Source: a virus (taxonomy: Duplodnaviria > Caudoviricetes). Taken from it: a stretch of DNA of 64,000 nt. Under the pieces are notes generated by a model. It was not told the origin of the DNA. It did no database searches and was given only the letters and a program-made list of their open reading frames with translations. Location of the stretch: IMG/VR virus record IMGVR_UViG_3300046542_000312, positions 1,260 to 65,259 of that record; one strand, written 5' to 3'. How positions within the stretch are numbered: position 1 is the stretch's first letter; each line of letters opens with the position of its first letter. A program made the translations under genes and the position numbers. Shown here one piece after another: positions 1-64,000 of the stretch.

Positions 1-2082
1 GACTTCCGGCGGGAACTCTTCTCCGAAGTTCGGAAGCTCGACGCCAGCCATCCTCGACATCTCCGCACGGTATGCGTAGGCAAGATGCTCGGCGAGGTGG
101 GCCTCCATCGTCGCCATCATGGATCCGGCATTCGGGGACTGGCCGACCATCGCCTTCAGCTTCGGGTCGTTCATGAACGCCTGATGAACGGCGATGTGTG
201 CCTCGTGGTCCTGATGCGGGAACACCTTGATCGGCTTCTGCATGAGAACCGACATGTTCTCGCTCATCGGATCCTGCGGCTTCACGTCGTCGATCTTGAG
301 CATCTTGTCGGCGTCCTGAACGCCCATCAGCTCGAGACCCTGCTTGTGCAAGAGCTGCATGTCGTACATTTGTGGAGCGGACTGAGCCTGCTGCATCACG
401 CCCTGGTGACGGAGCATGCGCATTCCCATCGTCGACAAGTTAGGATCCGCCACCGGGAAGATGTACTTCATCACCAGCGCGAAGTCGGCCTGACGGTTCG
501 CATCCTTGATGTCCTCGTAGTCGTATTCCGGCCCCATGAACTCCTGGATGACCAGAGCCACGAGACGGAGCTTCTTCTGCATCGCTTCAAGGATTCGCTG
601 ATGAGTCGCGGACTCGATCTTCACCTGCTGCTCGATGAGCGCCATGACGGTGCCCACAGGAACCTCGCCGGAGACGGCCTTGGAGTCGATGTCCGGGATG
701 GATGCGAGACGGCGCGCGTCCTCGACCAGCGTTCCCATGAGTGCTAGGTGCGTCTGACTGACTTCCTTGGTCGGCATCATGTAGATCGAGTCGGCGATCT
801 TCTGCGTGGTCGTGGAGACATCGCGCAGTTCTCCGGGGCGTACGGGGCTGTCGTCTCCTTCCCAGCGGAGCTGCTTGGATTTGAAGCCGGCCGGAACCGC
901 ATTCATCGTTCCGAGGTCGACGGCCTGGCGGAGCATCTTCGTGGCCGCGTCGGCATTGCCGCCGATGGTGTGCATCAGTCCTAGTCCGTAAGGACTCGTC
1001 AGCGACGGCAGATACGGGAAGCCGACAAAATACTCGATGCGCTTCATCGTGTCGTCTTCCTCGCGCCAGTTGCGGCGGAAGCCGAGCATCTGCTCCGAAC
1101 CCTTGTCGATGGTCACGACGAACGGACGCAGCGGAGGACGGTCTTCCGTGTCTCCGGGCAGGTCGATGTCCAGCTCGATGTGATACTCGAGGATCTCGTA
1201 GGTGCCGTCGTTGGTGCGGGTCTTCTCGACGCCTTCCTTCGCACGCTCCCATTCACGCGCAGTATCGGTCGTGGTGGAGAGCGGAGGCTGGCCGAGGTCG
1301 ACCTTCTTGTAATAGCCCGAGTGGAAGTCTTTCTTCAGCTCGTTCTCGGTCTTGTCGATGATGTGGATGATGCGGCTCGCATCGTCGATGCAGGTGGCAC
1401 CGGACGGCAGGAGAACCTTGTCGGCCGGAATGCACTTGGCCTTGGGCACGCGGTTCTGGCTGTCATAGTAGATCTTCTCGATCCCGATGCCCGACATGCC
1501 GCAGCGCAGGAACGTCTGCTCGGCCTCGGCGCGCGCTCCAGGCATCTTCTGCGTCAACTGGTAGTTCAGTTCGTTGCCGACGCGCATGGCGGCCGCGGTG
1601 ATCTCCGGGTTCTCACGACCCATGATCTTCGTCTTGGCAGGGCCAGCGGGCGGCCAGACGGCGGTCGCGACCTGCGCCTGGTAGCGGAGCACGGATTCGT
1701 TGAAGATCGAGTGCACGGTACCGCAGGCGTTCGGCCACGGCACGGACTTCTGCTCCTTGGCGAGACCGAGCAGGGTGACGGCCTCCTTGTACTGGGTGAG
1801 CCACGTCTGGCGCGCCTGGTCATCCTCATCGAACTTGGCGAGCAGGTCGTTGATCGTCTCGGCCTTCACCTTGTCGTCGATGTGGTCGACGAGGTTCGCA
1901 TCGAACGCCGGAGGAAGCATCGCCTCGACCAGTGCGTCAACGATCGCCATCACGTCGCCGGATTCCATGTCCACGTCGAAGGAATCGGGTTCCGGGGCAC
2001 TATCATCAACGACGACGTCGATCATCAGTCCACCGTCCCTGCTTGCAACCGGGTCGCCGCCTCTGTCGAAAATTTCCGCCAT
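1..2082 (-). CDS. Portal protein (runs off left edge; not in ORF track)
   Basis: ATG at 2082 (MAEIFDRGG...), and translated segments at both ends are in frame. Contains PWPNACGTVHSIFNESVLRYQAQ..PAGPAKT and HLAYAYRAEM..GVELP, typical of podovirus-type portals. Directly follows terL. Confidence 0.85.
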   Translation of the reverse strand, partial: MAEIFDRGGDPVASRDGGLMIDVVVDDSAPEPDSFDVDMESGDVMAIVDALVEAMLPPAFDANLVDHIDDKVKAETINDLLAKFDEDDQARQTWLTQYKEAVTLLGLAKEQKSVPWPNACGTVHSIFNESVLRYQAQVATAVWPPAGPAKTKIMGRENPEITAAAMRVGNELNYQLTQKMPGARAEAEQTFLRCGMSGIGIEKIYYDSQNRVPKAKCIPADKVLLPSGATCIDDASRIIHIIDKTENELKKDFHSGYYKKVDLGQPPLSTTTDTAREWERAKEGVEKTRTNDGTYEILEYHIELDIDLPGDTEDRPPLRPFVVTIDKGSEQMLGFRRNWREEDDTMKRIEYFVGFPYLPSLTSPYGLGLMHTIGGNADAATKMLRQAVDLGTMNAVPAGFKSKQLRWEGDDSPVRPGELRDVSTTTQKIADSIYMMPTKEVSQTHLALMGTLVEDARRLASIPDIDSKAVSGEVPVGTVMALIEQQVKIESATHQRILEAMQKKLRLVALVIQEFMGPEYDYEDIKDANRQADFALVMKYIFPVADPNLSTMGMRMLRHQGVMQQAQSAPQMYDMQLLHKQGLELMGVQDADKMLKIDDVKPQDPMSENMSVLMQKPIKVFPHQDHEAHIAVHQAFMNDPKLKAMVGQSPNAGSMMATMEAHLAEHLAYAYRAEMSRMAGVELPNFGEEFPPEV

Positions 2083-2096
2083 AATCCCGTCCTTTG

Positions 2097-3662
2097 TCAG
2101 TAATAAGCGACAGCGTCGCGAGGTTTCTTCTCTTCGTCGGGGTTTCCACCCCAGCGATCGTTCTCAGTGCCGATGAGCATTCCGTCGCGCATGTGGGCAA
2201 GCGCCTGGCTCATCGTATCGGTCAAGTCGTCCGTCAGGCCGTGCGGGAATGCGGACACCTCCTCGATCATCTCCTGCGCGTACTGGTGGCTCCTGAAGCA
2301 GTACACGCGGCCTGATGCGAAGATGTCCGCGACGCGGTTGACGCGGGCGATCTTGTTGCCGTCCGCTCTCGTCGGGTTGGTCGTCATGACGGGGATGTCC
2401 ATGCTCGAGAGTTCGAATGAGAGCGGACGTCCGGCCGACTTGGTTTCCACCAGCACGAGATCGGGCTTATAGAGATCGTAAAGCTTCTTCGCCGTTATTT
2501 TAAGCTCCGGCCAGAGCATCTTCTTCGCATACGCGTCGATCAGGAATGCGGCATCCACCGACTTGTCCTTCTCGCGGTCGTACATCTCGAAAACGCCCCA
2601 CGTACTGCACGCGGAAGGATTCGATTTCGCCCCGTCGGTATCGGCGCAGTCCCAGCTCTGCATGATGAAGTGGAACTTCGGATAGCCTCCGGGATTCATC
2701 GGGTTCTTGAACGGCCCCGGATTCCAGTCCTTCCACCACTCGTCCTTGATGATCGAGGCCTCGCCGGAGGTCGGCTTCTGGAGATAGGTCGCCGTCCAGG
2801 ACTTGACGGTCAGCGAGGCCTTCTTCATTAGCATCGCCTGGAGCGTCCACATCTCAGGCCACAGGACTTCCGTGCCGTCCTCGTTCATCGCCGGGAATTC
2901 GATGACGCGCCAGTATTCGCCCGTCTCCTTGGCCTTCTCGAGGATGGAGGCCGTTAGGTCTCTCTGCGACCACCGGGTCATGACGAGGACGATGGCTGCG
3001 TCCGCCTGTTCGCGCTGACGGACACCGTTCTGGAACCAGCCGGCGGTCTTCTCGAACTCCTCCTCGGTGGTCTGCTCGGATGACGGGTCGTCGATGAGGA
3101 TTAGGTTACCACCGTGGCCGGCGATGTTGGCTCCGGCACCCGCGGCGAAGTATTCCCCGGAGGCTGTCGTGTGCCACTGGCCGACGGCCTTCTTGTCCTT
3201 GCGGAGTTGGGTCTTCGGATAGATTGCCTGATATTCTGGTGATCCGATCAGATCTCGCACCCACCCGCCGAACTGCGACACGAGGTCGTAGGTGTGGGAG
3301 ATGTGCAGGATTTTCATGTTGGGGTTCTTCCCCATAAGCCACGCTGGCAGGAGCCACGAGGTCATCTCGCTTTTCCCGTGGCGGGGAGGCATGTTGATGA
3401 TCAGGCGCTTCAGCTTGCCGCTGGCGATGTCCTCGAACGCCTGAGCCATCTCGGCCAGATGGCGGCCCCACTTCATCTCCATCGGGAAGCGGGTCGTCCA
3501 CATCTGCTTGGCGAAGTTCTCGAAGTGCTGGTCGCAGAGCTTGGCGTTGTTCCTGCGCGCCATCTCCGCGGCCATGCGGACGAGTTCCTTCTTCGTCTCG
3601 GCTGGGAGCAGAGCGAAGGCGTCTTCATCTTTGACGAGGTTCTGGAGCTGGACGAGATTCAA
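2097..3662 (-). CDS. terL: Terminase large subunit
   Basis: INMPPRHGKSE Walker A, ILIDD Walker B, TRW, SWD, and C-terminal FPHGLTDDLTD nuclease motif. TTG start with AGGAGG. Confidence 0.97.
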   Translation of the reverse strand: MNLVQLQNLVKDEDAFALLPAETKKELVRMAAEMARRNNAKLCDQHFENFAKQMWTTRFPMEMKWGRHLAEMAQAFEDIASGKLKRLIINMPPRHGKSEMTSWLLPAWLMGKNPNMKILHISHTYDLVSQFGGWVRDLIGSPEYQAIYPKTQLRKDKKAVGQWHTTASGEYFAAGAGANIAGHGGNLILIDDPSSEQTTEEEFEKTAGWFQNGVRQREQADAAIVLVMTRWSQRDLTASILEKAKETGEYWRVIEFPAMNEDGTEVLWPEMWTLQAMLMKKASLTVKSWTATYLQKPTSGEASIIKDEWWKDWNPGPFKNPMNPGGYPKFHFIMQSWDCADTDGAKSNPSACSTWGVFEMYDREKDKSVDAAFLIDAYAKKMLWPELKITAKKLYDLYKPDLVLVETKSAGRPLSFELSSMDIPVMTTNPTRADGNKIARVNRVADIFASGRVYCFRSHQYAQEMIEEVSAFPHGLTDDLTDTMSQALAHMRDGMLIGTENDRWGGNPDEEKKPRDAVAYY

Positions 3663-3801
3663 GATGCCTCCTGGGGCTTAAATGAATGCGGCCCAGCATC
3701 ATGGCGAGTGATACTGAGCCGCTTTTTGCGGGGGAGGAAACGGCCCGCATGATCACTCTGCGTGGCCTCGGAATTTTTTAGAATACCGCCTCCCGGAAAC
3801 A

Positions 3802-4056
3802 TCAGAAGCTCAGGAAGCGGTCGGTCTTCTTGCTGGATAGCTTGAGGGAGCGGGCGCGGCCCTCGTTCCAGTCGACGAGGCCGAGAGTCTGAAGACGCCG
3901 GAGCCGCTTGTGGACGGCCACCCTGGAGACGCCGAGATCGGCGCTGAGTTCGGACAGAAGGGGTGCCACCCCCTCTACGGACATGCGGGCCCTGACGGCT
4001 TCGAGCGTCGCCTTCAAGACTGGAGTCCAGCTTGGCGTACGTTCAGTTTCCATCAT
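3802..4056 (-). CDS. LexA-type N-terminal winged-HTH protein lacking the peptidase domain
   Basis: APLLSELSADLGVSRVAVHKRLRRLQTLGLV..GRARSL matches the LexA DNA-binding domain pattern; only 84 aa. Confidence 0.75.
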   Translation of the reverse strand: MMETERTPSWTPVLKATLEAVRARMSVEGVAPLLSELSADLGVSRVAVHKRLRRLQTLGLVDWNEGRARSLKLSSKKTDRFLSF

Positions 4057-4091
4057 TTCCTCCCGTGAATTCGTGACAGGCCCATCGGCCG

Positions 4092-4106
4092 TTAAGCCAA
4101 CGTTAA
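4092..4106 (-). promoter_or_regulatory. CtrA box (TTAA-N7-TTAAC)
   Basis: TTAAgccaacgTTAA, perfect, 36 bp upstream of the LexA-like gene. Confidence 0.7.
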
Positions 4107-4558
4107 TGTCGATTTCGGGAAAGGTGCAAACATGGCCGGATCCGCCGGCAGCAAAACCACTTTCTGGTCTGATCGTACCCGGATCTGGATCGCTTATCTC
4201 GGGCTAGGTGGCGAAAGATATGGGTCGGGGACTCCGGCATGGGGCGGTGATGCGAAATCACGCCGTGGAGCCTTCCGGGTTCCCGCTGGGGTGCGGCGCG
4301 TCCGGAACGCCAGCTATCGCAGCCGGCTGCCTGTGCCTGGCGAAGGATTCGATCCTTCATGCCTACAGGCTTCCCTTCCTTGATATTGTGGTGCCGATTT
4401 CCGGGAATCAAGGACATCTTTCGGGTCTTGAAAGGCCTCGTCAGGGACGGGTATTTTCTTCGATTTTCGAAGCATGCCGTTAACCTGCACCGATTTTCGG
4501 GGTTTCGGATTCAATTCCGTTGTTCCCGTTTTCGTCTACCCATTACTTTTTAGTTAAA

Positions 4559-4571
4559 AATCAAATATTTA
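4559..4571 (+). promoter_or_regulatory. IHF-binding consensus in AT-rich intergenic tract
   Basis: AATCAAATATTTA = WATCAANNNNTTR. Confidence 0.5.
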
Positions 4572-4596
4572 GAGGTTTGAATCGGATTTCAAAAGG

Positions 4597-4646
4597 AATT
4601 AAACATATCCCTTGGGGAGATAAAGACGTATCCCCAGGGGATATGA
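4597..4646 (-). terminator. Intrinsic terminator-like hairpin after 4650..4991
   Basis: CATATCCCTTGGGGA / TCCCCAGGGGGATATG inverted repeat, U-rich tail on the minus strand. Confidence 0.55.
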
Positions 4647-4649
4647 AAT

Positions 4650-4991
4650 TCAGGACTCGTAGATCTCCCTCAGATAGGCTCCCACGCGCTTCTTGAAGTC
4701 GAGCTTTGCGCCGGGTCTCTGTCGCTGGAGTTCGCTTGCGGCACCCTCCATGATCGACCGGAGCGTCGAATCTATCATCGAATACGGCGTCCGGATGGCG
4801 AGCGCCTGGACGTACCGATGAGAGATCTCCTCGGCGAAGGCGCGTGCGATGTCATGGTCGGTCGGGTTGCCGATGGCGAGCTGCTTCTGGCGGTACCGTC
4901 GGCGGGCGGCCGAGGCGGCAGTCTCCTCCTTGTGGGTGTGCTTCTTGGCCGGGCGACCGCGCTTGGCGGGCTTCTTCTTCTCTTCTGCCAT
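4650..4991 (-). CDS. Hypothetical basic protein with AT-hook-like KRGRP motif
   Basis: GGGAG RBS, phage-like codon usage. Confidence 0.7.
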   Translation of the reverse strand: MAEEKKKPAKRGRPAKKHTHKEETAASAARRRYRQKQLAIGNPTDHDIARAFAEEISHRYVQALAIRTPYSMIDSTLRSIMEGAASELQRQRPGAKLDFKKRVGAYLREIYES

Positions 4992-5308
4992 GAATTAATC
5001 TCCCTAAGTGATACGTTGGCGCTGTCTGAAACCCTTGATCTGCGGGCCTTTCCGGACAAATAGGAGGTTAACGGCAGTTAACGCCCGACGCAAACCGCCG
5101 GCGGGATTGTGTTTCTACCAAAAGGCGTTTAGGAGTGCCTCTTTCAACAAGGGATTGAACGTGACGAAAACCGCATACAAGGATTCCGCCATGGTGCTTG
5201 CCGGAGTTTTCCTGTGCTTCGGCATCACCTGCGCCGTGGGCGCACTTGTCCGGCACCAGCCACACACCCCATCAGAGGTGGCTGGTGCCGGATTGAGAAG
5301 GACGTGCA

Positions 5309-7009
5309 CTAAGCCCGTTTGCGACGGTCCTGTGTCACGTTCTTACGCGGGACGGGCCGTGTTGAAGTCGTCTTCCGAACCCGTGTCCGCCGCATTTTCG
5401 TGGATCCGATGAGGCCTCCGTTACCCTTCTGGTCTCCAGTCGCCCGGAAACGTCCGTCCTCGGACAGACAGATGATGGTCCGCTTTCCGCCCTGGTACTG
5501 GAGGATGTGCGCGTGCGCCCATGTCGTCGGGCCTTTGTTGTATCCCTGGTCGAGTTTGGCGGACACGCCAGCGACGTAGACTCCTTCGACGATTTTGGGG
5601 GTGTGGGTGTGGCCGGAAGATGTCTTCGGCCCCATCTTGCGGTACTGGTTCGGCGATCCGCGGGAGCCTCCAGTTCCGAGGTCGCCGTGCATTCCGCACT
5701 CAACGTCGTCGACGAGGAAGGATCCGCCGGATGGAACGAAGTAGATGTCCTCGTGAAGGCCGGCTGCGACCATGGCCTCCTCGACGACGTTGAATCCTTC
5801 CTCGCGGTCTCGGATGGCCTCGTGCCACCAGCTATTGAGGCGGTGCCAGTAGTAGGCATTCTGAACGTCGATCGCCCCGGAGAGATCCTTGAGCCACTTG
5901 GCGAGAGCCGTGTCGTGGTTGGATTCGACGACGACGGACTGGCACCACGGCCTGCGGCAGGCGTTCGCGAAGGATACGGCCTCGGTGACCTCGTCCTCGA
6001 CGCTCTCGGATCCTGCGGCCACGACAAGCGCCATGGTGTGCGGATCCTTGATGTTGTGATGATTCCTTCTTCTGAAGTCGAGAGTGTCCTCGAAGAACTG
6101 ATATTCCGGCTGGAGCCAGTCGAGGAGCGAGCTGGTCGACGTGACCTTGCGCTTCTTCATGTCATATCCCCACGTCGTCATGGCGACCACGGGTTCCATC
6201 ATCTCATAGTGGATGTCACCCCACATGGCGGCGCGCAGCCTCGGGCCTTTCTCGATCTTTCCATTCTTGACGAGGATGTCGAAGTCCTGGAAGGAGCCGT
6301 CGGCATTGGCGTTGATGTGGCGGAAGAATACCTCGCCGTCGATGTCGATCTCGATGATCAGGGCGGCGTATGTGTGATGAAAGAGAGCCTTGCGGCCTGA
6401 GGCGCGCGGCGTGTACGAGGGCTGTGTCACGCAGCCCGTGGAGTAGGCGAACCGGGGCGGCTGGCCCTGCATGCGCGGAATGCTCTCCAGAGCCACTCTG
6501 GCGTGCGGGATGACCACGTGCTGGCCCTTGTTGGCCGTCGTCCAGCCACCGAGGGGATTGGCTGTCGTGGGGAGCACGTTCGCGTCTCCGACCCACAGCA
6601 GGTCATCGGTGAGGTGTACGCGGTCGAAATCAAGGTAGGGAGCGAGTTCAGGGGCGTAGACGGCCGTGGCGGCCGCGTGGTCTTCGTACATGCCCACTTG
6701 ATACGTGAAGGGGCCGACCTTGAACTGTGCGCCGATCTCTTCGGCGAAGACGACGAGGTTGTCGAAGAAGGGCTTGAAGACGGGGGTGTCGTCCTGGGCG
6801 GACGTCGTCACGAGGCGGTGGACGATCCCCTTGGGCAGTCTCGACCAGGTTTCCTGGATCTTCGAGAGGCGGACTGGCTTCTTCCTTTCCTTCTCTGCCT
6901 CCGGCGGGTTGGCGGTCGCCGGAAGCAGAGGGTCTTTTCTGGGCCTTCCGACCCTCCTTCTGCCGGGGGAGTCTGGATTCATTCTCGATGTGGTCATGGC
7001 ATATCTCAC
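5309..7009 (-). CDS. T5 A1-like metallophosphoesterase-fold nuclease
   Basis: GDIH, SNHD, HGD..GSRGS, GHTH and YNKGPTTW motifs; about 560 aa, like the T5 A1 family. Confidence 0.7.
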   Translation of the reverse strand: MRYAMTTSRMNPDSPGRRRVGRPRKDPLLPATANPPEAEKERKKPVRLSKIQETWSRLPKGIVHRLVTTSAQDDTPVFKPFFDNLVVFAEEIGAQFKVGPFTYQVGMYEDHAAATAVYAPELAPYLDFDRVHLTDDLLWVGDANVLPTTANPLGGWTTANKGQHVVIPHARVALESIPRMQGQPPRFAYSTGCVTQPSYTPRASGRKALFHHTYAALIIEIDIDGEVFFRHINANADGSFQDFDILVKNGKIEKGPRLRAAMWGDIHYEMMEPVVAMTTWGYDMKKRKVTSTSSLLDWLQPEYQFFEDTLDFRRRNHHNIKDPHTMALVVAAGSESVEDEVTEAVSFANACRRPWCQSVVVESNHDTALAKWLKDLSGAIDVQNAYYWHRLNSWWHEAIRDREEGFNVVEEAMVAAGLHEDIYFVPSGGSFLVDDVECGMHGDLGTGGSRGSPNQYRKMGPKTSSGHTHTPKIVEGVYVAGVSAKLDQGYNKGPTTWAHAHILQYQGGKRTIICLSEDGRFRATGDQKGNGGLIGSTKMRRTRVRKTTSTRPVPRKNVTQDRRKRA

Positions 7010-7027
7010 TTGGCGATGAGGGGGATT

Positions 7028-7636
7028 TTAGGAATTGGGACTTCGCTTGTTGCGCTCCCTCCATCGGCGGTCAGCCAGGATGGCGTGCCTCGCACGGATA
7101 CGGTTCCTATCTGCGATGGTGTGGCATCCGGCCAGATCTGCGAAGAGCGCGAGCACGGAATCGCTAAGGTTGTAAACAGGCCAAGGATCGCTGACGGCGA
7201 AGATCGGATTGATGCTGAACATCGGCCTGAAGTCGCGCTGGACGTGGAGTTCGACGCCCTTGCGCGCCCACGCCGTGTCTGTGTCAGACTCCCATGCGTA
7301 GTGTGGCTTTGCGGTCACACGCTCCTGCATTTCTTCATATCCGCGGTGGATGACCCCGGCGTCGCCGACCTCGATCGTTCCGGTTCCATGCGTCACTGCA
7401 TCCTCGTATGCCTTCTGCACGGCTTTCTCGCCATACATCATCTCGGCCCACATCCGGTTGATGTAGCTCTTCGTGTGGCTGGTCCGGGGGCGGTCGAAAC
7501 GGATTTCGAGCTTGCCGTTCTTCTCCGCATCGAGGACGTGCTGGAGAAGACTCTGCTGGAAGGGGTACAGCGTCGTCTTCTCCTCGAGGGAGTTCATGGT
7601 GGCCTTGGCGAATGCGAGCATGTCCGTGTCGGTCAT
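7028..7636 (-). CDS. Hypothetical protein (start MTDTDML)
   Basis: ATG overlaps the nrdH stop, AAGGAG RBS. Confidence 0.7.
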   Translation of the reverse strand: MTDTDMLAFAKATMNSLEEKTTLYPFQQSLLQHVLDAEKNGKLEIRFDRPRTSHTKSYINRMWAEMMYGEKAVQKAYEDAVTHGTGTIEVGDAGVIHRGYEEMQERVTAKPHYAWESDTDTAWARKGVELHVQRDFRPMFSINPIFAVSDPWPVYNLSDSVLALFADLAGCHTIADRNRIRARHAILADRRWRERNKRSPNS

Positions 7637-7887
7637 CGTGCCAGCTCCTTGATGAAGTCGGGACGGAAGCCAGTCCACGTGCGGCCGTTGACCTTGACGA
7701 CGGGAGCCTGCGTGTAGCCCTCGACGCGGAGCTGGGCGAGCATGTCGGGATCCTTGGACAGGTCGATGACCTGGTATTCGAGACCAGCGCGATCGAGCGC
7801 CGAGTAGGTCATCCTGCACTGGCTGCAGTTGGGCGTGGAGTAGACGAAAATGGTGTCGTCGTAGATGTCCTGGAGTTCTTCTAGCAT
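7633..7887 (-). CDS. nrdH: NrdH-like glutaredoxin
   Basis: VYSTPNCSQC, QAPVV, WTGFRPD. Confidence 0.92.
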   Translation of the reverse strand: MLEELQDIYDDTIFVYSTPNCSQCRMTYSALDRAGLEYQVIDLSKDPDMLAQLRVEGYTQAPVVKVNGRTWTGFRPDFIKELAR

Positions 7888-7898
7888 GGCGCTTTCCC

Positions 7899-7973
7899 TC
7901 AGATGAGATTGATGGCCGCCACCGTGATGGCGACGGCCCAGAGAACGGAGACTGTGATGACCAGCCTCCGCAT
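7899..7973 (-). CDS. 24-aa single-TM peptide MRRLVITVSVLWAVAITVAAINLI
   Basis: Exactly fills the gap between two co-oriented genes; hydrophobic. Confidence 0.5.
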   Translation of the reverse strand: MRRLVITVSVLWAVAITVAAINLI

Positions 7974-7976
7974 GGT

Positions 7977-8324
7977 TCAGGACTCGTAGTTCGAGTCGTC
8001 GAGGAACTTCATGTTGAACCTCTCGACGATCTGGCTGTCGGACAGCTTTGTGATGTCCGACGTGCCGCGCTTTCCGTTGCCAGCGTATTCGCCGTGCTCG
8101 TGTCGTGACACCGCCTTCGGATCGAAACCGTCGAGGTTCAAGGATTCGACGCCACGAGTGTATGCAACCATCTCAGGAACCGGATAGTCGGCATACGAGA
8201 AATACGCGTCGATGAGCGTTGATGCGGACGGGCTGTGGGATTCGCCAGCCTTCGGAAGGGAGTTGTAGTGATCCGTAAGGATCTTCTTCTTCAAGGATTC
8301 GTACTGCTTGGCTGTGCTGGTCAT
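7977..8324 (-). CDS. Hypothetical protein
   Basis: GGAGG RBS, downstream of a promoter with a CtrA-like box. Confidence 0.75.
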   Translation of the reverse strand: MTSTAKQYESLKKKILTDHYNSLPKAGESHSPSASTLIDAYFSYADYPVPEMVAYTRGVESLNLDGFDPKAVSRHEHGEYAGNGKRGTSDITKLSDSQIVERFNMKFLDDSNYES

Positions 8325-8360
8325 TGGAACCTCCGTTTGTTGACCTGACTAGAGAGTAGG

Positions 8361-8375
8361 TTAACGGCAGGGTAA
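8361..8375 (-). promoter_or_regulatory. CtrA-like box in sigma70 promoter spacer
   Basis: Minus strand TTGCGC-gTTACcctgccgTTAAC-cTACTCT. A second near-box lies at 8483-8497. Confidence 0.55.
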
Positions 8376-8400
8376 CGCGCAAGTCGCCGGCAGAAATGAA

Positions 8401-8435
8401 GAAGCCCTGCGATGAGGGGTCAATCGCAGGGCTTC
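8401..8435. terminator. Hairpin GAAGCCCTGCGAT/ATCGCAGGGCTTC
   Basis: 13-bp perfect stem. Confidence 0.55.
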
Positions 8436-8505
8436 GGTGGGTCTTGGTTGGAACCTTGCGACCACTCTTCAACGATATGCCGTTAAGGATTCGTTAGGCA
8501 AGGAC

Positions 8506-8536
8506 AAAAAAGAAAGGGAGCCACGAAGGACTCCCA
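8506..8536 (-). terminator. Rho-independent terminator
   Basis: GGGAGTCC-TTCG-TGGCTCCC followed by TTTCTTTTT. Confidence 0.75.
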
Positions 8537-8575
8537 GTTGGAAAGGACGGGGTGTATCAGCCCGTCGGATGCATT

Positions 8576-8848
8576 CTACTCCTTGGCCCTAAGTTTGGCT
8601 AGGAGGCTTGAGTTACGGGTCAGGAAGTTGGCCGCATCCTCGGGTTCTGCGCGATGCACAGGCGTCTTCGCCGACGCTCCGATCCCCCACCTTACGTCGA
8701 CGCCCATCTTCTGCAGCGCGAGCACGAGGTTGAAGAAGTGGTAGCCGCGATCCTTGATGTTGAATGTCTGACCGTCGACCGACACCCAGTTGACCGGATT
8801 GTCGTGCTTGCTGGGCTTCACAGGCTTGCCGTGGCGGCCGCTGATCAT
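8576..8848 (-). CDS. Hypothetical protein
   Basis: ATGA-coupled to the upstream gene. Confidence 0.7.
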   Translation of the reverse strand: MISGRHGKPVKPSKHDNPVNWVSVDGQTFNIKDRGYHFFNLVLALQKMGVDVRWGIGASAKTPVHRAEPEDAANFLTRNSSLLAKLRAKE

Positions 8849-9288
8849 GTCTCAAGCCTTTCGATGACGTAGTCCTCCACGCGGTCGGGACGGATGACGA
8901 AACTCCCCTGGAGGAAAGTGGACACGAACAGCCTGTCGCCATCTCTCTGGATGATGGAGATACGGTCTTCGAGGCCTTCGATGGGATCCATTCCATCCTC
9001 AGGAAACCCCGGATCTTCGCCGTCGAGGATGACGCGTCCGTGCTCCGGAGTCGGAACCGCCTCGTTCCCAAGGATGATCACATCATCCGGGTGGCACCAC
9101 TGGAGTTCGGCCGGACGGGAGATCCGGTAGCGCCAGCGGCGCTCGACGCCGTGGCAATCCGTGAAGGTGAAGTTGAAGGAGTCCTTCACGAAGACCCACC
9201 AGTCCTTGCCGACGACGACGTTCAGGCGGAGATGCTCCTCGGACTCGTCGACGAGCAGATGGGCGAGAGCTGTGTTGATGTCGTTCAT
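8845..9288 (-). CDS. Hypothetical acidic protein (start MNDINT)
   Basis: ATGA overlap with the upstream small ORF. Confidence 0.7.
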   Translation of the reverse strand: MNDINTALAHLLVDESEEHLRLNVVVGKDWWVFVKDSFNFTFTDCHGVERRWRYRISRPAELQWCHPDDVIILGNEAVPTPEHGRVILDGEDPGFPEDGMDPIEGLEDRISIIQRDGDRLFVSTFLQGSFVIRPDRVEDYVIERLET

Positions 9289-9401
9289 TTCCATCCCCTT
9301 GCATCGAGTCTTGCACGCAGTCTGTCGTAATGCTCCTGCATCGGCTCCTGTAGCTGGAGCCACGCGAGGAACCACAGGAATCCGTTTGTGAACTTCCTCA
9401 C
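9285..9401 (-). CDS. 38-aa peptide (VRKFTNGFLWFLAWLQLQEPM...)
   Basis: GTGA and ATGA overlaps at both ends indicate translational coupling. Confidence 0.55.
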   Translation of the reverse strand: MRKFTNGFLWFLAWLQLQEPMQEHYDRLRARLDARGWK

Positions 9402-10114
9402 TTTTCGTTCCTCCCTTCGACGCCGCGGCGGACACGATCCCGCGTTCGAGCATTCATCCAGTGCAGGGCTTCCTCGAGCTTGGTGATGGCGAGAGCATTC
9501 TCGCGGCAGGCGTACGGCCCTTTCTGGAAGGCGTTGAAGCGATCGAGTATGATCGAGAGCAGCGCGCCCTCGGTGATGCCGTTGACAGAACTCTCGGAGA
9601 CTGGGCCATTCTGGAAGCTGATAATGTCCCGCCATCCCTGCGTGCCGTTGTGGCCGCAGATGCTGTAGACGTGGTTCGCACCTCCAGGGCCGGGTTCGTC
9701 GTCGGCCGAGATCGAAAGCTCGTTGCCAGCAGGCGTGTCGTCATAGCGATAGACGGGACGTGCGTCATGAGGTGGAGCAATCGGGAGCTCAGGAGCTGGG
9801 TCAACGACGGCTTCGAACTCGACTTCCCAGCGGCCCTCCATGTTGTGCCTGCCGAGATCGAAACGAGGTGTCTTCATGAAGATGAGCTTGTCGTCTTCGA
9901 AGATATCCTTCATGTCGTGGCGCAGCTTTTCGGTGGCCATGTGAACCGCCCATAGAGGCGTAATGACGCAACCTGGAGTCTGTCCACGGAACGTGAAGAT
10001 CTGAGGCTCGGCCTTTGACGGGCGATCCTTATCGGACACGAACTCGTTGAGGACCTTGGCCAGTTCGACCACGAAGAACTGGTCTGTGTTGATTGTTACC
10101 TGTTCGAATCCCAT
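9398..10114 (-). CDS. tad1: Tad1-family anti-defence sponge domain fused to an unknown N-terminal domain
   Basis: C-terminal GPGGANHVY..FQNG..NGIT..LLSIILDRFNAFQKGPYACRENALAITKLEEALHWMNARTRDRVRRGVEG aligns with the Tad1 signature. Confidence 0.85.
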   Translation of the reverse strand: MGFEQVTINTDQFFVVELAKVLNEFVSDKDRPSKAEPQIFTFRGQTPGCVITPLWAVHMATEKLRHDMKDIFEDDKLIFMKTPRFDLGRHNMEGRWEVEFEAVVDPAPELPIAPPHDARPVYRYDDTPAGNELSISADDEPGPGGANHVYSICGHNGTQGWRDIISFQNGPVSESSVNGITEGALLSIILDRFNAFQKGPYACRENALAITKLEEALHWMNARTRDRVRRGVEGRNEK

Positions 10115-10139
10115 GACGTTTCCTCCATGCTAGGGCATG

Positions 10140-10154
10140 TTAACGATGGGTTAA
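10140..10154 (-). promoter_or_regulatory. CtrA box over the -10 region of the tad1 operon promoter
   Basis: TTAAcccatcgTTAAC (minus), perfect; TTGACT -35 upstream. Confidence 0.7.
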
Positions 10155-10185
10155 ACACCAGCACCAAGTCAAACGCCGGCAGGAT

Positions 10186-10635
10186 TCACGTCGCGGTGAA
10201 GGATGTCTTCGGAACTATGGTCAGACGGTCGTTGACGAGCTTCACCTCGACAGAATAGCCGCGGAAGTGAGCCTGTATGATCTTCCTCAAGCCATCCTTG
10301 CCGATCGACGACCATCGGAGCGTGTCCTCCTTCAGTATCTCCAGTGACTTCTGCGCCGTGGCGACGTCGGTGAGACCTCCATCGACGAGGGCGATTATGC
10401 CGCCGACGACGAAGACGATCTCATGCTCCAGGGGCGTCGCCGCCACCCACTTCTCCTCGTTGCCATTGCTGACCATGAACTTGCCCTCGTAGGGCTTCCT
10501 CAGGTAGTTGGGCTCCACATATTTGCTGAACACCCGGACCTTGCCGTAGACGGCCTCCTGAGCCAGGCCGAAGGCCTTGTGCTGGTCTTCGTGCCGGGCG
10601 ACTTCGAGGCCGTCGTCGTTGATGACGATATACAT
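10186..10635 (-). CDS. Hypothetical protein
   Basis: GGAGGAG RBS. Confidence 0.75.
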   Translation of the reverse strand: MYIVINDDGLEVARHEDQHKAFGLAQEAVYGKVRVFSKYVEPNYLRKPYEGKFMVSNGNEEKWVAATPLEHEIVFVVGGIIALVDGGLTDVATAQKSLEILKEDTLRWSSIGKDGLRKIIQAHFRGYSVEVKLVNDRLTIVPKTSFTAT

Positions 10636-10689
10636 CTCGTTCTCCTCCCATACGGTACATAAATATACCTAAGAGGATTTTTGTTCCAA

Positions 10690-11904
10690 TCACGAGAACT
10701 GGGGATTCCCGTCCGCATCCCACGGAATGATGTCGGCCTCGACCCTTGAGATGCGGTGTGCGATCCAGGATAGAACGTTGGTCGTGATCGAATTCCCGCA
10801 TGCGTGGTATCGGCGGGTGTCCGGCGCGACGCCGTTCTGGAACGGCACGTCCGTCCAGCCCATCGGGAACCCCTGAAGCGACTCCTCCTCGCAGGGCATC
10901 AGCTTGCGAGCGATCCACTGCTGTCCGTCCTCGTGGATGACCCCGTGCCAGTGGTCGGCTAGGATCGTGTACATCGGGGCGTTGGCCTCCGAGATCCCGG
11001 TGCCACCCTGCTTTCCGAGCCTGCCGCTATTCTGGATCGAGTAGATGATGACCTGCTGATCCTTGGAATCCGATGCCATGAGCGGGTATGCGTATTCCGG
11101 GTTCTCCATGTAGGAGAACTTCGAATCCCGACCGATGAGCGCTAGGAGCTGAGTGCCTGAATGATCTCCGGGGACAGCGCCTTGCCATTGTTCTCCGCGC
11201 GCCGGAGCAGTCCAGACTTCGCCTTCTCGCTCAAAGAGTATTTCTCCGGCGTCCCGGTCAGGATCAAATGAGACGACAATGTAGAGGCGACGCCTTGATT
11301 GGGCGACCCCGAAGTTGATGGAATCGAGAATTCTCCAGGCAATGGACGTTCCGTCTTCTGCAAGCACATGACCTGCGTTCGACCAGCCGTCCCTTGGTGC
11401 GAGTAGAGGGTCTTCGTCCCCGGCAAACGCTGCCATGAGGGTTCCGAGGGGGTTGTCGGTGTGAGAGAGGAATCCATGAACGTTCTCCATGACGATGTAG
11501 CGGAGGTTGTTGATGCGGCGCATGCGGAGCGCCAGTTGGGCGAAGGCGAGGGTCAGGTTCCCGCGCGGATCCGAGAAGCCGCCGCGCAGGCCGGCGAGCG
11601 AGAAGCCCTGACATGGCGGCCCGCCTTCCAGCACGTCGATGTCACCGAGCAGGGACAGATCCTCGTCGGTGATCTGGGCGACGTCTCCGTAGTTGGTGAC
11701 GGATCCACCCTCGATGCCGCGGTACTGCTTCTCGGCGAAGTCCTTGTGGTCGGGACGGTACTTCGGAGCCGTGCACCCGAGACGGTGGTGGAGAACGGCG
11801 GCCGGGAATGGCGCAGGCTCGGCATAGCCCCGGAAATCCCATCCAAGGGGCTTACAGGCTACGCTTGCGGCGGAGATGCCGGAGAATGTGGAGAAGACCC
11901 TCAT
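10690..11904 (-). CDS. Orphan DNA (cytosine-5) methyltransferase
   Basis: FSGI, GGPPCQGFS, ENV, QSRRR, and QGFP..CGNS motifs. Confidence 0.95.
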   Translation of the reverse strand: MRVFSTFSGISAASVACKPLGWDFRGYAEPAPFPAAVLHHRLGCTAPKYRPDHKDFAEKQYRGIEGGSVTNYGDVAQITDEDLSLLGDIDVLEGGPPCQGFSLAGLRGGFSDPRGNLTLAFAQLALRMRRINNLRYIVMENVHGFLSHTDNPLGTLMAAFAGDEDPLLAPRDGWSNAGHVLAEDGTSIAWRILDSINFGVAQSRRRLYIVVSFDPDRDAGEILFEREGEVWTAPARGEQWQGAVPGDHSGTQLLALIGRDSKFSYMENPEYAYPLMASDSKDQQVIIYSIQNSGRLGKQGGTGISEANAPMYTILADHWHGVIHEDGQQWIARKLMPCEEESLQGFPMGWTDVPFQNGVAPDTRRYHACGNSITTNVLSWIAHRISRVEADIIPWDADGNPQFS

Positions 11905-12155
11905 GCCGACCAGCCATCCTCGGCGAGACTTTCCTCGACGGCCTGATGAAGCTCAAGCTCAAAGATGCCTTCCTTGATGAACCGGGGAGCGATGTGGTCG
12001 TCGAAGAACTTGTCGGCGACTTCCTGGCTGATGTAGGCCATGCCTTCGCGGATTCCTTCAAGCTCCTCGATGTTCATGTTCATGAACGTGGCGTAGGCCT
12101 CGTCCCGTCGTGCGATTGCGGCGTCGAGCGCGTCCTTGAGAGTGCTGTCTGGCAT
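11901..12155 (-). CDS. Hypothetical acidic protein (start MPDSTLK)
   Basis: AAAGGA RBS; CtrA-like box at 12190-12204 upstream. Confidence 0.7.
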   Translation of the reverse strand: MPDSTLKDALDAAIARRDEAYATFMNMNIEELEGIREGMAYISQEVADKFFDDHIAPRFIKEGIFELELHQAVEESLAEDGWSA

Positions 12156-12235
12156 GATCGAATCCTTTCTACGATTCCCTGTTGGCAGGTTAACGGTAGG
12201 GTAACGCAAGGACTCGATCAAGTAGCCGGCAGGAT

Positions 12236-12454
12236 TCAAAGATCGTACCCGGATCCGTTCTCCGAATCCTTGTCGTTGATCCATGCGATCAGGTTCGCCA
12301 GCACGAACACCTCGCCTTCATCGGTCAGGTCGCCGGGATCTCCGGCCTCCCATCGGGCGTTGTTGCGTTTGATCTCGGAGGCGAGGAACTCTACGCGGCC
12401 GGGATGCCGGGACATCTTGTTCAGGAGATCGTGGAAGATCTGGATGTCCGGCAT
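12236..12454 (-). CDS. Hypothetical protein
   Basis: Operon context, GGAG RBS. Confidence 0.65.
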   Translation of the reverse strand: MPDIQIFHDLLNKMSRHPGRVEFLASEIKRNNARWEAGDPGDLTDEGEVFVLANLIAWINDKDSENGSGYDL

Positions 12455-12459
12455 ATTGG

Positions 12460-12642
12460 CTACTCCGTGGATGCTTTGATTTCCTTGAGAAGCGGCATCA
12501 TCAGGCAGTCCATGAAGGCTTCCGTCTGATGATCCTCGAGGGTGCCGTGGTATGTGATGGCCGCCTCAAGAAGGCGATCGAGAGATGCCTTCCATTCGGA
12601 CTTCAATTCGGCAATCTCCTGTTCGTAATCCATCCAGTCCAT
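12460..12642 (-). CDS. Hypothetical protein
   Basis: AAAGGA RBS. Confidence 0.65.
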   Translation of the reverse strand: MDWMDYEQEIAELKSEWKASLDRLLEAAITYHGTLEDHQTEAFMDCLMMPLLKEIKASTE

Positions 12643-12660
12643 ACGGGTATCCTTTCGAGT

Positions 12661-12876
12661 TTAGATCGATTTGACGGCAAGGAATGCGAGCGTGGCCACC
12701 AGCCCGGTCTCGTACAGCTCCCGGAGACGGTGAACCATGTGGATCAGGATCAGATATCCGGGGTTCTTCTTCTCGATGAGCCTGAAGGAGAACACGAACG
12801 AGAGCGCGCGCAGAAGCAGCCACATGGTGACGACGATGGGCGGGTTGAGGAACAGGTTCCATGCGATGTAGTTCAT
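12661..12876 (-). CDS. Small membrane protein
   Basis: Hydrophobic segments, AGGAG RBS. Confidence 0.65.
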   Translation of the reverse strand: MNYIAWNLFLNPPIVVTMWLLLRALSFVFSFRLIEKKNPGYLILIHMVHRLRELYETGLVATLAFLAVKSI

Positions 12877-13184
12877 CGGATTCTCCTGGATGAGATGTCA
12901 CGGCGGCAGAGATCGGCCAGCGTTATGGGTGTGCCATCGCCATCGTTCTTCTCGTTCTGGAGCCGGATCAGATGACCTTCGTCGACCTTGAAGGCGTATT
13001 CGGCAGCCTGCTCGTCGGCATAGGAGCCGGGCATCCAGCAGTCATGCCAGCTTATCGAGCATCGGCCGTCGTCGAGCTTGAAGATCTTCTTGCGGCCCTT
13101 GCAGGCGTCGGATCGGATACCTGCGTACTGCCAGCCGGGAGATAGGAGGGACAGGTCGATGATGGCTGTGGGAAACTTGTGCAT
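12873..13184 (-). CDS. Hypothetical protein
   Basis: AAGGAGG RBS. Confidence 0.7.
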   Translation of the reverse strand: MHKFPTAIIDLSLLSPGWQYAGIRSDACKGRKKIFKLDDGRCSISWHDCWMPGSYADEQAAEYAFKVDEGHLIRLQNEKNDGDGTPITLADLCRRDISSRRIR

Positions 13185-13242
13185 GGGTGCCTCCTTGTGG
13201 TGGGAGTGACTGCAACGCCAGTAAGCAGAGGCTCCTGTTAAC

Positions 13243-13274
13243 CATCATGTGCGTCGGCGGAACGAGATGCAAAT
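13243..13274 (-). promoter_or_regulatory. Duplicated sigma70-type promoter, copy 1
   Basis: TTGCAT-N17-CATGAT; 31/32 identical to 13844-13875; adjacent TTAACCAT CtrA half-site. Confidence 0.7.
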
Positions 13275-13334
13275 AAAGAAGCCCCCAGGCGTGATGCCAA
13301 GGGTCTTACGAGTGACTAAGGACGAATCCCTGGA

Positions 13335-13808
13335 TCAGAGCGCGGGCAGCGGGATCAGCCTGGATCCTGTACCGAGATCGGCGACGAGCCTCATCGAGAC
13401 CATGAACATGTCCTCGCGGTGGATGCCGTAGAGATGGAAGGGGTGGGACTCCGGTGTCTCCGCCATCCTTGATGGCAGCATCAGCGTGTCATTCTGCTTG
13501 CCGCGGAAGAACTCGACCTCTGGCCTCCTGCGCCAGATGACGGGCTTGTTCTCGGCGATGCGGACGTCTGCGTCGAGCGTGGCGCGAACGATCCTAATAA
13601 CCGCATCCATGATGCCCCCGTTCTCTTCGGCGGTGCCCGTCATATACCGGGTCGGGAACCCCATGGTGAACTTGGTGTAGGGAGTGACCTCGTCGGGGCC
13701 GATGTGGCAGGGGCCGGGCGTGCCTTCGATGAAGGGGATGTCTGCGATGCCCTCGAGAAGGGCCTTCTCCATCCATTCGGCGGTGTCTCGTGAAAGTTCA
13801 GGTGTCAT
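13335..13808 (-). CDS. Hypothetical protein
   Basis: AGGAG RBS, own promoter. Confidence 0.75.
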   Translation of the reverse strand: MTPELSRDTAEWMEKALLEGIADIPFIEGTPGPCHIGPDEVTPYTKFTMGFPTRYMTGTAEENGGIMDAVIRIVRATLDADVRIAENKPVIWRRRPEVEFFRGKQNDTLMLPSRMAETPESHPFHLYGIHREDMFMVSMRLVADLGTGSRLIPLPAL

Positions 13809-13843
13809 GCGTAGTCTCCTGCGACCCCCATTGGCCGCACGGA

Positions 13844-13875
13844 CATCATGTGCGTCGGCGGAACGAGAAGCAAAT
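13844..13875 (-). promoter_or_regulatory. Duplicated sigma70-type promoter, copy 2
   Basis: TTGCTT-N17-CATGAT. Confidence 0.7.
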
Positions 13876-13933
13876 GACGCCGCCGACAGACCGTGCTAAG
13901 AGGTGCCGGCCAACAATGAGGAAGGGAATCGGC

Positions 13934-14134
13934 ATGACGAAGAACAACGTGAACATGATCGTGCATGTGGGCGACGGCTCTCTGGTGGAGATGATGCCGA
14001 ACTTCATGAGCGAGCAGAACCTGGCGGACATCGAGGAGATCGCCCGCAAGGAAGGAAAGACCGTCACCGAGCTGGTGCTGGAGGGTGCCCGGATGCTGAT
14101 CGAGAAGCGCGGCCTCAAGATGCCCGAGGAGTGA
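13934..14134 (+). CDS. Ribbon-helix-helix (CopG-like) protein
   Basis: LADIEEIARKEGKTVTELVLEGARMLI helix pattern. Confidence 0.55.
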   Translation: MTKNNVNMIVHVGDGSLVEMMPNFMSEQNLADIEEIARKEGKTVTELVLEGARMLIEKRGLKMPEE

Positions 14135-14239
14135 GGGGCCGAAGTGTTTCCCCCGTGATTTCGGAGACACATTAGCAAGGACTAAAACGTGAACGACGAT
14201 GGCACGGGTTGTTGTCAACGGAAATTGAATCCGGAATCT

Positions 14240-14570
14240 GCGCGGAATTTTTGGGGCGATGTTTGCGTTTTCGACGCCGGGGGTGTTTTTGGGCGGAATC
14301 GGAGGTTGGGTGTGGGAAATCGTATATATAGAAATGAATCCGGCGAAGGCCCAACCGGGGGGATGGGGGTGGGTAGGGGGAGCCCCACCCCCTCGTGCGC
14401 GCGACGCCTGCATGTGTGCCCGTGCGGACGCGCTTCCATACTCGTCGATCGGCATCCATCCGCGCGAAGGACTCGGCCTCGAATCCTTGCCCAATATGTT
14501 AACAAATAGTGCATTCTGATATGACGACCTTCTCCTTGAAGGTTACGATACCAACAATATCAACAACTTA
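14240..14570. other. Non-coding candidate packaging/terminus region
   Basis: T-tracts, G-run cluster at 14357-14380 with complementary C-run, IHF consensus at 14558-14570, next to terS. Confidence 0.4.
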
Positions 14571-15524
14571 GCTGTCGAGTTTGAGACTTCTGGAAATACG
14601 TGCCAGCATTTCGTCGTCAGAGAGTTCCTGGTAGTCGTCGTCCTTGTCGAGTGCCTTCGTGTCCCACAGCTTCACGTGCTTCATGGAGCCGAGAGCCTTG
14701 GCGGCGGCAACGCGGTCTGAATCCTTCTGGCCATCGCGCATCACGTCAACGAGCGCATCGATGACTTCACGTCTCACCAGGTCGGCATCATAGTATATCT
14801 GATGCCTCACAGCCGCCTTCAACGCTGCAATCCTTGCAGCCACGTGCGGCGTCTTCTCCAGTCTCGACGCCGCTGGCCCCGATGTCGTCCTCTCCATGTT
14901 CGAGCAGTCATAGCTGGCTTCGTAGGCCTCGATCTGCCGCTTCCCCTCAGAGCGCAACTGGCAGAACTTCTCCTGCTGTGCCGTCAGGCGCTTCGTCTTG
15001 CCATCGCTGGTCTTGTATGTGGCCGTCTTCGCCCGCGCCCTGCTGAGGGTATCGCTGTCCGGGTTCAGGTCTTCGTCCAGCTCTTCCGCGTATTCGGCCA
15101 GCTCTTCGTCCGTCATCGGCTCCTCTTCGACGGGGTCGTCCTTCTGCCCGGCGTGAGATTTAGTCTGCTTCGGCGGCTCCACGGACGCGATGCGCACAGG
15201 CACCGATGCCACCATCTCCACCACGTCGTCGGGAATGTCCTCCACCTCTGAAGCCCTTGTATCCTCGGCAGTTGGCGCATCCTCGGGCTTGCCGGCATCC
15301 TTCTCCTCGATCGGGTCGGCGGCGTGCTGCAGCACGGGCTCGGGTTCGATGGCGGCACTGTGGACTGGCGGGATCGGCTTGGCTCCTTTCCTGCTGTCGT
15401 TGAATGCCTTCTCGTATGCGGGCGTGGTCTCCCTCTCTGGTGACGGGGTGTTCTCTCCCATCTCCTTGAGCCTCTCCTTATTCGCTTGGGTGTTGGCTAG
15501 TAGTCTCTGCCTAAGATCGGACAT
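14568..15524 (-). CDS. terS: Terminase small subunit with long acidic N-terminal extension
   Basis: LTAQQEKFC..AYEASY..AASRL..PHVAARI..DRVAAAKALG; start MSDLRQ with GAGGAG. Confidence 0.85.
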   Translation of the reverse strand: MSDLRQRLLANTQANKERLKEMGENTPSPERETTPAYEKAFNDSRKGAKPIPPVHSAAIEPEPVLQHAADPIEEKDAGKPEDAPTAEDTRASEVEDIPDDVVEMVASVPVRIASVEPPKQTKSHAGQKDDPVEEEPMTDEELAEYAEELDEDLNPDSDTLSRARAKTATYKTSDGKTKRLTAQQEKFCQLRSEGKRQIEAYEASYDCSNMERTTSGPAASRLEKTPHVAARIAALKAAVRHQIYYDADLVRREVIDALVDVMRDGQKDSDRVAAAKALGSMKHVKLWDTKALDKDDDYQELSDDEMLARISRSLKLDS

Positions 15525-15525
15525 C

Positions 15526-15557
15526 TGTCGCTCCTCCTCGCTCTGCTCGTCAGTGCG
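15526..15557 (-). repeat. CGC-N3-TCCTCG-N3/7-CTCGTCA-S-TGCG element, copy 1
   Basis: Other copies at 17283-17314, 21003-21033 and 24429-24459. Confidence 0.85.
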
Positions 15558-15837
15558 GGCTACGCCGTTGTGCCCGCATGCAGTTCCATGTCTGACCTTG
15601 CACGGACGATGCCGATCCTGGAATACCTGCGGTATCTGGGCGTGTGTGACCTGCTCGTTTCCGGGGCAGGATTTGCGGCTCATGCATTCCACTTGCAGCC
15701 GCGTCGGCGGGCTGTCGGAGGCTTGCAGGCCCACTCCGAAATCTTTTTCAAATTATTTTCGACCCCGAATCACCAGCACTATCGAGTCCTTGTCAATAGG
15801 TTTGGCGGTCACTCTGAATAATTCTTTGCAAACCCTC

Positions 15838-15866
15838 TTGTGGCCGACGAATCCTTGCCGCATCTT
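15838..15866 (+). promoter_or_regulatory. Early promoter
   Basis: TTGTGG-N17-CATCTT after an AT-rich UP-like tract. Confidence 0.5.
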
Positions 15867-15998
15867 TTAATCATCGGCGGCACGGAATGGTCTTCGGATC
15901 CACTCAATAGCCCACACGGTCGAGACCGCCGACGGATCCTTCAGGATCACCTCTTGCTCCGGAGAAACGGGCTACGGAATGAGCGGCTCAGCCACTCG

Positions 15999-16018
15999 GT
16001 TATTTGACATCGTGAATA
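15999..16018 (+). promoter_or_regulatory. boxA-like antitermination element (or a TTGACA promoter)
   Basis: GTTATTTGACATCGTGAATA in the leader of the early operon, resembling rrn-leader boxA. Confidence 0.45.
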
Positions 16019-16140
16019 GATCCCTAGCGTCGATGACGCGAACGGACGGACACCAAGGTTCTCAAGGATTGGCCTGAGGCATCTACATCATTCGGATGTG
16101 GATACGGGCATGCCAACCGCCCACAACAAGGAGAGATACC

Positions 16141-16431
16141 ATGACCACACCAAAGGCAACTGCATCCAAGCTGTTCCGCGTCCTCAAGAAGATCCACGCA
16201 GAGATTGTGGAGCTAAAGGAGGAAGGACTCCAGGAGATGCTCGCCGAACTGAACGAGGCCTTCGATGACAAGTCGGAGAAGTGGCAGGACAGCGAGAAGG
16301 GTGCGAAGTTCCGGGAGGACATCGACACCATTGAATACTTCGAGGAGATCCTCGGACAGATCGAGAGCGCCTGCATCGAGGGAGCTGAACAGCTTCAGTC
16401 CTGCGACATCGAGGCCGATCTATACGCATAA
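16141..16431 (+). CDS. Acidic first early protein
   Basis: AAGGAG RBS; SEKWQDSEKG motif; D/E-rich. Confidence 0.8.
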   Translation: MTTPKATASKLFRVLKKIHAEIVELKEEGLQEMLAELNEAFDDKSEKWQDSEKGAKFREDIDTIEYFEEILGQIESACIEGAEQLQSCDIEADLYA

Positions 16432-16434
16432 CCA

Positions 16435-16498
16435 ACCGCCTGATGATGACCGACTGGCCTCGGTCGAAACGCTCTCTATGAGGGCGTCGCGGTAGCCA
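16435..16498 (+). ncRNA. Type I hammerhead ribozyme 1
   Basis: ACCGC-CUGAUGA-U-GACCGA/UCGGUC-GAAA-CGCUCUC/GAGGGCG-UC^GCGGU. Confidence 0.9.
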
Positions 16499-16538
16499 AC
16501 CAACGCCCGATCCCGCCGGGCCAGCAAAGGATACGAAC

Positions 16539-16730
16539 ATGAGCATCGAGAAGAAGAGACAGGCCGTAGCCGAGGGTTCCGTCGTTGCGTTCCGCAAGGG
16601 CAAGGAGGCCGTCTGGTATGTGGTCACCAGCACCATCGGAAAGTTCGGGATCGTCTACCGTGAGGAAGGCACGAGCAACGCCGAGCAGGTCATCGACCGC
16701 TGCTATATCGAACAGGTACGAGCCGCCTGA
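16539..16730 (+). CDS. Hypothetical protein
   Basis: AAGGA RBS. Confidence 0.75.
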   Translation: MSIEKKRQAVAEGSVVAFRKGKEAVWYVVTSTIGKFGIVYREEGTSNAEQVIDRCYIEQVRAA

Positions 16731-16787
16731 CGAGTCCTTTGGCGAGGACGAAACCGGATCTCTTCGGAGGTTTGGTAGCGGTAGCCA
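16722..16787 (+). ncRNA. Type I hammerhead ribozyme 2
   Basis: GCCGC-CUGACGA-GUCCUU/GAGGAC-GAAA-CCGGAUCUC(UUCG)GAGGUUUGG-UA^GCGGU. Confidence 0.92.
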
Positions 16788-16833
16788 ACCACAGGGAGCG
16801 TTCCACTGACCGCCGTTCCCGGAAAGGATCATC

Positions 16834-17073
16834 ATGATCAGCAGCAAGACATTCGCCCGCTACATGGAGCGGCATCACGCGGAGCCTTTCGAGGAGGAAG
16901 GCCTCGACTACACCTTTACGGTATGGACGGCGGGAGAGGACGAGGTAGGACAGGTGTCACACAGCCACCTCAACGGCTCCGTCGAATACCACCTGCGCGG
17001 ACCGGCGCTTGCCGAGTTCGAGAAAAGCAGGGAGGCCGCAAGGCTGAACGGCTGGATCGGAGGTGTGGCATGA
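16834..17073 (+). CDS. Hypothetical protein
   Basis: AAAGGA RBS. Confidence 0.75.
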   Translation: MISSKTFARYMERHHAEPFEEEGLDYTFTVWTAGEDEVGQVSHSHLNGSVEYHLRGPALAEFEKSREAARLNGWIGGVA

Positions 17074-17276
17074 CGGCGTCGTGGGCAACCATCAGTCACA
17101 TGCGAAAGCTGGACGGACTGGCTTCCACTCCATCGTGGATGGGGAGCATCGCGATCGATCTCGAAGAGGACGGTCTCATGCGCTACTCAGACGGAGTGTG
17201 GTCTATCACCCTAGAGGGACACGAGTTCATCTTCCTCAATGAAGAGGGTGTTCTCCTTGAAGATGACGAGGCGTAG
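17070..17276 (+). CDS. Hypothetical protein (wHTH-like ending ITLEG)
   Basis: ATGA overlap, GGAGG RBS. Confidence 0.65.
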   Translation: MTASWATISHMRKLDGLASTPSWMGSIAIDLEEDGLMRYSDGVWSITLEGHEFIFLNEEGVLLEDDEA

Positions 17277-17282
17277 ATGGGA

Positions 17283-17314
17283 TCGCCGCTCCTCGCCTCA
17301 GGCTCGTCACTGCG
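17283..17314 (-). repeat. TCCTCG/CTCGTCA element, copy 2
   Basis: TCGCCGCTCCTCG-CCTCAGG-CTCGTCACTGCG, intergenic. Confidence 0.75.
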
Positions 17315-17425
17315 GGAACGCTCCGCCATCGACGACTTCGCCGAAACATACGAAGGGCGGTATCTGGCCGACCTTCCGTCAACGACACACACCGCTTTCT
17401 ACCGGATGCCGGAAAGGAACACGAC

Positions 17426-17629
17426 ATGGCCTTCGACTACGCAGCACACCTCAAGGCGGCCTACGACCACAGGGCCGCATGCGAATCCTTCGTCATCACT
17501 GGCGGGCCGGATCTCATCATGGCTCGTCAGCGTCTGGAGGAGATAGGCCACCTGCCGCGCGGGACATGGGGGTATCTCGAAGCCGAGAGCCTCCGCCGCA
17601 AGCTTCACGACTACAAGCAAGCCGTCTGA
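17426..17629 (+). CDS. Hypothetical protein
   Basis: AAAGGA RBS. Confidence 0.75.
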   Translation: MAFDYAAHLKAAYDHRAACESFVITGGPDLIMARQRLEEIGHLPRGTWGYLEAESLRRKLHDYKQAV

Positions 17630-17685
17630 AGATGACGCTATGGCAAGCGTCGAAACCCTGAGGAAAGGCAGGGTCACGGTAGCCG
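17621..17685 (+). ncRNA. Type I hammerhead ribozyme 3
   Basis: GCCGU-CUGAAGA-U-GACGCU/AGCGUC-GAAA-CCCUG/CAGGG-UC^ACGGU. Confidence 0.9.
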
Positions 17686-17729
17686 GACAAACTGACTATC
17701 ATCAACGCGAACCACAGGGAGAACCAACC

Positions 17730-18140
17730 ATGGCTCAAGGCCGTGCCATCGACCATCAGCAGATCTTCATTAACGCGATCGACGAGGCCACTGGGCGCAT
17801 CAAGCTCGCTGGCGGCGTTGTCCGCTTCAACGCTCTAACCTTCCCGGTCTTAATCATGCAGGCCTTCGACTGGAACGACGAGGCGGTCGCCAAAGGTGCC
17901 ATCAACATGTCGGACGAGTTCCTGACCGAGGTCGTACTCCTTGAGGCGAACGCCACCGATGAGGAGCGCGAGATCTTCGGGCCGTTGGTTCCCATCGCAA
18001 TCCGGGGGTTCCTCGCAAGGGAGGCAGCCGAACACAAGCGCAAGGCCACCCTGTTCGCAGAAGCCGCCCGCAAGAACCGCGACCGACGCCGCGTCTACCA
18101 CAAGCATAAGTCCGGCCATGCGGCTGGAGATACGCCATGA
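17730..18140 (+). CDS. Hypothetical protein (start MAQGRA)
   Basis: AGGGAG RBS. Confidence 0.75.
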   Translation: MAQGRAIDHQQIFINAIDEATGRIKLAGGVVRFNALTFPVLIMQAFDWNDEAVAKGAINMSDEFLTEVVLLEANATDEEREIFGPLVPIAIRGFLAREAAEHKRKATLFAEAARKNRDRRRVYHKHKSGHAAGDTP

Positions 18141-18460
18141 CCGACGCAGCCTTCGAGGCCCGGCGGCATCTCAGGGAGGTCAACCGCATCGCCTCCCTCG
18201 CAAGCCAGATGGCCACCGGCTACATCATCGGCCGGAACTACTCGGCCGACAGCGGATATCAGGCGGGACGGTGGACGAAAGCCGTGGCCGCCGCCAGGAA
18301 GCGATACCCCGCACTGATCAAGTCCTCGCCCCTCGATGCGCTCCGGCTCTTTGCGGACATCGTGTCGGCCGTGAACGCCATGCACGAGGCAAGGACTTCC
18401 AAGCGGGATCTCGGACAGACATTCTCAATGGATCACGAACACCGCCTGACCGGACGATAA
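18137..18460 (+). CDS. Hypothetical protein
   Basis: ATGA overlap. Confidence 0.7.
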   Translation: MTDAAFEARRHLREVNRIASLASQMATGYIIGRNYSADSGYQAGRWTKAVAAARKRYPALIKSSPLDALRLFADIVSAVNAMHEARTSKRDLGQTFSMDHEHRLTGR

Positions 18461-18495
18461 CTCCGGCCGGGTGGCCAGACATATAGGAGGAGGAC

Positions 18496-19014
18496 ATGAA
18501 GCTCGAACGATACAGGGACTTCGCCGCCCGCATGGGTGCGGAGGGGGAGGACAGGCCGGAGACGCGGCTGGTCGAGGACGCCCACAGGGGACGGAGCCGT
18601 GACTGGTTCCTGGTCTTCGTGAAAGGAAAGAACGGCGGCGTCGCGCTGGTCGACTGTTTGAGGGGCCGCCTTCCGGAGACTGGCAACAGCTTCAAGATAC
18701 CGGCGGACACGACGAGGCTGGCACTGTCGCAGTACCTGCTGTCGGACACGGCGATGAAGGCGGCGCGGGAGATGCTCACGCCGGACAGCGAGGCCGACCT
18801 CGACATCTTCACCTTCGCCGTCGGACTGCATTCGCTGGAACGAAACGAGTACGGATCCGGTAACGGGGACTACGACACCAAGCCACCGTCGCTCGACGGC
18901 AGGCTCTGGCTCCGCATCCCGCGTGACCGGCGCATGGAGTTCGTCAAGGCGATGGCCATGGGGCTGCGACGCGGCATCCATCCCGACCAGACGACGGAGG
19001 AGATGCTGGCATGA
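18496..19014 (+). CDS. Hypothetical protein
   Basis: AGGAGGAGG RBS. Confidence 0.75.
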   Translation: MKLERYRDFAARMGAEGEDRPETRLVEDAHRGRSRDWFLVFVKGKNGGVALVDCLRGRLPETGNSFKIPADTTRLALSQYLLSDTAMKAAREMLTPDSEADLDIFTFAVGLHSLERNEYGSGNGDYDTKPPSLDGRLWLRIPRDRRMEFVKAMAMGLRRGIHPDQTTEEMLA

Positions 19015-19355
19015 CCTCGACGACAGAATGGGTTAGAGACTGGTTCCGCAAGAACGGTCTGGCCAGCATGGACGAGGTCATCAGGGGGCTGCCGATGTGC
19101 GATCCCCTGGAAGTCGAGGCCGTCACCTACGCGCTGGTGGCGACGGCCCAGCTCGGGGAGAACGAGGACGGGGACTTCTATCCGTGGTCGCCGTCTCCGT
19201 TCCCGCCGGAGGACATGGAGATCATCAGGGCTGAAGGATTCCCTCCGGGGTTCATCCGCCTGTTCTGCGACCGCCATGGATGCGATCTCTACGAGGCCAT
19301 GGAGCGTAACCAGAAGTATAGGTCCTTCATTAACCAGAAGTGGCAGGGGGAGTAG
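19011..19355 (+). CDS. Hypothetical protein
   Basis: ATGA overlap. Confidence 0.7.
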   Translation: MTSTTEWVRDWFRKNGLASMDEVIRGLPMCDPLEVEAVTYALVATAQLGENEDGDFYPWSPSPFPPEDMEIIRAEGFPPGFIRLFCDRHGCDLYEAMERNQKYRSFINQKWQGE

Positions 19356-19406
19356 ACAGTTGTCAACAATTGTATATGGTGAGCCTGCCAACCACGGAGA
19401 CACGCC

Positions 19407-19892
19407 ATGACCGCCATCGAATCCATCACCCTTCCTTACGACCTTCCCACCTTCGCAGGGGTCGACGCGGCGCATACGGCGGACTTCGGCATGCAGGCCT
19501 ATGTCGGCGGCGTGTCGGCCTGCATCCATCACTCGCTCACAACCAACATGCCCGTCTGGCTCGACGTGTTCTGCGCCGACCAGGCGACGGCCGACGCCTT
19601 CCTCGCCCACGTGGCCGACAAGGACGTGCTGCCGAACGTCAGGATCCCCGCCTTCCGCCATCTCGACGGCGTGGACGCATACATCTGCGACGGCCGCATG
19701 ATCTGGGCTTCCTGCCCGGCGCGCGCGGTCATCGAGGCGCTGGCCGAGGACGACACGTTCGACGAGGACGCGAAGCGGGAGACAGTCCGCTCCTACTTCG
19801 GTCTCGGCCACCCGGAACACGAGCTCCACCACTACGCCGGGTTCTTCGCAATGGGGGAAGAACTGGCGCGGCTTCTCAAGGTCACGAGATAA
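19407..19892 (+). CDS. Hypothetical protein
   Basis: GGAG RBS; TAGACA..TATGGT promoter at about 19353-19380. Confidence 0.75.
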   Translation: MTAIESITLPYDLPTFAGVDAAHTADFGMQAYVGGVSACIHHSLTTNMPVWLDVFCADQATADAFLAHVADKDVLPNVRIPAFRHLDGVDAYICDGRMIWASCPARAVIEALAEDDTFDEDAKRETVRSYFGLGHPEHELHHYAGFFAMGEELARLLKVTR

Positions 19893-19916
19893 GTCCAGCC
19901 ATGTAGCCAGACTTAT
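19889..19916. promoter_or_regulatory. Operator-like ATAAGTC-N14-GACTTAT
   Basis: Degenerate copies at 18457-18484 and 21039-21066. Confidence 0.6.
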
Positions 19917-19975
19917 GGATTGTCACTTGCAAGGCCGGATCGAATTATCAACTGGCCAACACAAGGAGAGCCATC

Positions 19976-20935
19976 ATGGGTCGCACATCCAATCGCATCA
20001 TATCCGAGTTCTCGCGCAAGCAGGGCGAACGCGTCAAGGCCATCGGCAAGCAGCCTGAGAACGGCGGCCTCGGTGGCAACCACTCCGTCACCACCTACTT
20101 CCTGTCCCGCGTCCTCTACCGCGTCGCCATGGCGGGCGGAGACAGCTACGCTCTGAAGGGCGGCATGCTCCACTACATGCGCGACGGCCTCGGCGGCTGC
20201 CGCCCCACATCCGACATCGACCTGCACGCCCACGACGAGGAGCTGGCCGGCGAGATCGACTACACGATCCGGGAGATGCTGACGGCCACAGTCTACGACG
20301 ACAACGGAGAGGTCGACGACGGCATCTGGATCGACAGCGTCATCCCGGAAGGACTCGCGCACTCGGGAGGAGAAGGCCGTCGGTTCGTCATCAAGGGCGG
20401 CGTCGGCGAGACCGAGGTCTCCGTCAAGATCGACGTGGGATTCGGGGGCGTGAAGCCAAAGGACATGGCCTACAAGGCCGTGCCACTGATCGCGAAGAAC
20501 GTGCCGACCGCCGAGATGCCGTGCTTCCCCGACTGGTACGTGGTGTCCGAAAAGCTACACGCCATCGAGCAGCATGGTGCCGAGAACACCCGCGTCCGCG
20601 ACTACTGGGATCTCCGCAAGTTCGCCCGCATGATCGAGGAAGGCACGCTCGACAGACAGAAGGTCATCGAGGCCATCGTCTTCACATACGGGGATCGCGA
20701 CACCGAGATCGACGCGGATCCCTTCGGACTGCGCGCTGAGTTCGCAGACGAGTTCCGCGAGAAGACGTGGAGGAACTGGCACAACTCCCGCAACTGGAAG
20801 CAGGAGGGCACCCTCGAGCAGTGCGTCCTCGACATCCAGGAGATCTACCGCGAACTCCTGTGGGAGGCACGTCTCCTCATCGAGGACAGGCTTGCCGACG
20901 CTCAGGCCTACGGGTATCCCGTCTACCGTCCCTGA
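19976..20935 (+). CDS. AbiEii/DUF1814-family nucleotidyltransferase toxin
   Basis: LKGG, RPTSDID, KIDVGFG, SEKLHA, RVRDYWDL. Confidence 0.9.
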   Translation: MGRTSNRIISEFSRKQGERVKAIGKQPENGGLGGNHSVTTYFLSRVLYRVAMAGGDSYALKGGMLHYMRDGLGGCRPTSDIDLHAHDEELAGEIDYTIREMLTATVYDDNGEVDDGIWIDSVIPEGLAHSGGEGRRFVIKGGVGETEVSVKIDVGFGGVKPKDMAYKAVPLIAKNVPTAEMPCFPDWYVVSEKLHAIEQHGAENTRVRDYWDLRKFARMIEEGTLDRQKVIEAIVFTYGDRDTEIDADPFGLRAEFADEFREKTWRNWHNSRNWKQEGTLEQCVLDIQEIYRELLWEARLLIEDRLADAQAYGYPVYRP

Positions 20936-20955
20936 TTACTATCATCATTCCCCAT

Positions 20956-20988
20956 AGCCCCCTTGGTTCATTCCTTGGGGGCTTTTTG
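20956..20988 (+). terminator. Rho-independent terminator
   Basis: AGCCCCC...GGGGGCT-TTTT. Confidence 0.8.
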
Positions 20989-21002
20989 CGTTCCGGAGAT
21001 TG

Positions 21003-21033
21003 TCGCTCCTCCTCGTGCCTCGTCAGTGCGAAG
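21003..21033 (-). repeat. TCCTCG/CTCGTCA element, copy 3
   Basis: 31 bp identical to 24429-24459. Confidence 0.9.
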
Positions 21034-21127
21034 GACTCATAACTCCGGCCACGTAGCCAATCTTTGCCTTGTTCCAGGATTCGCCGGCACACATGATGGG
21101 TGTACGCCAAGCTAACAAGGATTCATC

Positions 21128-22180
21128 ATGATCGACACGCTCTCCCAGTCCAGCATCAAGCCTTCGACCGTCGCCGAGATCATCGCCGCCGTCGTCGATC
21201 GCAACATGCGTCTCGCAGACGTCGGTTCCGGCAAGGAGCCGCTCACGCCCTACATCGTCGGCGACCCCGGCATCGCCAAGACTTCCGTCGTCCGGAAGGT
21301 GGGCCACACCATGGGGCTGGAAGTCCGCACGCTCATCACGGCGCAGTACGATCCGGCCGTTCTCGGCGGCTTCCCGATCGTGTCCGCGGACAAGGGTACG
21401 GTCAGGCGCGCACGTGCGGAGGAACTGCCATGGGAAGGACGCGGGATCCTGTTCCTCGACGAGCTGCCGCAGGCATCTCTGGCCGTCCAGAACATCGTGG
21501 CGCAGCTCATCCAGGAGCATCGCATCGGCCCGACGGTCATCCCTCCGACGTGGTCCATCATCGCCGCAGGCAACAAGCCGTCCAACCGTGCAGGCACCAC
21601 CACGATCCCCTCCCATCTCCGGGGCAGGCTCATGTTCCTCTACATGGAGCCGGACATCGACGAGTGGCTGGAATACGCCGTGGAGGCGGATGTCGCCGCG
21701 GAGATCGTCGGCTACCTCAGGTACCGCAAGGACTTCTTCCACAAGTTCGAGACCACCGCCGACGGTCAGCGCAACCCGCGTAGCTGGGAGAAGTCCAGCG
21801 AGATCATCGCTCTCAGGCTGTCTCCGCTGGCCGAGCAGGCGGCTCTGACGGGTGTTCTTGGTGTTGCTGGCGGCGGAGATCTTGCGGGCTTCCTCCGGCT
21901 CTACAGGGAGCTTCCGTCGATCGAGGAGATCCTGTCGAACCCGCGCGGTGCCAGACTGCCCGTCCAGCCTCAGGTGGCATACGCCTGCGCGGCCGCTCTC
22001 GCCCGTGCCGTTGACGCAGGCAACATCGACCGGGCGATCACGTATCTGGACCGCATCGGCAAGAACGACATCAAGACCTTCGCCCTGAACGACGCGCTCC
22101 TGCGCAATCCGGGAACCGTGCAGAACAAGGCGATGGCCGAGTGGATCATGAACTACCGCAAGCAGAGGAGCGTCGCATGA
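21128..22180 (+). CDS. MoxR-like AAA+ ATPase
   Basis: GDPGIAKT, LFLDE, AAGN, PRSWE. Confidence 0.92.
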   Translation: MIDTLSQSSIKPSTVAEIIAAVVDRNMRLADVGSGKEPLTPYIVGDPGIAKTSVVRKVGHTMGLEVRTLITAQYDPAVLGGFPIVSADKGTVRRARAEELPWEGRGILFLDELPQASLAVQNIVAQLIQEHRIGPTVIPPTWSIIAAGNKPSNRAGTTTIPSHLRGRLMFLYMEPDIDEWLEYAVEADVAAEIVGYLRYRKDFFHKFETTADGQRNPRSWEKSSEIIALRLSPLAEQAALTGVLGVAGGGDLAGFLRLYRELPSIEEILSNPRGARLPVQPQVAYACAAALARAVDAGNIDRAITYLDRIGKNDIKTFALNDALLRNPGTVQNKAMAEWIMNYRKQRSVA

Positions 22181-22299
22181 GGATCCGTTTCGTATTCGCC
22201 GCAGGGGTGATGCTCCTGCTCGCCGCCTGCCAGAGCAACAACCAGTACAGCGATCCGATCGTCATCGAGGCGATCAGGCTACAGAACGAGGGGAAATGA
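22177..22299 (+). CDS. 40-aa lipoprotein MRIRFVFAAGVMLLLAACQSNN...
   Basis: Lipobox LAAC; ATGA overlaps at both ends; GAGGAG RBS. Confidence 0.7.
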   Translation: MRIRFVFAAGVMLLLAACQSNNQYSDPIVIEAIRLQNEGK

Positions 22300-23306
22300 A
22301 CATGTACGACCACGAAGACAAGAAGACCATCGACATCGAAGACTACATCGTAGCGGCCGGCACCAGCGACACGCCCGTCGCCGACATGCCTGTGGCATTC
22401 GAGGAAGCCGCCGAAGTGAAGGACGACGATGGCAACCTGCACAGGACGTCGCTTCTGATCTCGGTCAAGTTCTCGGCATGGAAGGGCGAGCGCGTCGACC
22501 GTCCGGCCTCCGACGAGATCGTCCGGCAGAGCAAGGCCGAATCCAAGTCGGCCCGCGTCGTCAAGTCGCTGGTGTCGAAGGAATACCTCACCGACATCAA
22601 TGCGTCGATGAAGTCGCTCAAGACCATCTGGCACCTCCAGACGCTCCCCTGGATGGATTCGGGCCAGCGCATCATTCCGGCGACGAAGTTCCCCAAGTTC
22701 ATGGACGCGGCCCTGCCGATCATCAACCAGTTCGACCAGGCCGCCGACAAGTTCGCATCGGAGTATCCGGATCTCCTGTCGAAAGCGGAGGCCCGTCTCG
22801 GATCCCTATACCGCGCCGAGGACTATCCGGACGTGGCCAGCGTGCGCGCTCTCTTCGCCGTGACGATCCGTCCGTCTCCCGTGCCGCACTATGACGACTG
22901 GCGCGTCGACCTTCCGAACGAACAGATCGAGGCCATCAAGCTTCTGACGAGGAAGTCCACGGCCGAGGCATGCGCCCAGGCGACACGCGTGCTGGCACTG
23001 CGTCTCTACAAGCTCGTCCACCAGTTCCACGACAGGATCGACGCGTTCGACAAGGGCGAGACCGAACGCCTGCGCTCCCAGCTCACGGATGCGATCGGCG
23101 ATCTCGCAGGCAGGGCCGACGACTACAACTTCGAGGGCAACCATGAGCTGGCCGGGATCATCTCGGACATGAAGAACCAGCTTGCCGTGCCGACCAAGGG
23201 ACTCGTCCGCAACGAGGAGGCCCGCGCCGTGGTGAAGAGCAACGCCGAGAACTTGATGGGCAGGCTGCGTGGTCTCGGTCTCTCGAAGGATTCGTCCGAT
23301 GAGTGA
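22296..23306 (+). CDS. DUF3150-like protein
   Basis: TLPW..GQRIIP and F..EYP..A..RLG.LY..EDYP pattern; usual AAA/VWA partner. Confidence 0.7.
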   Translation: MNMYDHEDKKTIDIEDYIVAAGTSDTPVADMPVAFEEAAEVKDDDGNLHRTSLLISVKFSAWKGERVDRPASDEIVRQSKAESKSARVVKSLVSKEYLTDINASMKSLKTIWHLQTLPWMDSGQRIIPATKFPKFMDAALPIINQFDQAADKFASEYPDLLSKAEARLGSLYRAEDYPDVASVRALFAVTIRPSPVPHYDDWRVDLPNEQIEAIKLLTRKSTAEACAQATRVLALRLYKLVHQFHDRIDAFDKGETERLRSQLTDAIGDLAGRADDYNFEGNHELAGIISDMKNQLAVPTKGLVRNEEARAVVKSNAENLMGRLRGLGLSKDSSDE

Positions 23307-24426
23307 TGCGGCGGCACGTGGCGTCGAGGCGGCGATGACGGGGCTGATGAACACACAGCCCTTCTTCGCCTCGGTGCTTCACACGATGGAGGTCTCCGTC
23401 GAGGACAGCCTGCCGACGTCCACTATCATCGTCGACGGGGAGCGGGTGTTCATTCATCCGCGCTTCGTTCTCGAGCACACCGAGAAGGAGCTTCAGGCCG
23501 TGCTGGCGAAAGAGGCTATGCACGTGGTCTACAAGCACCACCTGAGGCGTGGCGACAGGGATGCGCGCATCTGGAACCTCGCCGCCTCATACGTGGCCAT
23601 TCCGCTCGTCCTGGAGTGTGGTCTCTATCCGCCGCGTGGATACCTTCACGACAAGGATTTCGAGAACCTGTCCGTCGAGGAGGTCTACGAAATCCTGAAG
23701 GAAGACCTCGAAGACGACGAGGAGGAGATCGAACAGCAATTCGGCCGCGCCGCCGAGACCGGAGGCATCGTCATCGACCCGGAGGACGCGTCGAAGGCTT
23801 CCGGCCAGGGGCAGATGCAACTGGAGGCCGACGTCCGCTTCGCCATGGCCCAGGCATCCCAGCAGGGCAAGCTTCCGGGATCTCTGAAGAGAAAGCTCGA
23901 TGCGGGGCTGGAGAGGGCCGTACAGTGGCAGGAGCTGCTTTTGCATGAACTCACCCGTCACGGAGCCTTGGACTGGTCCTACGCCCGTCCCAGCCTGTTT
24001 GCGCCACCAGATGTGATCCTTCCCACCACGCATGGCATGCAGGCAGGCGTGGTCGTCATCGCCGGGGACACTTCGGGGTCGCTTTCGGTCGAGCAGCTCA
24101 TGGACCAGATCGCCGAGACGAACGCCATCATCGAACAGGCTCGGCCGTCGCTCGTCTGGCTCGTCCAGTGCGACGAACACGTACAGCATGCCGAAGTCCT
24201 CGATGGGCCGATCCCCGGACTGCAGGTGGCCGGCGGCGGCGGCACGCGGTTCCAGCCCGTGTTCGACTGGATCGAGGAGATGGAGGTCAATCCCGACGTC
24301 CTCATCTACATGACCGACTGCGAAGGCCCGGCTCCGTTCGAACCGGACTATCCGGTGATCTGGCTGTCGTGTTCCCGGAAGAGCGGGCCGTTCGGGACTA
24401 CCATCCATACCAACAGTCCCAACTGA
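23299..24426 (+). CDS. DUF2201-type metallopeptidase-like plus VWA domain protein
   Basis: DTSGS MIDAS, GGGGT, TD; N-terminal KEAMH..H.LRR and WNLA. Confidence 0.88.
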   Translation: MSDAAARGVEAAMTGLMNTQPFFASVLHTMEVSVEDSLPTSTIIVDGERVFIHPRFVLEHTEKELQAVLAKEAMHVVYKHHLRRGDRDARIWNLAASYVAIPLVLECGLYPPRGYLHDKDFENLSVEEVYEILKEDLEDDEEEIEQQFGRAAETGGIVIDPEDASKASGQGQMQLEADVRFAMAQASQQGKLPGSLKRKLDAGLERAVQWQELLLHELTRHGALDWSYARPSLFAPPDVILPTTHGMQAGVVVIAGDTSGSLSVEQLMDQIAETNAIIEQARPSLVWLVQCDEHVQHAEVLDGPIPGLQVAGGGGTRFQPVFDWIEEMEVNPDVLIYMTDCEGPAPFEPDYPVIWLSCSRKSGPFGTTIHTNSPN

Positions 24427-24428
24427 AC

Positions 24429-24459
24429 TCGCTCCTCCTCGTGCCTCGTCAGTGCGAAG
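24429..24459 (-). repeat. TCCTCG/CTCGTCA element, copy 4
   Basis: Identical to 21003-21033. Confidence 0.9.
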
Positions 24460-24518
24460 AATCGTTAACCTCGGATGCGTCGGCCGCTTGACGGTTGCAT
24501 GGCGCACCGTTAACGTCC

Positions 24519-24641
24519 AATCAGCACTGGGGAGCATGGCCCCGGCAGCGGTCTCGCGGAAGCTGAGACATCCTTTCTTCCTTGGTTGGCGCTTTAGAAG
24601 AAAGCACCCCGTTCTCGAAAGAGGCGGGGTGTTCTGCTTTT
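24519..24641 (+). ncRNA. Candidate sRNA or attenuated leader
   Basis: TTGACG-N17-TAACGT promoter (24488-24516), hairpin, CU-rich stretch, and terminator-like GCACCCCG..CGGGGTGT. Confidence 0.4.
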
Positions 24642-24859
24642 ATGGCTCCGCTATCATCAAGGCACGTGTCGCAAATGCCGAATTCGTGGCCACTGAATGG
24701 GTTCTGACCGTCCATCCGGTGTTCGACACGTCAATAGTTCTTCGACGCACTGTATGGCCTGTTTCTGACGGTTATCCGTATTTCCCTTCATGTTCGACGA
24801 CTCCAGTCAGGATGCACGCTCGTCTGTTTGCCGTCCGTTTCTATTAAGATTCAAGGACA

Positions 24860-25008
24860 TACGTGATTATCTACTTCCACTACCCTTCTGTCCTCCGCCT
24901 CCCTGCTCGCTCTGAGTCAGATTCCGAATCCGAGTCTCCAACAGGAGGCAGGTGGGGGGGGCAGGTGGGCAGGTGGGCAGGTGGGTAGTGGAAGTAGATA
25001 ATCACGTA
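24860..25008. repeat. 26-bp perfect inverted repeat enclosing 4 tandem GANTC sites and GCAGGTGG x4; putative replication origin
   Basis: TACGTGATTATCTACTTCCACTACCC (24860-24885) and its complement (24983-25008). Confidence 0.75.
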
Positions 25009-25171
25009 CATAACTGTAACTGTTATATAATCCTCGACACGAGTCCTATGTTGGAAGCACTGTTGAAGGATTCGATTGTAGCCGGCGCTTGCGGCTGGCA
25101 GAAACGTGTCTCACTATCTGGATGTCACCGCCGCGTTTGCCGACGCGAGTGACGCTTAGAAAGGACACATC

Positions 25172-26380
25172 ATGAAAGCCAATCCCCTGCATCACACATG
25201 CACGTGGTTCGACAGCGAACTCCGTGACCGCGCACTTTGCTTCGACTGGGACGTTGACCCGGACACCGTCGAGCAGCTTGTGCCATTTCCTCCTTACAGG
25301 ACGACGAAGGGCCGCAACACGATGGCCGCCGTCATCTCGGATGCGATTATCTCCTCGAAGATGCACCCAGGAATCCGCACGTCGTACTCCCGCAACAACA
25401 ACTGGAATGCCGAAAAGTCCCGCTACTACGGGAAGGATCTGGCGCTGACCACGGTTCCCGAGATCGTCGATCGTCTCGTGGACAGCGGAGTCCTTGTCGA
25501 GCACGACAAGCGCCCTCCGACGCCGTTCGCCACCGGAATCCAGTCTTCATTCCTCCCGTCCGAACACCTGAAGGACATCGAGCTTCAGGCCGTACGGCGT
25601 CGACGCAACGAGCTGATCCGCCTCAAGGACAAGGAAGGCGGATACATCGACTACAAGGACACGGAGCGCACGGAGCGTGACCGCAGGTTCGTGACGAAGA
25701 TCAATCGAATCCTTGAGGAAGCCGACATCGAGCTGAACTCTCCGAATGGTATCCAGGAAGGAGACCTGATCCGGTTCTCCGAGCATTCCGTCATCGCGGC
25801 TGACAAGTCCCTCTACCGGGTCTATAACCGCGGCGTATGGACGATGGGCGGAAGGTTCTACGGAGGCTTCTGGCAGGGTGTCAGCAAGAAGGACAGGGCG
25901 TTCTTCTGCATCAACGGCCAGTCTGTCGCCGAGGAGGACTACAGTCAGATCCATCCGTCCATGCTGTATGCCATGGCAGGAGCCACGAAGGACGGAGACG
26001 CCTACGATATCCCCGGCTGGGATCGCGACCTCTGTAAGAAGGCGTTCAACATCCTCATCAACGCCAACGGCTGGACTCAGTGCCACAATGCGCTGATGTA
26101 CAAGGGCATGGACTACGACGAGGCGGCCGCCTTCATCGAGGCGGTCAAGGCCAAGCACCCGAAGATCCGGGAATACTTTCACAGCGGACTCGGCATCGAA
26201 CTCCAGAACTTCGACTCGGCGATGTGCCGGATCGTGCTTGACGAGATGAGCATCAAGCGCAAGATCGTGTGCCTCCCCATCCACGATTCCTTCATCGTCC
26301 CTGAGGACTGCCGTGACGAACTGGTCGAAGTGATGCAGATGGCCTGGAGCAAGGTGATGCCGACGCTGGCAAATCACTGA
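25172..26380 (+). CDS. Family-A/T7-RNAP-fold polymerase (TV-Pol-like), putative replication initiator or primase
   Basis: GGRFY, motif A EEDYSQIHP, motif B RDLCKK, motif C PIHDSF; no exonuclease domain. Confidence 0.75.
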   Translation: MKANPLHHTCTWFDSELRDRALCFDWDVDPDTVEQLVPFPPYRTTKGRNTMAAVISDAIISSKMHPGIRTSYSRNNNWNAEKSRYYGKDLALTTVPEIVDRLVDSGVLVEHDKRPPTPFATGIQSSFLPSEHLKDIELQAVRRRRNELIRLKDKEGGYIDYKDTERTERDRRFVTKINRILEEADIELNSPNGIQEGDLIRFSEHSVIAADKSLYRVYNRGVWTMGGRFYGGFWQGVSKKDRAFFCINGQSVAEEDYSQIHPSMLYAMAGATKDGDAYDIPGWDRDLCKKAFNILINANGWTQCHNALMYKGMDYDEAAAFIEAVKAKHPKIREYFHSGLGIELQNFDSAMCRIVLDEMSIKRKIVCLPIHDSFIVPEDCRDELVEVMQMAWSKVMPTLANH

Positions 26381-26383
26381 AAC

Positions 26384-26426
26384 TGAAACGGCCTCGGGGG
26401 AAAGGACTCACCCCGAGGCCGTTAAA
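26384..26426. terminator. Bidirectional terminator hairpin
   Basis: AACGGCCTCGGGG / CCCCGAGGCCGTT. Confidence 0.75.
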
Positions 26427-26517
26427 TTAGGTTCTCCAACCTCTTCATCCCTACCGGACGGGCCGTTTCACCGTGAGGCTATTGGCAGGGACGAAGGTTT
26501 GCCGTCCTTCATCCATA
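26427..26517 (-). ncRNA. Candidate antisense sRNA
   Basis: TTGACA-N17-TATCAA promoter (26551-26523); long stem AACCUUCGUCCCUGCC/GGUAGGGAUGAA(GA)GGUU. Confidence 0.5.
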
Positions 26518-26642
26518 ATGAATTGATACAGGTGTGACATGTATTTGTCAACAGCCGACGGCTCGGCCATCTGGGTTGATAAACCTTATAAAACAATAAC
26601 TTATATCAATGTCAACTTACTATTTGGCTCGTGATGCAAGAA

Positions 26643-27200
26643 TCACCCGTGCATCTCGACCTCGACAGTCACGCACTGGAGATGCGCAAGCCCACGCTCG
26701 GCCAGTCTCCTGCGCTTCGCCTCCTTGCCTTCCTGCTCGAGCATGAGCATCTTCTCGCGGTTGTTGGCGATGTACTCGTGATCCTTCTTCAGGAGCTTCA
26801 GTCCGTGCTGGACGCGGTACTCGATGCGGATGTCGCGGTTGCGCTCGCGCTCGGCCTCGCAGACGTCCCATTCGCGGAGCATGTCCTGGAGAACGCCGGC
26901 CAGTCTCTTCGCCTCATCCGGGTCTGCGGTGATGATCGTCTCGAAGAACTTCTTCACCGGGATCTCCTCGACCTCGGCGCAGTGGCAGAGCGTCTGGAAC
27001 TCCTCGGACTTCAGCCATCGCCGAACCTTCGCCTGTCCGAAGTTGTCCTCCGGCTTGTGGTAGGCCTCAATGGCCGCCTCGCTTGCCTCGATGTACAGTT
27101 CCCCCAGAACCGCCCGGAATAGTCTCGCATCGTACGATGCATCTCGGTCTGTCTCGATCGATGGATTTTGCGTAGTGCTTCTCTGTGATTGCGCGGTCAT
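26643..27200 (-). CDS. Hypothetical coiled-coil protein (start uncertain)
   Basis: Good codon usage; overlaps the rusA 3' end. Confidence 0.65.
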   Translation of the reverse strand: MTAQSQRSTTQNPSIETDRDASYDARLFRAVLGELYIEASEAAIEAYHKPEDNFGQAKVRRWLKSEEFQTLCHCAEVEEIPVKKFFETIITADPDEAKRLAGVLQDMLREWDVCEAERERNRDIRIEYRVQHGLKLLKKDHEYIANNREKMLMLEQEGKEAKRRRLAERGLAHLQCVTVEVEMHG

Positions 27201-27516
27201 TGACGTAGATCCTCCCCTGCAAGGCGTCTTCCACCAGACTTCCGTCCAGATCGGGCCTTCTCGATGCGTAGTAGATGAACAGATACAGCCGGAGCTCGCC
27301 CTCCAGCATCTCACCCAGCACAGGGCACTGGCGCTCGAACGTCTTCAGATAGTCCAGGGCTTTCTGCGACTTGATCGACCTGACCCGGCCGTTCGCCGCC
27401 GGCACGATCCGCCGGCTGTTTGCCTTCGAGCATGGCTCGCCGAGGATCTCGAACTGAACCCAGCGGGTTCCGTCCTCCTCGAATCCTTCCTCCAGCTCAG
27501 CCTGTTTAATCGCCAT
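27067..27516 (-). CDS. rusA: RusA-family Holliday junction resolvase
   Basis: GEPCSKAN, RRPDLD..VEDALQG.IYVNDR. Confidence 0.85.
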   Translation of the reverse strand: MAIKQAELEEGFEEDGTRWVQFEILGEPCSKANSRRIVPAANGRVRSIKSQKALDYLKTFERQCPVLGEMLEGELRLYLFIYYASRRPDLDGSLVEDALQGRIYVNDRAITEKHYAKSIDRDRPRCIVRCETIPGGSGGTVHRGKRGGH

Positions 27517-27659
27517 TACCCTGCTGTTAACCTTCAAGCGTCAACAGGATTGCTATTCCAATCCTTGCCAACAGTTGCCGTGAGTCCTTCGGAAGCCTTG
27601 ATTCACACATGCTCCACACCGATGATTGTATCCGCCGACAAGGGAAGGAACCAAACCCC

Positions 27660-28586
27660 ATGCATTTCACCAACAAACTGGGCCTCCCGGATGCCATCGT
27701 GAACGCCGTCACCAACGACGAGTATTCGCGCGGCAACTCCGACGCGAGTGTCACCCAGCTCATCGGCAGCCCGCGCCAGAGCGTGCTGTTCCGCAGACAC
27801 CACGAGCAGATCGAGGTCGACGTCTCCGAGCGCTTCTGGGCGCTCTGGGGAAAGACGATCCATACACTCCTGGAGGACAAGGCCGCCGGCGACGAGACGG
27901 TCGCCACCGAGCAGAGACTGTTCACGAGGATCGACGGATGGAACATCTCGGGCCAGTTCGACTGGCTGAAGTGGGACGGGCCGGAACTGTCGCTCAAGGA
28001 TTACAAGCTCTGCACCGCATACGCCGCCATGTCGGAGAAGTCGGAATGGGAGAACCAGCTCAACATGCTGGCCTGGCTCATCGAGACTGTGGCCAACGAA
28101 GCCGATGAGGATGGCGTTCTTCCCGATGAACCTTTCTGCGTGGAAGACATCGGCATCGTCGCCCTGATACGTGACTGGTCGAGGGCCGCCGCCGACAAGG
28201 ATCCCGACTATCCCCAGTCTCCGATCCTCCAGCTACCGCAGAGACTATGGCCATACGAGGAGCGCGAGGCCTACGTTCGGGAGCGTGTCCGGCTTCACCG
28301 AGAAGCGAGGACGCACAGGATGCGCGGCGACGAGCTGGCACCCTGCACCGACGAGGAACGATGGATCAAGCCTCAGGACTGGGCCGCGATGAAGCCCGGA
28401 GCCAAGCGCGCCTCCCGCGTCTTCCAGACCGAGGAGGACGCCGTCGAATACGCAAAGACCAAGCCGGAGCTGGAGGTCGTCCGCCGGAAATCAGAACCAA
28501 CCAAGTGCAAGCTCTACTGCTCGGTGTCGTCGTTCTGCGACCAGTACCAGCGGGAGCTACTATCATCAGCGGAGGTGTCCGAATGA
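27660..28586 (+). CDS. PD-(D/E)XK exonuclease (Cas4/RecB-like)
   Basis: G..IH, E.R, SGQFD, DYK, QLN, C-terminal Cys cluster. Confidence 0.8.
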   Translation: MHFTNKLGLPDAIVNAVTNDEYSRGNSDASVTQLIGSPRQSVLFRRHHEQIEVDVSERFWALWGKTIHTLLEDKAAGDETVATEQRLFTRIDGWNISGQFDWLKWDGPELSLKDYKLCTAYAAMSEKSEWENQLNMLAWLIETVANEADEDGVLPDEPFCVEDIGIVALIRDWSRAAADKDPDYPQSPILQLPQRLWPYEEREAYVRERVRLHREARTHRMRGDELAPCTDEERWIKPQDWAAMKPGAKRASRVFQTEEDAVEYAKTKPELEVVRRKSEPTKCKLYCSVSSFCDQYQRELLSSAEVSE

Positions 28587-28876
28587 ACAAGACCTTCAGA
28601 CTGCGTTCCGAGGCCTACATGGCCCATGTGAGGACTTTTCCGTGTCTGGTATGCGGAGACGTGTCGGAAGCCCACCATCTGCTCCGCACGCCCGATGGAA
28701 GGGGCATGGGCATGAAGTCCGGCGACCAGTGGTGCGTGCCACTCTGCCACGAGCACCACATGGAGCTTCACAATCTCGGAGCCGAGCCGCTCTATTTTAC
28801 CCTCAAGGGAGTCGAGGATCCCGTCACATGGGCGCGATGCTGCTACGCCGCATGGGAGATGCTCCATGGCGAGTGA
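28583..28876 (+). CDS. DUF968/HNH-like zinc-binding protein
   Basis: PCLVCG..AHH..GMGMKSGD..VPLCHEHH..LH. Confidence 0.8.
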   Translation: MNKTFRLRSEAYMAHVRTFPCLVCGDVSEAHHLLRTPDGRGMGMKSGDQWCVPLCHEHHMELHNLGAEPLYFTLKGVEDPVTWARCCYAAWEMLHGE

Positions 28877-29465
28877 CATCCGCAGGATCGCCATCGTCAC
28901 CGAGGCGACACTCACGCAGATGAAGCAGAACACGCTCGGCATCGCCGCCTGCGTTCGCATCCCCGGACACCGCGTCCCGCTCGATCTTCTGGCCGCCCAG
29001 ACGGGCACCCGGTTCCAGACATCGTGGTCGTCGATCGACGAGCCGGAGAAGGCGGTCTCCATCGAAGCCGCGATCCAGGGGTTCAAGCGGAACTCCGCGG
29101 GCGTGGCCGTGACCCTGAAGCTCCATCCCGACGACACCCCGCCGGAACTATTCACGACGGCCGGCTCCTCCAGATGGCTGATCGCCTGGATACAGCTCGG
29201 AGACGCCGACGAGCCAGTCGAGGGAGAGATCGCATCGGCAGGACGCCGTGCAGAATCATCTGCCAGAGGACTCGTCCGGCATCCCGACTTCCAGTCCTGG
29301 TGCTCAAGGACTTACGGCGTTAGCGCAGACGAGGAAGGAGCCACGCAGGCCGTGCTTGAGTCCTGCGGTGTTGAAGGACTCGACGAGATATCCATGAACC
29401 ACCGCGCCACCCGCCTTCTCGAAGAGGTCCGGGAAGAATTCGTTAAGGACTGGAATCGATCATGA
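28866..29465 (+). CDS. Hypothetical protein
   Basis: Coupled in operon. Confidence 0.75.
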   Translation: MASDIRRIAIVTEATLTQMKQNTLGIAACVRIPGHRVPLDLLAAQTGTRFQTSWSSIDEPEKAVSIEAAIQGFKRNSAGVAVTLKLHPDDTPPELFTTAGSSRWLIAWIQLGDADEPVEGEIASAGRRAESSARGLVRHPDFQSWCSRTYGVSADEEGATQAVLESCGVEGLDEISMNHRATRLLEEVREEFVKDWNRS

Positions 29466-29523
29466 GTCCTACAAAACCCGACCGAATCCTTCAAAAGCCT
29501 ATTGCGCCGATCGAGTCCTTGGG

Positions 29524-29539
29524 TTAACGATGGATTAAC
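29524..29539 (+). promoter_or_regulatory. CtrA box upstream of the excisionase-like gene
   Basis: gTTAAcgatggaTTAAC, perfect in both orientations. Confidence 0.75.
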
Positions 29540-29568
29540 AAAGATTTGACTTGAAGGATTCAACGACA

Positions 29569-29778
29569 ATGATCGTATTCGGAACCGAGTATTGGAGCGT
29601 CACCGACATCGCCAGGCAGTGCGGCGACGTGCACCGAGACACCGTCTACCACTGGATGAAGACGAGGGTCTTTCCTCCGGCCCGCCTGAAACAGGGCAAG
29701 TCCCGATACTGGGATCCGAAGGAGATCATCGAATTCTACAGGATCGAATTCGTCGAGCCATTGCAGAGGGCAGCATGA
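29569..29778 (+). CDS. AlpA/Xis-like HTH (putative excisionase)
   Basis: DIARQCGDVHRDTVYHWMK..FPP..W. Confidence 0.75.
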   Translation: MIVFGTEYWSVTDIARQCGDVHRDTVYHWMKTRVFPPARLKQGKSRYWDPKEIIEFYRIEFVEPLQRAA

Positions 29779-30005
29779 CCACCACCGTCGTCTACGTTCT
29801 TCTCATCCTCACCTGCACCCAGCCGGACGCCGACACCAAGACCTGCACGCAGAAGCGCCAGGTCTTCCCCGTCGAAGCCCAGTGCCAGGACATGATGCAG
29901 AGGATCGGAAGTGCGTTGACGGCGGATGCGATGAAGCCCGGCACGGTGATGATGATGGAATGCCGCCAGGGCGCGGCGACAACAACAGAGGGAGCATCCA
30001 AGTGA
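29775..30005 (+). CDS. Small Cys-containing exported or membrane protein
   Basis: Hydrophobic N-terminus, 4 Cys. Confidence 0.65.
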   Translation: MTTTVVYVLLILTCTQPDADTKTCTQKRQVFPVEAQCQDMMQRIGSALTADAMKPGTVMMMECRQGAATTTEGASK

Positions 30006-30391
30006 AGGACTCGAACGACTATCTCGGCCGCATGGCCACCAGACTTCAGAACCGCCTCATCGAGATCGCCGGCGACAACCGCGGCGAGTTCCGCGACTTC
30101 GAGCCGGGCACCGCGAAGATCCGCTGCGATCTGGCGCTCACCATGAACGAGGAGCACGACGGATATCTTCTCGACGCCTTCGTCGAGAGGTTCCGCGAGG
30201 AAGTATCCGACCGCGCTTTCTCCGGCCCAGTCCGCTGGTGGCGGCTTCCGACCGTCGAGATCGGTAAACTCCCGGAAATGGACGATGAGTTCAGCCTGTT
30301 CGAATCCGAGAACATCGAGGATCACGACTTCCAGATGTGGTTCCCCTGGTCTCCGCGCACCCTCGTCGTGCGCTTCACCGTAGAGGCCTGA
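30002..30391 (+). CDS. Hypothetical protein
   Basis: GTGA overlap. Confidence 0.7.
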   Translation: MKDSNDYLGRMATRLQNRLIEIAGDNRGEFRDFEPGTAKIRCDLALTMNEEHDGYLLDAFVERFREEVSDRAFSGPVRWWRLPTVEIGKLPEMDDEFSLFESENIEDHDFQMWFPWSPRTLVVRFTVEA

Positions 30392-30392
30392 C

Positions 30393-30932
30393 ATGTTCAA
30401 CATCGGCCCGTGGAAACCAGAGGAAGTCCAGAGAGCGAGAGAGCTCTACATCGCTGGCATGACCCTCGACAATATCACCAAGCATCTTCCGGGCCGATCC
30501 GCCAACGCCGTCGGCTCCAAGCTGTTCAAGCTCGGCATGACCGGACTGGCCGCCAAGGGTAAGGCCGCCGTGCAGAAAAGCGCAGTCGCCGAAGCCCCTC
30601 CCGAGAACTTCGTGGAATGGACGCGCAGGCAGGAAGCCGCACTCATCGAGCTGTGGTACCAGAACGCGCCGCTCTCCCGGATCGTCGAGAAGACGAAGCA
30701 CACCGAGGAGCAGATCGGAGACTACGTGAAGCGCATGGGCGTCCACGACAGGAACTCCCCGACGTTCAAGGCGGACTCCCGCGGCAAGCGTCTCCGGGTG
30801 TGCATGACCTGCCAGCAGGTCTTCATGTCGTCCGGGGCTGGTAACCGTCTCTGCGGATGCGTCGACACCGGAGGGTATCACGACACCACGGGAGCTGGCC
30901 GCAAGACAGGCGGAATGGCACATTCCAAGTGA
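30393..30932 (+). CDS. GcrA-like protein: two GcrA-type HTH repeats plus Zn finger
   Basis: W..EE....ELY..G.....I...L.GRS.NAV.SK..KLG, second WT..Q...L.ELW repeat, CxxC..NRLC. Confidence 0.65.
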   Translation: MFNIGPWKPEEVQRARELYIAGMTLDNITKHLPGRSANAVGSKLFKLGMTGLAAKGKAAVQKSAVAEAPPENFVEWTRRQEAALIELWYQNAPLSRIVEKTKHTEEQIGDYVKRMGVHDRNSPTFKADSRGKRLRVCMTCQQVFMSSGAGNRLCGCVDTGGYHDTTGAGRKTGGMAHSK

Positions 30933-30953
30933 GGACAAAACCCGCCGGCGATT

Positions 30954-30985
30954 TGACAGTCTCGGCGGGTTAATACATGGTTAAC
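30954..30985 (+). promoter_or_regulatory. Integrase promoter with CtrA box over the -10
   Basis: TTGACA..CATGGT; TTAAtacatggTTAAC at 30970-30985. Confidence 0.75.
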
Positions 30986-31041
30986 GAGTAGACAGAATTC
31001 TACTCTCTGATTCACGCCAACCGGATCCAAGGAATACATAC

Positions 31042-32217
31042 ATGGACATCAACATCGAGATCAAGGGCGACCGCCCGCACCACGACCCCATTCCGGGCGT
31101 GAAGATCGTCTGGTCAAAGAAGAGCCAGAAGTTCTACTACTACGACCAGGCCACCAACAAGCCGATCACCGGATCCCCGGACACGTGGGAGTTCCGCGCG
31201 GCCATGAAGACGGCGGCGTCGACCACGGTCAAGGAGATGATCGACCAGTACCGCCTGAGCACCGACTACAGGAAGCTGAAGTCGTCGAGCAAGATCACAA
31301 AGGACAGGGAGCTCATGCTCATCGAGGAGCGGTTCGGCGAGCGTCCGATCGACAGTGTCACGCGCTCCGACATCAACCAGGTCTACGACATCGAGCTGGG
31401 AGACCGTCCCGGTAGAATGGTCTCCTTCCTTGCCGCCGCCAAGGCTGTCTGGAACCACGCCATCGTCAACGAGAAGACTATCATCAACCCGTGCAACACC
31501 TTCAAGCGTCCGAACCTCGGAAGCCTCAAGGCATGGCCGGAACATCTCATCCAGCCCGCGCTCGACAGCCTGCCCGAACATATGCGCGACATGTGCGTGC
31601 TGGCTCTATACACCGGACAGCGCTACTCGGATCTACGCGCCATGCTGTGGACTGACTTCGACCCCAAGGCGCGAACGATCAAGGTCGTACAGGAGAAGCT
31701 GTTCAAGGAAGGCGAGGACGAGGGAGACAAGGTTCTTGAGATTCCATGCCACGACAAGCTCTACTCTTACCTGATGAAGATGCCCCGGAAAGGCCCGTAT
31801 ATCTGCATGACAAGCACATGCAAGCAGTGGCCCCAGAACGGCCAGTTCGCTGGCAACCTGAACCGACTGTTCTCGAAGACGGCGATGAAGGGCTACTCGA
31901 TCCACGGACTGCGCAAGACCGCCGCCAAGCGTCTCGCCGACGTCGGCTGCTCGGCCCACCAGATCATGTCGATCACCGGCCACTCGACCCTCGCCGAGGT
32001 TCAGCGCTACACCCGCGGCTTCAGCCAGAAGAAGGCGTCGCAGGAAGCCATGTCGATGCTCCAGGGCAAGCAGCACCAGGACATCGTCGAGGCGCTCCCG
32101 AAGAACCTGTTCGAGCGCAAGGCGGCCCTTCTGGCACTTCTAGCGGAAGTTGAATCCGCAGAGGCCGAGCAGGGTGAATACGAAGTCCCGCTCGAAACTG
32201 TCAGAGAGCTGATTTGA
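31042..32217 (+). CDS. int: Tyrosine integrase
   Basis: TGQR.SD, HGLRK, GH, and catalytic Y (QRYT). Confidence 0.95.
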   Translation: MDINIEIKGDRPHHDPIPGVKIVWSKKSQKFYYYDQATNKPITGSPDTWEFRAAMKTAASTTVKEMIDQYRLSTDYRKLKSSSKITKDRELMLIEERFGERPIDSVTRSDINQVYDIELGDRPGRMVSFLAAAKAVWNHAIVNEKTIINPCNTFKRPNLGSLKAWPEHLIQPALDSLPEHMRDMCVLALYTGQRYSDLRAMLWTDFDPKARTIKVVQEKLFKEGEDEGDKVLEIPCHDKLYSYLMKMPRKGPYICMTSTCKQWPQNGQFAGNLNRLFSKTAMKGYSIHGLRKTAAKRLADVGCSAHQIMSITGHSTLAEVQRYTRGFSQKKASQEAMSMLQGKQHQDIVEALPKNLFERKAALLALLAEVESAEAEQGEYEVPLETVRELI

Positions 32218-32219
32218 TT

Positions 32220-32436
32220 GGGTTTTCCGGGTTTTCCAAAAATGTTGCCGAGGTTCGGAAAAACTGGAAAAAATCGGAAAACTAAGTGGACAACCCCTTG
32301 ATTTCATTGGATCACTAATGTTCTTCATGAACGTAACTTCTGTAATGAAATCAACCACTTAGAATTTTGGGTTTGTCGGGGTTTGTCGGAGCATGTAGGC
32401 TGACAGGGAAAACTAGGAAAACTTCTACTAAAACTT
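32220..32436. other. attP-like site
   Basis: AT-rich; GGAAAAC/GTTTTCC arm repeats on both sides; inverted TTGATTTCATT/AATGAAATCAA with IHF consensus (32291-32303, 32349-32361) flanking a core at 32309-32343. Confidence 0.65.
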
Positions 32437-32499
32437 GTCTCCCGGAGATTGACTTCGGGAGACCCAGACATAACCTTCCGCCGTGTCAGGAGACGTGGA

Positions 32500-32763
32500 A
32501 TGAGCATCGAAGCACAGCACATCTGGTCGGCGATCGACGACGTTGCGGAACGGAATCACGTGTCAGTCAGAGAGCTGGCGACCCGTGCCGGGCTTCACTA
32601 CACGGCCCTCTACAAGCGCAAGAAAGGTGACGAGGACAGGTGGCCGACGAGCCATACTCTCGCCGCCACCCTGTCCGCCGCAGGTGTCTCGTTCGCCGAG
32701 TTCGGGGCCATCGTGGACACTATTTCGCGGCAGCCTTCTTCTCCCGCTTCATCTCAGAGATAG
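32500..32763 (+). CDS. XRE/CI-like HTH protein lacking the S24 domain
   Basis: IWSAID..A......LA.RAGL.....K.K....RWP.....LSA.G.S..EF, the alphaproteobacterial repressor N-domain pattern. Confidence 0.75.
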   Translation: MSIEAQHIWSAIDDVAERNHVSVRELATRAGLHYTALYKRKKGDEDRWPTSHTLAATLSAAGVSFAEFGAIVDTISRQPSSPASSQR

Positions 32764-35700
32764 CCTTGTTGCCCTCCTCGATCAGCTCCTGCTGGGCCTT
32801 CTTGTAGTCGCGGATCGCGGCTTCCTTCTCCGCCTTCGGAACACCATCGTCATCCTCCATCTGGCGGATGGCGCGGTTGATGTCCGAACGCTCCTTGTCG
32901 AGAGACGCGAGGTAGGGCGCTACCGAGAGCTCCGATCCGTACTTCTTCTCAAGTCTGTCCATCTGGTCGTAGTCGCTGTTCTTGGCGGCCGCCCTGTACT
33001 CCTCGAAGGCGTACATGACATCGTCGCGGTTGCCGTAATACTGGCGCGTCTTAGCATCCTTGTCGTTGGCCGTATAGAAGCGCTTCAGGGCCAGCGTCTT
33101 GTTCGGGTTCCACTCGTTGTCCTCGCCGGATCCGAAGACCATCGACCCCGTGCGGATGGCGTCCATGACCGACGTGCCAAGGCCACCCGTCAGCGACTTG
33201 TAGACGTACTCCATCTGGGCTGGGCTGACATCGACGGCACCCGGACGGATCGCGCTTCCGCCCGTCTCCTCGTTCAGCCATTTCGACAGACCGATGAACG
33301 GAGCCGACGTCGCGTTCCAGTAGCGGGCTGAGTTCGGAACCTCGAGGTTCGACGCACCCTTCTTGTCCGGCACGATCTGTCGGCCGGCGAAGTCCTCATT
33401 GGATGCGAGATCGATCGGAGCATCGAGGATCGTCGGCGCGAACGTGTTCAGGTCGAAGAAGTCCTGGGCCGCGCCGAGCGGATAGAGCGACTTGCCCATG
33501 TTCGACAGCGTGTTGCCGGAAGCAGACCAGGCATCCTTCTTGCCGAGCGCGACCTCCGCGGCGTTGCGGCCGAGGTTCATGATCGAATCGAGACCAGCCG
33601 GAAGCGACAGGGTGAAGTTGCCGCCCTTCGTCAGGCCGAGCGTCGGGATCACCCACGTCTTCTCCTTCACGTAGTCGGGAAGGTTGTCGTAGAGTAGCTC
33701 GTCGTTCTCGTCGCGCTCTCCGGCGAACTCCTGGAAGAACACCTGCGCGGCTCCCATCATCGCCATCGTCGCGATCGACTTGCGAACCTTCGGCGAGCGG
33801 GCGGCCGCATTGAAGAGCGCCATGTTGCCCTGGACCGCGGCGTTGTAGAACAGATAGAAGGTGTTGATGATCTCCTTCTTCGTTCCGCCAGCCGAGAAGT
33901 TGACGGTGATGTTCAGCGCCGCCTGGGCCGCACGCTCCGGGGAGTAGCCCTGTTCCTTGAGCGCCTTGAACGTGGCCACGCGGGTCATGTCCTCGAACGA
34001 CTGGGAAGCCGCCTCAAGCAGGTTGAGCGGAGCCTCCAGCATCTTGCCGATCTGGGCGCGCGTCTTCGGCTGACCGTCAGCAAGGGAGTTCATCTCCCGG
34101 ATCATGCGGTCGGTAAAGTATTCGCCCGAACGCAGACCCATCGTCGACGTGGTGCCGCCGAGACGCTTCAGTTCTAGGTAGTCCGGGGAGGCGTAGAGGT
34201 CGAAGTTCTTCTTGCCGCCGTAGGAAGTCTTGATCGTGTTGGCCAGCGCCGGGAGGAGGTTCTTGGCGATCTTCAGACCCGTGCCCTTCTTATACTGGCC
34301 GGAGTTGACGAGCGCGGTCTGGATGTCCTTAGCGGGGTTGTTCAGGATGAAGTTACCGTTGTATGTCGTGGCCAGCGTTCCGAGCAGGCGGCGGTAGGCC
34401 CGCAGACCGCGCAGGAAATACCCGGCCTGCTGCGGGTCGCGCAGGATCATCTGCTTTAGCTCAGATGCCACGGCAGGATCCTTGACGCGAACGGCAACCT
34501 CGCGGCCGCCGATCTTGGCGGTCACGATGTCTGATGCATCCTTCCAGCGGCTGTCGGTCTGCACCTTGGTCTTGCCATCGGAACCGACGCTCTTCTTCTT
34601 GTCGCCCTCAGTGACGATCTCGGCGAAGTCCGAGATGGGACGCGTGGCCGAGTTCATCTTGTCGTTGTTGGCGTTCAGGCGAACCATGTCATAGAGAGCC
34701 GTCGAGACGCTGTTGCGCTCGGCACGCGATAGCGTCCTCAGATGTGCCGAGATCATGTTCGGGATGATGTTGGCCGCAAGGGATTCACGTCCGGCCGCCT
34801 GCTTGCCTTCACGCCCCTTGATCGAGAACCCGCGCTCGGAAACGAACGATCCATTGAAGACGTCGCTGTCGGTCTCCTCGGCGAGGTTCTTCTGGTCGAG
34901 GAAGTCCTGGAGAGGCACGTGGTTGGGGCCGAAACCGGGATGATCATGGATCTCCTGGCTGATGAGGCCGCTCTCGAGCTGGGTCTTCTTCATGTCCTTG
35001 ACGATGGCATAGGCAGCATCGGCGGCGTTGTCGAATCGCTTCTTGGTGCCAGGCCCCATGGACTCCACGGCCTTCAGGATCGCGTCGGCTTCCGCGTCCG
35101 TCATTCCGGATCCGTCGCGGTTGGCGGTACCGTCCTCACGCTGCTTGTCGGTGAAGCGGGTCTCGTAGATGGCCTTGTTTCTATCCTTCGCCGCGCGGGC
35201 ATAGAGGTAGGCTTCCAGACCAAGGACGTTCTTCTTGGTTGGATTGTCTGCCGTCTGAAGGAACAGGTCAGCCGCGCCGCCCTTGCCGTTCGCCATGCGG
35301 AGCTTCTCGAACTCGGCGTTCGACATCTTGATGTTGGCCGCACGCTCCAGCAGGGGAATGAACAGCTTTTGCTCGGCGATGCGCTCGCGCTCGGAGATTC
35401 GGTTAGCGTGCATCTCGGCCTGATATGCGACGTCCGTGTCGGGCGTGATGTATCCTCCGGCCTTCTTCACCGCGTCCTGGAACTTTCCGAGCGACCACTT
35501 GTCGTTCACCCACTCGCGACCGACGTTAGCCAGAACGTTGGAGAAGTCCTCCTTACGTGCGGCAACCCCCTTCTTCTTCACGAATGGGAGTCTGTCCATG
35601 ACATTGGCATAGGCCGAGCCGAGGGTGTTCTCCAGGACACGTGCCGTTGCGGCATATTCGGGGACGAAGTCGTGTCGTGCACGCACCTCGATCGGTGTCT

Positions 35701-38700
35701 CTGGGATGCGCTTCTTGCCAGCCTTGTCCCACGCGAAGCGCTCGAGTTCGTTGAGCGACATCTTCGGGGTGTCGACGGGCGTGCCTTCTCCCTTCACGGA
35801 ATCCGTGTCGGAATCAGCATTCTCGTCCGCATTAGTCTTTGAGGCTCTCTTCTCCGGAACGACGCGCTCGCCGCCGGAACGCTCGCCAAGCCTTCCTTCC
35901 GAGAAGTCCTTCAGGATCTCGTTGGCATACTGAGTTCCGCGCTGATCCTTGCCGATGTTCCTCAGCCAGTTCCAGACACGGCGCAGGGCACCCTTGGCTT
36001 CCGGAGTCGCGGTCGTGATGTCGCCGCTCTCGTCGAGCTTAATGAACGAATCCGCCATCATGCTGGCAGCCGCTTCCTCCCGGATGCGGGCCTCGCTCCA
36101 TCCATTGCCTTCCGCACGGCGGCGGGCGAGCTGGTCATAGGTGTAGTCGCGGTCGCCGACCTTGCGCTTCCTGGTCTCCTCGAGCAGTACGTTCTGGTCG
36201 TTCGCGTGGATGTCGTTCCACAGCATGTGCGCCGCTTCTTCCGCGGTGGTGCGCTCGATACCAACCTTCCTTCCTTCGGAGTCCGAAAGATGCGCGGCAT
36301 GACTGACCTCGAGCAGACTGTCGGTCGCACGGCTGGTGTCGGCCGAACGCTCGACACGTCCCTTGGTCACGCCGTCGGACGGGCCTTCGACGAACGGCTT
36401 GAATTCCGACTGGAGGTTCTTCAGGCCCAGCTTGCCGAGGGTCGCGTCGAAACGCTCGCGGGCGTCCTGATAGGAGGGATCATCCTCGAAACGCTGGGCG
36501 CGGGTCTTGGGCTTCTCCGGCACCTTCTTGGCGGTGTCACCGATAGGAGACTTTGGTTCCGCTTCCGCACGTCTGGCGGCACGGCGATCAAGCTCCGCCT
36601 GGATCTTTGGAGAATACTGCTGGGCCGCCGGCTGCCTCGTGGCGAGATCCGCCTCCGCTTCCTGACGGGTGGCGAAGGTCGATACGGCGCGTTCGGCCGT
36701 GCGGTTGCCACTATCATCAAGGGCGCGCTCCATGACGGCGTATGCGCGGGGATCCTTGATCGTGCGGTATCCGCGTCCGGCAAACTCGTTCTTCACGGCT
36801 GTGGCGGCCTGCTTGCGGGAAGGATAGCCATCCCCCATGACATTGCCCTTCTGGTCGGCAACCACCCATGTGGCGTCTGCCGGAGCAGGGCCGTCACGGT
36901 TCACTGCCTTCACCTCATAGCCAGTCGATGAGGCATCCTCCGGCAGAGCCGTCGTCTGTCTCTCACGTCCGATCTGGTCGCTCGGGCGGTAGTCGTTGTC
37001 AGCACGCTTTACGGCCTCGCCACGTGCAACCATCTGGTCGAAGTGCTGTTGCGGATTTGCAACACCTGAGGCTTCCTGAACGCGGATGGGATCCATCGTT
37101 CCCAGATCGCGAACGGCCTGAGACACGCGGGTGTAGTCCGCCTCTGGATCAACCTGGGCATTAGTGGTCTGTGCCAGGGGAGTGGCGTCGTTTTCGCCGA
37201 CCTGAAGGCGGCCTTCGGTGAGGACATCCGTGGAGGGTGTCGGGTTCGTCTGAACCTTCGGCGTTTCGATGACCCCCGGAAGAGTCTGCTGGACTGGCTC
37301 GGCAGGCTTCACCTCGGCCATGCGCTTCGTCAGGGCAGTCTCGGCCGCGGCGCGCTTCGGCGACGGGGACGAACGGCGCTTGCCATCCGAATCCACGACA
37401 ACATAGGCAATGCCGGGCCCTTCAGCCACGTCGTCTACGGGCTTGCCCTTCTCGAGAGCCTGAATCCTGAACTGGGGAGCCTCGGGAGTCCTTGGTGTCT
37501 GAGGTGCCTGCTCGACGGTCGGCAAGGATTCCTGGACGCGTCCTTCAGGCTCCGGCGTTACGTAACGCTGACGGGGCGCTTCCTCGGCTTCGAGGTTCGG
37601 CATCTCGGGAAGGAGGTTTTCGGTAACCTGTCTCCTTGCGGTAACATCCGGGGCAGGCGCAGGTGGTGGCTCGGGGGTCGAATTGGTCGTCGGTTCGACG
37701 GTTTCGGGAACTCGGCTGGCGGCCTGCTGGAGGGGCTCCTCCAGTGCCCGTGTCTCCGCCTGTAGACGTGCCTCCTGCTCCGCGTTGGCGCGTGCGCTCT
37801 CGGCCTCGCGGTTCGCCTGCATCTCGAACGCATTGTCGCCGCGCATCGTGAAGCCTTCGCCGCGGGTTCCGGGACGAAGATCTGGAATTCTCGGAGCGTT
37901 GGCGGCGCTGGGAGCCGGAAGTCCGAAGTCGGTCGACATCACGCGGCGGTATGCGGCCTCGGCGGCTGCTTCCTGTTCCGTCTGCGGGGCATCCTCGGCA
38001 AGGAAGTCACGTGTGGCCTGAACCTGATCGGCCGCATGGGCCGCATCTGACTGTTCTGATGCGATGTCGTCGTCGAGCTGTCCGCGAACTTTTGCATCCG
38101 CTTTCGCACCTCGTCCCTCGGCATAGGCATGGCCAGCACCGAAGGAGCCACCCATGGCACCAGCGGCGACTGCGGCCTGCGCGTATTCCTTCATGGCATC
38201 ATCGCTGAACACGTCGAGACCTGCCTGATGGCGCTCGATCGCCTGCTGAACGACTTCCGTCGGCAGCTCCGTCGCGGCCCCGCCGATAGCGCTCTTGAGC
38301 ATGTTGATGAAACCACCTGCGGCAGGGGTCTTGGCGACGGCAAGAGCGGCGTCGGCGCTCGCCTTGGCGGCAAGATCCTCGGCGGAACGCAGGCCGACCT
38401 TGGCGGCTCCGCGGGCGAGGCCTCCTGTGACTGCTCCACCAATCTTTCCCAGTCCTGGCGCAACGACGCCGAGAGCCGTGTCAGCGGCACCCTGGACAGG
38501 TGCCCATGCGAAGGCTTCTCCGGGATTGTTGACGTGGCCCTGCTGTTCCTGAACCTGACGTTCGAGGTTCGAACCAGCCATCATCGGGGTGGCGACGAGC
38601 GTGCCGGCGGCAAGCGCGCCTGCGGGGCCGGCCGCGAGACCGCCGACTCCAGCGGCACCAAGCGTGGCCGCCATCTGGGGCGTGGACTGGAGGCCGGAGT

Positions 38701-39079
38701 GCAGGATGTACTGTCCGTAGTTGCCCTTGTCCCACATGTCGCCCGTGGACTGGAACTGATCCTCGTATTCCTGCTGGGCCTGACGATCCTTGGCGAGCTG
38801 GGCGTAGTTCTCGACCGCGGCTTCATCCCAGCCGAGCTGGTTCTGGGCCTCGATGCCAGCGTGACGCAGGCCGAGCCATGCGTTCTCGGCTCCGATGCCT
38901 ACGGACTGCAGGATTCCGGGGTTCTGCTTTTCGACCTGGACGGGAGGTGCCGGGAGCGGCGGGGCGTACTCGTTGAGCTTGGCCAGGATCTTCGCTTCCT
39001 CGGCTTCTGTCGGGACGGATCCCGCAACCTTGAACTTGCGGAGGACGTTGTTCCCGTCGTAGCGCTCGATAATGGCCAT
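32720..39079 (-). CDS. Large internal virion/ejection protein (polyvalent-protein-like, LPD38-like C-terminus)
   Basis: 2119 aa at the end of the virion operon; FYLFYNAAVQG, N.DFAGRQIVP. Confidence 0.75.
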   Translation of the reverse strand: MAIIERYDGNNVLRKFKVAGSVPTEAEEAKILAKLNEYAPPLPAPPVQVEKQNPGILQSVGIGAENAWLGLRHAGIEAQNQLGWDEAAVENYAQLAKDRQAQQEYEDQFQSTGDMWDKGNYGQYILHSGLQSTPQMAATLGAAGVGGLAAGPAGALAAGTLVATPMMAGSNLERQVQEQQGHVNNPGEAFAWAPVQGAADTALGVVAPGLGKIGGAVTGGLARGAAKVGLRSAEDLAAKASADAALAVAKTPAAGGFINMLKSAIGGAATELPTEVVQQAIERHQAGLDVFSDDAMKEYAQAAVAAGAMGGSFGAGHAYAEGRGAKADAKVRGQLDDDIASEQSDAAHAADQVQATRDFLAEDAPQTEQEAAAEAAYRRVMSTDFGLPAPSAANAPRIPDLRPGTRGEGFTMRGDNAFEMQANREAESARANAEQEARLQAETRALEEPLQQAASRVPETVEPTTNSTPEPPPAPAPDVTARRQVTENLLPEMPNLEAEEAPRQRYVTPEPEGRVQESLPTVEQAPQTPRTPEAPQFRIQALEKGKPVDDVAEGPGIAYVVVDSDGKRRSSPSPKRAAAETALTKRMAEVKPAEPVQQTLPGVIETPKVQTNPTPSTDVLTEGRLQVGENDATPLAQTTNAQVDPEADYTRVSQAVRDLGTMDPIRVQEASGVANPQQHFDQMVARGEAVKRADNDYRPSDQIGRERQTTALPEDASSTGYEVKAVNRDGPAPADATWVVADQKGNVMGDGYPSRKQAATAVKNEFAGRGYRTIKDPRAYAVMERALDDSGNRTAERAVSTFATRQEAEADLATRQPAAQQYSPKIQAELDRRAARRAEAEPKSPIGDTAKKVPEKPKTRAQRFEDDPSYQDARERFDATLGKLGLKNLQSEFKPFVEGPSDGVTKGRVERSADTSRATDSLLEVSHAAHLSDSEGRKVGIERTTAEEAAHMLWNDIHANDQNVLLEETRKRKVGDRDYTYDQLARRRAEGNGWSEARIREEAAASMMADSFIKLDESGDITTATPEAKGALRRVWNWLRNIGKDQRGTQYANEILKDFSEGRLGERSGGERVVPEKRASKTNADENADSDTDSVKGEGTPVDTPKMSLNELERFAWDKAGKKRIPETPIEVRARHDFVPEYAATARVLENTLGSAYANVMDRLPFVKKKGVAARKEDFSNVLANVGREWVNDKWSLGKFQDAVKKAGGYITPDTDVAYQAEMHANRISERERIAEQKLFIPLLERAANIKMSNAEFEKLRMANGKGGAADLFLQTADNPTKKNVLGLEAYLYARAAKDRNKAIYETRFTDKQREDGTANRDGSGMTDAEADAILKAVESMGPGTKKRFDNAADAAYAIVKDMKKTQLESGLISQEIHDHPGFGPNHVPLQDFLDQKNLAEETDSDVFNGSFVSERGFSIKGREGKQAAGRESLAANIIPNMISAHLRTLSRAERNSVSTALYDMVRLNANNDKMNSATRPISDFAEIVTEGDKKKSVGSDGKTKVQTDSRWKDASDIVTAKIGGREVAVRVKDPAVASELKQMILRDPQQAGYFLRGLRAYRRLLGTLATTYNGNFILNNPAKDIQTALVNSGQYKKGTGLKIAKNLLPALANTIKTSYGGKKNFDLYASPDYLELKRLGGTTSTMGLRSGEYFTDRMIREMNSLADGQPKTRAQIGKMLEAPLNLLEAASQSFEDMTRVATFKALKEQGYSPERAAQAALNITVNFSAGGTKKEIINTFYLFYNAAVQGNMALFNAAARSPKVRKSIATMAMMGAAQVFFQEFAGERDENDELLYDNLPDYVKEKTWVIPTLGLTKGGNFTLSLPAGLDSIMNLGRNAAEVALGKKDAWSASGNTLSNMGKSLYPLGAAQDFFDLNTFAPTILDAPIDLASNEDFAGRQIVPDKKGASNLEVPNSARYWNATSAPFIGLSKWLNEETGGSAIRPGAVDVSPAQMEYVYKSLTGGLGTSVMDAIRTGSMVFGSGEDNEWNPNKTLALKRFYTANDKDAKTRQYYGNRDDVMYAFEEYRAAAKNSDYDQMDRLEKKYGSELSVAPYLASLDKERSDINRAIRQMEDDDGVPKAEKEAAIRDYKKAQQELIEEGNKAISEMKREKKAAAK

Positions 39080-39174
39080 GTCAGCTCCCTAAGACTTTAC
39101 TGGAGGACGGGATCCCTAGACCCCGTCTCTTGCTGTGAACCCATAGTGACCGGGTCGAATCCTTCTTGGAAGGG

Positions 39175-40620
39175 TTAGCGGACGTCGTCGACTGTCGTGT
39201 CGTCGGTCTCGTCGCCCTTGTACTGTCCGGCAGGCTGCATGCGACCGCGGAAGATGTTGTCGTACTTCGACATCGTCTGGTCGTAGATGCGTGCCTTTCC
39301 TGCGGCATCCGCCTTGGCGTACTGGTCGGCGAGGGATCCCGGCTGAACCTTCTGATACCCGGTCTGACCGATGCCCAGTTCCTCCTTGGTCGCGTCACGG
39401 GAGGCATTGGAGATTGTCGTCTCCTGAGCCGCCGTGTAGCCGCCCGCACCCTTCGCCGTCTTGTTGGCCGCAGTGAGGGCGATCCTCTGGGCGTTCGTCT
39501 CGCGCTGTAGACCAGCCTCGAGTTCGGCCTTCTTGATGGACCTCTCGTAGGCAGTGTTGGCTTCCCCCTGCCTTGCGGTGGCGTCGTTCGCATCTCTCTG
39601 CAGGCCGCGCGTGTTCTGTCGGTCGGCGTTGATGTCATTGTTCATCGAGTTGGCGTTACCGGCCGTGATCGCATTCGCCGCCGACGCGCCCTGGAGCGCC
39701 GCCTGGACGTTCGTGTTGTAGCCGGCCTTGGTGAACTCGTCCTGACGGTTCGCCTGCTGTGTCAGCATGTCCTGCTGCTTGAAGTACAGGTCGGACGCGG
39801 TCTTCAGGTCGCCCGCCGCCAGAGCCTGACGCGCGAGAGCGATGTCCGTCTGGTTCTTGATGGAATCACGGAGCTGTGAACGGTAGTCGTCCTTGAGCTT
39901 GGCTTTGTAGTCCATCATCGCCAGCGCCGACTTCCCGGCATCGTTGGACGATCCCCAGGCGAAACCAAATCTCGCAAGGTCGTTCCAGTTCAGCTTGTCG
40001 CTCGGAGCGTTTTCCTTGAGCCTGGAGGCATCGTCCTTGAGATACTGCTCCATGTCGCCATAGGCGTCTCCGCCGCGCATCTGTCCAAGCATCTCGGCGA
40101 CGCCCTTCTGGGCACCGAGCATCTGGTCGGGAGACTGGATGTCACGCTGGGACGGCTGGGGCATGGCGGGAAGGTTCGGCTGCATCACCTCGGGGATGAC
40201 GTAGTCCGGCTTCGTGAGCTGTGGCACTGGAGCGATGGCCGGAGCCGACGGCTTCTGTTCCGGAGTCGGAGGGGCGGCAGGCTCGAAACGTCCGGGAATT
40301 GCGCTCGGGTTCAGAAGACGCGGGTTCAATGCAGGAGCCTGCGCGGCCTGCTGGGGCATGGGGCTCTCCCGGCGTTCCTCGGCGAACGTCTTCGGCGTAG
40401 AGACATTCTGTCCCTGACCCTTGTTCTTGATGGATTCGAGGAAGGCCTTGCCAGCGTCCGACTCGGCGAACTTGTTGGCCGCACTATCATCGACGACGCC
40501 TGCGCGCTGACGCGGAGCTGTGCTCTGGTTCTGGCCGGGATTGCCGCCAGCCGCCAGAATCAACTGCCTCTGCCAGGAAGGCATCGCCGTCTGTCCCGGA
40601 ACTTCCCAATCGTTAGCCAT
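39175..40620 (-). CDS. Internal virion protein
   Basis: Q/A-rich; position. Confidence 0.65.
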   Translation of the reverse strand: MANDWEVPGQTAMPSWQRQLILAAGGNPGQNQSTAPRQRAGVVDDSAANKFAESDAGKAFLESIKNKGQGQNVSTPKTFAEERRESPMPQQAAQAPALNPRLLNPSAIPGRFEPAAPPTPEQKPSAPAIAPVPQLTKPDYVIPEVMQPNLPAMPQPSQRDIQSPDQMLGAQKGVAEMLGQMRGGDAYGDMEQYLKDDASRLKENAPSDKLNWNDLARFGFAWGSSNDAGKSALAMMDYKAKLKDDYRSQLRDSIKNQTDIALARQALAAGDLKTASDLYFKQQDMLTQQANRQDEFTKAGYNTNVQAALQGASAANAITAGNANSMNNDINADRQNTRGLQRDANDATARQGEANTAYERSIKKAELEAGLQRETNAQRIALTAANKTAKGAGGYTAAQETTISNASRDATKEELGIGQTGYQKVQPGSLADQYAKADAAGKARIYDQTMSKYDNIFRGRMQPAGQYKGDETDDTTVDDVR

Positions 40621-40649
40621 ATCTGTCTCCTGAAATCTTTAGAGCTATC

Positions 40650-41528
40650 TCACGCCCGTCTTGTGGAATTTGGAACAGTCGCCATGCGGATGGCGCGCTC
40701 CACGGCCGCCTGATAGATCGGGTCGGCATTCGGATCCGGCTGGGACTGCGCGAGGATGTCGAGCATGTACTGACGCTTGGCCTGTTCCTGCGGTTCCTGA
40801 TCTTCGGCCGCACGTCGCTCCATGAGCTGTGACCATGCAGCGTTTCCATCGTCGGACGACACCTGCGTGTTCGAGGCCTGGAAACCGTCGTCGAACGGCT
40901 TGAAGGTCGCAACCCCCATCGAGGGATCGCCAGACGGAGTTTGCGACTGGTAGGCCTGCATGTAGGTCTGGCCGCTTCTTCCAGCAGGAGCACGCACAGG
41001 CCCGGCACCCGAACCCGACGGAGCCTGCGACACGACTGGAGGAACCTCGCCATCACCGACAGCACCGAGGAGAGCCATAGCCTTCTTCCTGTGTCCTGCC
41101 ATCTGGTTGTTCACCTTGTCGGCGACGGTTCCGGGAGCGCCGCCGTTGTTCGCGTCGGAGGCGTTGTATCGGCCGACACGTCCGGCGTTGATCGCCGAGT
41201 ATACGTCCATCATGCCCATGCCGGGCTTGTAGCCGGCACCACGGAAGTAGGAGGCGACCGCACCGTTCTGGCCGAGCTGGGATCCGATGGGATCATTCCA
41301 GTCGACGCCGTGCTGTTTTGCCTGAGGCTGACCGAACTGGATCAGCCCCTTGTGCTGGCCGTACTGGGTCGTCGGCCCCTTCTGGGTTGGGTTGAACGTC
41401 CCGCCCGTCTCGTAGCTGATCGCCGTCGCAAGGTCGACAGGATCCATCCCGAGGGCACCAGCCGTCTCGAGAATGCCTGCGCGGATCCGGGGATCGCGCT
41501 CGTATCCGTTTCCTGCCGTCCTAGCCAT
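40650..41528 (-). CDS. Virion-associated lysozyme-fold/transglycosylase
   Basis: ISYETGGTF.P, GLIQF, Y.AI.AG. Confidence 0.7.
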   Translation of the reverse strand: MARTAGNGYERDPRIRAGILETAGALGMDPVDLATAISYETGGTFNPTQKGPTTQYGQHKGLIQFGQPQAKQHGVDWNDPIGSQLGQNGAVASYFRGAGYKPGMGMMDVYSAINAGRVGRYNASDANNGGAPGTVADKVNNQMAGHRKKAMALLGAVGDGEVPPVVSQAPSGSGAGPVRAPAGRSGQTYMQAYQSQTPSGDPSMGVATFKPFDDGFQASNTQVSSDDGNAAWSQLMERRAAEDQEPQEQAKRQYMLDILAQSQPDPNADPIYQAAVERAIRMATVPNSTRRA

Positions 41529-41529
41529 G

Positions 41530-42192
41530 TCAGCCTCCGAATCTTACCTTGCCCGTCGCAGGATCCCTGGAGAGCGGCATCAGGCCACCAACCGGGCCAC
41601 CGTCGTTGAGCTTGATCGAACCAAACCGACCGCCGCCGGACTGCTTCTTCTCGGCCATCCCGAGGAAGCGCTTGTATCCTTCCGGATCCGACTGCATTAC
41701 GCCGATGCGGTTAAGACCTGCCGCGAAACCGCCATTGCCCTGGATCTTCTTGGACATGTCGTCGAAGAACTTCTGATCGGCACTGACACCTGCGCTCTGT
41801 GCGGCGGCCGCTGCGGCTGCAGGGTTGCGGTTTAGGTCGGCCAGAGAACCGCCGAGGCCGTGATTGACCTCGATCGAGTCCGCCGCACCGCCGAGGCCAC
41901 CGACAGGGCCGCCGTCTGCATATCCCTGAGGGGCCATCTGACCCGGCATGCTTCCACGTGTCATCATAGGATTCCCCTGAGGCTGTGCCGACCGCATGAT
42001 GTCCTGCGCCACGGTCGTCGGCTGTTGCTGTTGCTGGGCCGCGGCGGCCGCCCGCGTCTTCTCGCGTTCCTGAAGCTCTGAGAGAACGAGGAACTGAGGA
42101 GCGGGCGAACCCTGCGACTGCATGAGTCTCTGAAGCTGATCGTCGGGAAGCATCTTGAGATCGGATGCCACCTGCATGAGGTTCTCTGCCAT
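41530..42192 (-). CDS. Internal virion protein
   Basis: GYADGGPV motif; position. Confidence 0.65.
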   Translation of the reverse strand: MAENLMQVASDLKMLPDDQLQRLMQSQGSPAPQFLVLSELQEREKTRAAAAAQQQQQPTTVAQDIMRSAQPQGNPMMTRGSMPGQMAPQGYADGGPVGGLGGAADSIEVNHGLGGSLADLNRNPAAAAAAAQSAGVSADQKFFDDMSKKIQGNGGFAAGLNRIGVMQSDPEGYKRFLGMAEKKQSGGGRFGSIKLNDGGPVGGLMPLSRDPATGKVRFGG

Positions 42193-42201
42193 GGTGCCTC
42201 C

Positions 42202-43155
42202 TTACGACTGGCCCATTAGAAGTCCGAGACCTCCGAGCGCGTTTCCGACGTTGTTTCCGCCGCCTGTCGTCTGCGTGACGTTGGAGTTCGCAGTGACCGG
42301 GACGCCGTGCAGGATGCCCGAAAGCCAGTTGAGCTGCTGCTTCTGGTAGTCGTTCTGGTTGTTGAAGTCGTTGTACGCCAGATCGAGCTTCGACTGGTCG
42401 TAGTCCTGCAGATACTTGCCAGCGTTCATCTGCGCTTCCGCATTCTTGAGCGTCTGGTCGTTGAGAGCCGTGCCCTGATTGAAGAGCTGGTTGCCGAGCG
42501 CACCCTGCGCCTGAAGGGCCGCCTGAGACATCTGCTGGCCCTGCATGTTGTTGCTGACGTTGGTCTTCGCCACGTCGATGTCACGGGCATTTTCAGTGTT
42601 GTACTGGCTCTGCGCGGCCTGATAGGCCTGCTGGTAGCCATTGGCGTCGATCGTCGCCAGACGGTCGTTCAGATCGTCGTTCGCGAGCGCATCGGCCACG
42701 GATCTGCGGGTGCCGCCGAGAGCGCCAGCCTGAACGGCGGCACCCGCACGGTCTCCGGCCTGCTGTGCGAAGTCCTGGGTGGCACCCTTCTTCTGGTTCG
42801 CGACAACGGCATCCATGTACGGCGACATGTAGGACTGGGCCGAATCCCTGAAGGATCCGCCAGCGTCGACCGTGCCCGGAGTGTAGTTCGCCGACTGGCC
42901 GAGCTTGTCCGCGGCCGACTGCGTGGCGGACGTTCCGGCCTGCATCGACCCGTTGTTGTTCTGAAGCCCGTTGACCGTGCTGATCGCGCCCGTCGTCGAG
43001 GAGTTCAGGTTCGCGATGCGCGGACCCTCATACGCCTGATACGGCTTGTCGGCGACCGACTGCGCGTCAGCCATCATCGCCTCGTAGTACGGGCGAGCAT
43101 AGCTTGGCAGGTTGGTCTGGGTTACTGTGCTATTCGTGCTTCCGCTACCGCCCAT
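42202..43155 (-). CDS. DNA ejection/pilot-like protein
   Basis: MGGSGS start, YMSPY, GALGGTR, Q-rich. Confidence 0.7.
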   Translation of the reverse strand: MGGSGSTNSTVTQTNLPSYARPYYEAMMADAQSVADKPYQAYEGPRIANLNSSTTGAISTVNGLQNNNGSMQAGTSATQSAADKLGQSANYTPGTVDAGGSFRDSAQSYMSPYMDAVVANQKKGATQDFAQQAGDRAGAAVQAGALGGTRRSVADALANDDLNDRLATIDANGYQQAYQAAQSQYNTENARDIDVAKTNVSNNMQGQQMSQAALQAQGALGNQLFNQGTALNDQTLKNAEAQMNAGKYLQDYDQSKLDLAYNDFNNQNDYQKQQLNWLSGILHGVPVTANSNVTQTTGGGNNVGNALGGLGLLMGQS

Positions 43156-43588
43156 GGTTCAAATCCTCGATTTTGAATTCGTACGTTTCGCGGGTCTTTC
43201 TCCCGCCGTATTTCTTGTAGAACTGCGCCCATCCGGGCCGTCCGTACGTCTCTACCCAGGGGCATCCCTGATCCTTTGCGAAGGACTTGACCGTCTCCAT
43301 CACGAGACCGATCCAGTCCTGCATCTCGACACCTCCGACGTGGGGCACTCCAAGGACTCGACGGTATTCCGTCTGGTAGATCTGGAGCGTGTAGAACGCC
43401 ACGATCCTGCCTGAGTCCTTGTCGTAGACTATCCACAGGGAGTTCTTCCCGGATTCGATGTCCTTCATGATCGAGGCTACCGTCTCGACCCCGTGGAAGC
43501 GCTTCTCGAGGCGCTCCATGTATTCGACGATGTGCGGGAACACGAAGTCGATGTGTTCGGGGAGTACGACTGAAACCTCGTATGACAT
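43145..43588 (-). CDS. GNAT-fold acetyltransferase-like protein
   Basis: VGG..M..W..FAK..GC..GRPGW. Confidence 0.6.
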   Translation of the reverse strand: MSYEVSVVLPEHIDFVFPHIVEYMERLEKRFHGVETVASIMKDIESGKNSLWIVYDKDSGRIVAFYTLQIYQTEYRRVLGVPHVGGVEMQDWIGLVMETVKSFAKDQGCPWVETYGRPGWAQFYKKYGGRKTRETYEFKIEDLNHGR

Positions 43589-43600
43589 GACGAATCCTTC

Positions 43601-44851
43601 TTATCCGGGCATGAACATACTAGGGTCTAGTTTCGCCGGCTGCTGGGGACTTCCGCCCTTCGTCTGCCGGACGCCTTCCGTCATCGCCCGCAGAGCCTTG
43701 TGCCCGGCATCCGAAGATCCGTTGCCAAGGCCGGAGACGACGTCGGCAGGAATGACATGCTCGTCGGTAGCCAGACGTGCGGGGGTCTTCCCGTCGACTA
43801 CTGCGGGGATGGAATCGGACATGCCGTCGCCATCTCCCTTGATCGCCCCCAGACCGCCTTCCTTGCCGCCCATCTCGGACATGATCTGGCTGCTCGCCGC
43901 CTTGTCCGCATGGATGTCGGCCATCAGCTCCTCGAGAGCGTCCGGGCCGAAGAACTCCAGGAACAGCTCGATGGCCTCCTGGGGCTGGGGATGCTTTCCT
44001 TCGAGGGCCGCAACCGCACCCTTCTGGATCTCGGCCATCGCGGCCTGATCCGGCTGGTCTCCGCCTTCGACCGCGCCGCCGTCGGCGTAGCCCTTGCCCG
44101 TGAAGTACAGGTGTTCGGACGAATCCTTGAGGGGATCATGGTTGAAGTCCGTCGGGCGGGCCGAATGGTCGCGGTTGAGCGTCGGGCCGTCTTCCTCGTC
44201 TTCGGAGCTTCCGCCACCGCCACCGTTGAAGAGACCGAGCTGGTTCGCCACCATGCCGCCGACCATCAGATTGCCAGGAGTTGCGAGCTTGCCAATACCG
44301 CCGAGCGCCGACTTCACGCCACCGAGCGCACCGCCAGCGGCAGGAGCCGCTGTTGCCGCACCGGGAGCGCCGAGAACCGCGCCAAGCGTCGTGTTCGCCG
44401 CGCCAGCGCCGCCAGCGCCGATGGCACCGGGAGCGGCAGGGAAGAAGTTGGCACCAAGACCAGCCGCACCGCCGAGACCACCTGCACCAGCAGATCCAGC
44501 GGCCGCAGCCGTCGGAGCCGCAAGCGCAGACGTTCCAGCGGCACCCGCCGCAGATCCGGCCGCGCCGAGACCGCCAGCAGCCGCGCCACCAAGACCTCCG
44601 GCGGCACCCGCTCCAGCACCAAGGGCCGTCGTGGCCGCAGGAGCGGCAAGGGCTGAGGTTCCAGCGGCTCCGAGACCACCAAGGCCTCCAGCCGCCGCAC
44701 CCGCACCAGCGGCACCTGCGCCCGCTGCTCCGGCACCTGCCGCGCCAGCTCCGGCCGCACCGGCAGCTCCCAGTCCGCCAAGCGCACCGAGGGCCGCACC
44801 ACCCGTCAAAACAGCGGCCGCGCCGCCAAGAAGCCAAGGAAGAAGTTTCAT
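43601..44851 (-). CDS. Gly/Ala-rich internal virion protein
   Basis: GDGMSDSIPA..ARL..DEHVIPADVVSGLGNGSSDAG. Confidence 0.7.
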   Translation of the reverse strand: MKLLPWLLGGAAAVLTGGAALGALGGLGAAGAAGAGAAGAGAAGAGAAGAGAAAGGLGGLGAAGTSALAAPAATTALGAGAGAAGGLGGAAAGGLGAAGSAAGAAGTSALAAPTAAAAGSAGAGGLGGAAGLGANFFPAAPGAIGAGGAGAANTTLGAVLGAPGAATAAPAAGGALGGVKSALGGIGKLATPGNLMVGGMVANQLGLFNGGGGGSSEDEEDGPTLNRDHSARPTDFNHDPLKDSSEHLYFTGKGYADGGAVEGGDQPDQAAMAEIQKGAVAALEGKHPQPQEAIELFLEFFGPDALEELMADIHADKAASSQIMSEMGGKEGGLGAIKGDGDGMSDSIPAVVDGKTPARLATDEHVIPADVVSGLGNGSSDAGHKALRAMTEGVRQTKGGSPQQPAKLDPSMFMPG

Positions 44852-45082
44852 TTATGCGATCCTCACAACACGTTCAGTCTCATCGTACCAGAGCTGACCT
44901 TTTTTCAAACCATCGTCCGAGATCGGGAGGTCGTCGGCGTAGACCTGCGTGACGGTGATCTCTCCGGGCATGACCATCAGGCGGAGCATCTTCTCGATGT
45001 CCCTGATGATCCTGTCCATTTCCCGCTGGTCGTAGGTGGCCGGAGCCTTGCCGAGCCGGATGTTCACGTTGAGTTCGTTCAT
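44852..45082 (-). CDS. Small structural protein (start MNELNV)
   Basis: Operon context. Confidence 0.65.
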   Translation of the reverse strand: MNELNVNIRLGKAPATYDQREMDRIIRDIEKMLRLMVMPGEITVTQVYADDLPISDDGLKKGQLWYDETERVVRIA

Positions 45083-45083
45083 C

Positions 45084-46958
45084 TCATCTCTCCCCGTCGG
45101 TGCGGACGCGAATCCTTGGAACGCCCAGCGTCCACCGCGCCCCGACCTTGTCGGATTCAATCCTCATGGACATCGAGCGGCCGCGGAGCCGGATGCTCTT
45201 CTTGCCTGTAATCGTGTACGGAATGACCGTCAGTCTCTTCGCCGTCGCCGACGTCGAACCATGATCCGCATCTCCCGGCCAGTCAGACGCCGTCAGCGTG
45301 TGGACAAGTTCCGCGCCACTGTCCGGAGAAGCCTCGAAGTCCGCGTCGAAGATGAACAGGTCGGCGAACATCACGTCCTGACCGTCCGCGATCTCGATCG
45401 ACGAGCTTTGGACGTAGGCCACAAGCGGATTGACGACGAAGTCCGTCGCATCGTCGTAGCCGATCTCGTGGTCGTAGATCCTGCCGTTGAAGGCTCCGAT
45501 CGGGTTGTCGGCATAGTCGCCGTCGTACCATGCAGTCCTTCCGAAAGACGCGCGGCTGAAGGCTCCGGTTTCCATCGAGCAGAAGATGCTAACGTCGCAG
45601 TCGAGCGAGTCCTTGGAAGGATAGCTCCACCAGAACTCGCGGTTCGCCTGGTTGATGCCAGCCGTCGCCTTTTCGAACTCCTCGTGGTTGAAGTCGAGGT
45701 CGAGCCAGGTCTCGATGTCGCAGGGCACATAGGTGATCGTGCCGTCGTAGCGGTAGAAGCCCTTCTTGCCCATCCACATCATCGTGTCGCCGAAGACGGC
45801 GATGGCATTCGGCCCCATGATCGAGATGTTCTGTCCGATCAGCTCGAAGTTGAAGACGTATGTTCCACCGACGTAGGTCATCGCGTAGACGGCCTTGTCC
45901 GTGAAAATCAGGATGGACTGGCGCGTCTGCTTGACGGCGACGATGCGCGACCCGGATCCGAGCGTCAGGCCGCCGGACGTGGAGACGCGGTCGACCACCC
46001 AGTTCAGGGGGTTCTCCTGATCCGACCAGCGAACGTGCATGGGATTGGGCTTGCCATCTCCGAGGTACTCCTCGCAGCCGAAGGCGATCAGATGGCCGTC
46101 ACGTTCTGATACCAGCACCCACTCGGCCGAATGCGGCGCGGAGTGCTGATCCGGGAGCGTGGTGATGTCCTTCACCCTGTCCATCGGGTTGGTGGAGTCC
46201 CAGTGGAAGATGGGCGAGCCGCGGCGGACGCAGAACAGGTCTTCGCCGAAGTTGTCTCCAGACCACAGGGCGAGACGCTGGAAGGCGATGGCGTCATCAG
46301 CCGGGCCGCCCCATGTTCCGCGTCCCCAGCCGCCAGCACCCCAGCCGTAGCCGTATTCAGTCCTGTCGAGGCCAGTCGGAAGGAGGATCTCTACCTTGGT
46401 CGCTCCGCCGCCCGTCTGTGACGTAATGGCTGGATTGACGAGATCGAATCCGAATGTAACAGCGTCGATGATCTCGGTTACCTCGAACTCGCCCTTCAGG
46501 CCGGCGAGCGGAATGCCGCCCACTCCCGACGTTGGGGTGAGGATGATCCAGTCTCCGACGGACGAGAAGTGTGGGGTGTCGAGTTCCACCGTGAAGTGTG
46601 TCTCTCCTGCAACAGTCGTGATCGCATCGGTGACATTGTGGGTGGCGATGATCGGGGTGACATCGAGGTTCGTGCCGTCACGCTCGACGTACAGGCGCTT
46701 GTGCGTACCGATGGCCGTGTTGAGCGTTCCGTTGAGCGAGCTCCAGCGATAGAGCCACCTGCACGAGCCCATGTAGATCTCATGGTCGCGAGGCTGGAAT
46801 CCGCCGATCTTCTGAGTGTAATACTGACCCCGGACAGGGTGCCAGCGCACGTTCATGCCGTCGCGCCAGTAGCCCGACGCCGCGCTCTCGGTGGAGTCGA
46901 GAACGAGACCGGGTGGAACTTTCAGGGAGATGAGCTGACGCTGTCTTCCGGTCTTCAT
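45084..46958 (-). CDS. Tail nozzle/stabilisation protein (P22 gp10/T7 gp12-like)
   Basis: VRWSDQENP..W, beta-propeller-like, GWGAGGWG repeat. Confidence 0.75.
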   Translation of the reverse strand: MKTGRQRQLISLKVPPGLVLDSTESAASGYWRDGMNVRWHPVRGQYYTQKIGGFQPRDHEIYMGSCRWLYRWSSLNGTLNTAIGTHKRLYVERDGTNLDVTPIIATHNVTDAITTVAGETHFTVELDTPHFSSVGDWIILTPTSGVGGIPLAGLKGEFEVTEIIDAVTFGFDLVNPAITSQTGGGATKVEILLPTGLDRTEYGYGWGAGGWGRGTWGGPADDAIAFQRLALWSGDNFGEDLFCVRRGSPIFHWDSTNPMDRVKDITTLPDQHSAPHSAEWVLVSERDGHLIAFGCEEYLGDGKPNPMHVRWSDQENPLNWVVDRVSTSGGLTLGSGSRIVAVKQTRQSILIFTDKAVYAMTYVGGTYVFNFELIGQNISIMGPNAIAVFGDTMMWMGKKGFYRYDGTITYVPCDIETWLDLDFNHEEFEKATAGINQANREFWWSYPSKDSLDCDVSIFCSMETGAFSRASFGRTAWYDGDYADNPIGAFNGRIYDHEIGYDDATDFVVNPLVAYVQSSSIEIADGQDVMFADLFIFDADFEASPDSGAELVHTLTASDWPGDADHGSTSATAKRLTVIPYTITGKKSIRLRGRSMSMRIESDKVGARWTLGVPRIRVRTDGER

Positions 46959-46966
46959 GGGTCACC

Positions 46967-47542
46967 TCATTTCGTGGGCTTTGACGGAACCGGGAAGAAC
47001 TTTCCGGTATAGTCCTGGAGCAGGAAGTTGGTGCTTACCAACTGGCCGCCGCAGTTGTGTACGACCGAGAACCAGTATCGCTGCTGCGGGATTGGCTTGA
47101 GCCGCCAGACGCCGAATGACACCAGCTCGTCCTTGGCGGACACTTCCTTCTCGGTCGGTGCGCGGAACGATCCATCGACGTTTATGTCGTTCATGAACCT
47201 GACTTCGTAGGTCTGCTGGAAGTCCTCGAGACCGAGTGCCTCGATCCGCAACGGAGGAGAGCATTTCCGCATCTTCGATCCCCACACCTCGATGTAGAGG
47301 AAACCGTTATCGGCCCAGCTCCGGGTGTAGCCCATGTTCGAGACCACGGGCAGGAAAATGTCTGAAAGGCGATCGATCTTGTCGTTGGCCTTGTCCGCCT
47401 TGTTGTCGGCCGTGACCGCCAGTCCATTGGCTTCCACGGCCTTGTCCTTCGTCGCCGCCACATACGCACCGAGGCAGACGGTCGATGCACCAAGCAGGAC
47501 CGCCAGCACTGTGATTCCGATACGGATGAACCTCGCTCCCAT
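46967..47542 (-). CDS. Membrane-anchored hypothetical protein
   Basis: N-terminal TM. Confidence 0.7.
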   Translation of the reverse strand: MGARFIRIGITVLAVLLGASTVCLGAYVAATKDKAVEANGLAVTADNKADKANDKIDRLSDIFLPVVSNMGYTRSWADNGFLYIEVWGSKMRKCSPPLRIEALGLEDFQQTYEVRFMNDINVDGSFRAPTEKEVSAKDELVSFGVWRLKPIPQQRYWFSVVHNCGGQLVSTNFLLQDYTGKFFPVPSKPTK

Positions 47543-47547
47543 GACCG

Positions 47548-47787
47548 TCACTTTCCAAAGCTGTTGAGGAAGACCTTGATGTTCTCCCACCATGTGAAGA
47601 CGGTGACCACCGCGGCCGCCGTCGTCGTGAAGAATGCAACGAGAGTCTTCAGCACGAAATTCATCAGGGCCGTCGTCTCCTCGTCGCGTCGGATCATGTC
47701 CCTGAGCCTGCGGTATTCATTACGAGGAAGCTGGACTGTGACGATCTCGTCGTCCTCCAGCTCCTTCACCAACTTGATCTGCGTCAT
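47548..47787 (-). CDS. Small single-TM protein in the lysis cluster
   Basis: C-terminal TM. Confidence 0.65.
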   Translation of the reverse strand: MTQIKLVKELEDDEIVTVQLPRNEYRRLRDMIRRDEETTALMNFVLKTLVAFFTTTAAAVVTVFTWWENIKVFLNSFGK

Positions 47788-48095
47788 TGCGCCGTCTTCC
47801 CCTCGTTACTCACTGCAAAATCCACGACGGCGTTGTAGCGCGTGATCATGTTCCTTCCGCACGCCGACTTGCGACCATCCATGGCGGCCGCCTCCTTGTG
47901 CAGTTTCATGTTTCCGACCCGTCCGAGCTGTCCTTCCGGCACCTTGAGCTTCTCGTCGAAGCAGGTCTCTAGCTGACCAGGCAGCCTGAAGGTCTCCCGC
48001 AGATCGGGCTTAGTTGGAATTGCCCCAGAGCTTCCGCAGCTCGCGAGTGTCAGAGTCAGTGAGACAAGAACTGTCATCCTTAATGCTGTCGACAT
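47784..48095 (-). CDS. o-spanin (Rz1-like lipoprotein)
   Basis: LASC lipobox; overlaps the i-spanin 3' end. Confidence 0.75.
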   Translation of the reverse strand: MSTALRMTVLVSLTLTLASCGSSGAIPTKPDLRETFRLPGQLETCFDEKLKVPEGQLGRVGNMKLHKEAAAMDGRKSACGRNMITRYNAVVDFAVSNEGKTAQ

Positions 48096-48372
48096 AGTCC
48101 TCGAATCCCTTGATCTTCGCCTGCGCCGCCGCGGCTTCTTCCGTTGCCTTCGCCTCCATCTCGTTGATCTTCTTGTTGAAAGCCTCGATGTCCTTGAGTT
48201 TCTGCTCCGCCGCACGCCGAGCGTCCTCAGACACCTGCAGCTCCCACACGGCTCTCTCTGTGGAAACGCCGTGCTGGAAGACCAGCCAGTAACTCATCCC
48301 AACACACAGGATGAGAACTACGAATAGGGCGACCTTGATGACCGCCAGATATGGCTTGATGGCTTCCAGCAT
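48010..48372 (-). CDS. i-spanin (Rz-like)
   Basis: N-terminal TM, coiled coil, C-terminal Cys. Confidence 0.75.
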   Translation of the reverse strand: MLEAIKPYLAVIKVALFVVLILCVGMSYWLVFQHGVSTERAVWELQVSEDARRAAEQKLKDIEAFNKKINEMEAKATEEAAAAQAKIKGFEDYVDSIKDDSSCLTDSDTRELRKLWGNSN

Positions 48373-48382
48373 GACGGCCTCC

Positions 48383-49012
48383 TTACAGCCCGGAGACGCA
48401 CAGTTCGGCCTCGCCGAGACGCTGTGCATCACCCATTTCACGCCGGTTAACGATGCCGCGCGTAACCTTCCCGTTTGCCTGGTTCCACGCGGTTGCGGCT
48501 TCACAGGCCTCCCTGTAGCGCTTTGCGGTGATCCGCTTGCCAGCAGTGGACGTCCTCGCCCTGTCGACGCCGATGTTGTAGGCGAGCGAGATCATCGAGG
48601 CCTGCACGCTGATCGGAGCCTGATTGAATCCTTCCAGCTTGTCGACGAGTGGCAGGTAGTAGTCCATGACTGAAGCAGTCAGCATGTCATCGCACTGCTT
48701 CTTCGTGAACGTCATGCCAGGAGTCACAGGCTTTCCGTTTATGCGGGTCTCTCCCCAGCACACTGTCCACACGCCAACCATGTCCTTGTACGACGTAGTC
48801 TTCAAGGATTCCCACGGTTTGATCAGGCTTTCGACCGCCAGTACGACTGGGGCCGGAGTGATCCCCTTGGCGATGGCCGCACGGACTTCCTTCGAGGTGT
48901 CCGGGGCAGAGCCGCCGCCGAACGCGGCCCATCCGGAAGCCGACGCTGCAACGATAACCGCGGCAATGGCGGCTTTGCCCCGGCCGCTGGAAACGATCCT
49001 GTTAATCGGCAT
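48383..49012 (-). CDS. GH24 lysozyme, probable SAR endolysin
   Basis: E-X8-D-X5-T (WESLKTTSYKDMVGVWT), YNIG, G..NRR..E; Ala-rich N-terminal TM. Confidence 0.9.
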   Translation of the reverse strand: MPINRIVSSGRGKAAIAAVIVAASASGWAAFGGGSAPDTSKEVRAAIAKGITPAPVVLAVESLIKPWESLKTTSYKDMVGVWTVCWGETRINGKPVTPGMTFTKKQCDDMLTASVMDYYLPLVDKLEGFNQAPISVQASMISLAYNIGVDRARTSTAGKRITAKRYREACEAATAWNQANGKVTRGIVNRREMGDAQRLGEAELCVSGL

Positions 49013-49232
49013 TGGTGATCTCCTTCTGCGCGACGATCCGTGCGACGAATGCGCCGGCCGACGTGATGGCTGAAAGTCCGGCGAATGCGCCGAGCGGCAT
49101 CCAGAGCGGCGCACCGAAGATCTGGAAGTAGACCTCGACGGCAGACAGGGCGGCCGCCAGAAGAATGAGCCGAATGCTCCATGCCTTCTTTACGACCGTC
49201 TTCCAGTCCTTGCCCAGTTCGAATTTGAACAT
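49002..49232 (-). CDS. Holin
   Basis: DWK.V.KKAWSIRL..ARIVAQ, 2 TMs, upstream of the endolysin. Confidence 0.75.
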   Translation of the reverse strand: MFKFELGKDWKTVVKKAWSIRLILLAAALSAVEVYFQIFGAPLWMPLGAFAGLSAITSAGAFVARIVAQKEITNAD

Positions 49233-49245
49233 GATCGAATCCTTT

Positions 49246-50538
49246 CTATTCCAGTGAGTAGACCTGGAAGGTGCGAACACCCTGCGTGTCGATCACGTAC
49301 ATCTTGCCGTTGTCCGGGTTGTATCCTGCCGAGTATGCCTGCCGTCCGACGTTCTTCCGGGGATCCGATCCCTCGGGGTCGTCGATCGCGATCACCTCGG
49401 ATGTCATCGGCACGTGCTCGATGTCCTGCGTGATCGACAGTCCGGATCCGAAGCTGCCGTTCCACTCGATCTCGATCATGCGGTTGGATGCTGAGGACGT
49501 GCCGTTGAAGATCACCTGGACGATGCGATTATGGTCTGTCTGCACCCAGGCCTGACGTTTGAGGTTGTCCCACACGCTGTAGCTGAGGTCAGTGTTGTCA
49601 GGGTCGGAAATTCCGCGGATGGAGACTATGTTCGACATGAGCGTCACGCCCACCGTCTGGTCGATCTCGATGACCGCGTAGTAGCGGATGCCTTCGGGGC
49701 CGATCTCGTCTCCGGTCAGGGGATCCGTGCAGTTCTGGTCTCCCCACGACATCAGAGCCTGCATCTGGAATCTGCTTCCGAGACGGATCATGTTCCAGGA
49801 GTCGAACGTGAAGTTCGACATGCCCGTCATGATCACGTCGGACGTCGGCGCATCGAGCCACTCGGTGAAGTTCCAGTTCTTCGTTCCGATGCGAAGCTCG
49901 GTGCCCGTCTCGTCGATGACAGGGAAGATGGCCGCGGGGCCGCCTTCGCCCTGCGTGGTCACGGCATAGCGGAACGGCAGGTATGGATCCGGTCGCCAGA
50001 TCTCGGTGGCGATGATCGAGCCGCCAGTGCCCGGCTCCATGTTGTAGGTCAGGTCGTCCGCGACGATAAGCGTGTCATCGTTGTGCCAGAACGGCGGAGT
50101 GCCGTAATACACCTCCTGCGGATCAGCGGTGTCATCGAACTCGCGAAGAGCCCACGCACCCTCGGAATCGTCATAGATTCCGAGCCACTGGCCGTGCAGA
50201 ACGGCAATGCGCTCCTTGTTCCAGCTCATGCCAGCAAAATACTTCCCGTGCGTGTCTCCGTTGAAGGTGATGCCGGGCGTGCTGTCGATGCTGTAGAGCA
50301 CGGACGAGCCGTCGACCGCCAGCCTGTTCAGCCGGAAGCCGTCCGCGTCCTCCTCCACTTCCTCGTCGATGACGGCTGGGGTGGCGTAGTAGACGGTTGT
50401 CGGGCTGACGTAGTACGGACCAGCGATGATCGGCACGGGAACCTCGTTCGGGTGCATGATGACCTTCTGCACCTGAGGATTCCACGTCCACTCCGGCGGA
50501 GCGGTGTCCTTGGGCTTGGTGTGGAAGAAAATGATCAT
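49246..50538 (-). CDS. Putative tail-associated beta-propeller-like protein
   Basis: Position, composition. Confidence 0.6.
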   Translation of the reverse strand: MIIFFHTKPKDTAPPEWTWNPQVQKVIMHPNEVPVPIIAGPYYVSPTTVYYATPAVIDEEVEEDADGFRLNRLAVDGSSVLYSIDSTPGITFNGDTHGKYFAGMSWNKERIAVLHGQWLGIYDDSEGAWALREFDDTADPQEVYYGTPPFWHNDDTLIVADDLTYNMEPGTGGSIIATEIWRPDPYLPFRYAVTTQGEGGPAAIFPVIDETGTELRIGTKNWNFTEWLDAPTSDVIMTGMSNFTFDSWNMIRLGSRFQMQALMSWGDQNCTDPLTGDEIGPEGIRYYAVIEIDQTVGVTLMSNIVSIRGISDPDNTDLSYSVWDNLKRQAWVQTDHNRIVQVIFNGTSSASNRMIEIEWNGSFGSGLSITQDIEHVPMTSEVIAIDDPEGSDPRKNVGRQAYSAGYNPDNGKMYVIDTQGVRTFQVYSLE

Positions 50539-51542
50539 GGGCCGAGTGTCCTCCAGAACCACAGGACGGAGCGGAAGTTGCGGGATGCATCACCAGCTCC
50601 GACGATGGTCACCGAGTACACTCCGGACGCGAAGGATCCGACGATGGTTCCGGGGCCGGTCCCCATCGTGTCGGTCAGGCTGATCTGCTCGGCGGTGATG
50701 CCGCTTCCCGTCAGGTCGAAGACGGGGTAGGTGCCGTTCTCAGGATAGACGAAGTGGGCGATGGCGACGTCCTTGAAGCCCTTCTTGGTCACATCGCTCG
50801 TATCGATCGACGAGATGATGCTGGCGCGCGTCGGAGTTCCCGGATCCGGCAGAGCGTCGATGGCCGCCGCGATTGCAGCGTTGTAGTCCACGGCGATCTC
50901 GGCCTCGATCTCGGCGAGGGTCTTGCCGTCCAGGTGCTCGGAATCGACCGCCAGAGAAGCCGTTCCCGTCAGGTCTCCGGTCACGTCGCCCGTGAGGTTG
51001 CCAGTGATGGCTCCGGTCACGGTCAGCGCTCCGGCGATGGTCTGGTCGCCTCCGACAGTCACGTCATCGGCAACCGTCAGGTCTCCCGTGACATTCAGGT
51101 TCTCGACGCGCAGTGCACCCGTCACGTTGATGTGGCTGTGGAGATCCCAGGCATCGGCTCCGTCGATCAGGACGAGCGTGGAGAAGCCCATCGGGATGGT
51201 GACCAGGTCTCCACCCGCAACGCCGATCTTGACGTTCTTGCCGCCCGTGGTCTGGTTGCGGACGTAGTAGATCTTCGGCTGTGCGGGGGCGAGGATCGTC
51301 CTGTCGGCCGTCAGGGCACCCGTGACCACGAGGATTGCACTGCGCGACTCGTCGCCCTCGACGTCGCCGTAGACGGACGCAAGGGTGTAGTCGGCATCGA
51401 CCATCACGACCTGAGTCGTGGCATAGAGCGCCTGTTCGAGGAGCTGGCCGAGGTTCCGGTTGGTGATCTGTCCCCAGATCCCATTCTTCTCGCCATCGGC
51501 CATCATTTCGAGGCGGAGACTGTTCGAATATGTAGAGGGCAT
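50535..51542 (-). CDS. Tail needle/fibre-like protein
   Basis: MPSTYS..LRLE..ADGE..G.WG N-terminus, TG repeats. Confidence 0.65.
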   Translation of the reverse strand: MPSTYSNSLRLEMMADGEKNGIWGQITNRNLGQLLEQALYATTQVVMVDADYTLASVYGDVEGDESRSAILVVTGALTADRTILAPAQPKIYYVRNQTTGGKNVKIGVAGGDLVTIPMGFSTLVLIDGADAWDLHSHINVTGALRVENLNVTGDLTVADDVTVGGDQTIAGALTVTGAITGNLTGDVTGDLTGTASLAVDSEHLDGKTLAEIEAEIAVDYNAAIAAAIDALPDPGTPTRASIISSIDTSDVTKKGFKDVAIAHFVYPENGTYPVFDLTGSGITAEQISLTDTMGTGPGTIVGSFASGVYSVTIVGAGDASRNFRSVLWFWRTLGP

Positions 51543-51592
51543 CGTCCGCTCCTATTTCACTATCATCATGCTATGTCGTGGCCCCGGAATTT

Positions 51593-52006
51593 CTAAGCGA
51601 TGGCCAGCAGGGACTGCGCGTGCCCGTTCCTCGGGAACCTGACCTTGAAGACTCCGTCCTGCGAATGCCTGTCGAATTCGAAGTCGAGGATGGCCACGGC
51701 CTTCGAATCCTTGGTGACGTTGAAGATCAGAGCGCCGCGAGCCACGATTTCGCCCGTCCACTGGACGTCGGTGAAGTCGACCACGGCCTTTCCTTCGTCG
51801 ATGCGGATGGCGCAGTCGACGATCACGCCGCCCTGGTCGTAGCCGCCGCCCGTGATCTCGCCGGATTCGACGTAGACCGTCGTCGAGGCGGGATCGAGGC
51901 TCGCAGTGGAGCGGTAGAGCGCCATGCCGAACATGTCGTTCTCGAAGTCGTGAACGCCCTGGAGTAGTTCCTTCTTGAAGGAATAGGGGATACCGGAACG
52001 GATCAT
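51593..52006 (-). CDS. Virion structural protein
   Basis: SFKKELL.G.HDF..ALY, ARGALI.N. Confidence 0.7.
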   Translation of the reverse strand: MIRSGIPYSFKKELLQGVHDFENDMFGMALYRSTASLDPASTTVYVESGEITGGGYDQGGVIVDCAIRIDEGKAVVDFTDVQWTGEIVARGALIFNVTKDSKAVAILDFEFDRHSQDGVFKVRFPRNGHAQSLLAIA

Positions 52007-52629
52007 GTGGGCTGTCTCCTCGTGCGGACGAAGTCGAATTTCATGCGGCCGATGCCGATGGCCTGGAGGCTGTTCATGCTGTCGGCGACACGCTTCTCGA
52101 GAAGAGCCAGCGTGTCCTCGTCGAGCTTCAGGTAGACGGCAGCGCGCAGAAGGGTGGCGGAAAGCAGGGCTTCCTCGCAACTATCGCCGAGGAAGGACGT
52201 GTCCGTCTCAACGATCGAGTCCGGGTTGTGGTAGTACCAGAGATCCGTCGGATAGGCCGCGGCAGGAGTTGGATACAGATCGAGCTGCTTCTGCCCGCGG
52301 AACTCGTAGTAGCGCGGAACGCCCGTGAATGTCGGGTCAGGATACATCGTGCGGCCGAATCCATCGTCCTTCTGATCCAGATACTTAAACTGGCCGGCTG
52401 CGACCACGGCGAAGGAATAGAGGGCCAGCGCGTCATCCGGGAGGGTGATCGTGGAAGTGTTGACAACGGTGACGAGTCCTTCAGCCTGCTTGCGGACGGA
52501 GGGGAACTCCATCTGCTGGAAGATCGCGGTCTCGGCCATCCTGATGAACAGGTCGATGTTGTCGAGGAACGTGTCCTCGTCGTTTTCCATGTACTGCTGG
52601 ACGGCCAGCCTGAGTTCTTCGTAATTCAT
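52003..52629 (-). CDS. Head-tail adaptor-like protein
   Basis: MNY.EL...Q.Y.EN, G.PRYY, PTP. Confidence 0.7.
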   Translation of the reverse strand: MNYEELRLAVQQYMENDEDTFLDNIDLFIRMAETAIFQQMEFPSVRKQAEGLVTVVNTSTITLPDDALALYSFAVVAAGQFKYLDQKDDGFGRTMYPDPTFTGVPRYYEFRGQKQLDLYPTPAAAYPTDLWYYHNPDSIVETDTSFLGDSCEEALLSATLLRAAVYLKLDEDTLALLEKRVADSMNSLQAIGIGRMKFDFVRTRRQPT

Positions 52630-52925
52630 CAGATACCTCCGAAATAGGTGCCGAGAAGGACGCGCGTCTCAGGCAGGTTGCCGACCGGATCCCATCCTCC
52701 TGGGCCTCCGACGTTGATCTGTGGACGAGGGCGGCCCTTGGGGCGGGGGTCATCGTAGCGGAGCTGCTTCTGCGCCATCGGGCCGGGGTTCGGCTGGTCG
52801 TAGCACCTGTCGCAGACGTAGATGTTCTTGGAATTGCCGTAGTCGTCGCATTCGGGGCGTAGCTCTCCGGGCTTCACCTTCCGCATGCATCGCTCGCAAT
52901 ATGCGAATACGATCGTCGCCATCAC
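52629..52925 (-). CDS. Zn-ribbon protein
   Basis: CERC..VCDRCYD. Confidence 0.7.
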   Translation of the reverse strand: MMATIVFAYCERCMRKVKPGELRPECDDYGNSKNIYVCDRCYDQPNPGPMAQKQLRYDDPRPKGRPRPQINVGGPGGWDPVGNLPETRVLLGTYFGGI

Positions 52926-53581
52926 AGATCTCCGACATAGGGCCGCCAGAAGAACGTCGACTTGTCGCGATCCTCGTAGCTGGCTTCCTCGAACTTCTGA
53001 TCGGCGATCGCCTGTAGTCCCGCGGAGTCAGCGCGCACGGCCCTGTCCTTGGACTTCTGCGCGAGCTTGGCGGCGAGAGCGGCGATGTAGGCCGGAATGA
53101 ACGTCCAGCGCACGTCGAGCTCCGCGCCGTTGTTGGCGGGATCCGCGATCCTCCTGATGCGGAAGATCGTCATGTAGTATTCGGTATCCGGAACAGGCCA
53201 GACGATCATGCTGGGAGCGGTCTTCTGCTTGTCTATGGTGATGAACGACGGGATCGTCCCAGTCTGATCCTTGCGGGCCGTGCGGGCGTAGGCGACCATC
53301 GGCTGCTTGGGAACCGGGATGTCGCGGCCGCCCTGCGACGCCACCGCCTCGAAGACATCGAGCGTGTCAGCCGGAAGATCGTAGCGGGTCTGCCCCGGAA
53401 CCATCGGGATAGCGATCTCGTCGATAGTCCAGAAATTGATGCCCTTCGAGGCCCACTCGATGTTCAGGAGAGCCATGGAGCGGCGCGCGGTCTGGATGTC
53501 ATGACCCGTACGGGATTCGATACCAGCCTGCTCGTAGGCCTCCTCGATGATTGTCGCGATGTCGAATACTTCGTTTGCCAT
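52922..53581 (-). CDS. Head-tail connector/adaptor
   Basis: IEEAYE.AG..TARRS..L..EW..G.N.WT, WPVPD. Confidence 0.7.
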   Translation of the reverse strand: MANEVFDIATIIEEAYEQAGIESRTGHDIQTARRSMALLNIEWASKGINFWTIDEIAIPMVPGQTRYDLPADTLDVFEAVASQGGRDIPVPKQPMVAYARTARKDQTGTIPSFITIDKQKTAPSMIVWPVPDTEYYMTIFRIRRIADPANNGAELDVRWTFIPAYIAALAAKLAQKSKDRAVRADSAGLQAIADQKFEEASYEDRDKSTFFWRPYVGDL

Positions 53582-53591
53582 GGTCGAATCC

Positions 53592-53813
53592 TTAGTGCTT
53601 TGCCCGGTTCGCCGAGGCGGACATCACACGGAGGTTCTTCCTTGCGTTGTCCTGCGGGTCGCCATTTTTGTGATCGATATCGCGGCCATCATGCTTTGAC
53701 ACGCGCCCTTCGCGCTCGAACTCGCGGCGGTTCTTGTTCCGCTTGGCTCGGTCGCGCTTGTCCTGTTCGGACGCCTGGTACTTCAGGTATTCGTCGCGGT
53801 AGTTCCTCGCCAC
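53592..53813 (-). CDS. Small HNH endonuclease
   Basis: DIDHKNG.P.DN...NLR...NR; GTG start with GGAGG. Confidence 0.75.
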   Translation of the reverse strand: MARNYRDEYLKYQASEQDKRDRAKRNKNRREFEREGRVSKHDGRDIDHKNGDPQDNARKNLRVMSASANRAKH

Positions 53814-53875
53814 TACGTTATCCTCCGGATGGGTCTCTTCTGAGGTTCCCACCCGGAGTCCGTTTTTGTAAGCGG

Positions 53876-54097
53876 TCAGCCCAGGATGTTGAGCACCACG
53901 AGGGTGATCTCCTGAAGAAGACCGATCGACGGGGCGGTGTCGCCCGGCTTGCAGTTCACCCACGTCGAGTAATAGGCGCGGTAGAGCCTGCTGTCGTAGT
54001 TGTTCGTAACCGTTTCAGCCGCCTCCGTGGGGTGATACGCGTGGATCTTTGTAGGATTCGCGCGTGTCACGACGATGATGACTTGGTTTGCTGCCAT
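53876..54097 (-). CDS. Small protein, paralog of 54128..54337
   Basis: P.KI.AYH..TV...Y.S..YRAY..PGD. Confidence 0.7.
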   Translation of the reverse strand: MAANQVIIVVTRANPTKIHAYHPTEAAETVTNNYDSRLYRAYYSTWVNCKPGDTAPSIGLLQEITLVVLNILG

Positions 54098-54127
54098 ATG
54101 GACTCCCCATCTGGAGATCGCGTACCG

Positions 54128-54337
54128 TCAGGCCGCCAGCTCGATCTCCGTTCCTTCAGATACATCGACCTGATCACCCGGTGCGACACCGGATACGAAT
54201 GCGATTTTGTACGCACGGAAGGTCTCCGATTCATACGCCTCGCTAACTGTCACCGTCTGACTGGACGAGTGGTAGGCAAAGATCCTGTTTGGATCGTCCT
54301 TCCGGATCACGACAATCATGTTCACCGCCATAGTCAT
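54128..54337 (-). CDS. Small protein (fibre chaperone?)
   Basis: Paralogous to 53876..54097. Confidence 0.7.
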   Translation of the reverse strand: MTMAVNMIVVIRKDDPNRIFAYHSSSQTVTVSEAYESETFRAYKIAFVSGVAPGDQVDVSEGTEIELAA

Positions 54338-54345
54338 TTCCTCCG

Positions 54346-56496
54346 TTACCTTCTGATATAACTGTTCGAGTTGCCCAGCGTGTTCAGTGCCGGCGAGTTC
54401 GTTCCGAGGATCAACTGGGACGAACCGTAGAGCATGACGTGAGCATTGCTGTCCGCCGTGACATCAGTGGTGCTGTTACCGACAAGGCCTCCATTCGGAT
54501 GGACGTACCTGCTCTGCTCGGCACACTGGACACCGACGCCGCCATTGCCCGTAATGAACGAAGGGCGCGCGAACGCACCATTACCGACTCTGGCAATTGA
54601 GAAGCCGAACATTCCAAGTCCTCCAGAAGTCGTCAGCCTGCCATTAGCACTCGAGTAGACGGGCATGTACTGGGCTTCAGAGCCGTTGAAATGGATCACC
54701 CCAAAGGACGCGCCACACGACACGGCTACACCGCCATCGAAGTACGACTTGTTGCGGAGAGCGACCCCCCAGAACCAGGCTCCAAACGCAAGGGCGCATG
54801 ATCTTGCATTTGTCAGACCGTCATAGATTGGTGTCTTGATCCTCGAATCATACAGGTTAATTCCGATATGTCCGTCGACAGCGGTGTATCCCGAGTCTAG
54901 TGCCCCGCCGATCACGCCGATATCCTCGAAGATAGGACATTCTGTGCGTAGTGCCGTAAGCCATCCCGCCGGGGTTCCGCTCACGGTCGCCGGGATCTTG
55001 AACGTGGTCGTGAAGACCGTCATTCTCCAGGTGTTCGCATCGTTGCCCTGCTGACCGATGTTTGTCGTCTGGATCCACATGCGGATCGTAACCGTCGTCG
55101 AAGTCGTCGACACGACGGGCCAGTAGCCGACCAGTTTGGCCTTGTCGGCGTGGCTGATGGCTGATCCGATCAATCCAGTCTCGACGAGAACCCATCCGGC
55201 GGCAGCAGCGGCCGTAGCCACCGACGAATCCACTGTCAGGGTCAATGTGTATCCAGCCGCCACGCTTCCAGCCGTGTTCGACAGGTTCGTGACAAGACTG
55301 GACACGGGAGTCGCGCCCTTGATCCTCACACGGGAGTAATCCTTGTCAGTCCATGAGAATCTCTCGGCAAGCGGAGAGGACGACCCCGCCACGGGGAGCT
55401 GGATCGTGAAGATGGCTCCTCCCGTGACGAGGCCGCCAGCCGCGTCATAGGCCGCCAAAGCTGCCGAGATCGTAGGATAATCGGTCGGAATGGTTACCGT
55501 AGCAGGAAGGAATGCGGACGTGCCATCAGCACCCTTGAGGGATGCCAGCCACTGGCTTTCCGTGCCAACGAATCCGTTGTCGACGGCGACCTGATACGCA
55601 CTGTCTCCATCAGCTCCGGGCGCACCTGGAGATCCCGGAGCGCCCGGGGATCCCGGCGCACCGTGAAGGCTTGCAAGCCATGCTGATTCGGTTCCGACGA
55701 AGCCGTTGTTCACGGCGACGATGTAGGCGGAATCTCCATCCGGACCCGGATCGCCGTCAGCACCCTTCAGAGATGCGATCCACGCAGACTCGGAGCCGAC
55801 AAACCCAGTGTCGAGAGCCGACTGATAGGCCGACTTGCCCGGCGTGCCATCATCTCCAGGCGCTCCAGGATCTCCGTCAGCACCCTTGAGGGACGCGAGC
55901 CACTGGGCCTCCGTGCCGGAGAACCCGTTGTCGAGAGCGACCTGATACGCAGAGTCGCCAGCGGCACCAGGAGCACCAGGGGATCCAGGAGCACCCGGCG
56001 CTCCGTCATCACCATTCAGTGACGCGAGCCATTCGACTTCGGTTCCGTTGAAGCCGTTGTCCACGGCCACTTGATACGCCGACCTGCCATCTTCTCCCTG
56101 GAGGCTGGCAAGCCACTGGCTCTCGGTGCCAACGAATCCATTGGCCACCGCGACCTGGTATGCCGACGCGCCAGCAGGTCCCGGAACCCCCGTGTTGGGG
56201 CCGGGAGGTCCTTGCGGGCCGACAAGGCTTTCAAGCCACTCGTCCTCGGTTCCGACGAATCCTTCATCCACAGCCACTTCGTATGCCGACTTTCCGTCGT
56301 CACCGGGCGCACCGGGTGCTCCGTCCGCACCTTCCAAGGATTCAAGCCACTGATCCTGCGTGCCGACAAACCCGTTCTGCACGGCAATCTCGTATGCGGA
56401 ATAGCCGCGAGGACCTCTCGGGCCTTCGCCTCCGCCGCCACCACCGCCGCCTTCGAAGACGTCGGTAACTCCGTTTGGGCCTAGTGCGTTGCTCAT
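54346..56496 (-). CDS. Tail fibre with collagen-like and SAY..GF.GTE..WL.SL repeats, beta-helix C-terminus
   Basis: 8 SAY repeats separated by GXY runs. Confidence 0.8.
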   Translation of the reverse strand: MSNALGPNGVTDVFEGGGGGGGGEGPRGPRGYSAYEIAVQNGFVGTQDQWLESLEGADGAPGAPGDDGKSAYEVAVDEGFVGTEDEWLESLVGPQGPPGPNTGVPGPAGASAYQVAVANGFVGTESQWLASLQGEDGRSAYQVAVDNGFNGTEVEWLASLNGDDGAPGAPGSPGAPGAAGDSAYQVALDNGFSGTEAQWLASLKGADGDPGAPGDDGTPGKSAYQSALDTGFVGSESAWIASLKGADGDPGPDGDSAYIVAVNNGFVGTESAWLASLHGAPGSPGAPGSPGAPGADGDSAYQVAVDNGFVGTESQWLASLKGADGTSAFLPATVTIPTDYPTISAALAAYDAAGGLVTGGAIFTIQLPVAGSSSPLAERFSWTDKDYSRVRIKGATPVSSLVTNLSNTAGSVAAGYTLTLTVDSSVATAAAAAGWVLVETGLIGSAISHADKAKLVGYWPVVSTTSTTVTIRMWIQTTNIGQQGNDANTWRMTVFTTTFKIPATVSGTPAGWLTALRTECPIFEDIGVIGGALDSGYTAVDGHIGINLYDSRIKTPIYDGLTNARSCALAFGAWFWGVALRNKSYFDGGVAVSCGASFGVIHFNGSEAQYMPVYSSANGRLTTSGGLGMFGFSIARVGNGAFARPSFITGNGGVGVQCAEQSRYVHPNGGLVGNSTTDVTADSNAHVMLYGSSQLILGTNSPALNTLGNSNSYIRR

Positions 56497-56509
56497 ATCA
56501 TCGAATCCT

Positions 56510-58183
56510 TTAGTTCAGGTCTGCCCATCCCGTGCCGTTGTAGACACGGAGCTTATGGGTTGAAGTATCGTAGTAGGTGAGTCCTTCGACCCACGCGACA
56601 TCCGTCGGCGTGCCGCTGCGTGCCGCGAACTGGACGGTCTGCTTGTTCACGGTCAGCGCGCCGAAGACACTTAGGAAGTCGTTCGCACCAGCACCTGCGC
56701 CGCGCTCGGTATAGGTGAAGACGGTGTTGGCATGACGAGTGCCGGCCGTATTCGTGGTCGCTGCGTAGGCGGTGCACGTGATGAAGATGTCGTTGCCGCC
56801 ATCGTTGCTGAAGTCCACCGCCGTTGCAGGCACGCTCGTCAACAGGAGGGTGATCCTATTGCGCGCCGCCTGCGTTCCGCCGTTCTGTCCGACCTGGATA
56901 CCCTTGATGGAATCCGCGCCGAACTGGACGCCTCTGCCCGTGATGAGGCAGTCGGAACCCAACTGCTTCAGGAGGCCGCCACCCACCCGCGAGTCATCGA
57001 GAATCAAGTCGCTTATCGAAATCGCTTGAGCGTAGTTGGTGACGCACCATTCAGGACTGTCACCCCAGCAGTGTAGCTGGGCAAACTGAGATCCCGAAGC
57101 CCTAGATCCGATGACGAACGTGCTGGATCCGGCCAGAGCAGCCTGGTTATGGCGGCTCATGGAAACCAGCATCCTGCCGATCATAGAGTCGTGTGGGCCG
57201 TCAAAGATCGGATTCCCCTTGCTGAACTGAATGAAGAACTTGTCCAGGAAGCACTCGCCCGCAGAGTCCGTGTAGTCGTTATCCCAGGCAGGCGCGACCG
57301 ATCCCCACGCCGACCTGAATCCGCCCATCGGGCAGTATTCGCAGTCGACGTCGTCGATTATATACGCTCTGCCATAAATCGAGATGTTCCATCCCGTGGC
57401 GCTGGCATTCGCCGCGACATCCTTGCGCCCGTCGATCGTGAAGGCCAACAGACCGAAGCGATTCGGGCCATCGGCGGAATCTCCGGCCGAAAGCGTCGCG
57501 TAGTCCTGAGTCTTGAGCAGGTCGCCTAGATATCCATCCTTGCGCTTGAGCCACGAGACTCGCCGGCCAGATCCGCGGATGACGACGCGGCTCTTCAGGG
57601 TGACTTCTCCTCCGAGCCAGAACATGCCAACGCCGACGTCGAGATATCCGCCACCCTTTGCAACAAGGTAGTCGGTTGCGTTGTTGAACGCCGGAGCGCT
57701 GTCAAACGTAGATGTCGTGTCCGGGGTTGCCCCGAAACAGGCCACGTTCACCGACATCGTGTAGGTCAGCTCCCACCACGCGCCGTCGGCGCTTTGGAAC
57801 TTTCCAGCATGCGTCGGCTGGGACGCGACACGCTTGTAGAGCGCGGCTCCGCCATCGCCGGGTGCAGAATAGCCACCGACACGGATCGCGTTGACCGTCC
57901 CCGGAATGGTGACTGACGACATGCCCAGAACGTAGAAGTTCGCACCGTCGAGACCGGGATCACCCTTGGCTCCAGGAGCGCCATTGGTTCCAGGTGCTCC
58001 GTCTTCTCCGGGTTCTCCCTTGAGGCTTTCCAGCCACTCGGACTCGGATCCGATGAATCCATTCTGGACAGCGACCGTGTATGCGGAATAGCCGCGCGGA
58101 CCCGGCGGTCCAGGCTCTCCGGAACCTCCGCCTCCGCTCGTGAAGTTGTCAGTGATGCCGTTGGCACCGAGAGCATTTGCCAC
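56510..58183 (-). CDS. Tailspike/depolymerase (pectate-lyase-like beta-helix)
   Basis: GTG start with AAGGAGG; GDGGAALY, VNVACFGA..DSAPAF. Confidence 0.8.
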   Translation of the reverse strand: MANALGANGITDNFTSGGGGSGEPGPPGPRGYSAYTVAVQNGFIGSESEWLESLKGEPGEDGAPGTNGAPGAKGDPGLDGANFYVLGMSSVTIPGTVNAIRVGGYSAPGDGGAALYKRVASQPTHAGKFQSADGAWWELTYTMSVNVACFGATPDTTSTFDSAPAFNNATDYLVAKGGGYLDVGVGMFWLGGEVTLKSRVVIRGSGRRVSWLKRKDGYLGDLLKTQDYATLSAGDSADGPNRFGLLAFTIDGRKDVAANASATGWNISIYGRAYIIDDVDCEYCPMGGFRSAWGSVAPAWDNDYTDSAGECFLDKFFIQFSKGNPIFDGPHDSMIGRMLVSMSRHNQAALAGSSTFVIGSRASGSQFAQLHCWGDSPEWCVTNYAQAISISDLILDDSRVGGGLLKQLGSDCLITGRGVQFGADSIKGIQVGQNGGTQAARNRITLLLTSVPATAVDFSNDGGNDIFITCTAYAATTNTAGTRHANTVFTYTERGAGAGANDFLSVFGALTVNKQTVQFAARSGTPTDVAWVEGLTYYDTSTHKLRVYNGTGWADLN

Positions 58184-58194
58184 GATAGTCCTCC

Positions 58195-59628
58195 TTATGT
58201 AGCCGGGAAGATCGCGTCGGCGATTGCTTCCGCTATCTTGGCGTATCCTGCCGCGTTCGGATGAGCACCGTCGCGCATCCATCCTGCGGCAACTGCCTGT
58301 GCGTATGTTCCAAGCGTGGCTCTCAAGTCGATGTATTTTAGACTGTTGCGATTGATGAGTTCGAGCATCTGCAGGGAGAGAGACTCGAGTCTGGTGCTCA
58401 TGAACGAGGGGTCGCACGCGTTCGGGATGACGAAGAGGATGTCCGCGCCAGTCGCCTTGATGCCGTTGATGATCGTCTGCATCTGCGCCATGTATGCGGA
58501 TTCGACCACCGATCCGTTAGCGTCGTTGATGCCGAGATTGAGGATGACCAGGTCTGGATTGTAGGGGGCGATCACCGGAGTGGGAGAGAAGGCCTCGGTT
58601 CCCGAGCTCCAGTCGATGGACCTTCCGCCGCTCCACCCGGCGTTCACGACCGTGATCTCCTTTACGGTGGAGTTGTAGGCGATTGCTCCAAGAACATGGA
58701 CTGCACCAGTTGCGTGCACGCCTCGAAGGTTCAGGACGTGTACTCCAGGGGAGACGCCTCCGATGATGTCTGGAAACACGTATCCGGGAGACGCGTTGTA
58801 GTACATCGTCGAGATCGTCGCCTTGTCGACACCGTCAATCCCCGCAATGATGGCGTTCTGAGCCGTCACCTCGCCCTTGAATACGTAGATCTCGGCCGTG
58901 TCCCACTGCTCCGTCGGGGTGAACGTGAACGCGGTGGCCGTTCCAGACGAACGCTGTGTGAAGCCTCCAGCGGTGTTCGCACCGTAATTCCACGAGGCTC
59001 CCGTGACGATGCGGTTGTCGTAGGTATTCTGGACGAGCGTGCTGGCATTGCCGATGAAGCTAGACCACGAGGCTTTGGATCCGCGCGCCGTGAGGATTCC
59101 GGCGAGGAGAGTCGGGTAGGAGTTGGCCTTGTCGTTGTTCACCATGCTCGCGCCGTTCGCGCCGAATCCGGCCGTCGTGCTATCACCCACGCACAGAATC
59201 CGTGCGTTCCGCTTCCCAGCCTTCTGTGCGCGAACGGCAGCCGACCACGTGGGAAGTCCGATGACGTTGAATCGAGTCGAAGGTGGAACGACTGTTTCCG
59301 TGGTGATGCCCGTGGCCGTCCATGCGAACGGAATGGGGTTCGGGAGGTTGTCCGCCCGGTCGATGGTGAAGCCTGTCGTGGACACCTGACGCGGGGTCAG
59401 GGGCGCGCCAGCGCTCCCTCTCGTAATCTGCACCACGGGAGGCGCGCCGAACGGAACAGGGAATGCGAAGAATTCAGGAGTTCCAAGGATGCTGTCATCC
59501 TTGCCCCACTGCTGACGCATTGTTCCAATGTCCATGAATCCGTTCACGGCGGCGTCGTCGATGAAGCCGTCGTCAAGGCCACCACCGAAGCGGTCGGTTA
59601 CTCCGTTTGGTCCGAGAGAATTTCCCAT
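58195..59628 (-). CDS. Tail-associated SGNH/GDSL esterase
   Basis: GDSTT, NAGWSG, LGIND, DGAHP. Confidence 0.88.
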   Translation of the reverse strand: MGNSLGPNGVTDRFGGGLDDGFIDDAAVNGFMDIGTMRQQWGKDDSILGTPEFFAFPVPFGAPPVVQITRGSAGAPLTPRQVSTTGFTIDRADNLPNPIPFAWTATGITTETVVPPSTRFNVIGLPTWSAAVRAQKAGKRNARILCVGDSTTAGFGANGASMVNNDKANSYPTLLAGILTARGSKASWSSFIGNASTLVQNTYDNRIVTGASWNYGANTAGGFTQRSSGTATAFTFTPTEQWDTAEIYVFKGEVTAQNAIIAGIDGVDKATISTMYYNASPGYVFPDIIGGVSPGVHVLNLRGVHATGAVHVLGAIAYNSTVKEITVVNAGWSGGRSIDWSSGTEAFSPTPVIAPYNPDLVILNLGINDANGSVVESAYMAQMQTIINGIKATGADILFVIPNACDPSFMSTRLESLSLQMLELINRNSLKYIDLRATLGTYAQAVAAGWMRDGAHPNAAGYAKIAEAIADAIFPAT

Positions 59629-59638
59629 GTCACCCCCC

Positions 59639-59980
59639 TCAGATGCCAGCCTGGATGGCCTGAACGGTCACGGTTCCCTGGAGAGCCGTCGCGCGCAGGG
59701 CCGTGACTGGCTTGCCGATGTTGGTGGCGAGAGCGATCGTGGAAGCCGTGGCGAACTCGTCGGCCACGTCCTGAAGCAGGAAGTCGACCCATACGGCCGT
59801 TCCTGCAGCGATCTCCGCGTATTCGGAAAGCGTGAACTCGATGTCCACGGATGTGTCCTCGGTCGCTCCGGATGCCACATCCTTCGAGATGACGATAGTC
59901 GCCTGGAAGTCCTGCCTTGTCGGATCGAACGGGATGATCCAGCTATTGCCGGATGCGAGTGTCTTCTGCCAAGTCGCCAT
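59639..59980 (-). CDS. Virion protein, paralog of 59985..60332
   Basis: Start MATWQK; PVTALR vs PVTAIR. Confidence 0.7.
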   Translation of the reverse strand: MATWQKTLASGNSWIIPFDPTRQDFQATIVISKDVASGATEDTSVDIEFTLSEYAEIAAGTAVWVDFLLQDVADEFATASTIALATNIGKPVTALRATALQGTVTVQAIQAGI

Positions 59981-59984
59981 TTTC

Positions 59985-60332
59985 TTATGCTCCCGAGTAC
60001 AGGACTTCAACGATGTAAGGATACGCCGAGCCGACAGCATTTTCGAAGCGGATGGCCGTAACCGGGAACTCGAGTCCTACGTTGGCGGTGGTGATGTCTC
60101 CGGCGACCAAGGAATCGACCTCGGTGTCGGAGATGGAGAACCAGATCGCCTGATCGGGATCCGTGATCTTCGCGAAGTCCGAGATCGTGGCCTCGAGGGT
60201 CACGGCGTCGCTCACGCCGACTCCGGTCGAGGTGATGTTCATCGTTGCCTCGAAGTGCTTGCAGACGCGCGGATTGGTCAGGACGATGAATTCATCCCCC
60301 GGAGCAACGGTCTTCTTGATGGGCTTCCACAT
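59985..60332 (-). CDS. Virion protein
   Basis: AGGAG RBS. Confidence 0.7.
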   Translation of the reverse strand: MWKPIKKTVAPGDEFIVLTNPRVCKHFEATMNITSTGVGVSDAVTLEATISDFAKITDPDQAIWFSISDTEVDSLVAGDITTANVGLEFPVTAIRFENAVGSAYPYIVEVLYSGA

Positions 60333-60349
60333 GTGGATCTCCTGGAAAT

Positions 60350-60383
60350 GAAAAGGGCCGGGCCGATCACAGCCCAGCCCTTT
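60350..60383 (-). terminator. Rho-independent terminator
   Basis: AAAGGGCTGGGC..GCCCGGCCC-TTTT. Confidence 0.75.
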
Positions 60384-60410
60384 AGCTGATGGTCGCCTAT
60401 CCTTGACTTC

Positions 60411-60656
60411 TTACGAAGTGGCGGCGTTCGCGCCCTGCGTTGCGATGACCTTCCAGTTCGTCCCATCGGAACGGAGAAGGCCGGCTGCTCCTGCGACGCC
60501 ATTCGTCGTGTAGACGATGACACCGCTGTTCGAGGCGGCGGCAGGAAGAGACGCGAAGGCGTAGCTCGGAACCTTGATGGTTCCGTCGAGAGCGCCCTTG
60601 AGGATCGGAGCCTCGACGGACACTTCGGACTTGATGGGGCCTGACGTTGTCGACAT
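60411..60656 (-). CDS. Capsid decoration-like protein
   Basis: LPAAA..G..SDGTNW; follows the major capsid gene. Confidence 0.65.
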   Translation of the reverse strand: MSTTSGPIKSEVSVEAPILKGALDGTIKVPSYAFASLPAAASNSGVIVYTTNGVAGAAGLLRSDGTNWKVIATQGANAATS

Positions 60657-60703
60657 GTTCTATCTCCTTTGGTGGAGAGGGGGATTGCTCCCCCTCCGGA
60701 TCC

Positions 60704-61600
60704 TTAGACGCCAGGGTTTCCGTAGAAGCCGAGGTAGTCGCGGAGCATGAACGAGTAGCGCTCTTCCCAGAGGTGGGTGATCGCGCCGAGCGTCGGGTGG
60801 TGATGCTCGGTGTGCTCGACAGGCGTACGCTTGAAGTAGTAGGCGCCGCCATCGACGGACGTGGAGATCATCCAGCTATCCGGGTCGTCCATGAACTGCA
60901 GGACTTCCCAGTCCTGGCCCTTGTAGACGTTGATGTCGTTGTCCATCGAGCCGACCTTGCGATCCGAGCCGAACAGGACGGATGCCTGGAACTTCTTCTC
61001 AACAGGCACGAACACCTTGTTGATGCGGGCGTTGATCTTGCGACCACGCTCGTCCTTCCAGCGGCCGACCGTGATTTCGGCCTGAACGAGGGCCGTCTCA
61101 TGGAGGTCGGACGGAACCGCAGCGCGGTTCGAGATGGTGCCGCCGCCCTTGAGCGGGTGCGCCGTGTTGAAGAAGGTCACGCCGTCGCCGGACTTTTCAG
61201 TCGTGTAGGCGGCGTTGAACTTGTTGAGACCAACAACGTTCTTCGTTTCCTTCAGGGACTTCGCGATGTCGCGAGTCTTGTTGATCGCGTTCTTGAAGTA
61301 GAGGTTGTCGTCGATCGCCTCCTTGGTGATCGTGAACCCAAGCGTGTACTTGAGGTGGTTCACGCGAACCTTGTAGGCCTCGCCGTCCGTGTCCAGATGG
61401 AACGGAGTTCCTTCCGGCGTTACCTTGGCCAGACCGAAGCCATACGTCTTCAGGTCTTCTTCGAAGGCCTGCGAGGAGGTGGCGGCGGTGTACAGCTTCA
61501 GGAACTCGTCCGGGAAGGTGTCGTAGTTCTGCCCGAACACCATGCGGATGCCGGGGGTGAGCTGAGCGGAAATGTCGGCTCTTGTCAGTGCAGAAGTCAT
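60704..61600 (-). CDS. Major capsid protein
   Basis: S.QAFEE..GFG.A, LGF.ITKEAIDDNLY, DG..FF.TAHP, ERYSF. Confidence 0.9.
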   Translation of the reverse strand: MTSALTRADISAQLTPGIRMVFGQNYDTFPDEFLKLYTAATSSQAFEEDLKTYGFGLAKVTPEGTPFHLDTDGEAYKVRVNHLKYTLGFTITKEAIDDNLYFKNAINKTRDIAKSLKETKNVVGLNKFNAAYTTEKSGDGVTFFNTAHPLKGGGTISNRAAVPSDLHETALVQAEITVGRWKDERGRKINARINKVFVPVEKKFQASVLFGSDRKVGSMDNDINVYKGQDWEVLQFMDDPDSWMISTSVDGGAYYFKRTPVEHTEHHHPTLGAITHLWEERYSFMLRDYLGFYGNPGV

Positions 61601-61628
61601 GTTCTGTTTCCTTCTTCAGGCGATCCGA

Positions 61629-62204
61629 TTAGGACGCCGCGTTGCCCGTTGCGGTCTTGAACGCGTGGGTGTTCAGAACCACCTGCACGATCGGATAGGC
61701 AGTGCCGACCTGATCAGCGTCGATGCCGACGATGCGGAGCGGCAGGGTAGCCGTCGCAGCGATGGAACCAGCGTTGAGGGCGACCTTGGCCTGACCGAAT
61801 ACGCCGGCGGCGTTCTGGACCAGAGCGGCGTTCATGCCGACGCAGTTCTGACCGAGCGTTCCGTTCGCCTGGATCTCGAAGACCGAATCCTGGTCATCGG
61901 CCACGTAGGCGACGATGTCGGAGGCGTCTGCGGTCGTTCCAGACGGGCACTCGGTGCTCCACTGGTACTTGCCGTTCACGTCCGTGTATTCGAATCCATC
62001 GAACACGCCGATCGGGAGGGCGGTGGTCGTTCCGGTTTCCTTGGAAACCACGCCACCGGGGACGAGTTTCGCAAGCTCGCCCTTGACGAGACGGGTTGCG
62101 GCAGGAGCCGCGGCCTTGTATGCAGTGCGTCCACCGGCACTCGTGTCGATGGAGGACTTCCCACGGATCTTTCTCAGACCGAACGGTGCAGCGATGTCAG
62201 TCAT
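61629..62204 (-). CDS. Capsid-associated (cement) protein
   Basis: APFGLR, GVF.G.EYTD, DD...FEIQ. Confidence 0.7.
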   Translation of the reverse strand: MTDIAAPFGLRKIRGKSSIDTSAGGRTAYKAAAPAATRLVKGELAKLVPGGVVSKETGTTTALPIGVFDGFEYTDVNGKYQWSTECPSGTTADASDIVAYVADDQDSVFEIQANGTLGQNCVGMNAALVQNAAGVFGQAKVALNAGSIAATATLPLRIVGIDADQVGTAYPIVQVVLNTHAFKTATGNAAS

Positions 62205-62257
62205 CTTGCATTCCTTCTGTTGTTACCTTTGACCACCGCCGAAATGACGGGGGTAAT

Positions 62258-62719
62258 TCACTTTGCCCTTTCGAGGACTTCCTCGGTGGCGTGGCGCTCG
62301 GGGTTCAGGAAGGGCACGTAGCGATCTCCCATCCCGGCCGCCATCTGGGCGTTCACCGCGTCAGCCCTTCCGGACCGATTTTCGTCGAAGTAACGCTCGC
62401 GCGCCTTCGCTTTTGGTTCAGGCATCTCACAGAGAACGAGGCCACCGCCACGCTCGACCTGCGACATGTTATCCGCGACGTCCAGGGCGAACTCCGGATC
62501 CTCGGTCGGATCCACCGGACGCCAGCCTTCCTGGCGCTTGCGCATCCAGTTGTCCGCATCCTTGGCTCCGCGGCTCGACATCGCGATGTAGCGACGACGC
62601 TTGCCGTTGAACGACGCCGAGCCGTTCAGGATGTCCTTCGGTTCCCATGTGTACTCCCGGAAATCTTCAGCCTCGCGGCCTTCGTTCTCACGGTCGGTCC
62701 TGTCAATCGTCTTACTCAT
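62258..62719 (-). CDS. Head assembly protein
   Basis: EGWRPV, GGLVLCEMP. Confidence 0.7.
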   Translation of the reverse strand: MSKTIDRTDRENEGREAEDFREYTWEPKDILNGSASFNGKRRRYIAMSSRGAKDADNWMRKRQEGWRPVDPTEDPEFALDVADNMSQVERGGGLVLCEMPEPKAKARERYFDENRSGRADAVNAQMAAGMGDRYVPFLNPERHATEEVLERAK

Positions 62720-62730
62720 CTCAGCTTTCC

Positions 62731-63972
62731 TCACCTAGCCTTTGCCGCCTGTTCGCGCTGCCATTTCGCAGTCTCCAGCGCGTATGCCTTCGGGTCGATC
62801 CCGAGTTCCTTGGCGAACCTGATCGCCTCGGAACCGAGCTTGACCGTCTGCTTTTCACCGCCCCTGGCGTTCGCCGCCGCCGCCGGAGCCGCCGAGCTAA
62901 CCCTCGGCGTGGTATTCTGCTTCTGCTGGCCTGCGGCGCGCGCCTTGACGGCTGCGGCCTCCGTGGCCTGCTTCTCCATCATCGAGATGCCCTGATCCAT
63001 GTACGACCAGTAGGTGTCGGGATGGGTGATGGCCGAGACACCGTTCTCGGTGAGCTTCTGGTGCACGTAGGTCGCGTACCCCGTCTTCTCAGCGTTGGTG
63101 CCGTACCAGCTCGAGTTCGCCGCCAGCCATGCGTTGGTGCGAACCTTGTCGTCCGCTTCCAGACGGGCCTGATCGGCCTGAGCCTGACGCTGTTGCGGGG
63201 CGACCTGCACCGGAGTGACCTGCTGGGGCTTCTCCTGCGCCTTCGTGAACTCTCCGAGGTCACGCTCGTAGTCGTCTCGCCACGTCTTCATCTCGCGGAT
63301 GTTGAGGATGGCTTCCTGAAGCGCTACCTGCGCGTCGGCGAGTTCGGCGCTGTTGCCTTCCTCGTGGGCGCGGGTGACGGCCGCCTTGGCAACCGCAAGC
63401 TCCTGTGTGGCCTTCTCCTCGCGCATCTGGATGAATGCGCCGATGCCGACCATGTTCTGACGCTTGGCCTCAGCCGCCGAACGTGCTTCCTGCTCTGCGC
63501 GCTCCTTGTAGCCGCGTGCGAGGTCGGTCGCCGTCTGGTACTGCTGGGCCACTCCCTGTGCCTGCTGGGCCGCCCGGAGACGGGCATTCACCAGCTTCTC
63601 GACGGCCTTGCGCGCGCCGGGGGAGAGCTTGTCGAGGATGGCCTTCTTGGCATCCACGATGTTGCCTTCGTCATCCACGAAGTCATCGTCTTCGTCAGCG
63701 TTCAGGATCGCGTCTGCGGCGTCGGATACGTCGACGATCTCGTCGTTGTCACCGAGGGCGAACTCCATCGAACCATCGTTCGACTTTGCCGCCTGAACCA
63801 CAGGCTTCTGCTCTTCCTGCTCCTTGACGACTTCCTTGACGGCGCGACCATGGAACTTTGCGTCGAGATCGGCTTCCGCCTGCTTCATCCACGCGTCCAT
63901 CGACGCAGCGTCCTTGAAGCGCTCTTCGTCCGTGATCGGTCCTGAGACCACTGCATCAGCTACGTCAGTCAT
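62731..63972 (-). CDS. Scaffolding protein
   Basis: Coiled coil, W...NSSWYG, AKELGI...YA C-terminus. Confidence 0.75.
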   Translation of the reverse strand: MTDVADAVVSGPITDEERFKDAASMDAWMKQAEADLDAKFHGRAVKEVVKEQEEQKPVVQAAKSNDGSMEFALGDNDEIVDVSDAADAILNADEDDDFVDDEGNIVDAKKAILDKLSPGARKAVEKLVNARLRAAQQAQGVAQQYQTATDLARGYKERAEQEARSAAEAKRQNMVGIGAFIQMREEKATQELAVAKAAVTRAHEEGNSAELADAQVALQEAILNIREMKTWRDDYERDLGEFTKAQEKPQQVTPVQVAPQQRQAQADQARLEADDKVRTNAWLAANSSWYGTNAEKTGYATYVHQKLTENGVSAITHPDTYWSYMDQGISMMEKQATEAAAVKARAAGQQKQNTTPRVSSAAPAAAANARGGEKQTVKLGSEAIRFAKELGIDPKAYALETAKWQREQAAKAR

Positions 63973-64000
63973 GACCTATCTCCTCAGACCTTCGCCACGG

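What the first reader, a model, noticed from the sequence alone, without database searches (positions are those of the whole stretch)
16435..17685. Three hammerhead ribozymes punctuate the early operon, with stop codons inside the catalytic core
Seen: three complete type I hammerheads with divergent, covarying stems (cleavage after 16488, 16777, 17675). In HH2 and HH3 the UGA of CUGANGA is the stop codon of the upstream gene (16728-30, 17627-29). In HH1 it is in frame four codons after the TAA stop. Each loop II has UGGC, able to pair with a conserved 3' AGCC(A/G). Known: hammerheads occur in phages. Inference: terminating ribosomes would occlude stem I and the core, coupling cleavage to translation and cutting the early mRNA into 5'-OH units without RNase III.
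Basis: partly seen in the sequence, partly recalled or inferred. Interest (0 to 1): 0.85.

Follow-up and report, generated by a model that had tools for sequence, protein, structure and literature searches.

The report
Three hammerhead ribozymes between phage genes
Three genuine self-cleaving hammerhead RNA motifs sit between small genes at the start of a phage operon, an arrangement already described for prophages, but two of them use a core UGA as the stop codon of the gene before them, which turns out to be common in this ribozyme family.

Summary
Three complete type I hammerhead motifs lie on the + strand, with predicted cuts after 16488, 16777 and 17675. All have the full catalytic core, three divergent but pairing stems, and a 4-5 bp loop II / 3'-tail pseudoknot. 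No others occur in the 65-kb temperate phage genome, and almost no random sequence gives one. Rfam misses them, probably because two carry an extra U after A9.

They belong to a large IMG/VR family: 132 distinct copies, up to 7 per locus. Loop II and the tail covary.

The core UGA is the stop codon of gene B (16728-30) and gene E (17627-29). This recurs across the family: 48 of 125 upstream frames end on the core UGA and 42 end 7-9 nt before the core. The next start codon lies a median 41 nt after the cut.

Clustered hammerheads flanking small phage genes, with pseudoknots and shown cleavage, were published in 2011 (PMC3088659). So these are new members of a known kind. The stop/core overlap did not turn up in my searches, and coupling of cleavage to translation remains an untested inference. 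No RNA data were available.

The parts
16435..16498 (+). Hammerhead 1 (type I). Stem I is 16435-39 with 16489-93. The core is at 16440-46, with an extra U at 16447. Loop II UGGC is at 16455-58. The predicted cut is after C16488. The pseudoknot tail GCCA is at 16495-98.
   Evidence: 72.5 bits with own model R1, which was trained on it; MFE is the hammerhead fold, z -2.51.
16722..16788 (+). Hammerhead 2 (type I). Stem I is 16722-26 with 16778-82. The core is at 16727-33, and its UGA 16728-30 is the stop codon of gene B. Loop II UUGGC is at 16739-43. The predicted cut is after A16777. The tail GCCAA is at 16784-88.
   Evidence: Rfam Hammerhead_1 at 21.2 bits, below the cut-off of 34; 55.2 bits.
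17621..17685 (+). Hammerhead 3 (type I). Stem I is 17621-25 with 17676-80, with a compensatory U-A pair. The core is at 17626-32, and its UGA 17627-29 is the stop codon of gene E. An extra U is at 17633. Loop II UGGC is at 17641-44. The predicted cut is after C17675. The tail GCCG is at 17682-85.
   Evidence: (60.5 bits). In a related metagenome contig the listed changes inside it fall only in loop II outside UGGC (17640) and behind the tail (17689).
16141..16431 (+). Gene A, a small protein of unknown function. The likely start is ATG 16141 behind AAGGAG; the longest ORF starts at 16096. The TAA stop is at 16429-31, 8 nt before the HH1 core.
   Evidence: GC by codon position 0.57/0.36/0.72; phrog_4068, unknown function, E 8.5e-6.
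16539..16730 (+). Gene B (63 aa, no family). It starts 50 nt after the HH1 cut and ends on the UGA of the HH2 core. The predicted excised RNA 16489-16777 is 289 nt and carries only this gene.
   Evidence: (GC 0.56/0.42/0.80; GGA-rich ribosome-binding site).
16834..17276 (+). Genes C (16834-17073, 79 aa) and D (17070-17276, 68 aa, ATGA overlap). They are the first genes of the predicted 898-nt fragment 16778-17675.
   Evidence: All 6 of 6 substitutions listed in gene C in a related contig fall on third codon positions (my arithmetic).
17426..17629 (+). Gene E (67 aa, no family). It ends on the UGA of the HH3 core.
   Evidence: (GC 0.68/0.44/0.76, against 0.61/0.67/0.54 for the longer overlapping frame 17239-17661). 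The one listed substitution (17605) is at a third codon position.
17730..18140 (+). Gene F (136 aa, no family). It starts 54 nt after the HH3 cut and is the first gene of the remaining downstream transcript.

Best explanation
These are three functional type I hammerhead self-cleaving ribozymes in the intergenic spaces at the start of the rightward (+ strand) operon of a 65-kb temperate phage.

As the polycistronic RNA is made, each ribozyme folds. Stem I is 5 bp. A short pseudoknot between loop II and the 3' tail holds stems I and II side by side. Each ribozyme then cuts after its C17 or A17.

This splits the transcript into four pieces:
- leader plus gene A;
- a 289-nt gene B RNA;
- an 898-nt RNA carrying genes C to E;
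- the rest, starting with gene F.

Because the topology is type I, almost the whole ribozyme (two stable hairpins and a 2',3'-cyclic phosphate) stays as the 3' end of the upstream piece. The downstream piece begins with a 5'-OH and a leader of about 50 nt before its start codon.

Shown here: the motifs, their statistical support, their family, the pseudoknot covariation, and the gene layout.

Inferred: that cleavage happens in vivo, and that its purpose is to give each cistron its own stability and translation. That inference rests on tested relatives in PMC3088659 and on general knowledge, recalled, that 5'-OH ends and structured 3' ends slow RNase E-type and 3'-exonuclease decay.
For: Motifs and chance:
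- The full core, the A15.1-U16.1 pair, a non-G at position 17 and three helices are present in all three.
- The descriptor finds 3 hits in the genome, against 0 of 200 random sequences in each of two settings and 1 of 200 in an earlier buggy run.
- The MFE fold equals the hammerhead fold for all three.

Family:
- Using patterns taken from these elements, 148 hammerheads (132 distinct) of the same build were found in 103 of 287 sources (286 IMG/VR loci plus the window). All copies within a locus lie on one strand, with up to 7 per locus and a median spacing of 496 nt.
- On 60 of the 130 alignable copies, 16 of 18 pairs show changes on both sides. The three stems were required by my filter, so only the pseudoknot is an independent test there.

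Pseudoknot:
- The best loop II / tail pairing with the true partner averages 4.18 bp, against 3.69 +/- 0.066 for swapped partners. None of 500 permutations reached the observed value.

Genes:
- The flanking ORFs show a coding GC pattern.
- In a related contig, 7 of 7 listed coding substitutions are at third codon positions.

Literature:
- Triple hammerhead clusters flanking small prophage genes cleave in vitro. One cluster also cleaves in E. coli (PMC3088659, passages).
Against: - There is no RNA evidence. No RNA run holds the sequence, and self-cleavage cannot be tested here.
- Rfam gives no match at gathering score. A permissive scan finds only HH2, at 21.2 bits against 34, and with stem III misaligned.
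- HH1 and HH3 carry an extra U between A9 and G10.1, whose effect on rate I did not find measured in the passages I read.
- The pseudoknots are short: 4 bp in HH1, 4 bp with a G-U pair in HH3. In a type II hammerhead, shortening the pseudoknot from 6 to 4 bp lowered the rate about 20-fold (PMC3088659).
- With about 60 nt of downstream sequence added, the MFE no longer keeps stem I in any of the three, and stem II survives only in HH1. Folding would therefore have to be co-transcriptional.
- The purpose of cleavage in phages is still called an open question in the 2017 and 2019 reviews.
Confidence: 0.82

Rival explanations
1. Ribosome-gated ribozymes. The upstream gene's stop codon lies in or just before the core, so a terminating ribosome holds the 5' strand of stem I and the core in its mRNA channel. 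Cleavage, or release of the cut downstream piece, would then depend on how often the upstream gene is translated.
For: - In the window, 2 of 3 stops are the core UGA. The third lies 11 nt before the core (first base of the TAA to the core C) and in frame with it.
- In the family, 48 of 125 upstream frames of at least 50 codons end on the core UGA and 42 end at -9..-7.
- After clustering by upstream sequence, this becomes 44 and 34 of 112 clusters.
- The UGA frame is open for at least 100 codons upstream in 38 of 132 copies, against 9 and 9 for the two control frames.
- Among stops at -9..-7, 23 of 42 are in frame with the core UGA (binomial P 0.003).
- Ribosome footprint geometry (recalled, not checked here) puts stem I inside a ribosome stopped at these positions.
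Against: - The same layout is expected from plain compaction. A gene can overlap a ribozyme only in the frame that meets the UGA, and the downstream start is equally tightly placed (median 41 nt, interquartile range 36-54).
- In 23 of 125 copies the stop is 10-45 nt upstream, so the arrangement is not obligatory.
- My gene calls are crude: I took the longest open frame, which mis-called HH3 in the window itself.
- There is no experimental or expression data.
Confidence: 0.25
2. Hammerheads as cassette borders. The conserved stem I and tail sequences serve mainly as recombination points at which small genes are swapped between phages, and cleavage is secondary.
For: - HH1 and HH2 share an identical 3' segment from the cut through the tail.
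- The family keeps CCGC/GCGG stems next to unrelated ORFan genes.
- One contig of a related phage joins the front of HH3 (up to 17662) to the sequence just after the HH2 cut (16778 onward), which implies a different gene order.
Against: - This rests on a single low-depth (3.79) metagenome contig that may be chimeric.
- The conservation of stem I is partly forced by my search patterns.
- Recombination does not explain the conserved catalytic core or the loop/tail covariation.
Confidence: 0.12
3. Cut-and-rejoin. Because all three ribozymes share stem I and pseudoknot sequences, the fragment between two cuts could reassemble a hammerhead from its own two ends and ligate into a circular RNA, or flanking pieces could be spliced.
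For: - Stem I and tail are interchangeable among the three elements.
- Both ends carry the chemistry needed for reverse hammerhead ligation (general knowledge, recalled).
Against: - The authors of PMC3088659 state that they looked for spliced or circular products from such clusters and detected neither (data not shown there).
- In other multi-hammerhead loci, for example L152, neighbouring elements have different stems and tails.
Confidence: 0.04
4. Chance motifs or dead relics with no activity.
For: - Rfam gathering thresholds are not reached.
- Two of the three have an extra core-adjacent nucleotide.
Against: - A hit appears in 0 of 200 random sequences in each of two settings and in 1 of 200 in the earlier buggy run.
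- The core is intact in all three.
- The extra U is the majority state of the family, in 71 of 132 copies.
- Compensatory changes occur in every stem and in the pseudoknot.
Confidence: 0.03

Closest known systems
Clustered hammerheads in prophages: the triple arrangements of Agrobacterium tumefaciens, Azorhizobium caulinodans and Clostridium scindens (Perreault et al. 2011, PMC3088659; passages read)
   Same: Several hammerheads lie on one strand, flanking single small genes or short blocks in phage DNA. A pseudoknot joins the stem I and stem II regions. They are proposed to cut long phage transcripts into gene-length mRNAs. Cleavage was shown in vitro, and for one cluster in E. coli.
   Different: The phage here is unrelated. 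The best large-terminase identity in GenBank phages is 42.7%, and there is no blastn match. All three elements here are type I. The phrase 'stop codon' does not occur in that paper's main text, so the overlap of the upstream stop with the core is not discussed there. Its supplements could not be opened.
Rfam RF00163 Hammerhead_1 (type I)
   Same: The same core, the same order of helices, and stem I open.
   Different: The elements score below the family's gathering cut-off: HH2 reaches 21.2 bits against 34, and HH1 and HH3 are not reported. Likely reasons are the extra U after A9 (71 of 132 in this family), the long stem III, and a pseudoknot that the model cannot score.
RNase III processing of phage T7 early mRNA (recalled, not checked here)
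   Same: An early polycistronic phage transcript is cut between genes into stable units, each ending in a hairpin.
   Different: In T7 a host protein enzyme cuts and leaves a 5'-phosphate and a 3'-OH. Here the RNA would cut itself and leave a 5'-OH and a 2',3'-cyclic phosphate.
Viroid hammerhead with an extra nucleotide between A9 and G10.1 (chrysanthemum chlorotic mottle viroid; recalled, not checked here)
   Same: One extra base sits at the same place next to the core in an active natural hammerhead.
   Different: In the viroid the extra base is an A, in a type III ribozyme of a circular RNA. Here it is a U, in type I ribozymes of a DNA phage.

Membership tests
Hammerhead ribozyme | Conserved core C3 U4 G5 A6 N7 G8 A9 ... 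G12 A13 A14 | tested here: met
   The cores are CUGAUGA, CUGACGA and CUGAAGA, each followed by GAA(A), in all three. HH1 and HH3 have one extra U after A9, as do 71 of 132 relatives.
Hammerhead ribozyme | Three helices around the core, with an A15.1-U16.1 pair and a non-G at the cleavage position 17 | tested here: met
   Stems I/II/III are 5/6/8, 5/6/10 and 5/6/6 bp by my descriptor. Stem II of HH2 is 4 bp if loop II is left free for the pseudoknot. Position 17 is C, A and C. The MFE fold is the three-way junction.
Hammerhead ribozyme, type I topology | Stem I is the open helix, in the order stem I 5' strand, core, stem II hairpin, GAAA, stem III hairpin, cleavage site, stem I 3' strand | tested here: met
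   This order is seen in all three.
Hammerhead ribozyme | A tertiary contact between the stem I and stem II regions that allows fast cleavage | tested here: met
   Loop II pairs with the tail over 4, 5 and 4 bp. In the family the true partners pair better than swapped ones, with none of 500 permutations reaching the observed value. All 4 of 4 pseudoknot pairs show changes on both sides, with 70.3% of cells paired, on 60 of 130 sequences.
Hammerhead ribozyme | Reaches the curated Rfam gathering score of a hammerhead model | tested here: not met
   There are 0 matches at gathering score. Only HH2 appears, at 21.2 bits against 34. This is a database criterion, not a biochemical one.
Hammerhead ribozyme | Site-specific self-cleavage giving a 2',3'-cyclic phosphate and a 5'-OH | not testable with these tools
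   No RNA run holds the region.
Clustered phage/prophage hammerheads (PMC3088659) | Several hammerheads on the coding strand, flanking single genes or short blocks in phage DNA | tested here: met
   The three elements bracket gene B alone and genes C-E. The record is a phage with terminase subunits, an integrase and an exonuclease.
Clustered phage/prophage hammerheads (PMC3088659) | The polycistronic transcript is actually cut into the predicted pieces | not testable with these tools
   This needs transcription assays or end-specific RNA sequencing.

The most novel reading that the evidence does not exclude
The hammerhead is one half of a conserved 'stop - ribozyme - start' cassette. The upstream gene's terminating ribosome sits on stem I and the core (stop at -9..+1 in 90 of 125 family members; the core UGA itself in 48). 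The ribozyme would therefore read out translation of the gene before it. Either ribosome traffic delays cleavage, or ribosome unwinding of stem I expels the cut downstream RNA and makes the cut irreversible. That would give phage hammerheads a regulatory role, translation-dependent segmentation of operon mRNA, and would address the open question of what they are for.
Probability: 0.25. Interest if true: 0.7.

Novelty: new member of a known kind. Interest (0 to 1): 0.4.

Why it matters
The biological role of bacterial and phage hammerheads is still described as an open question in the reviews I read (2017 and 2019).

This window adds a clean natural example in a phage with no close cultured relative. 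It also gave search patterns that recovered 132 distinct relatives.

Two regularities in those relatives make the question testable:
- The upstream gene usually ends in the core UGA or within 9 nt before the core.
- The next gene starts about 40 nt after the cut.

If translation of the upstream gene controls cleavage or product release, these ribozymes would be a self-contained, host-independent way for a phage to set the stoichiometry and lifetime of its early mRNAs.

The survey also shows that the current Rfam type I model misses this common phage subfamily.

Tried and rejected
- **Rfam.** The gathering scan of the window found nothing. The permissive whole-window scan listed only two unrelated weak rows. 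The permissive local scan found only HH2, below the cut-off.
- **First IMG/VR pattern.** It was too loose: only 1 of 118 loci held a structured hammerhead.
- **The single genome-contig scan.** Nothing can be said about hosts from it.
- **The genome search with model R1.** It found nothing in 5 genomes or in 151 genomes of one order. Only a small share of candidates was scored (150 per genome, at most 34), and the tool itself says an empty answer shows nothing.
- **Relatives of the phage.** There was no blastn match in GenBank phages. Gene F has no relative in IMG/VR. Gene-for-gene comparison of the operon was therefore not possible.
- **Gene function.** PHROGs and Pfam give no function for genes B-F or the next four ORFs.
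- **Leaders after each cut.** The folds are no more stable than shuffles (z 0.29, 0.15, -0.04). No RBS-masking switch was seen.
- **Promoters and terminators.** The scan of 15500-19500 was not above shuffles, so the promoter is not located.
- **RNA evidence.** No RNA holder was listed.
- **The diverged HH1-like copy in run X2.** It has 7 other letters and 5 gaps in one low-depth contig. I did not reconstruct it.
- **Two descriptor hits with very long 'stem III' regions (L153, L161).** They are doubtful but remained in the family counts.
- **Tools.** Supplements of PMC3088659 could not be opened; its Figures S1-S7 and sequence tables may already show stop-codon positions.
- **Searches for prior reports of a stop codon in the hammerhead core.** They returned no relevant paper. 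One search found nothing newer on phage hammerhead function. One search added only the 2017 review read.
Full report
**What is there**

The window is bases 1260-65259 of a single 65,259-base virus record with 60.6% G+C. It encodes:
- small and large terminase subunits on the minus strand (14568-15734 and 2097-3662);
- a long plus-strand gene block from about 16100 to 32200, which ends with an exonuclease and a tyrosine-type integrase (31042-32217).

It is therefore a temperate phage. Its nearest large terminase among GenBank phages is only 42.7% identical, and its DNA has no blastn match there.

The finding lies in the first 1.6 kb of the plus-strand block, just right of the divergent intergenic region 15735-16140.

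**The observation**

Each of the three elements has, in this order:
- a 5-bp stem I 5' strand;
- the core CUGANGA;
- a stem II hairpin;
- GAAA;
- a stem III hairpin;
- U followed by a non-G base;
- the stem I 3' strand.

This is the type I order. The stems differ in sequence and length but all pair. HH3 carries a compensatory U-A in stem I where the others have C-G.

Support against chance:
- A pattern joining the core, GAAA and the shared 3' heptamer matched three times, and no match appeared in any of 100 shuffles.
- A structural descriptor of my own found exactly these three in the whole genome on both strands. It found none in 200 random sequences of the same dinucleotide make-up, at two stringencies.
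- An earlier version with a loop-length bug missed HH2 and had one hit in 200 random sequences.
- Each element alone folds into the hammerhead junction as its minimum-free-energy structure, with z-scores of -2.5, -1.6 and -1.4.
- A covariance model built from family members finds only these three in the window with filters off. The next hit scores 12.5 bits. The three were in the training set, so this shows only that there is no fourth copy.

Rfam does not report them:
- There is nothing at gathering score.
- In a permissive local scan only HH2 appears, at 21.2 bits against a cut-off of 34, and with stem III misaligned.

The likely reasons are an extra U between A9 and G10.1 in HH1 and HH3, the long stem III, and a pseudoknot that a covariance model cannot score.

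**The genes**

GC content by codon position matches that of the long, confident genes of this phage (about 0.6/0.4/0.8). It supports these calls:

| Gene | Coordinates |
|---|---|
| A | 16141 (or 16096) to 16431 |
| B | 16539-16730 |
| C | 16834-17073 |
| D | 17070-17276 |
| E | 17426-17629 |
| F | 17730-18140 |

It argues against the longer overlapping frames.

A related phage in a second metagenome run differs from the window at seven listed positions inside genes C and E. All seven are third codon positions (the arithmetic is mine).

The stop codons are as follows:
- Gene B's stop codon is the UGA of the HH2 core.
- Gene E's stop codon is the UGA of the HH3 core.
- Gene A ends with TAA 8 nt before the HH1 core, in frame with that core's UGA.

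None of genes B-F matches a Pfam or PHROG family.

**The family**

Filtering the returned loci with the descriptor gave 148 hammerheads, 132 of them distinct, in 103 of 287 sources.
- 24 sources hold two or more, with up to seven in 3.3 kb.
- Within a locus all copies lie on one strand.
- The median spacing between neighbours is 496 nt and the minimum is 242 nt.
- The extra U is present in 71 of 132 copies. Position 17 is C in 116.

The loop II / tail contact is real:
- Different members pair UGGC with GCCA, UUGAC with GUCAA, GAGAC with GUCUC, and GGAUA with UAUCC.
- True partners give a longer best pairing than swapped partners: 4.18 against 3.69 +/- 0.066, with none of 500 permutations as high.
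- On a MAFFT alignment of 60 of the 130 alignable copies, all four pseudoknot pairs show double changes.

The three stems were demanded by my filter, so their pairing in that alignment is partly by construction.

**Stop codons across the family**

For each distinct copy I took the longest upstream open frame that ends between -45 and the end of the ribozyme. In 125 of 132 copies it has at least 50 codons. The stops fall as follows:

| Position of the stop relative to the core | Copies (of 125) |
|---|---|
| The core UGA itself | 48 |
| -9 to -7 | 42 |
| 10-45 nt upstream | 23 |
| Inside the ribozyme in another frame | 12 |

- The last class includes HH3 of the window, where the method picked a non-coding frame, so it is noisy.
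- Clustering by upstream sequence leaves 112 groups, distributed 44 / 34 / 20 / 10, with 4 unassigned.
- As an internal control, the frame that meets the UGA is open for at least 100 codons in 38 of 132 copies. The other two frames are open that far in 9 and 9.
- The next start codon with a Shine-Dalgarno-like motif was found for 109 of 132 copies. It lies a median 41 nt after the cut, with an interquartile range of 36-54. In the window the distances are 50, 56 and 54 nt.

The unit is therefore a compact stop-ribozyme-start cassette.

**How it most likely works**

The best-supported reading is the published one. The ribozymes cut the polycistronic transcript co-transcriptionally into gene-length RNAs.

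In the type I order the ribozyme body stays on the upstream piece, so that piece keeps its stop codon and ends in two hairpins with a cyclic phosphate. The downstream piece starts with a 5'-OH.

From general knowledge (recalled), such ends slow 3'-exonucleases, polyadenylation-dependent decay and 5'-end-dependent RNase E. This would uncouple the lifetimes of neighbouring cistrons. These steps are inferred, not shown.

When about 60 nt of downstream sequence are added, the thermodynamic optimum no longer keeps stem I in any of the three, and stem II survives only in HH1. Cleavage would therefore have to be fast and co-transcriptional.

**What is known already**

Perreault et al. 2011 (PMC3088659; passages read) report that:
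- this implies processing of long phage transcripts;
- three triple clusters cleave in vitro, and one also cleaves in E. coli;
- pseudoknots occur in all three hammerhead types;
- no circular or spliced product was seen.

A 2017 review (PMC6155905) describes hammerheads flanking small non-conserved ORFs and linked to phages, and calls their role an open question. A 2019 review (PMC6765202) says the same of polycistronic processing.

The phrase 'stop codon' does not occur in the main text of the 2011 paper or the 2017 review. My two searches that combined hammerhead with stop codon returned nothing relevant. The supplements were closed, so I cannot exclude that the overlap is visible there.

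A ribosome stopped at -9..+1 should hold stem I's 5' strand in its channel (recalled geometry), so occlusion is physically plausible. The recurrence of the layout is a real regularity.

But the layout is also what compaction predicts. A gene can run into a ribozyme only in the frame that meets the UGA, and the downstream side is just as tight. About one in five members has the stop further away.

I give gating a probability of about 0.25. A variant worth testing is that ribosome unwinding of stem I drives release of the cut 3' piece.

**Verdict**

The hammerheads are real and the coordinates are exact. They are new members of a known kind. The stop/core overlap is a recurrent feature of the family that I did not find reported, and it yields a testable hypothesis, but it does not yet change what these elements are thought to do. 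Interest is 0.4.

Noticed in passing
window 17662 joined to 16778 (run X2): One 450-nt contig of a related phage joins the front of HH3 to the sequence that follows the HH2 cut. This implies a gene order of E then C. Either hammerheads mark points of cassette exchange, or the low-depth contig is chimeric.
   Followed up: partly
window 17619-17659 (run X1, record 2): A separate 295-nt contig in the same sample matches only the HH3 core and stem II region. It continues with a different stem III and a similar GGUAGCC tail. A further family member from another phage is therefore present in that sample.
   Followed up: no
family loci, e.g. L138, L368, L350: Arrays of 5-7 hammerheads within 2-3.3 kb, each separated by one small ORF. 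These are much denser than the triple clusters described in 2011.
   Followed up: partly
window 16447 and 17633; family: An extra U between A9 and G10.1 is the majority state of this phage family (71 of 132). It probably explains why Rfam's type I model misses them.
   Followed up: partly
window 17277-17425: A 149-nt stretch between genes D and E is covered only by ORF 17277-17546, which overlaps gene E out of frame and has an ambiguous codon-position GC pattern (0.50/0.64/0.70). A small extra gene or a long leader is possible.
   Followed up: no
window 16096-16141: The longest frame of gene A starts at 16096 without a ribosome-binding site. ATG 16141 follows AAGGAG and is the more likely start.
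   Followed up: partly
window 32720-39079 (-): A 2119-aa ORF lies on the minus strand. A 566-aa 'DNA transfer protein' (5309-7009) is also present (PHROG match). Together with a terminase related to Pelagibacter podophage HTVC023P, these suggest a podovirus-like phage from a rhizosphere metagenome. I did not annotate the 2119-aa ORF.
   Followed up: no
L153 and L161: Two descriptor hits have a region of about 80 nt between GAAA and the cut, and an AU-rich build. They may be a different hammerhead subfamily or false positives. They were left in the family counts.
   Followed up: no

Follow-up and report, generated by a model that had tools for sequence, protein, structure and literature searches.

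A TV-Pol-like polymerase gene beside a 149 bp palindrome with phased GANTC sites in a temperate phage with a Rhizobium-like host: a candidate origin or transcriptional switch

Introduction

In phage lambda, the origin of replication lies within or next to the gene for the initiator O, and we know of no array of methylation sites at origins of the lambda or SaPI type. A role as primase-polymerases of mobile elements was predicted in 2008 for the TV-Pols (Iyer, Abhiman and Aravind, PMC2579912), whose named members include CCPol, Sputnik V13 and a Ma-LMM01 protein and which have four structural hallmarks, namely a minimal family-A core, an arginine in a beta-hairpin, two acidic residues in the palm and an RxxxK motif in the fingers. 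CCPol, the only member described as biochemically studied, is a primase-polymerase that starts preferentially at an adjacent putative origin bearing iterons and requires a second protein, MP, to prime (PMC7581432). CCPol-MP works with the Cch2 helicase (SCCmec; PMC7581432, PMC10061031). The ribonucleotide-excluding residues are E710 and F762 in Pol I and E174 and F225 in CCPol (PMC7581432). Caulobacter sites that respond to GcrA are described as high-ranking YGAKTCK sites near -20 and at +2 to +30 of sigma-70 promoters (PMC4647560), and phage phiCbK encodes a GcrA homologue (PMC7987155).

Here, we examine a phage locus in which the gene for a TV-Pol-like polymerase, P0001, stands beside a palindrome containing an array of GANTC sites. 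P0001 resembles the TV-Pol family as set out in PMC2579912 in being nuclease-free, in having an extra N-terminal domain and in its occurrence, the family being found in viruses and integrase-bearing elements and having alphaproteobacterial members. The family context given there is a D5-like helicase or, alternatively, an extra N-terminal domain in company with an integrase, resolvase or transposase; P0001 has no fused or adjacent helicase. Like CCPol, P0001 has a proofreading-free A-family core, is encoded by a mobile element and lies beside direct and inverted repeats (PMC7581432). However, CCPol has MP and Cch2, while P0001 has neither an OB-fold partner nor a helicase but a fused winged helix, and the phage repeats form a 149 bp palindrome with GANTC sites, unlike the CCPol-MP region as far as it is described in that account. 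The SaPI Rep/ori region, as outlined in PMC7581432, is similar to the phage locus in its iteron-like repeats round a centre, its AT-rich tract and its position adjoining the only replication gene, but the initiators of SaPI and lambda are helicases or helicase loaders and the phage candidate is a polymerase. The only TV-Pol studied biochemically depends on both a helicase and a second protein. The phage is a clean test case, with one replication-type protein and a striking candidate target close by.

The phage genome and its replication-type genes

The virus record is 65,259 bp long with a 127 bp terminal repeat, and the phage genome is essentially complete. The window analysed was the 64,000-nucleotide stretch comprising bases 1260–65259 of the record, and positions refer to it. 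The following features surround or bear on the polymerase gene:

24427–24474, + strand: copy of a 46 nt repeat, 85% identical to 21003–21048, directly 3' of the stop codon of a DUF2201/VWA gene
24551–24640, + strand: pair of terminator-like hairpins (T-rich tails) at the end of the upstream MoxR-VWA operon (terminator scan and sequence reading)
25172–26380, + strand: TV-Pol-like polymerase gene (402 aa, P0001), with a winged helix at approximately 30–144, the core at approximately 145–402, and D256, R285, K289 and D372 conserved
26387–26423, + strand: hairpin with a 13 bp stem and an 11 nt loop just 3' of the polymerase stop codon, read from the sequence and uncalled by the terminator scan
30393–30932, + strand: gene for a protein of 179 aa with a GcrA-type DNA-binding domain (PF07750, E 8.6e-6; the score of 26.6 bits is below the cut-off, 26.9)
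31042–32217, + strand: tyrosine integrase gene (PF00589, E 2e-14), which marks the phage as temperate

The largest real intergenic gap of the window (745 bp) precedes the polymerase gene and contains the palindrome. The gene starts 163 bp after the right arm, in line with the distance of about 160 bp originally given, and is followed by a convergent gene (26643–27314, - strand), leaving it as a single-gene unit between hairpins. The integrase gene is 4.7 kb from it.

Every ORF of at least 170 aa was scanned using Pfam and/or PHROGs or, in the case of the portal, the Atlas. No helicase, primase or second polymerase was detected among these ORFs of the window, and neither DnaB_C nor SSB gave a match in six-frame searches that did detect the positive controls. 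A small OB-fold or SSB partner adjacent to the polymerase was also absent by the same SSB search, the gene being monocistronic. The first-pass annotation had recognised no other helicase, primase or polymerase, which held in these searches, and had raised the possibility of a replication module beyond the window; the remaining 1,259 bases include only part of an SU10-type portal gene and small ORFs. P0001 is, as judged from these scans, the only recognisable replication-type enzyme of the phage. DnaB was also absent from five provirus or virus records with homologues of P0001.

Megablast of 20000–32500 against phage records produced no match, and no relatives of the VWA protein were found among viral contigs; its closest relative in the protein collection (67% identity) is on a 2155 bp contig. 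Comparison of the DNA from 21000 to 30000 with 401 genomes of the family of L056, the genome locus with the closest polymerase homologue, gave only short weak matches that did not cover the palindrome. Sequencing run X1 may derive from the sample in which the phage was found. In sequencing run X2, short contigs were approximately 97% identical to the flanks at 22819–24173 and 27328–29840. There, 24670–25203 was uncovered and the polymerase gene barely covered, though at approximately 3x the Logan contigs are uninformative on presence or absence.

The polymerase

The AlphaFold model of P0001 was confident (pLDDT 90.1, pTM 0.87), and the top Foldseek matches were Bst, Taq and apicoplast Pol I (E 3e-4 to 1e-3). 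Using VIA-align, residues 145–402 (approximately) aligned to apPOL with a Z of 12.2, to yeast mitochondrial RNAP with 12.0 and to T7 RNAP with 11.5 (range 12.2–10.2), and residues 30–144 resembled winged-helix domains at a Z of approximately 5. The model thus has a family-A thumb-palm-fingers core plus a winged helix, and the family-A fold without an exonuclease that had been claimed from the sequence was confirmed at the level of structure prediction. The link to family A is by fold only, as no Pfam family matched P0001 at E≤1, DNA_pol_A included. PDB sequence and profile searches with P0001 matched no polymerase, and its PHROG family, phrog_4756, is labelled as of unknown function.

Across 35 sequences, the acidic palm residue D256 does not vary, while conservation of the second, D372, is 90% or higher and H371 is nearly invariant; the two acidic residues are at the end of strand 250–256 and in the hairpin at 368–377, respectively, as placed by motif and not by residue-level superposition. 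Motif A is DYSQI, as in Pol I, in which P0001 differs from the T7-like RNA polymerases. In the beta-hairpin before the palm, R216 and R228 are invariant (strands 214–218 and 226–231), as are R285 and K289 of the fingers RxxxK (helix 285–297). All four hallmarks of PMC2579912 are therefore seen in the model, as expected for the TV-Pol-like enzyme first proposed, and on its predicted fold and motifs P0001 is a TV-Pol-like minimal family-A polymerase. His261 (D+5) and Asn293 (K+4) are invariant where Pol I and CCPol keep their ribonucleotide-excluding residues, Glu and Phe in CCPol (PMC7581432), a correspondence by motif register and not by superposition. In the most ambitious reading given below, the enzyme, with its sugar-selectivity residues replaced, may make RNA or mixed primers.

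The same residues are compatible with an accessory enzyme, such as an RNA polymerase or primase, a repair or tolerance enzyme or a component of a conflict system, for which the palindrome would be an insulated promoter region. The fold is equally near to that of the single-subunit RNA polymerases (Z values above), including more distantly N4 RNAP II (Z 7.3; 6dt7, a 404-aa chain), but unlike the T7-like enzymes P0001 has no identified promoter-specificity loop or N-terminal RNAP domain. The single-gene unit between hairpins lies near AbiEii and MoxR-VWA accessory genes, G+C falls to 0.57–0.58 across 24–28 kb, and distant homologues (24–28% identity) are found in 141 large lytic phage records, for example ICP1. 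Against this, PADLOC has no model matching P0001, the phage is without any other replication protein, and the homologues in integrative islands occupy positions where replication genes are expected. We consider an accessory role rather unlikely.

The palindrome and the GANTC array

The intergenic region contains the following:

24860–25008, no strand: imperfect palindrome of 149 bp with outer arms that are perfect over 26 bp (24860–24885 and 24983–25008)
24894–24866, - strand: promoter-like site in the left arm, mirroring that in the right arm (consensus match only)
24914–24936, no strand: four GANTC sites with 6 bp spacing (starts 24914, 24920, 24926 and 24932), 9 bp off the palindrome centre
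24943–24987, + strand: four G-rich 8-mers of the GGCAGGTG type, with spacing 13, 8 and 8
24974–25002, + strand: promoter-like hexamers TGGGCA-17-GATAAT in the right arm, facing the polymerase gene (consensus match only)
24998–25035, + strand: AT-rich tract with TATAAT at 25026–25031; few places in the window are richer in AT (8 G+C in 30 bp)

The perfect 26 bp inverted repeat that drew attention to the locus was present as reported. Its arms are separated by 97 bp, begin and end with TA and extend to 37 nt with 89% complementarity (24860–24896 and 24972–25008). With up to 3 mismatches allowed, the window has no copy of the 24 nt arm core other than these two (0.00 expected), and the single-stranded fold of 24850–25020 (-48.4 kcal/mol, z = -8.33) was not equalled by any of 200 shuffles, placing the repeat above chance. 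Neither viral nor metagenome contigs gave an exact match to the arms. A search of 401 genomes of the order with up to 3 mismatches returned one match (it had 3), and a control pattern also returned one. The region 24427–25171 did not match the three closest homologue genomes. Within the window, the viral and metagenome contigs and the 401 genomes, the palindrome is, at the sequence level, without relatives, and a covariation or conservation test is therefore impossible. That the arms are perfect although the interior is decayed suggests their maintenance.

Several other identities were considered for the palindrome. A MITE or other element with dispersed arms was rejected as there is no second copy in the window or contigs searched, nor beyond control level in the genomes. 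An invertible switch was set aside because the arms stand close together (97 bp) and an invertase was not detected; no strand-changing joint at the repeat was reported in the sequencing-run contigs, which drop rare variants. A telomere-resolution site was set aside as a protelomerase is absent and the arms are not adjacent, and attP because the integrase is 6 kb away and has its own repeat at 32298–32354.

All eight GANTC sites that had been listed, the array and the sites at 24799, 24848, 25041 and 25069, are present, and the array exceeds chance. When the 242 sites of the window were placed at random in 20000 trials, four fell within 19 bp in 186 trials and eight within 275 bp in 399. For the phased pattern GANTCNGANTCNGANTCNGANTC, 0.01 occurrences are expected in the window and there is one. 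However, 25041 and 25069 are in a YGANTCCT context that is over-represented throughout the phage (68 against 24.6 expected), mostly as ribosome-binding sites of the form AAGGANTC-N-ATG, so not all eight sites are special. GANTC is depleted window-wide (242 observed, 428 expected); its density is 3.45 per kb in coding DNA and rises to 6.5 per kb in non-coding DNA. The exact array had no match in metagenome contigs. At least 120 matches to GANTCNGANTCNGANTCNGANTC in viral contigs, mostly in giant-virus bins, look like a non-specific hexamer-repeat signal and are uninformative.

The four GCAGGTGG-like repeats noted previously are the G-rich 8-mers, and their occurrence is beyond chance. The window has just two motifs of the G-quadruplex type, and the 8-mers make up one of them; degenerate C-rich mirror copies are found at 24886–24913. 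Neither a DnaA box (TTATNCACA, up to 1 mismatch) nor a CtrA box (TTAA-N7-TTAA) was found in 24427–25171, and the GANTC cluster is all that the locus has of the Cori-like combination of DnaA boxes, CtrA boxes and GANTC sites. GC skew tracks gene orientation, does not turn near 25 kb and is uninformative on the origin.

Cell-cycle regulators and control of the polymerase gene

A six-frame search for an N6/N4 methyltransferase found none, and the sole phage methylase is a C5 enzyme, so methylation of GANTC would have to be host-made. Residues 7–59 of the 179-aa protein match Caulobacter GcrA (7ye1_G, E 6e-4), and by sequence it may be able to read methylated GANTC. The intergenic region before the operon that includes its gene is covered by a second GANTC cluster, with 8 sites in the 300 bp from 29269. 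Four perfect CtrA-box motifs (0.04 expected) were found, all at other intergenic regions, indicating that the phage is wired to host cell-cycle regulators at promoters. The phage shares with CcrM/GcrA promoters and the Caulobacter origin the clustering of GANTC in regulatory DNA, and with phiCbK a phage-encoded GcrA-type domain (PMC4647560, PMC7987155). Four GANTC sites at 6 bp spacing in a palindrome are not part of what these accounts describe, and the phage locus differs further in having no DnaA or CtrA box.

These findings raise the possibility that the palindrome controls transcription of the polymerase gene, either as a promoter/operator region whose array the phage GcrA-domain protein, or else host GcrA/CcrM, would bind according to its methylation, or as a leader-RNA processing or attenuation hairpin. 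It is located between the upstream terminators and the gene, where the promoter must be, and the promoter-like hexamers of both arms point outward. The second GANTC cluster, the higher GANTC density of non-coding DNA and the CtrA boxes elsewhere are in keeping with such control, as is the conserved leader with a small hairpin that precedes the gene in 11 of the 23 closest homologues, making leader control a family habit. The self-contained unit between hairpins would also suit an accessory gene under a regulated promoter of its own. The sites at 25041 and 25069 would be at approximately +2 and +30 of a start following the TATAAT. On the other hand, the array is 60–95 bp upstream of the predicted -10 elements and hence off the -20 and +2 to +30 rule given for GcrA in PMC4647560, and only one of its four sites fits the YGAKTCK motif when read against that source. 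Perfect arms of 26 bp that are 97 bp apart would be unusual for an operator, and Rfam gave no match anywhere in the window at gathering thresholds. The GcrA-domain protein, the CtrA boxes and the arm hexamers nonetheless make a transcriptional switch possible, and about as likely as an origin. Such a switch would still be an unusual array of methylation sites, bindable by a two-domain GcrA-like reader.

Homologues and their loci

The polymerase subfamily has 6381 cluster representatives at E≤0.001 and is found in Rhizobiales islands, proviruses and lytic vibriophages such as ICP1. It had been anticipated that inverted repeats with GANTC arrays would recur upstream of homologues, but none of the 122 loci with at least 400 bp upstream has a comparable repeat or array. 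Three or more GANTC sites within 30 bp were not found upstream in any of the 122, and perfect repeat arms of at least 15 nt in just two, neither like the phage palindrome. The gene neighbours of the polymerase are non-syntenic across 130 homologue loci. In the L056 island, a tRNA-Ser is followed by a 635-aa integrase-like ORF (weak DUF6538 match only), the polymerase, a weak relaxase-like gene and GmrSD, a layout that suits mobile-element replication. A 29 nt match between 24647–24675 and L056 975–1002 (E 3e-4) is inside an unrelated host gene.

Downstream of the polymerase core, GANTC is enriched (49 sites against 24.4 expected at +60 to +200, p = 8e-6), with clusters 93–147 bp after the core in 4 of 80 genome loci, a weaker link between the polymerase family and GANTC. 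Three of these four clusters fall in linker-coding DNA, and Asp/Glu-Ser codons account for 8 of their 12 sites. The fourth, in L058, has 7 GANTC sites in non-coding DNA after a C-rich tract, as in the phage. This likeness (C-rich tract then TCTGAGTCAGA(A/T)TC) was read by eye and is unscored, and blastn of 24640–25171 against the 130 homologue loci (E≤5) did not report the L058 array. The homologues include only four long forms, and no helicase domain is recorded for any of them; after the core they have a Pro-rich, acidic, Ser-rich linker that holds GANTC as GAN-TCN codons.

The phage array, if read in the + frame, would likewise encode Glu-Ser-Asp-Ser-Glu-Ser-Glu-Ser, and its 6 bp phasing may have a coding origin. 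This allows for the element being a relic or selfish palindrome with no dedicated function, for instance decayed DNA that once coded for the Pro-rich, Glu/Asp-Ser linker of a long-form polymerase gene and became duplicated in inverted orientation, or a MITE-like insert, with the phasing as a codon by-product. The TA at the arm ends would suit an insert, and blastx of 24427–24860 against the C-terminal core of the homologue P0142 scored 31.2 bits, which none of 60 shuffles reached. However, the family profile scored -3.9 on the same stretch (E 210), like random six-frame segments, and hhalign gave a probability of 0.72%; on both counts, the idea that 24452–24847 is what remains of the 3' end of another polymerase gene was rejected. 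The arms are also not repeated beyond control level in the window, contigs or 401 genomes, and their perfection beside a decayed interior points to maintenance. A functionless element is accordingly improbable.

A candidate origin

We tentatively favour P0001 as the replication-initiating primase/polymerase of the phage and the palindrome as its site of action, with a probability of roughly 0.4. P0001, with its TV-Pol-type core fused to an N-terminal winged helix, would initiate replication at the palindrome upstream, which would be the phage origin or its control region. The candidate origin would comprise the iteron-like 8-mers on both sides, the central GANTC array and the AT-rich flanks. 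The element would be marked by host CcrM methylation, possibly read by the GcrA-domain protein, and the host replisome would take over after initiation. This reading is favoured by the CCPol precedent, the sole replication enzyme, the largest gap and the combination of palindrome, 8-mers, array and AT-rich flanks, and on the side of the homologues by the L056 island, the five records lacking DnaB and the GANTC clusters after the core. It is weakened by the failure of the pairing to recur at any of the 122 homologue loci, by the non-syntenic neighbours, by the few loci and the coding context behind the downstream GANTC enrichment, by the fit of the arm hexamers with promoter control, by the lack of a skew turn and DnaA box, and by the absence of a helicase or OB-fold partner, whereas CCPol needs MP.

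The analysis establishes the fold, the conserved catalytic motifs, the lack of other replication genes and the existence of a unique DNA element. Priming activity, contact between the winged helix and the element, a function as origin and a role for methylation are inferred, and purely so for priming at the hairpin and gating of replication by the cell cycle. The interpretation in the first-pass annotation is thus partly supported. If P0001 does initiate at the palindrome, this would be a new minimal way of starting phage DNA synthesis that is tied to the CcrM/GcrA/CtrA circuit. In its most ambitious form, P0001 would be a self-contained initiator, combining winged helix and polymerase, possibly making RNA or mixed primers and starting without a phage helicase at the palindrome extruded as a cruciform, with the array read through host CcrM methylation and the phage GcrA-domain protein. 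We think this improbable; if correct, a phage replicon built on a TV-Pol would be the first of its kind, as would a phage origin gated by methylation in Alphaproteobacteria, and replication of the phage would be coupled to the cell cycle of its host.

The distant homologues were confined to phages of Vibrio, Aeromonas, Pseudoalteromonas and Shewanella when phage records were searched by tblastn (E≤1e-5). For ICP1, PMC7145576 reports that coverage peaks early close to 60 kb, in isolate coordinates that may differ from those used here. The ICP1 homologue is at 51.8–60.8 kb, varying by isolate, and its position in relation to the peak is a lead only.

Gene content and replication functions

The window covers bases 1260-65259 of an IMG/VR virus record of 65,259 bp, and the first 127 bases of the record recur at its end. 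The window includes the following features:

1-2082, minus strand: SU10-type portal protein, 827 aa (gene extends past the start of the window)
14568-15734: small terminase
19976-20935: AbiEii-type nucleotidyltransferase (Pfam E 6e-20; PADLOC E 1.5e-33)
25172-26380, plus strand: the polymerase P0001, 402 aa
27609-28586: Cas4/RecB-type exonuclease (ORF scan)
Encoded in the window: large terminase; SU10 adaptor; major head protein and tail fibres; lysozyme; polyvalent protein of 2119 aa; tyrosine integrase
Found in the ORF scan: MoxR ATPase and DUF2201/VWA protein; C5 methylase

Where ORF lists are limited to the window, spurious ORFs (587-1252 and 1180-2103) appear in the portal region. Given the terminases, the SU10-type portal and adaptor, the head and tail genes and the tyrosine integrase, the record is a temperate podovirus-like phage. 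An alphaproteobacterial host fits both the predominance of Rhizobiales among the relatives of the polymerase and the phage-wide depletion of GANTC, the CcrM methylation target (242 sites observed against 428 expected).

The first-pass annotation had P0001 as the only recognisable replication enzyme, and a scan of every ORF of at least 170 aa agreed, finding no helicase, primase, other polymerase or SSB. Six-frame searches, in which the controls were positive, detected no DnaB_C, SSB or N6/N4 methylase, and hence no CcrM-type enzyme in the phage. As these scans and searches yielded no further replication gene, the situation that the annotation had named as counting against its reading, a conventional replication module outside the window, was not found. 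No AbiEi partner for the AbiEii-type protein was recognised among the scanned neighbours. A 238-aa protein (9398-10114) has a C-terminal match to the Acb2/Tad1 hairpin domain (PF24729, E 3.5e-6) and may be an anti-defence sponge joined to an N-terminal part of unknown function. A 46-nt direct repeat (21003-21048 and 24429-24474; 85% identity, the initial 31 nt identical) flanks the operon of MoxR, a 336-aa protein and DUF2201/VWA, and contigs from sequencing run X1 end at its second copy. Run X2 holds a relative that is 97% identical in the flanks of the polymerase locus.

The polymerase

P0001 had no Pfam match but matched phrog_4756, labelled as of unknown function (E 9e-50). It has 1119 relatives in a set of 90% clusters and 6381 in one of 50% clusters, and shares 49% identity with the closest. 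In an AlphaFold model (pLDDT 90.1, with 35 homologues), residues ~145-402 gave Z 10-12 in alignments with both single-subunit RNA polymerases and family-A DNA polymerases, clearly higher than the next tier, and there was no exonuclease domain; the fold and the missing exonuclease had both been predicted correctly. Residues 30-144 are modelled as a winged helix, a fold class only, since the matches at Z ~5 lie in the noise range of the tool. The alignment conserves R216/R228, D256, R285-x3-K289 and H371-D372, the four hallmarks that define the TV-Pols according to Iyer et al. (PMC2579912), and the earlier description of P0001 as TV-Pol-like therefore holds.

By motif register, P0001 has His261 at the steric-gate position of Pol I (D+5) and Asn293 at the Phe762 position (K+4), whereas CCPol, the biochemically studied TV-Pol of SCCmec, retains Glu and Phe at these two sugar-selectivity positions (PMC7581432). 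This suggests that the sugar selectivity of P0001 may differ, and a relaxed choice of sugar would be predicted. P0001 is a new member of a known, barely studied kind of enzyme. The locus is set apart by the fused putative winged helix, the lack of a helicase and of an OB partner, His and Asn at the sugar-selectivity positions, and the palindrome with its phased GANTC array. In a literature check that was not exhaustive, we found no publications on the subfamily of P0001. It is unlikely that P0001 is something other than the phage replicase, an estimate that stands apart from those for the palindrome.

The palindrome and its GANTC array

All of the DNA elements in the first-pass annotation were present at the positions it reported. 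The palindrome (24860-25008) adjoins the polymerase gene, in a 745-bp gap that is the largest real intergenic one. Its 26-nt arms are perfect, and pairing runs on to 37 nt at 89%. A 171-nt stretch containing it folds as single-stranded DNA at -48.4 kcal/mol (z = -8.33), and there are no further copies of the arm sequence in the window. The array of four GANTC sites, spaced by 6 bp (24914-24936), occurs once in the window against 0.01 expected, and when 242 sites were placed at random an equally tight cluster arose in 186 of 20000 trials. In one frame, the array would read Glu-Ser-Asp-Ser-Glu-Ser-Glu-Ser. The four repeats are G-rich 8-mers in the right inner half, where they form a G-quadruplex-type motif of which the window has only one other, and the left inner half holds C-rich degenerate mirror copies of them. 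AT-rich sequence makes up the outer arms and the flanks on either side, and few places in the window exceed 24998-25027 in AT content. No Rfam family reached its gathering threshold on either strand of the whole window.

This composite architecture, the position in the 745-bp gap next to the only replication enzyme, and the precedent of CCPol argue for an origin or initiation site, to which we assign a probability of 0.4. A purely transcriptional element is almost as probable: the palindrome lies at a promoter position, with promoter-like hexamers directed outward in both arms, the phage has a protein with a GcrA domain, and a second GANTC cluster is found at another promoter. Against both the origin and the transcriptional reading is the uniqueness of the palindrome, which leaves no comparison to test them by. 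That it is a functionless relic or insertion is improbable.

GANTC sites and cell-cycle regulators

The count of eight GANTC sites around the palindrome stood, but is less special than it appears. Two of the sites (25041 and 25069) have the common context YGANTCCT (AGGANTCR on the opposite strand), present in 68 copies in the window against 24.6 expected, and this excess consists mainly of phage ribosome-binding sites, in which AAGGANTC precedes a start codon. Many copies take the form AAGGANTC-N2-5-ATG (for example 12159, 21118-21125, 43591, 49236, 53585 and 56502), so that many genes have a Shine-Dalgarno sequence overlapped by a CcrM site. A second cluster of the same size (8 sites in 300 bp) starts from 29269; the region 29253-29561 covers the end of the gene at 28866-29465 and the intergenic DNA ahead of the 75-aa, 169-aa, GcrA-domain and integrase genes.

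A 179-aa phage protein (30393-30932) has a match to Caulobacter GcrA in the DNA-binding domain, at residues 7-59 (Pfam E 8.6e-6, slightly below the cut-off; PDB sequence E 6e-4). The window has four perfect copies of the CtrA-box motif (TTAA-N7-TTAA), where 0.04 would be expected, and all are intergenic:

4092-4106: CtrA-box motif
10140-10154: CtrA-box motif
29524-29538: CtrA-box motif
30970-30984: CtrA-box motif

Two of these are near-identical (TTAACGATGG[G/A]TTAA); one lies ahead of the integrase and another ahead of the operon with the GcrA-domain gene. None is at the palindrome. Together with a GANTC density in non-coding DNA that is nearly doubled, the GcrA-domain protein and the CtrA boxes make it plausible that the phage is wired to CtrA, GcrA and CcrM. 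The cell-cycle evidence points to promoters. The Caulobacter GcrA-responsive sites described in PMC4647560 occupy set positions relative to the promoter, whereas the array, measured from the predicted promoter elements, falls outside the positions described there.

Comparison of homologue loci

We compared 130 loci with homologues of P0001: 50 viral loci and, from 532 genome loci, the best 80. In 122 of these, the upstream sequence was at least 400 bp long. The inverted repeats and GANTC arrays sought upstream of homologues did not materialise: none of the 122 has 3 GANTC within 30 bp, and just two have a perfect arm of at least 15 nt, one a 19-nt hairpin ~600-700 bp away and the other resembling a tRNA-type sequence by eye. 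The neighbours of the polymerase showed no synteny across the loci. A conserved leader, unlike the palindrome, was found in 11 of the 23 closest loci:

L053, L054, L056, L062, L064, L065, L068, L069, L070, L073, L075: leader of ~150 nt, about 60-200 nt before the polymerase start

It consists of a CTTGAC box, a hairpin with an inner conserved GGGCTGGAACCC, and then GTAAAGNCC before a GTG start. The hairpin, 60-105 nt before the start, is small, with an A-run and a T-run at its sides, and shows compensatory changes in 5 of 12 pairs. The leader contains no GANTC array.

A weaker, unexpected signal lies downstream. Nine of the 18 GANTC clusters in 1.45 Mb of loci are 93-594 bp past the polymerase core, and the +60 to +200 interval in the best 80 of 532 genome loci holds 49 GANTC against 24.4 expected (p = 8e-6), an excess driven by four loci (L058, L068, L075 and L079). 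In three of these a longer protein is encoded and the cluster falls in its linker, which is acidic and rich in Pro and Ser; GAN-TCN (Asp/Glu-Ser) codons account for 8 of the 12 sites there. In L058, seven GANTC in two phased groups (7215-7320 of that locus) are non-coding and follow a C-rich tract, 93-140 bp past the stop codon of a polymerase gene with 45% identity. The array in the window has its closest counterpart here, with a blastn likeness below significance. A decayed polymerase 3' end as the source of the region upstream of P0001 in the window was tested and rejected.

The closest locus, L056 on a Rhizobium chromosome, has the order tRNA-Ser, 635-aa integrase-like ORF (a weak DUF6538 match alone), polymerase, 436-aa ORF (sub-threshold relaxase matches) and GmrSD. 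It looks like an integrative mobilisable island, a setting described in the TV-Pol paper (PMC2579912). Only four polymerase forms exceed 704 aa, and none of the four is recorded as having a helicase domain.

A hypothetical protein of Vibrio phage ICP1_2006_B (52714-54201) is a homologue with 24-28% identity, which was also found in 140 other phage records; large lytic vibriophages, including ICP1, are among its carriers. Early theta replication of ICP1 is reported to give a coverage peak near 60 kb (PMC7145576), and in some isolates the homologue lies in the same general region as this peak.
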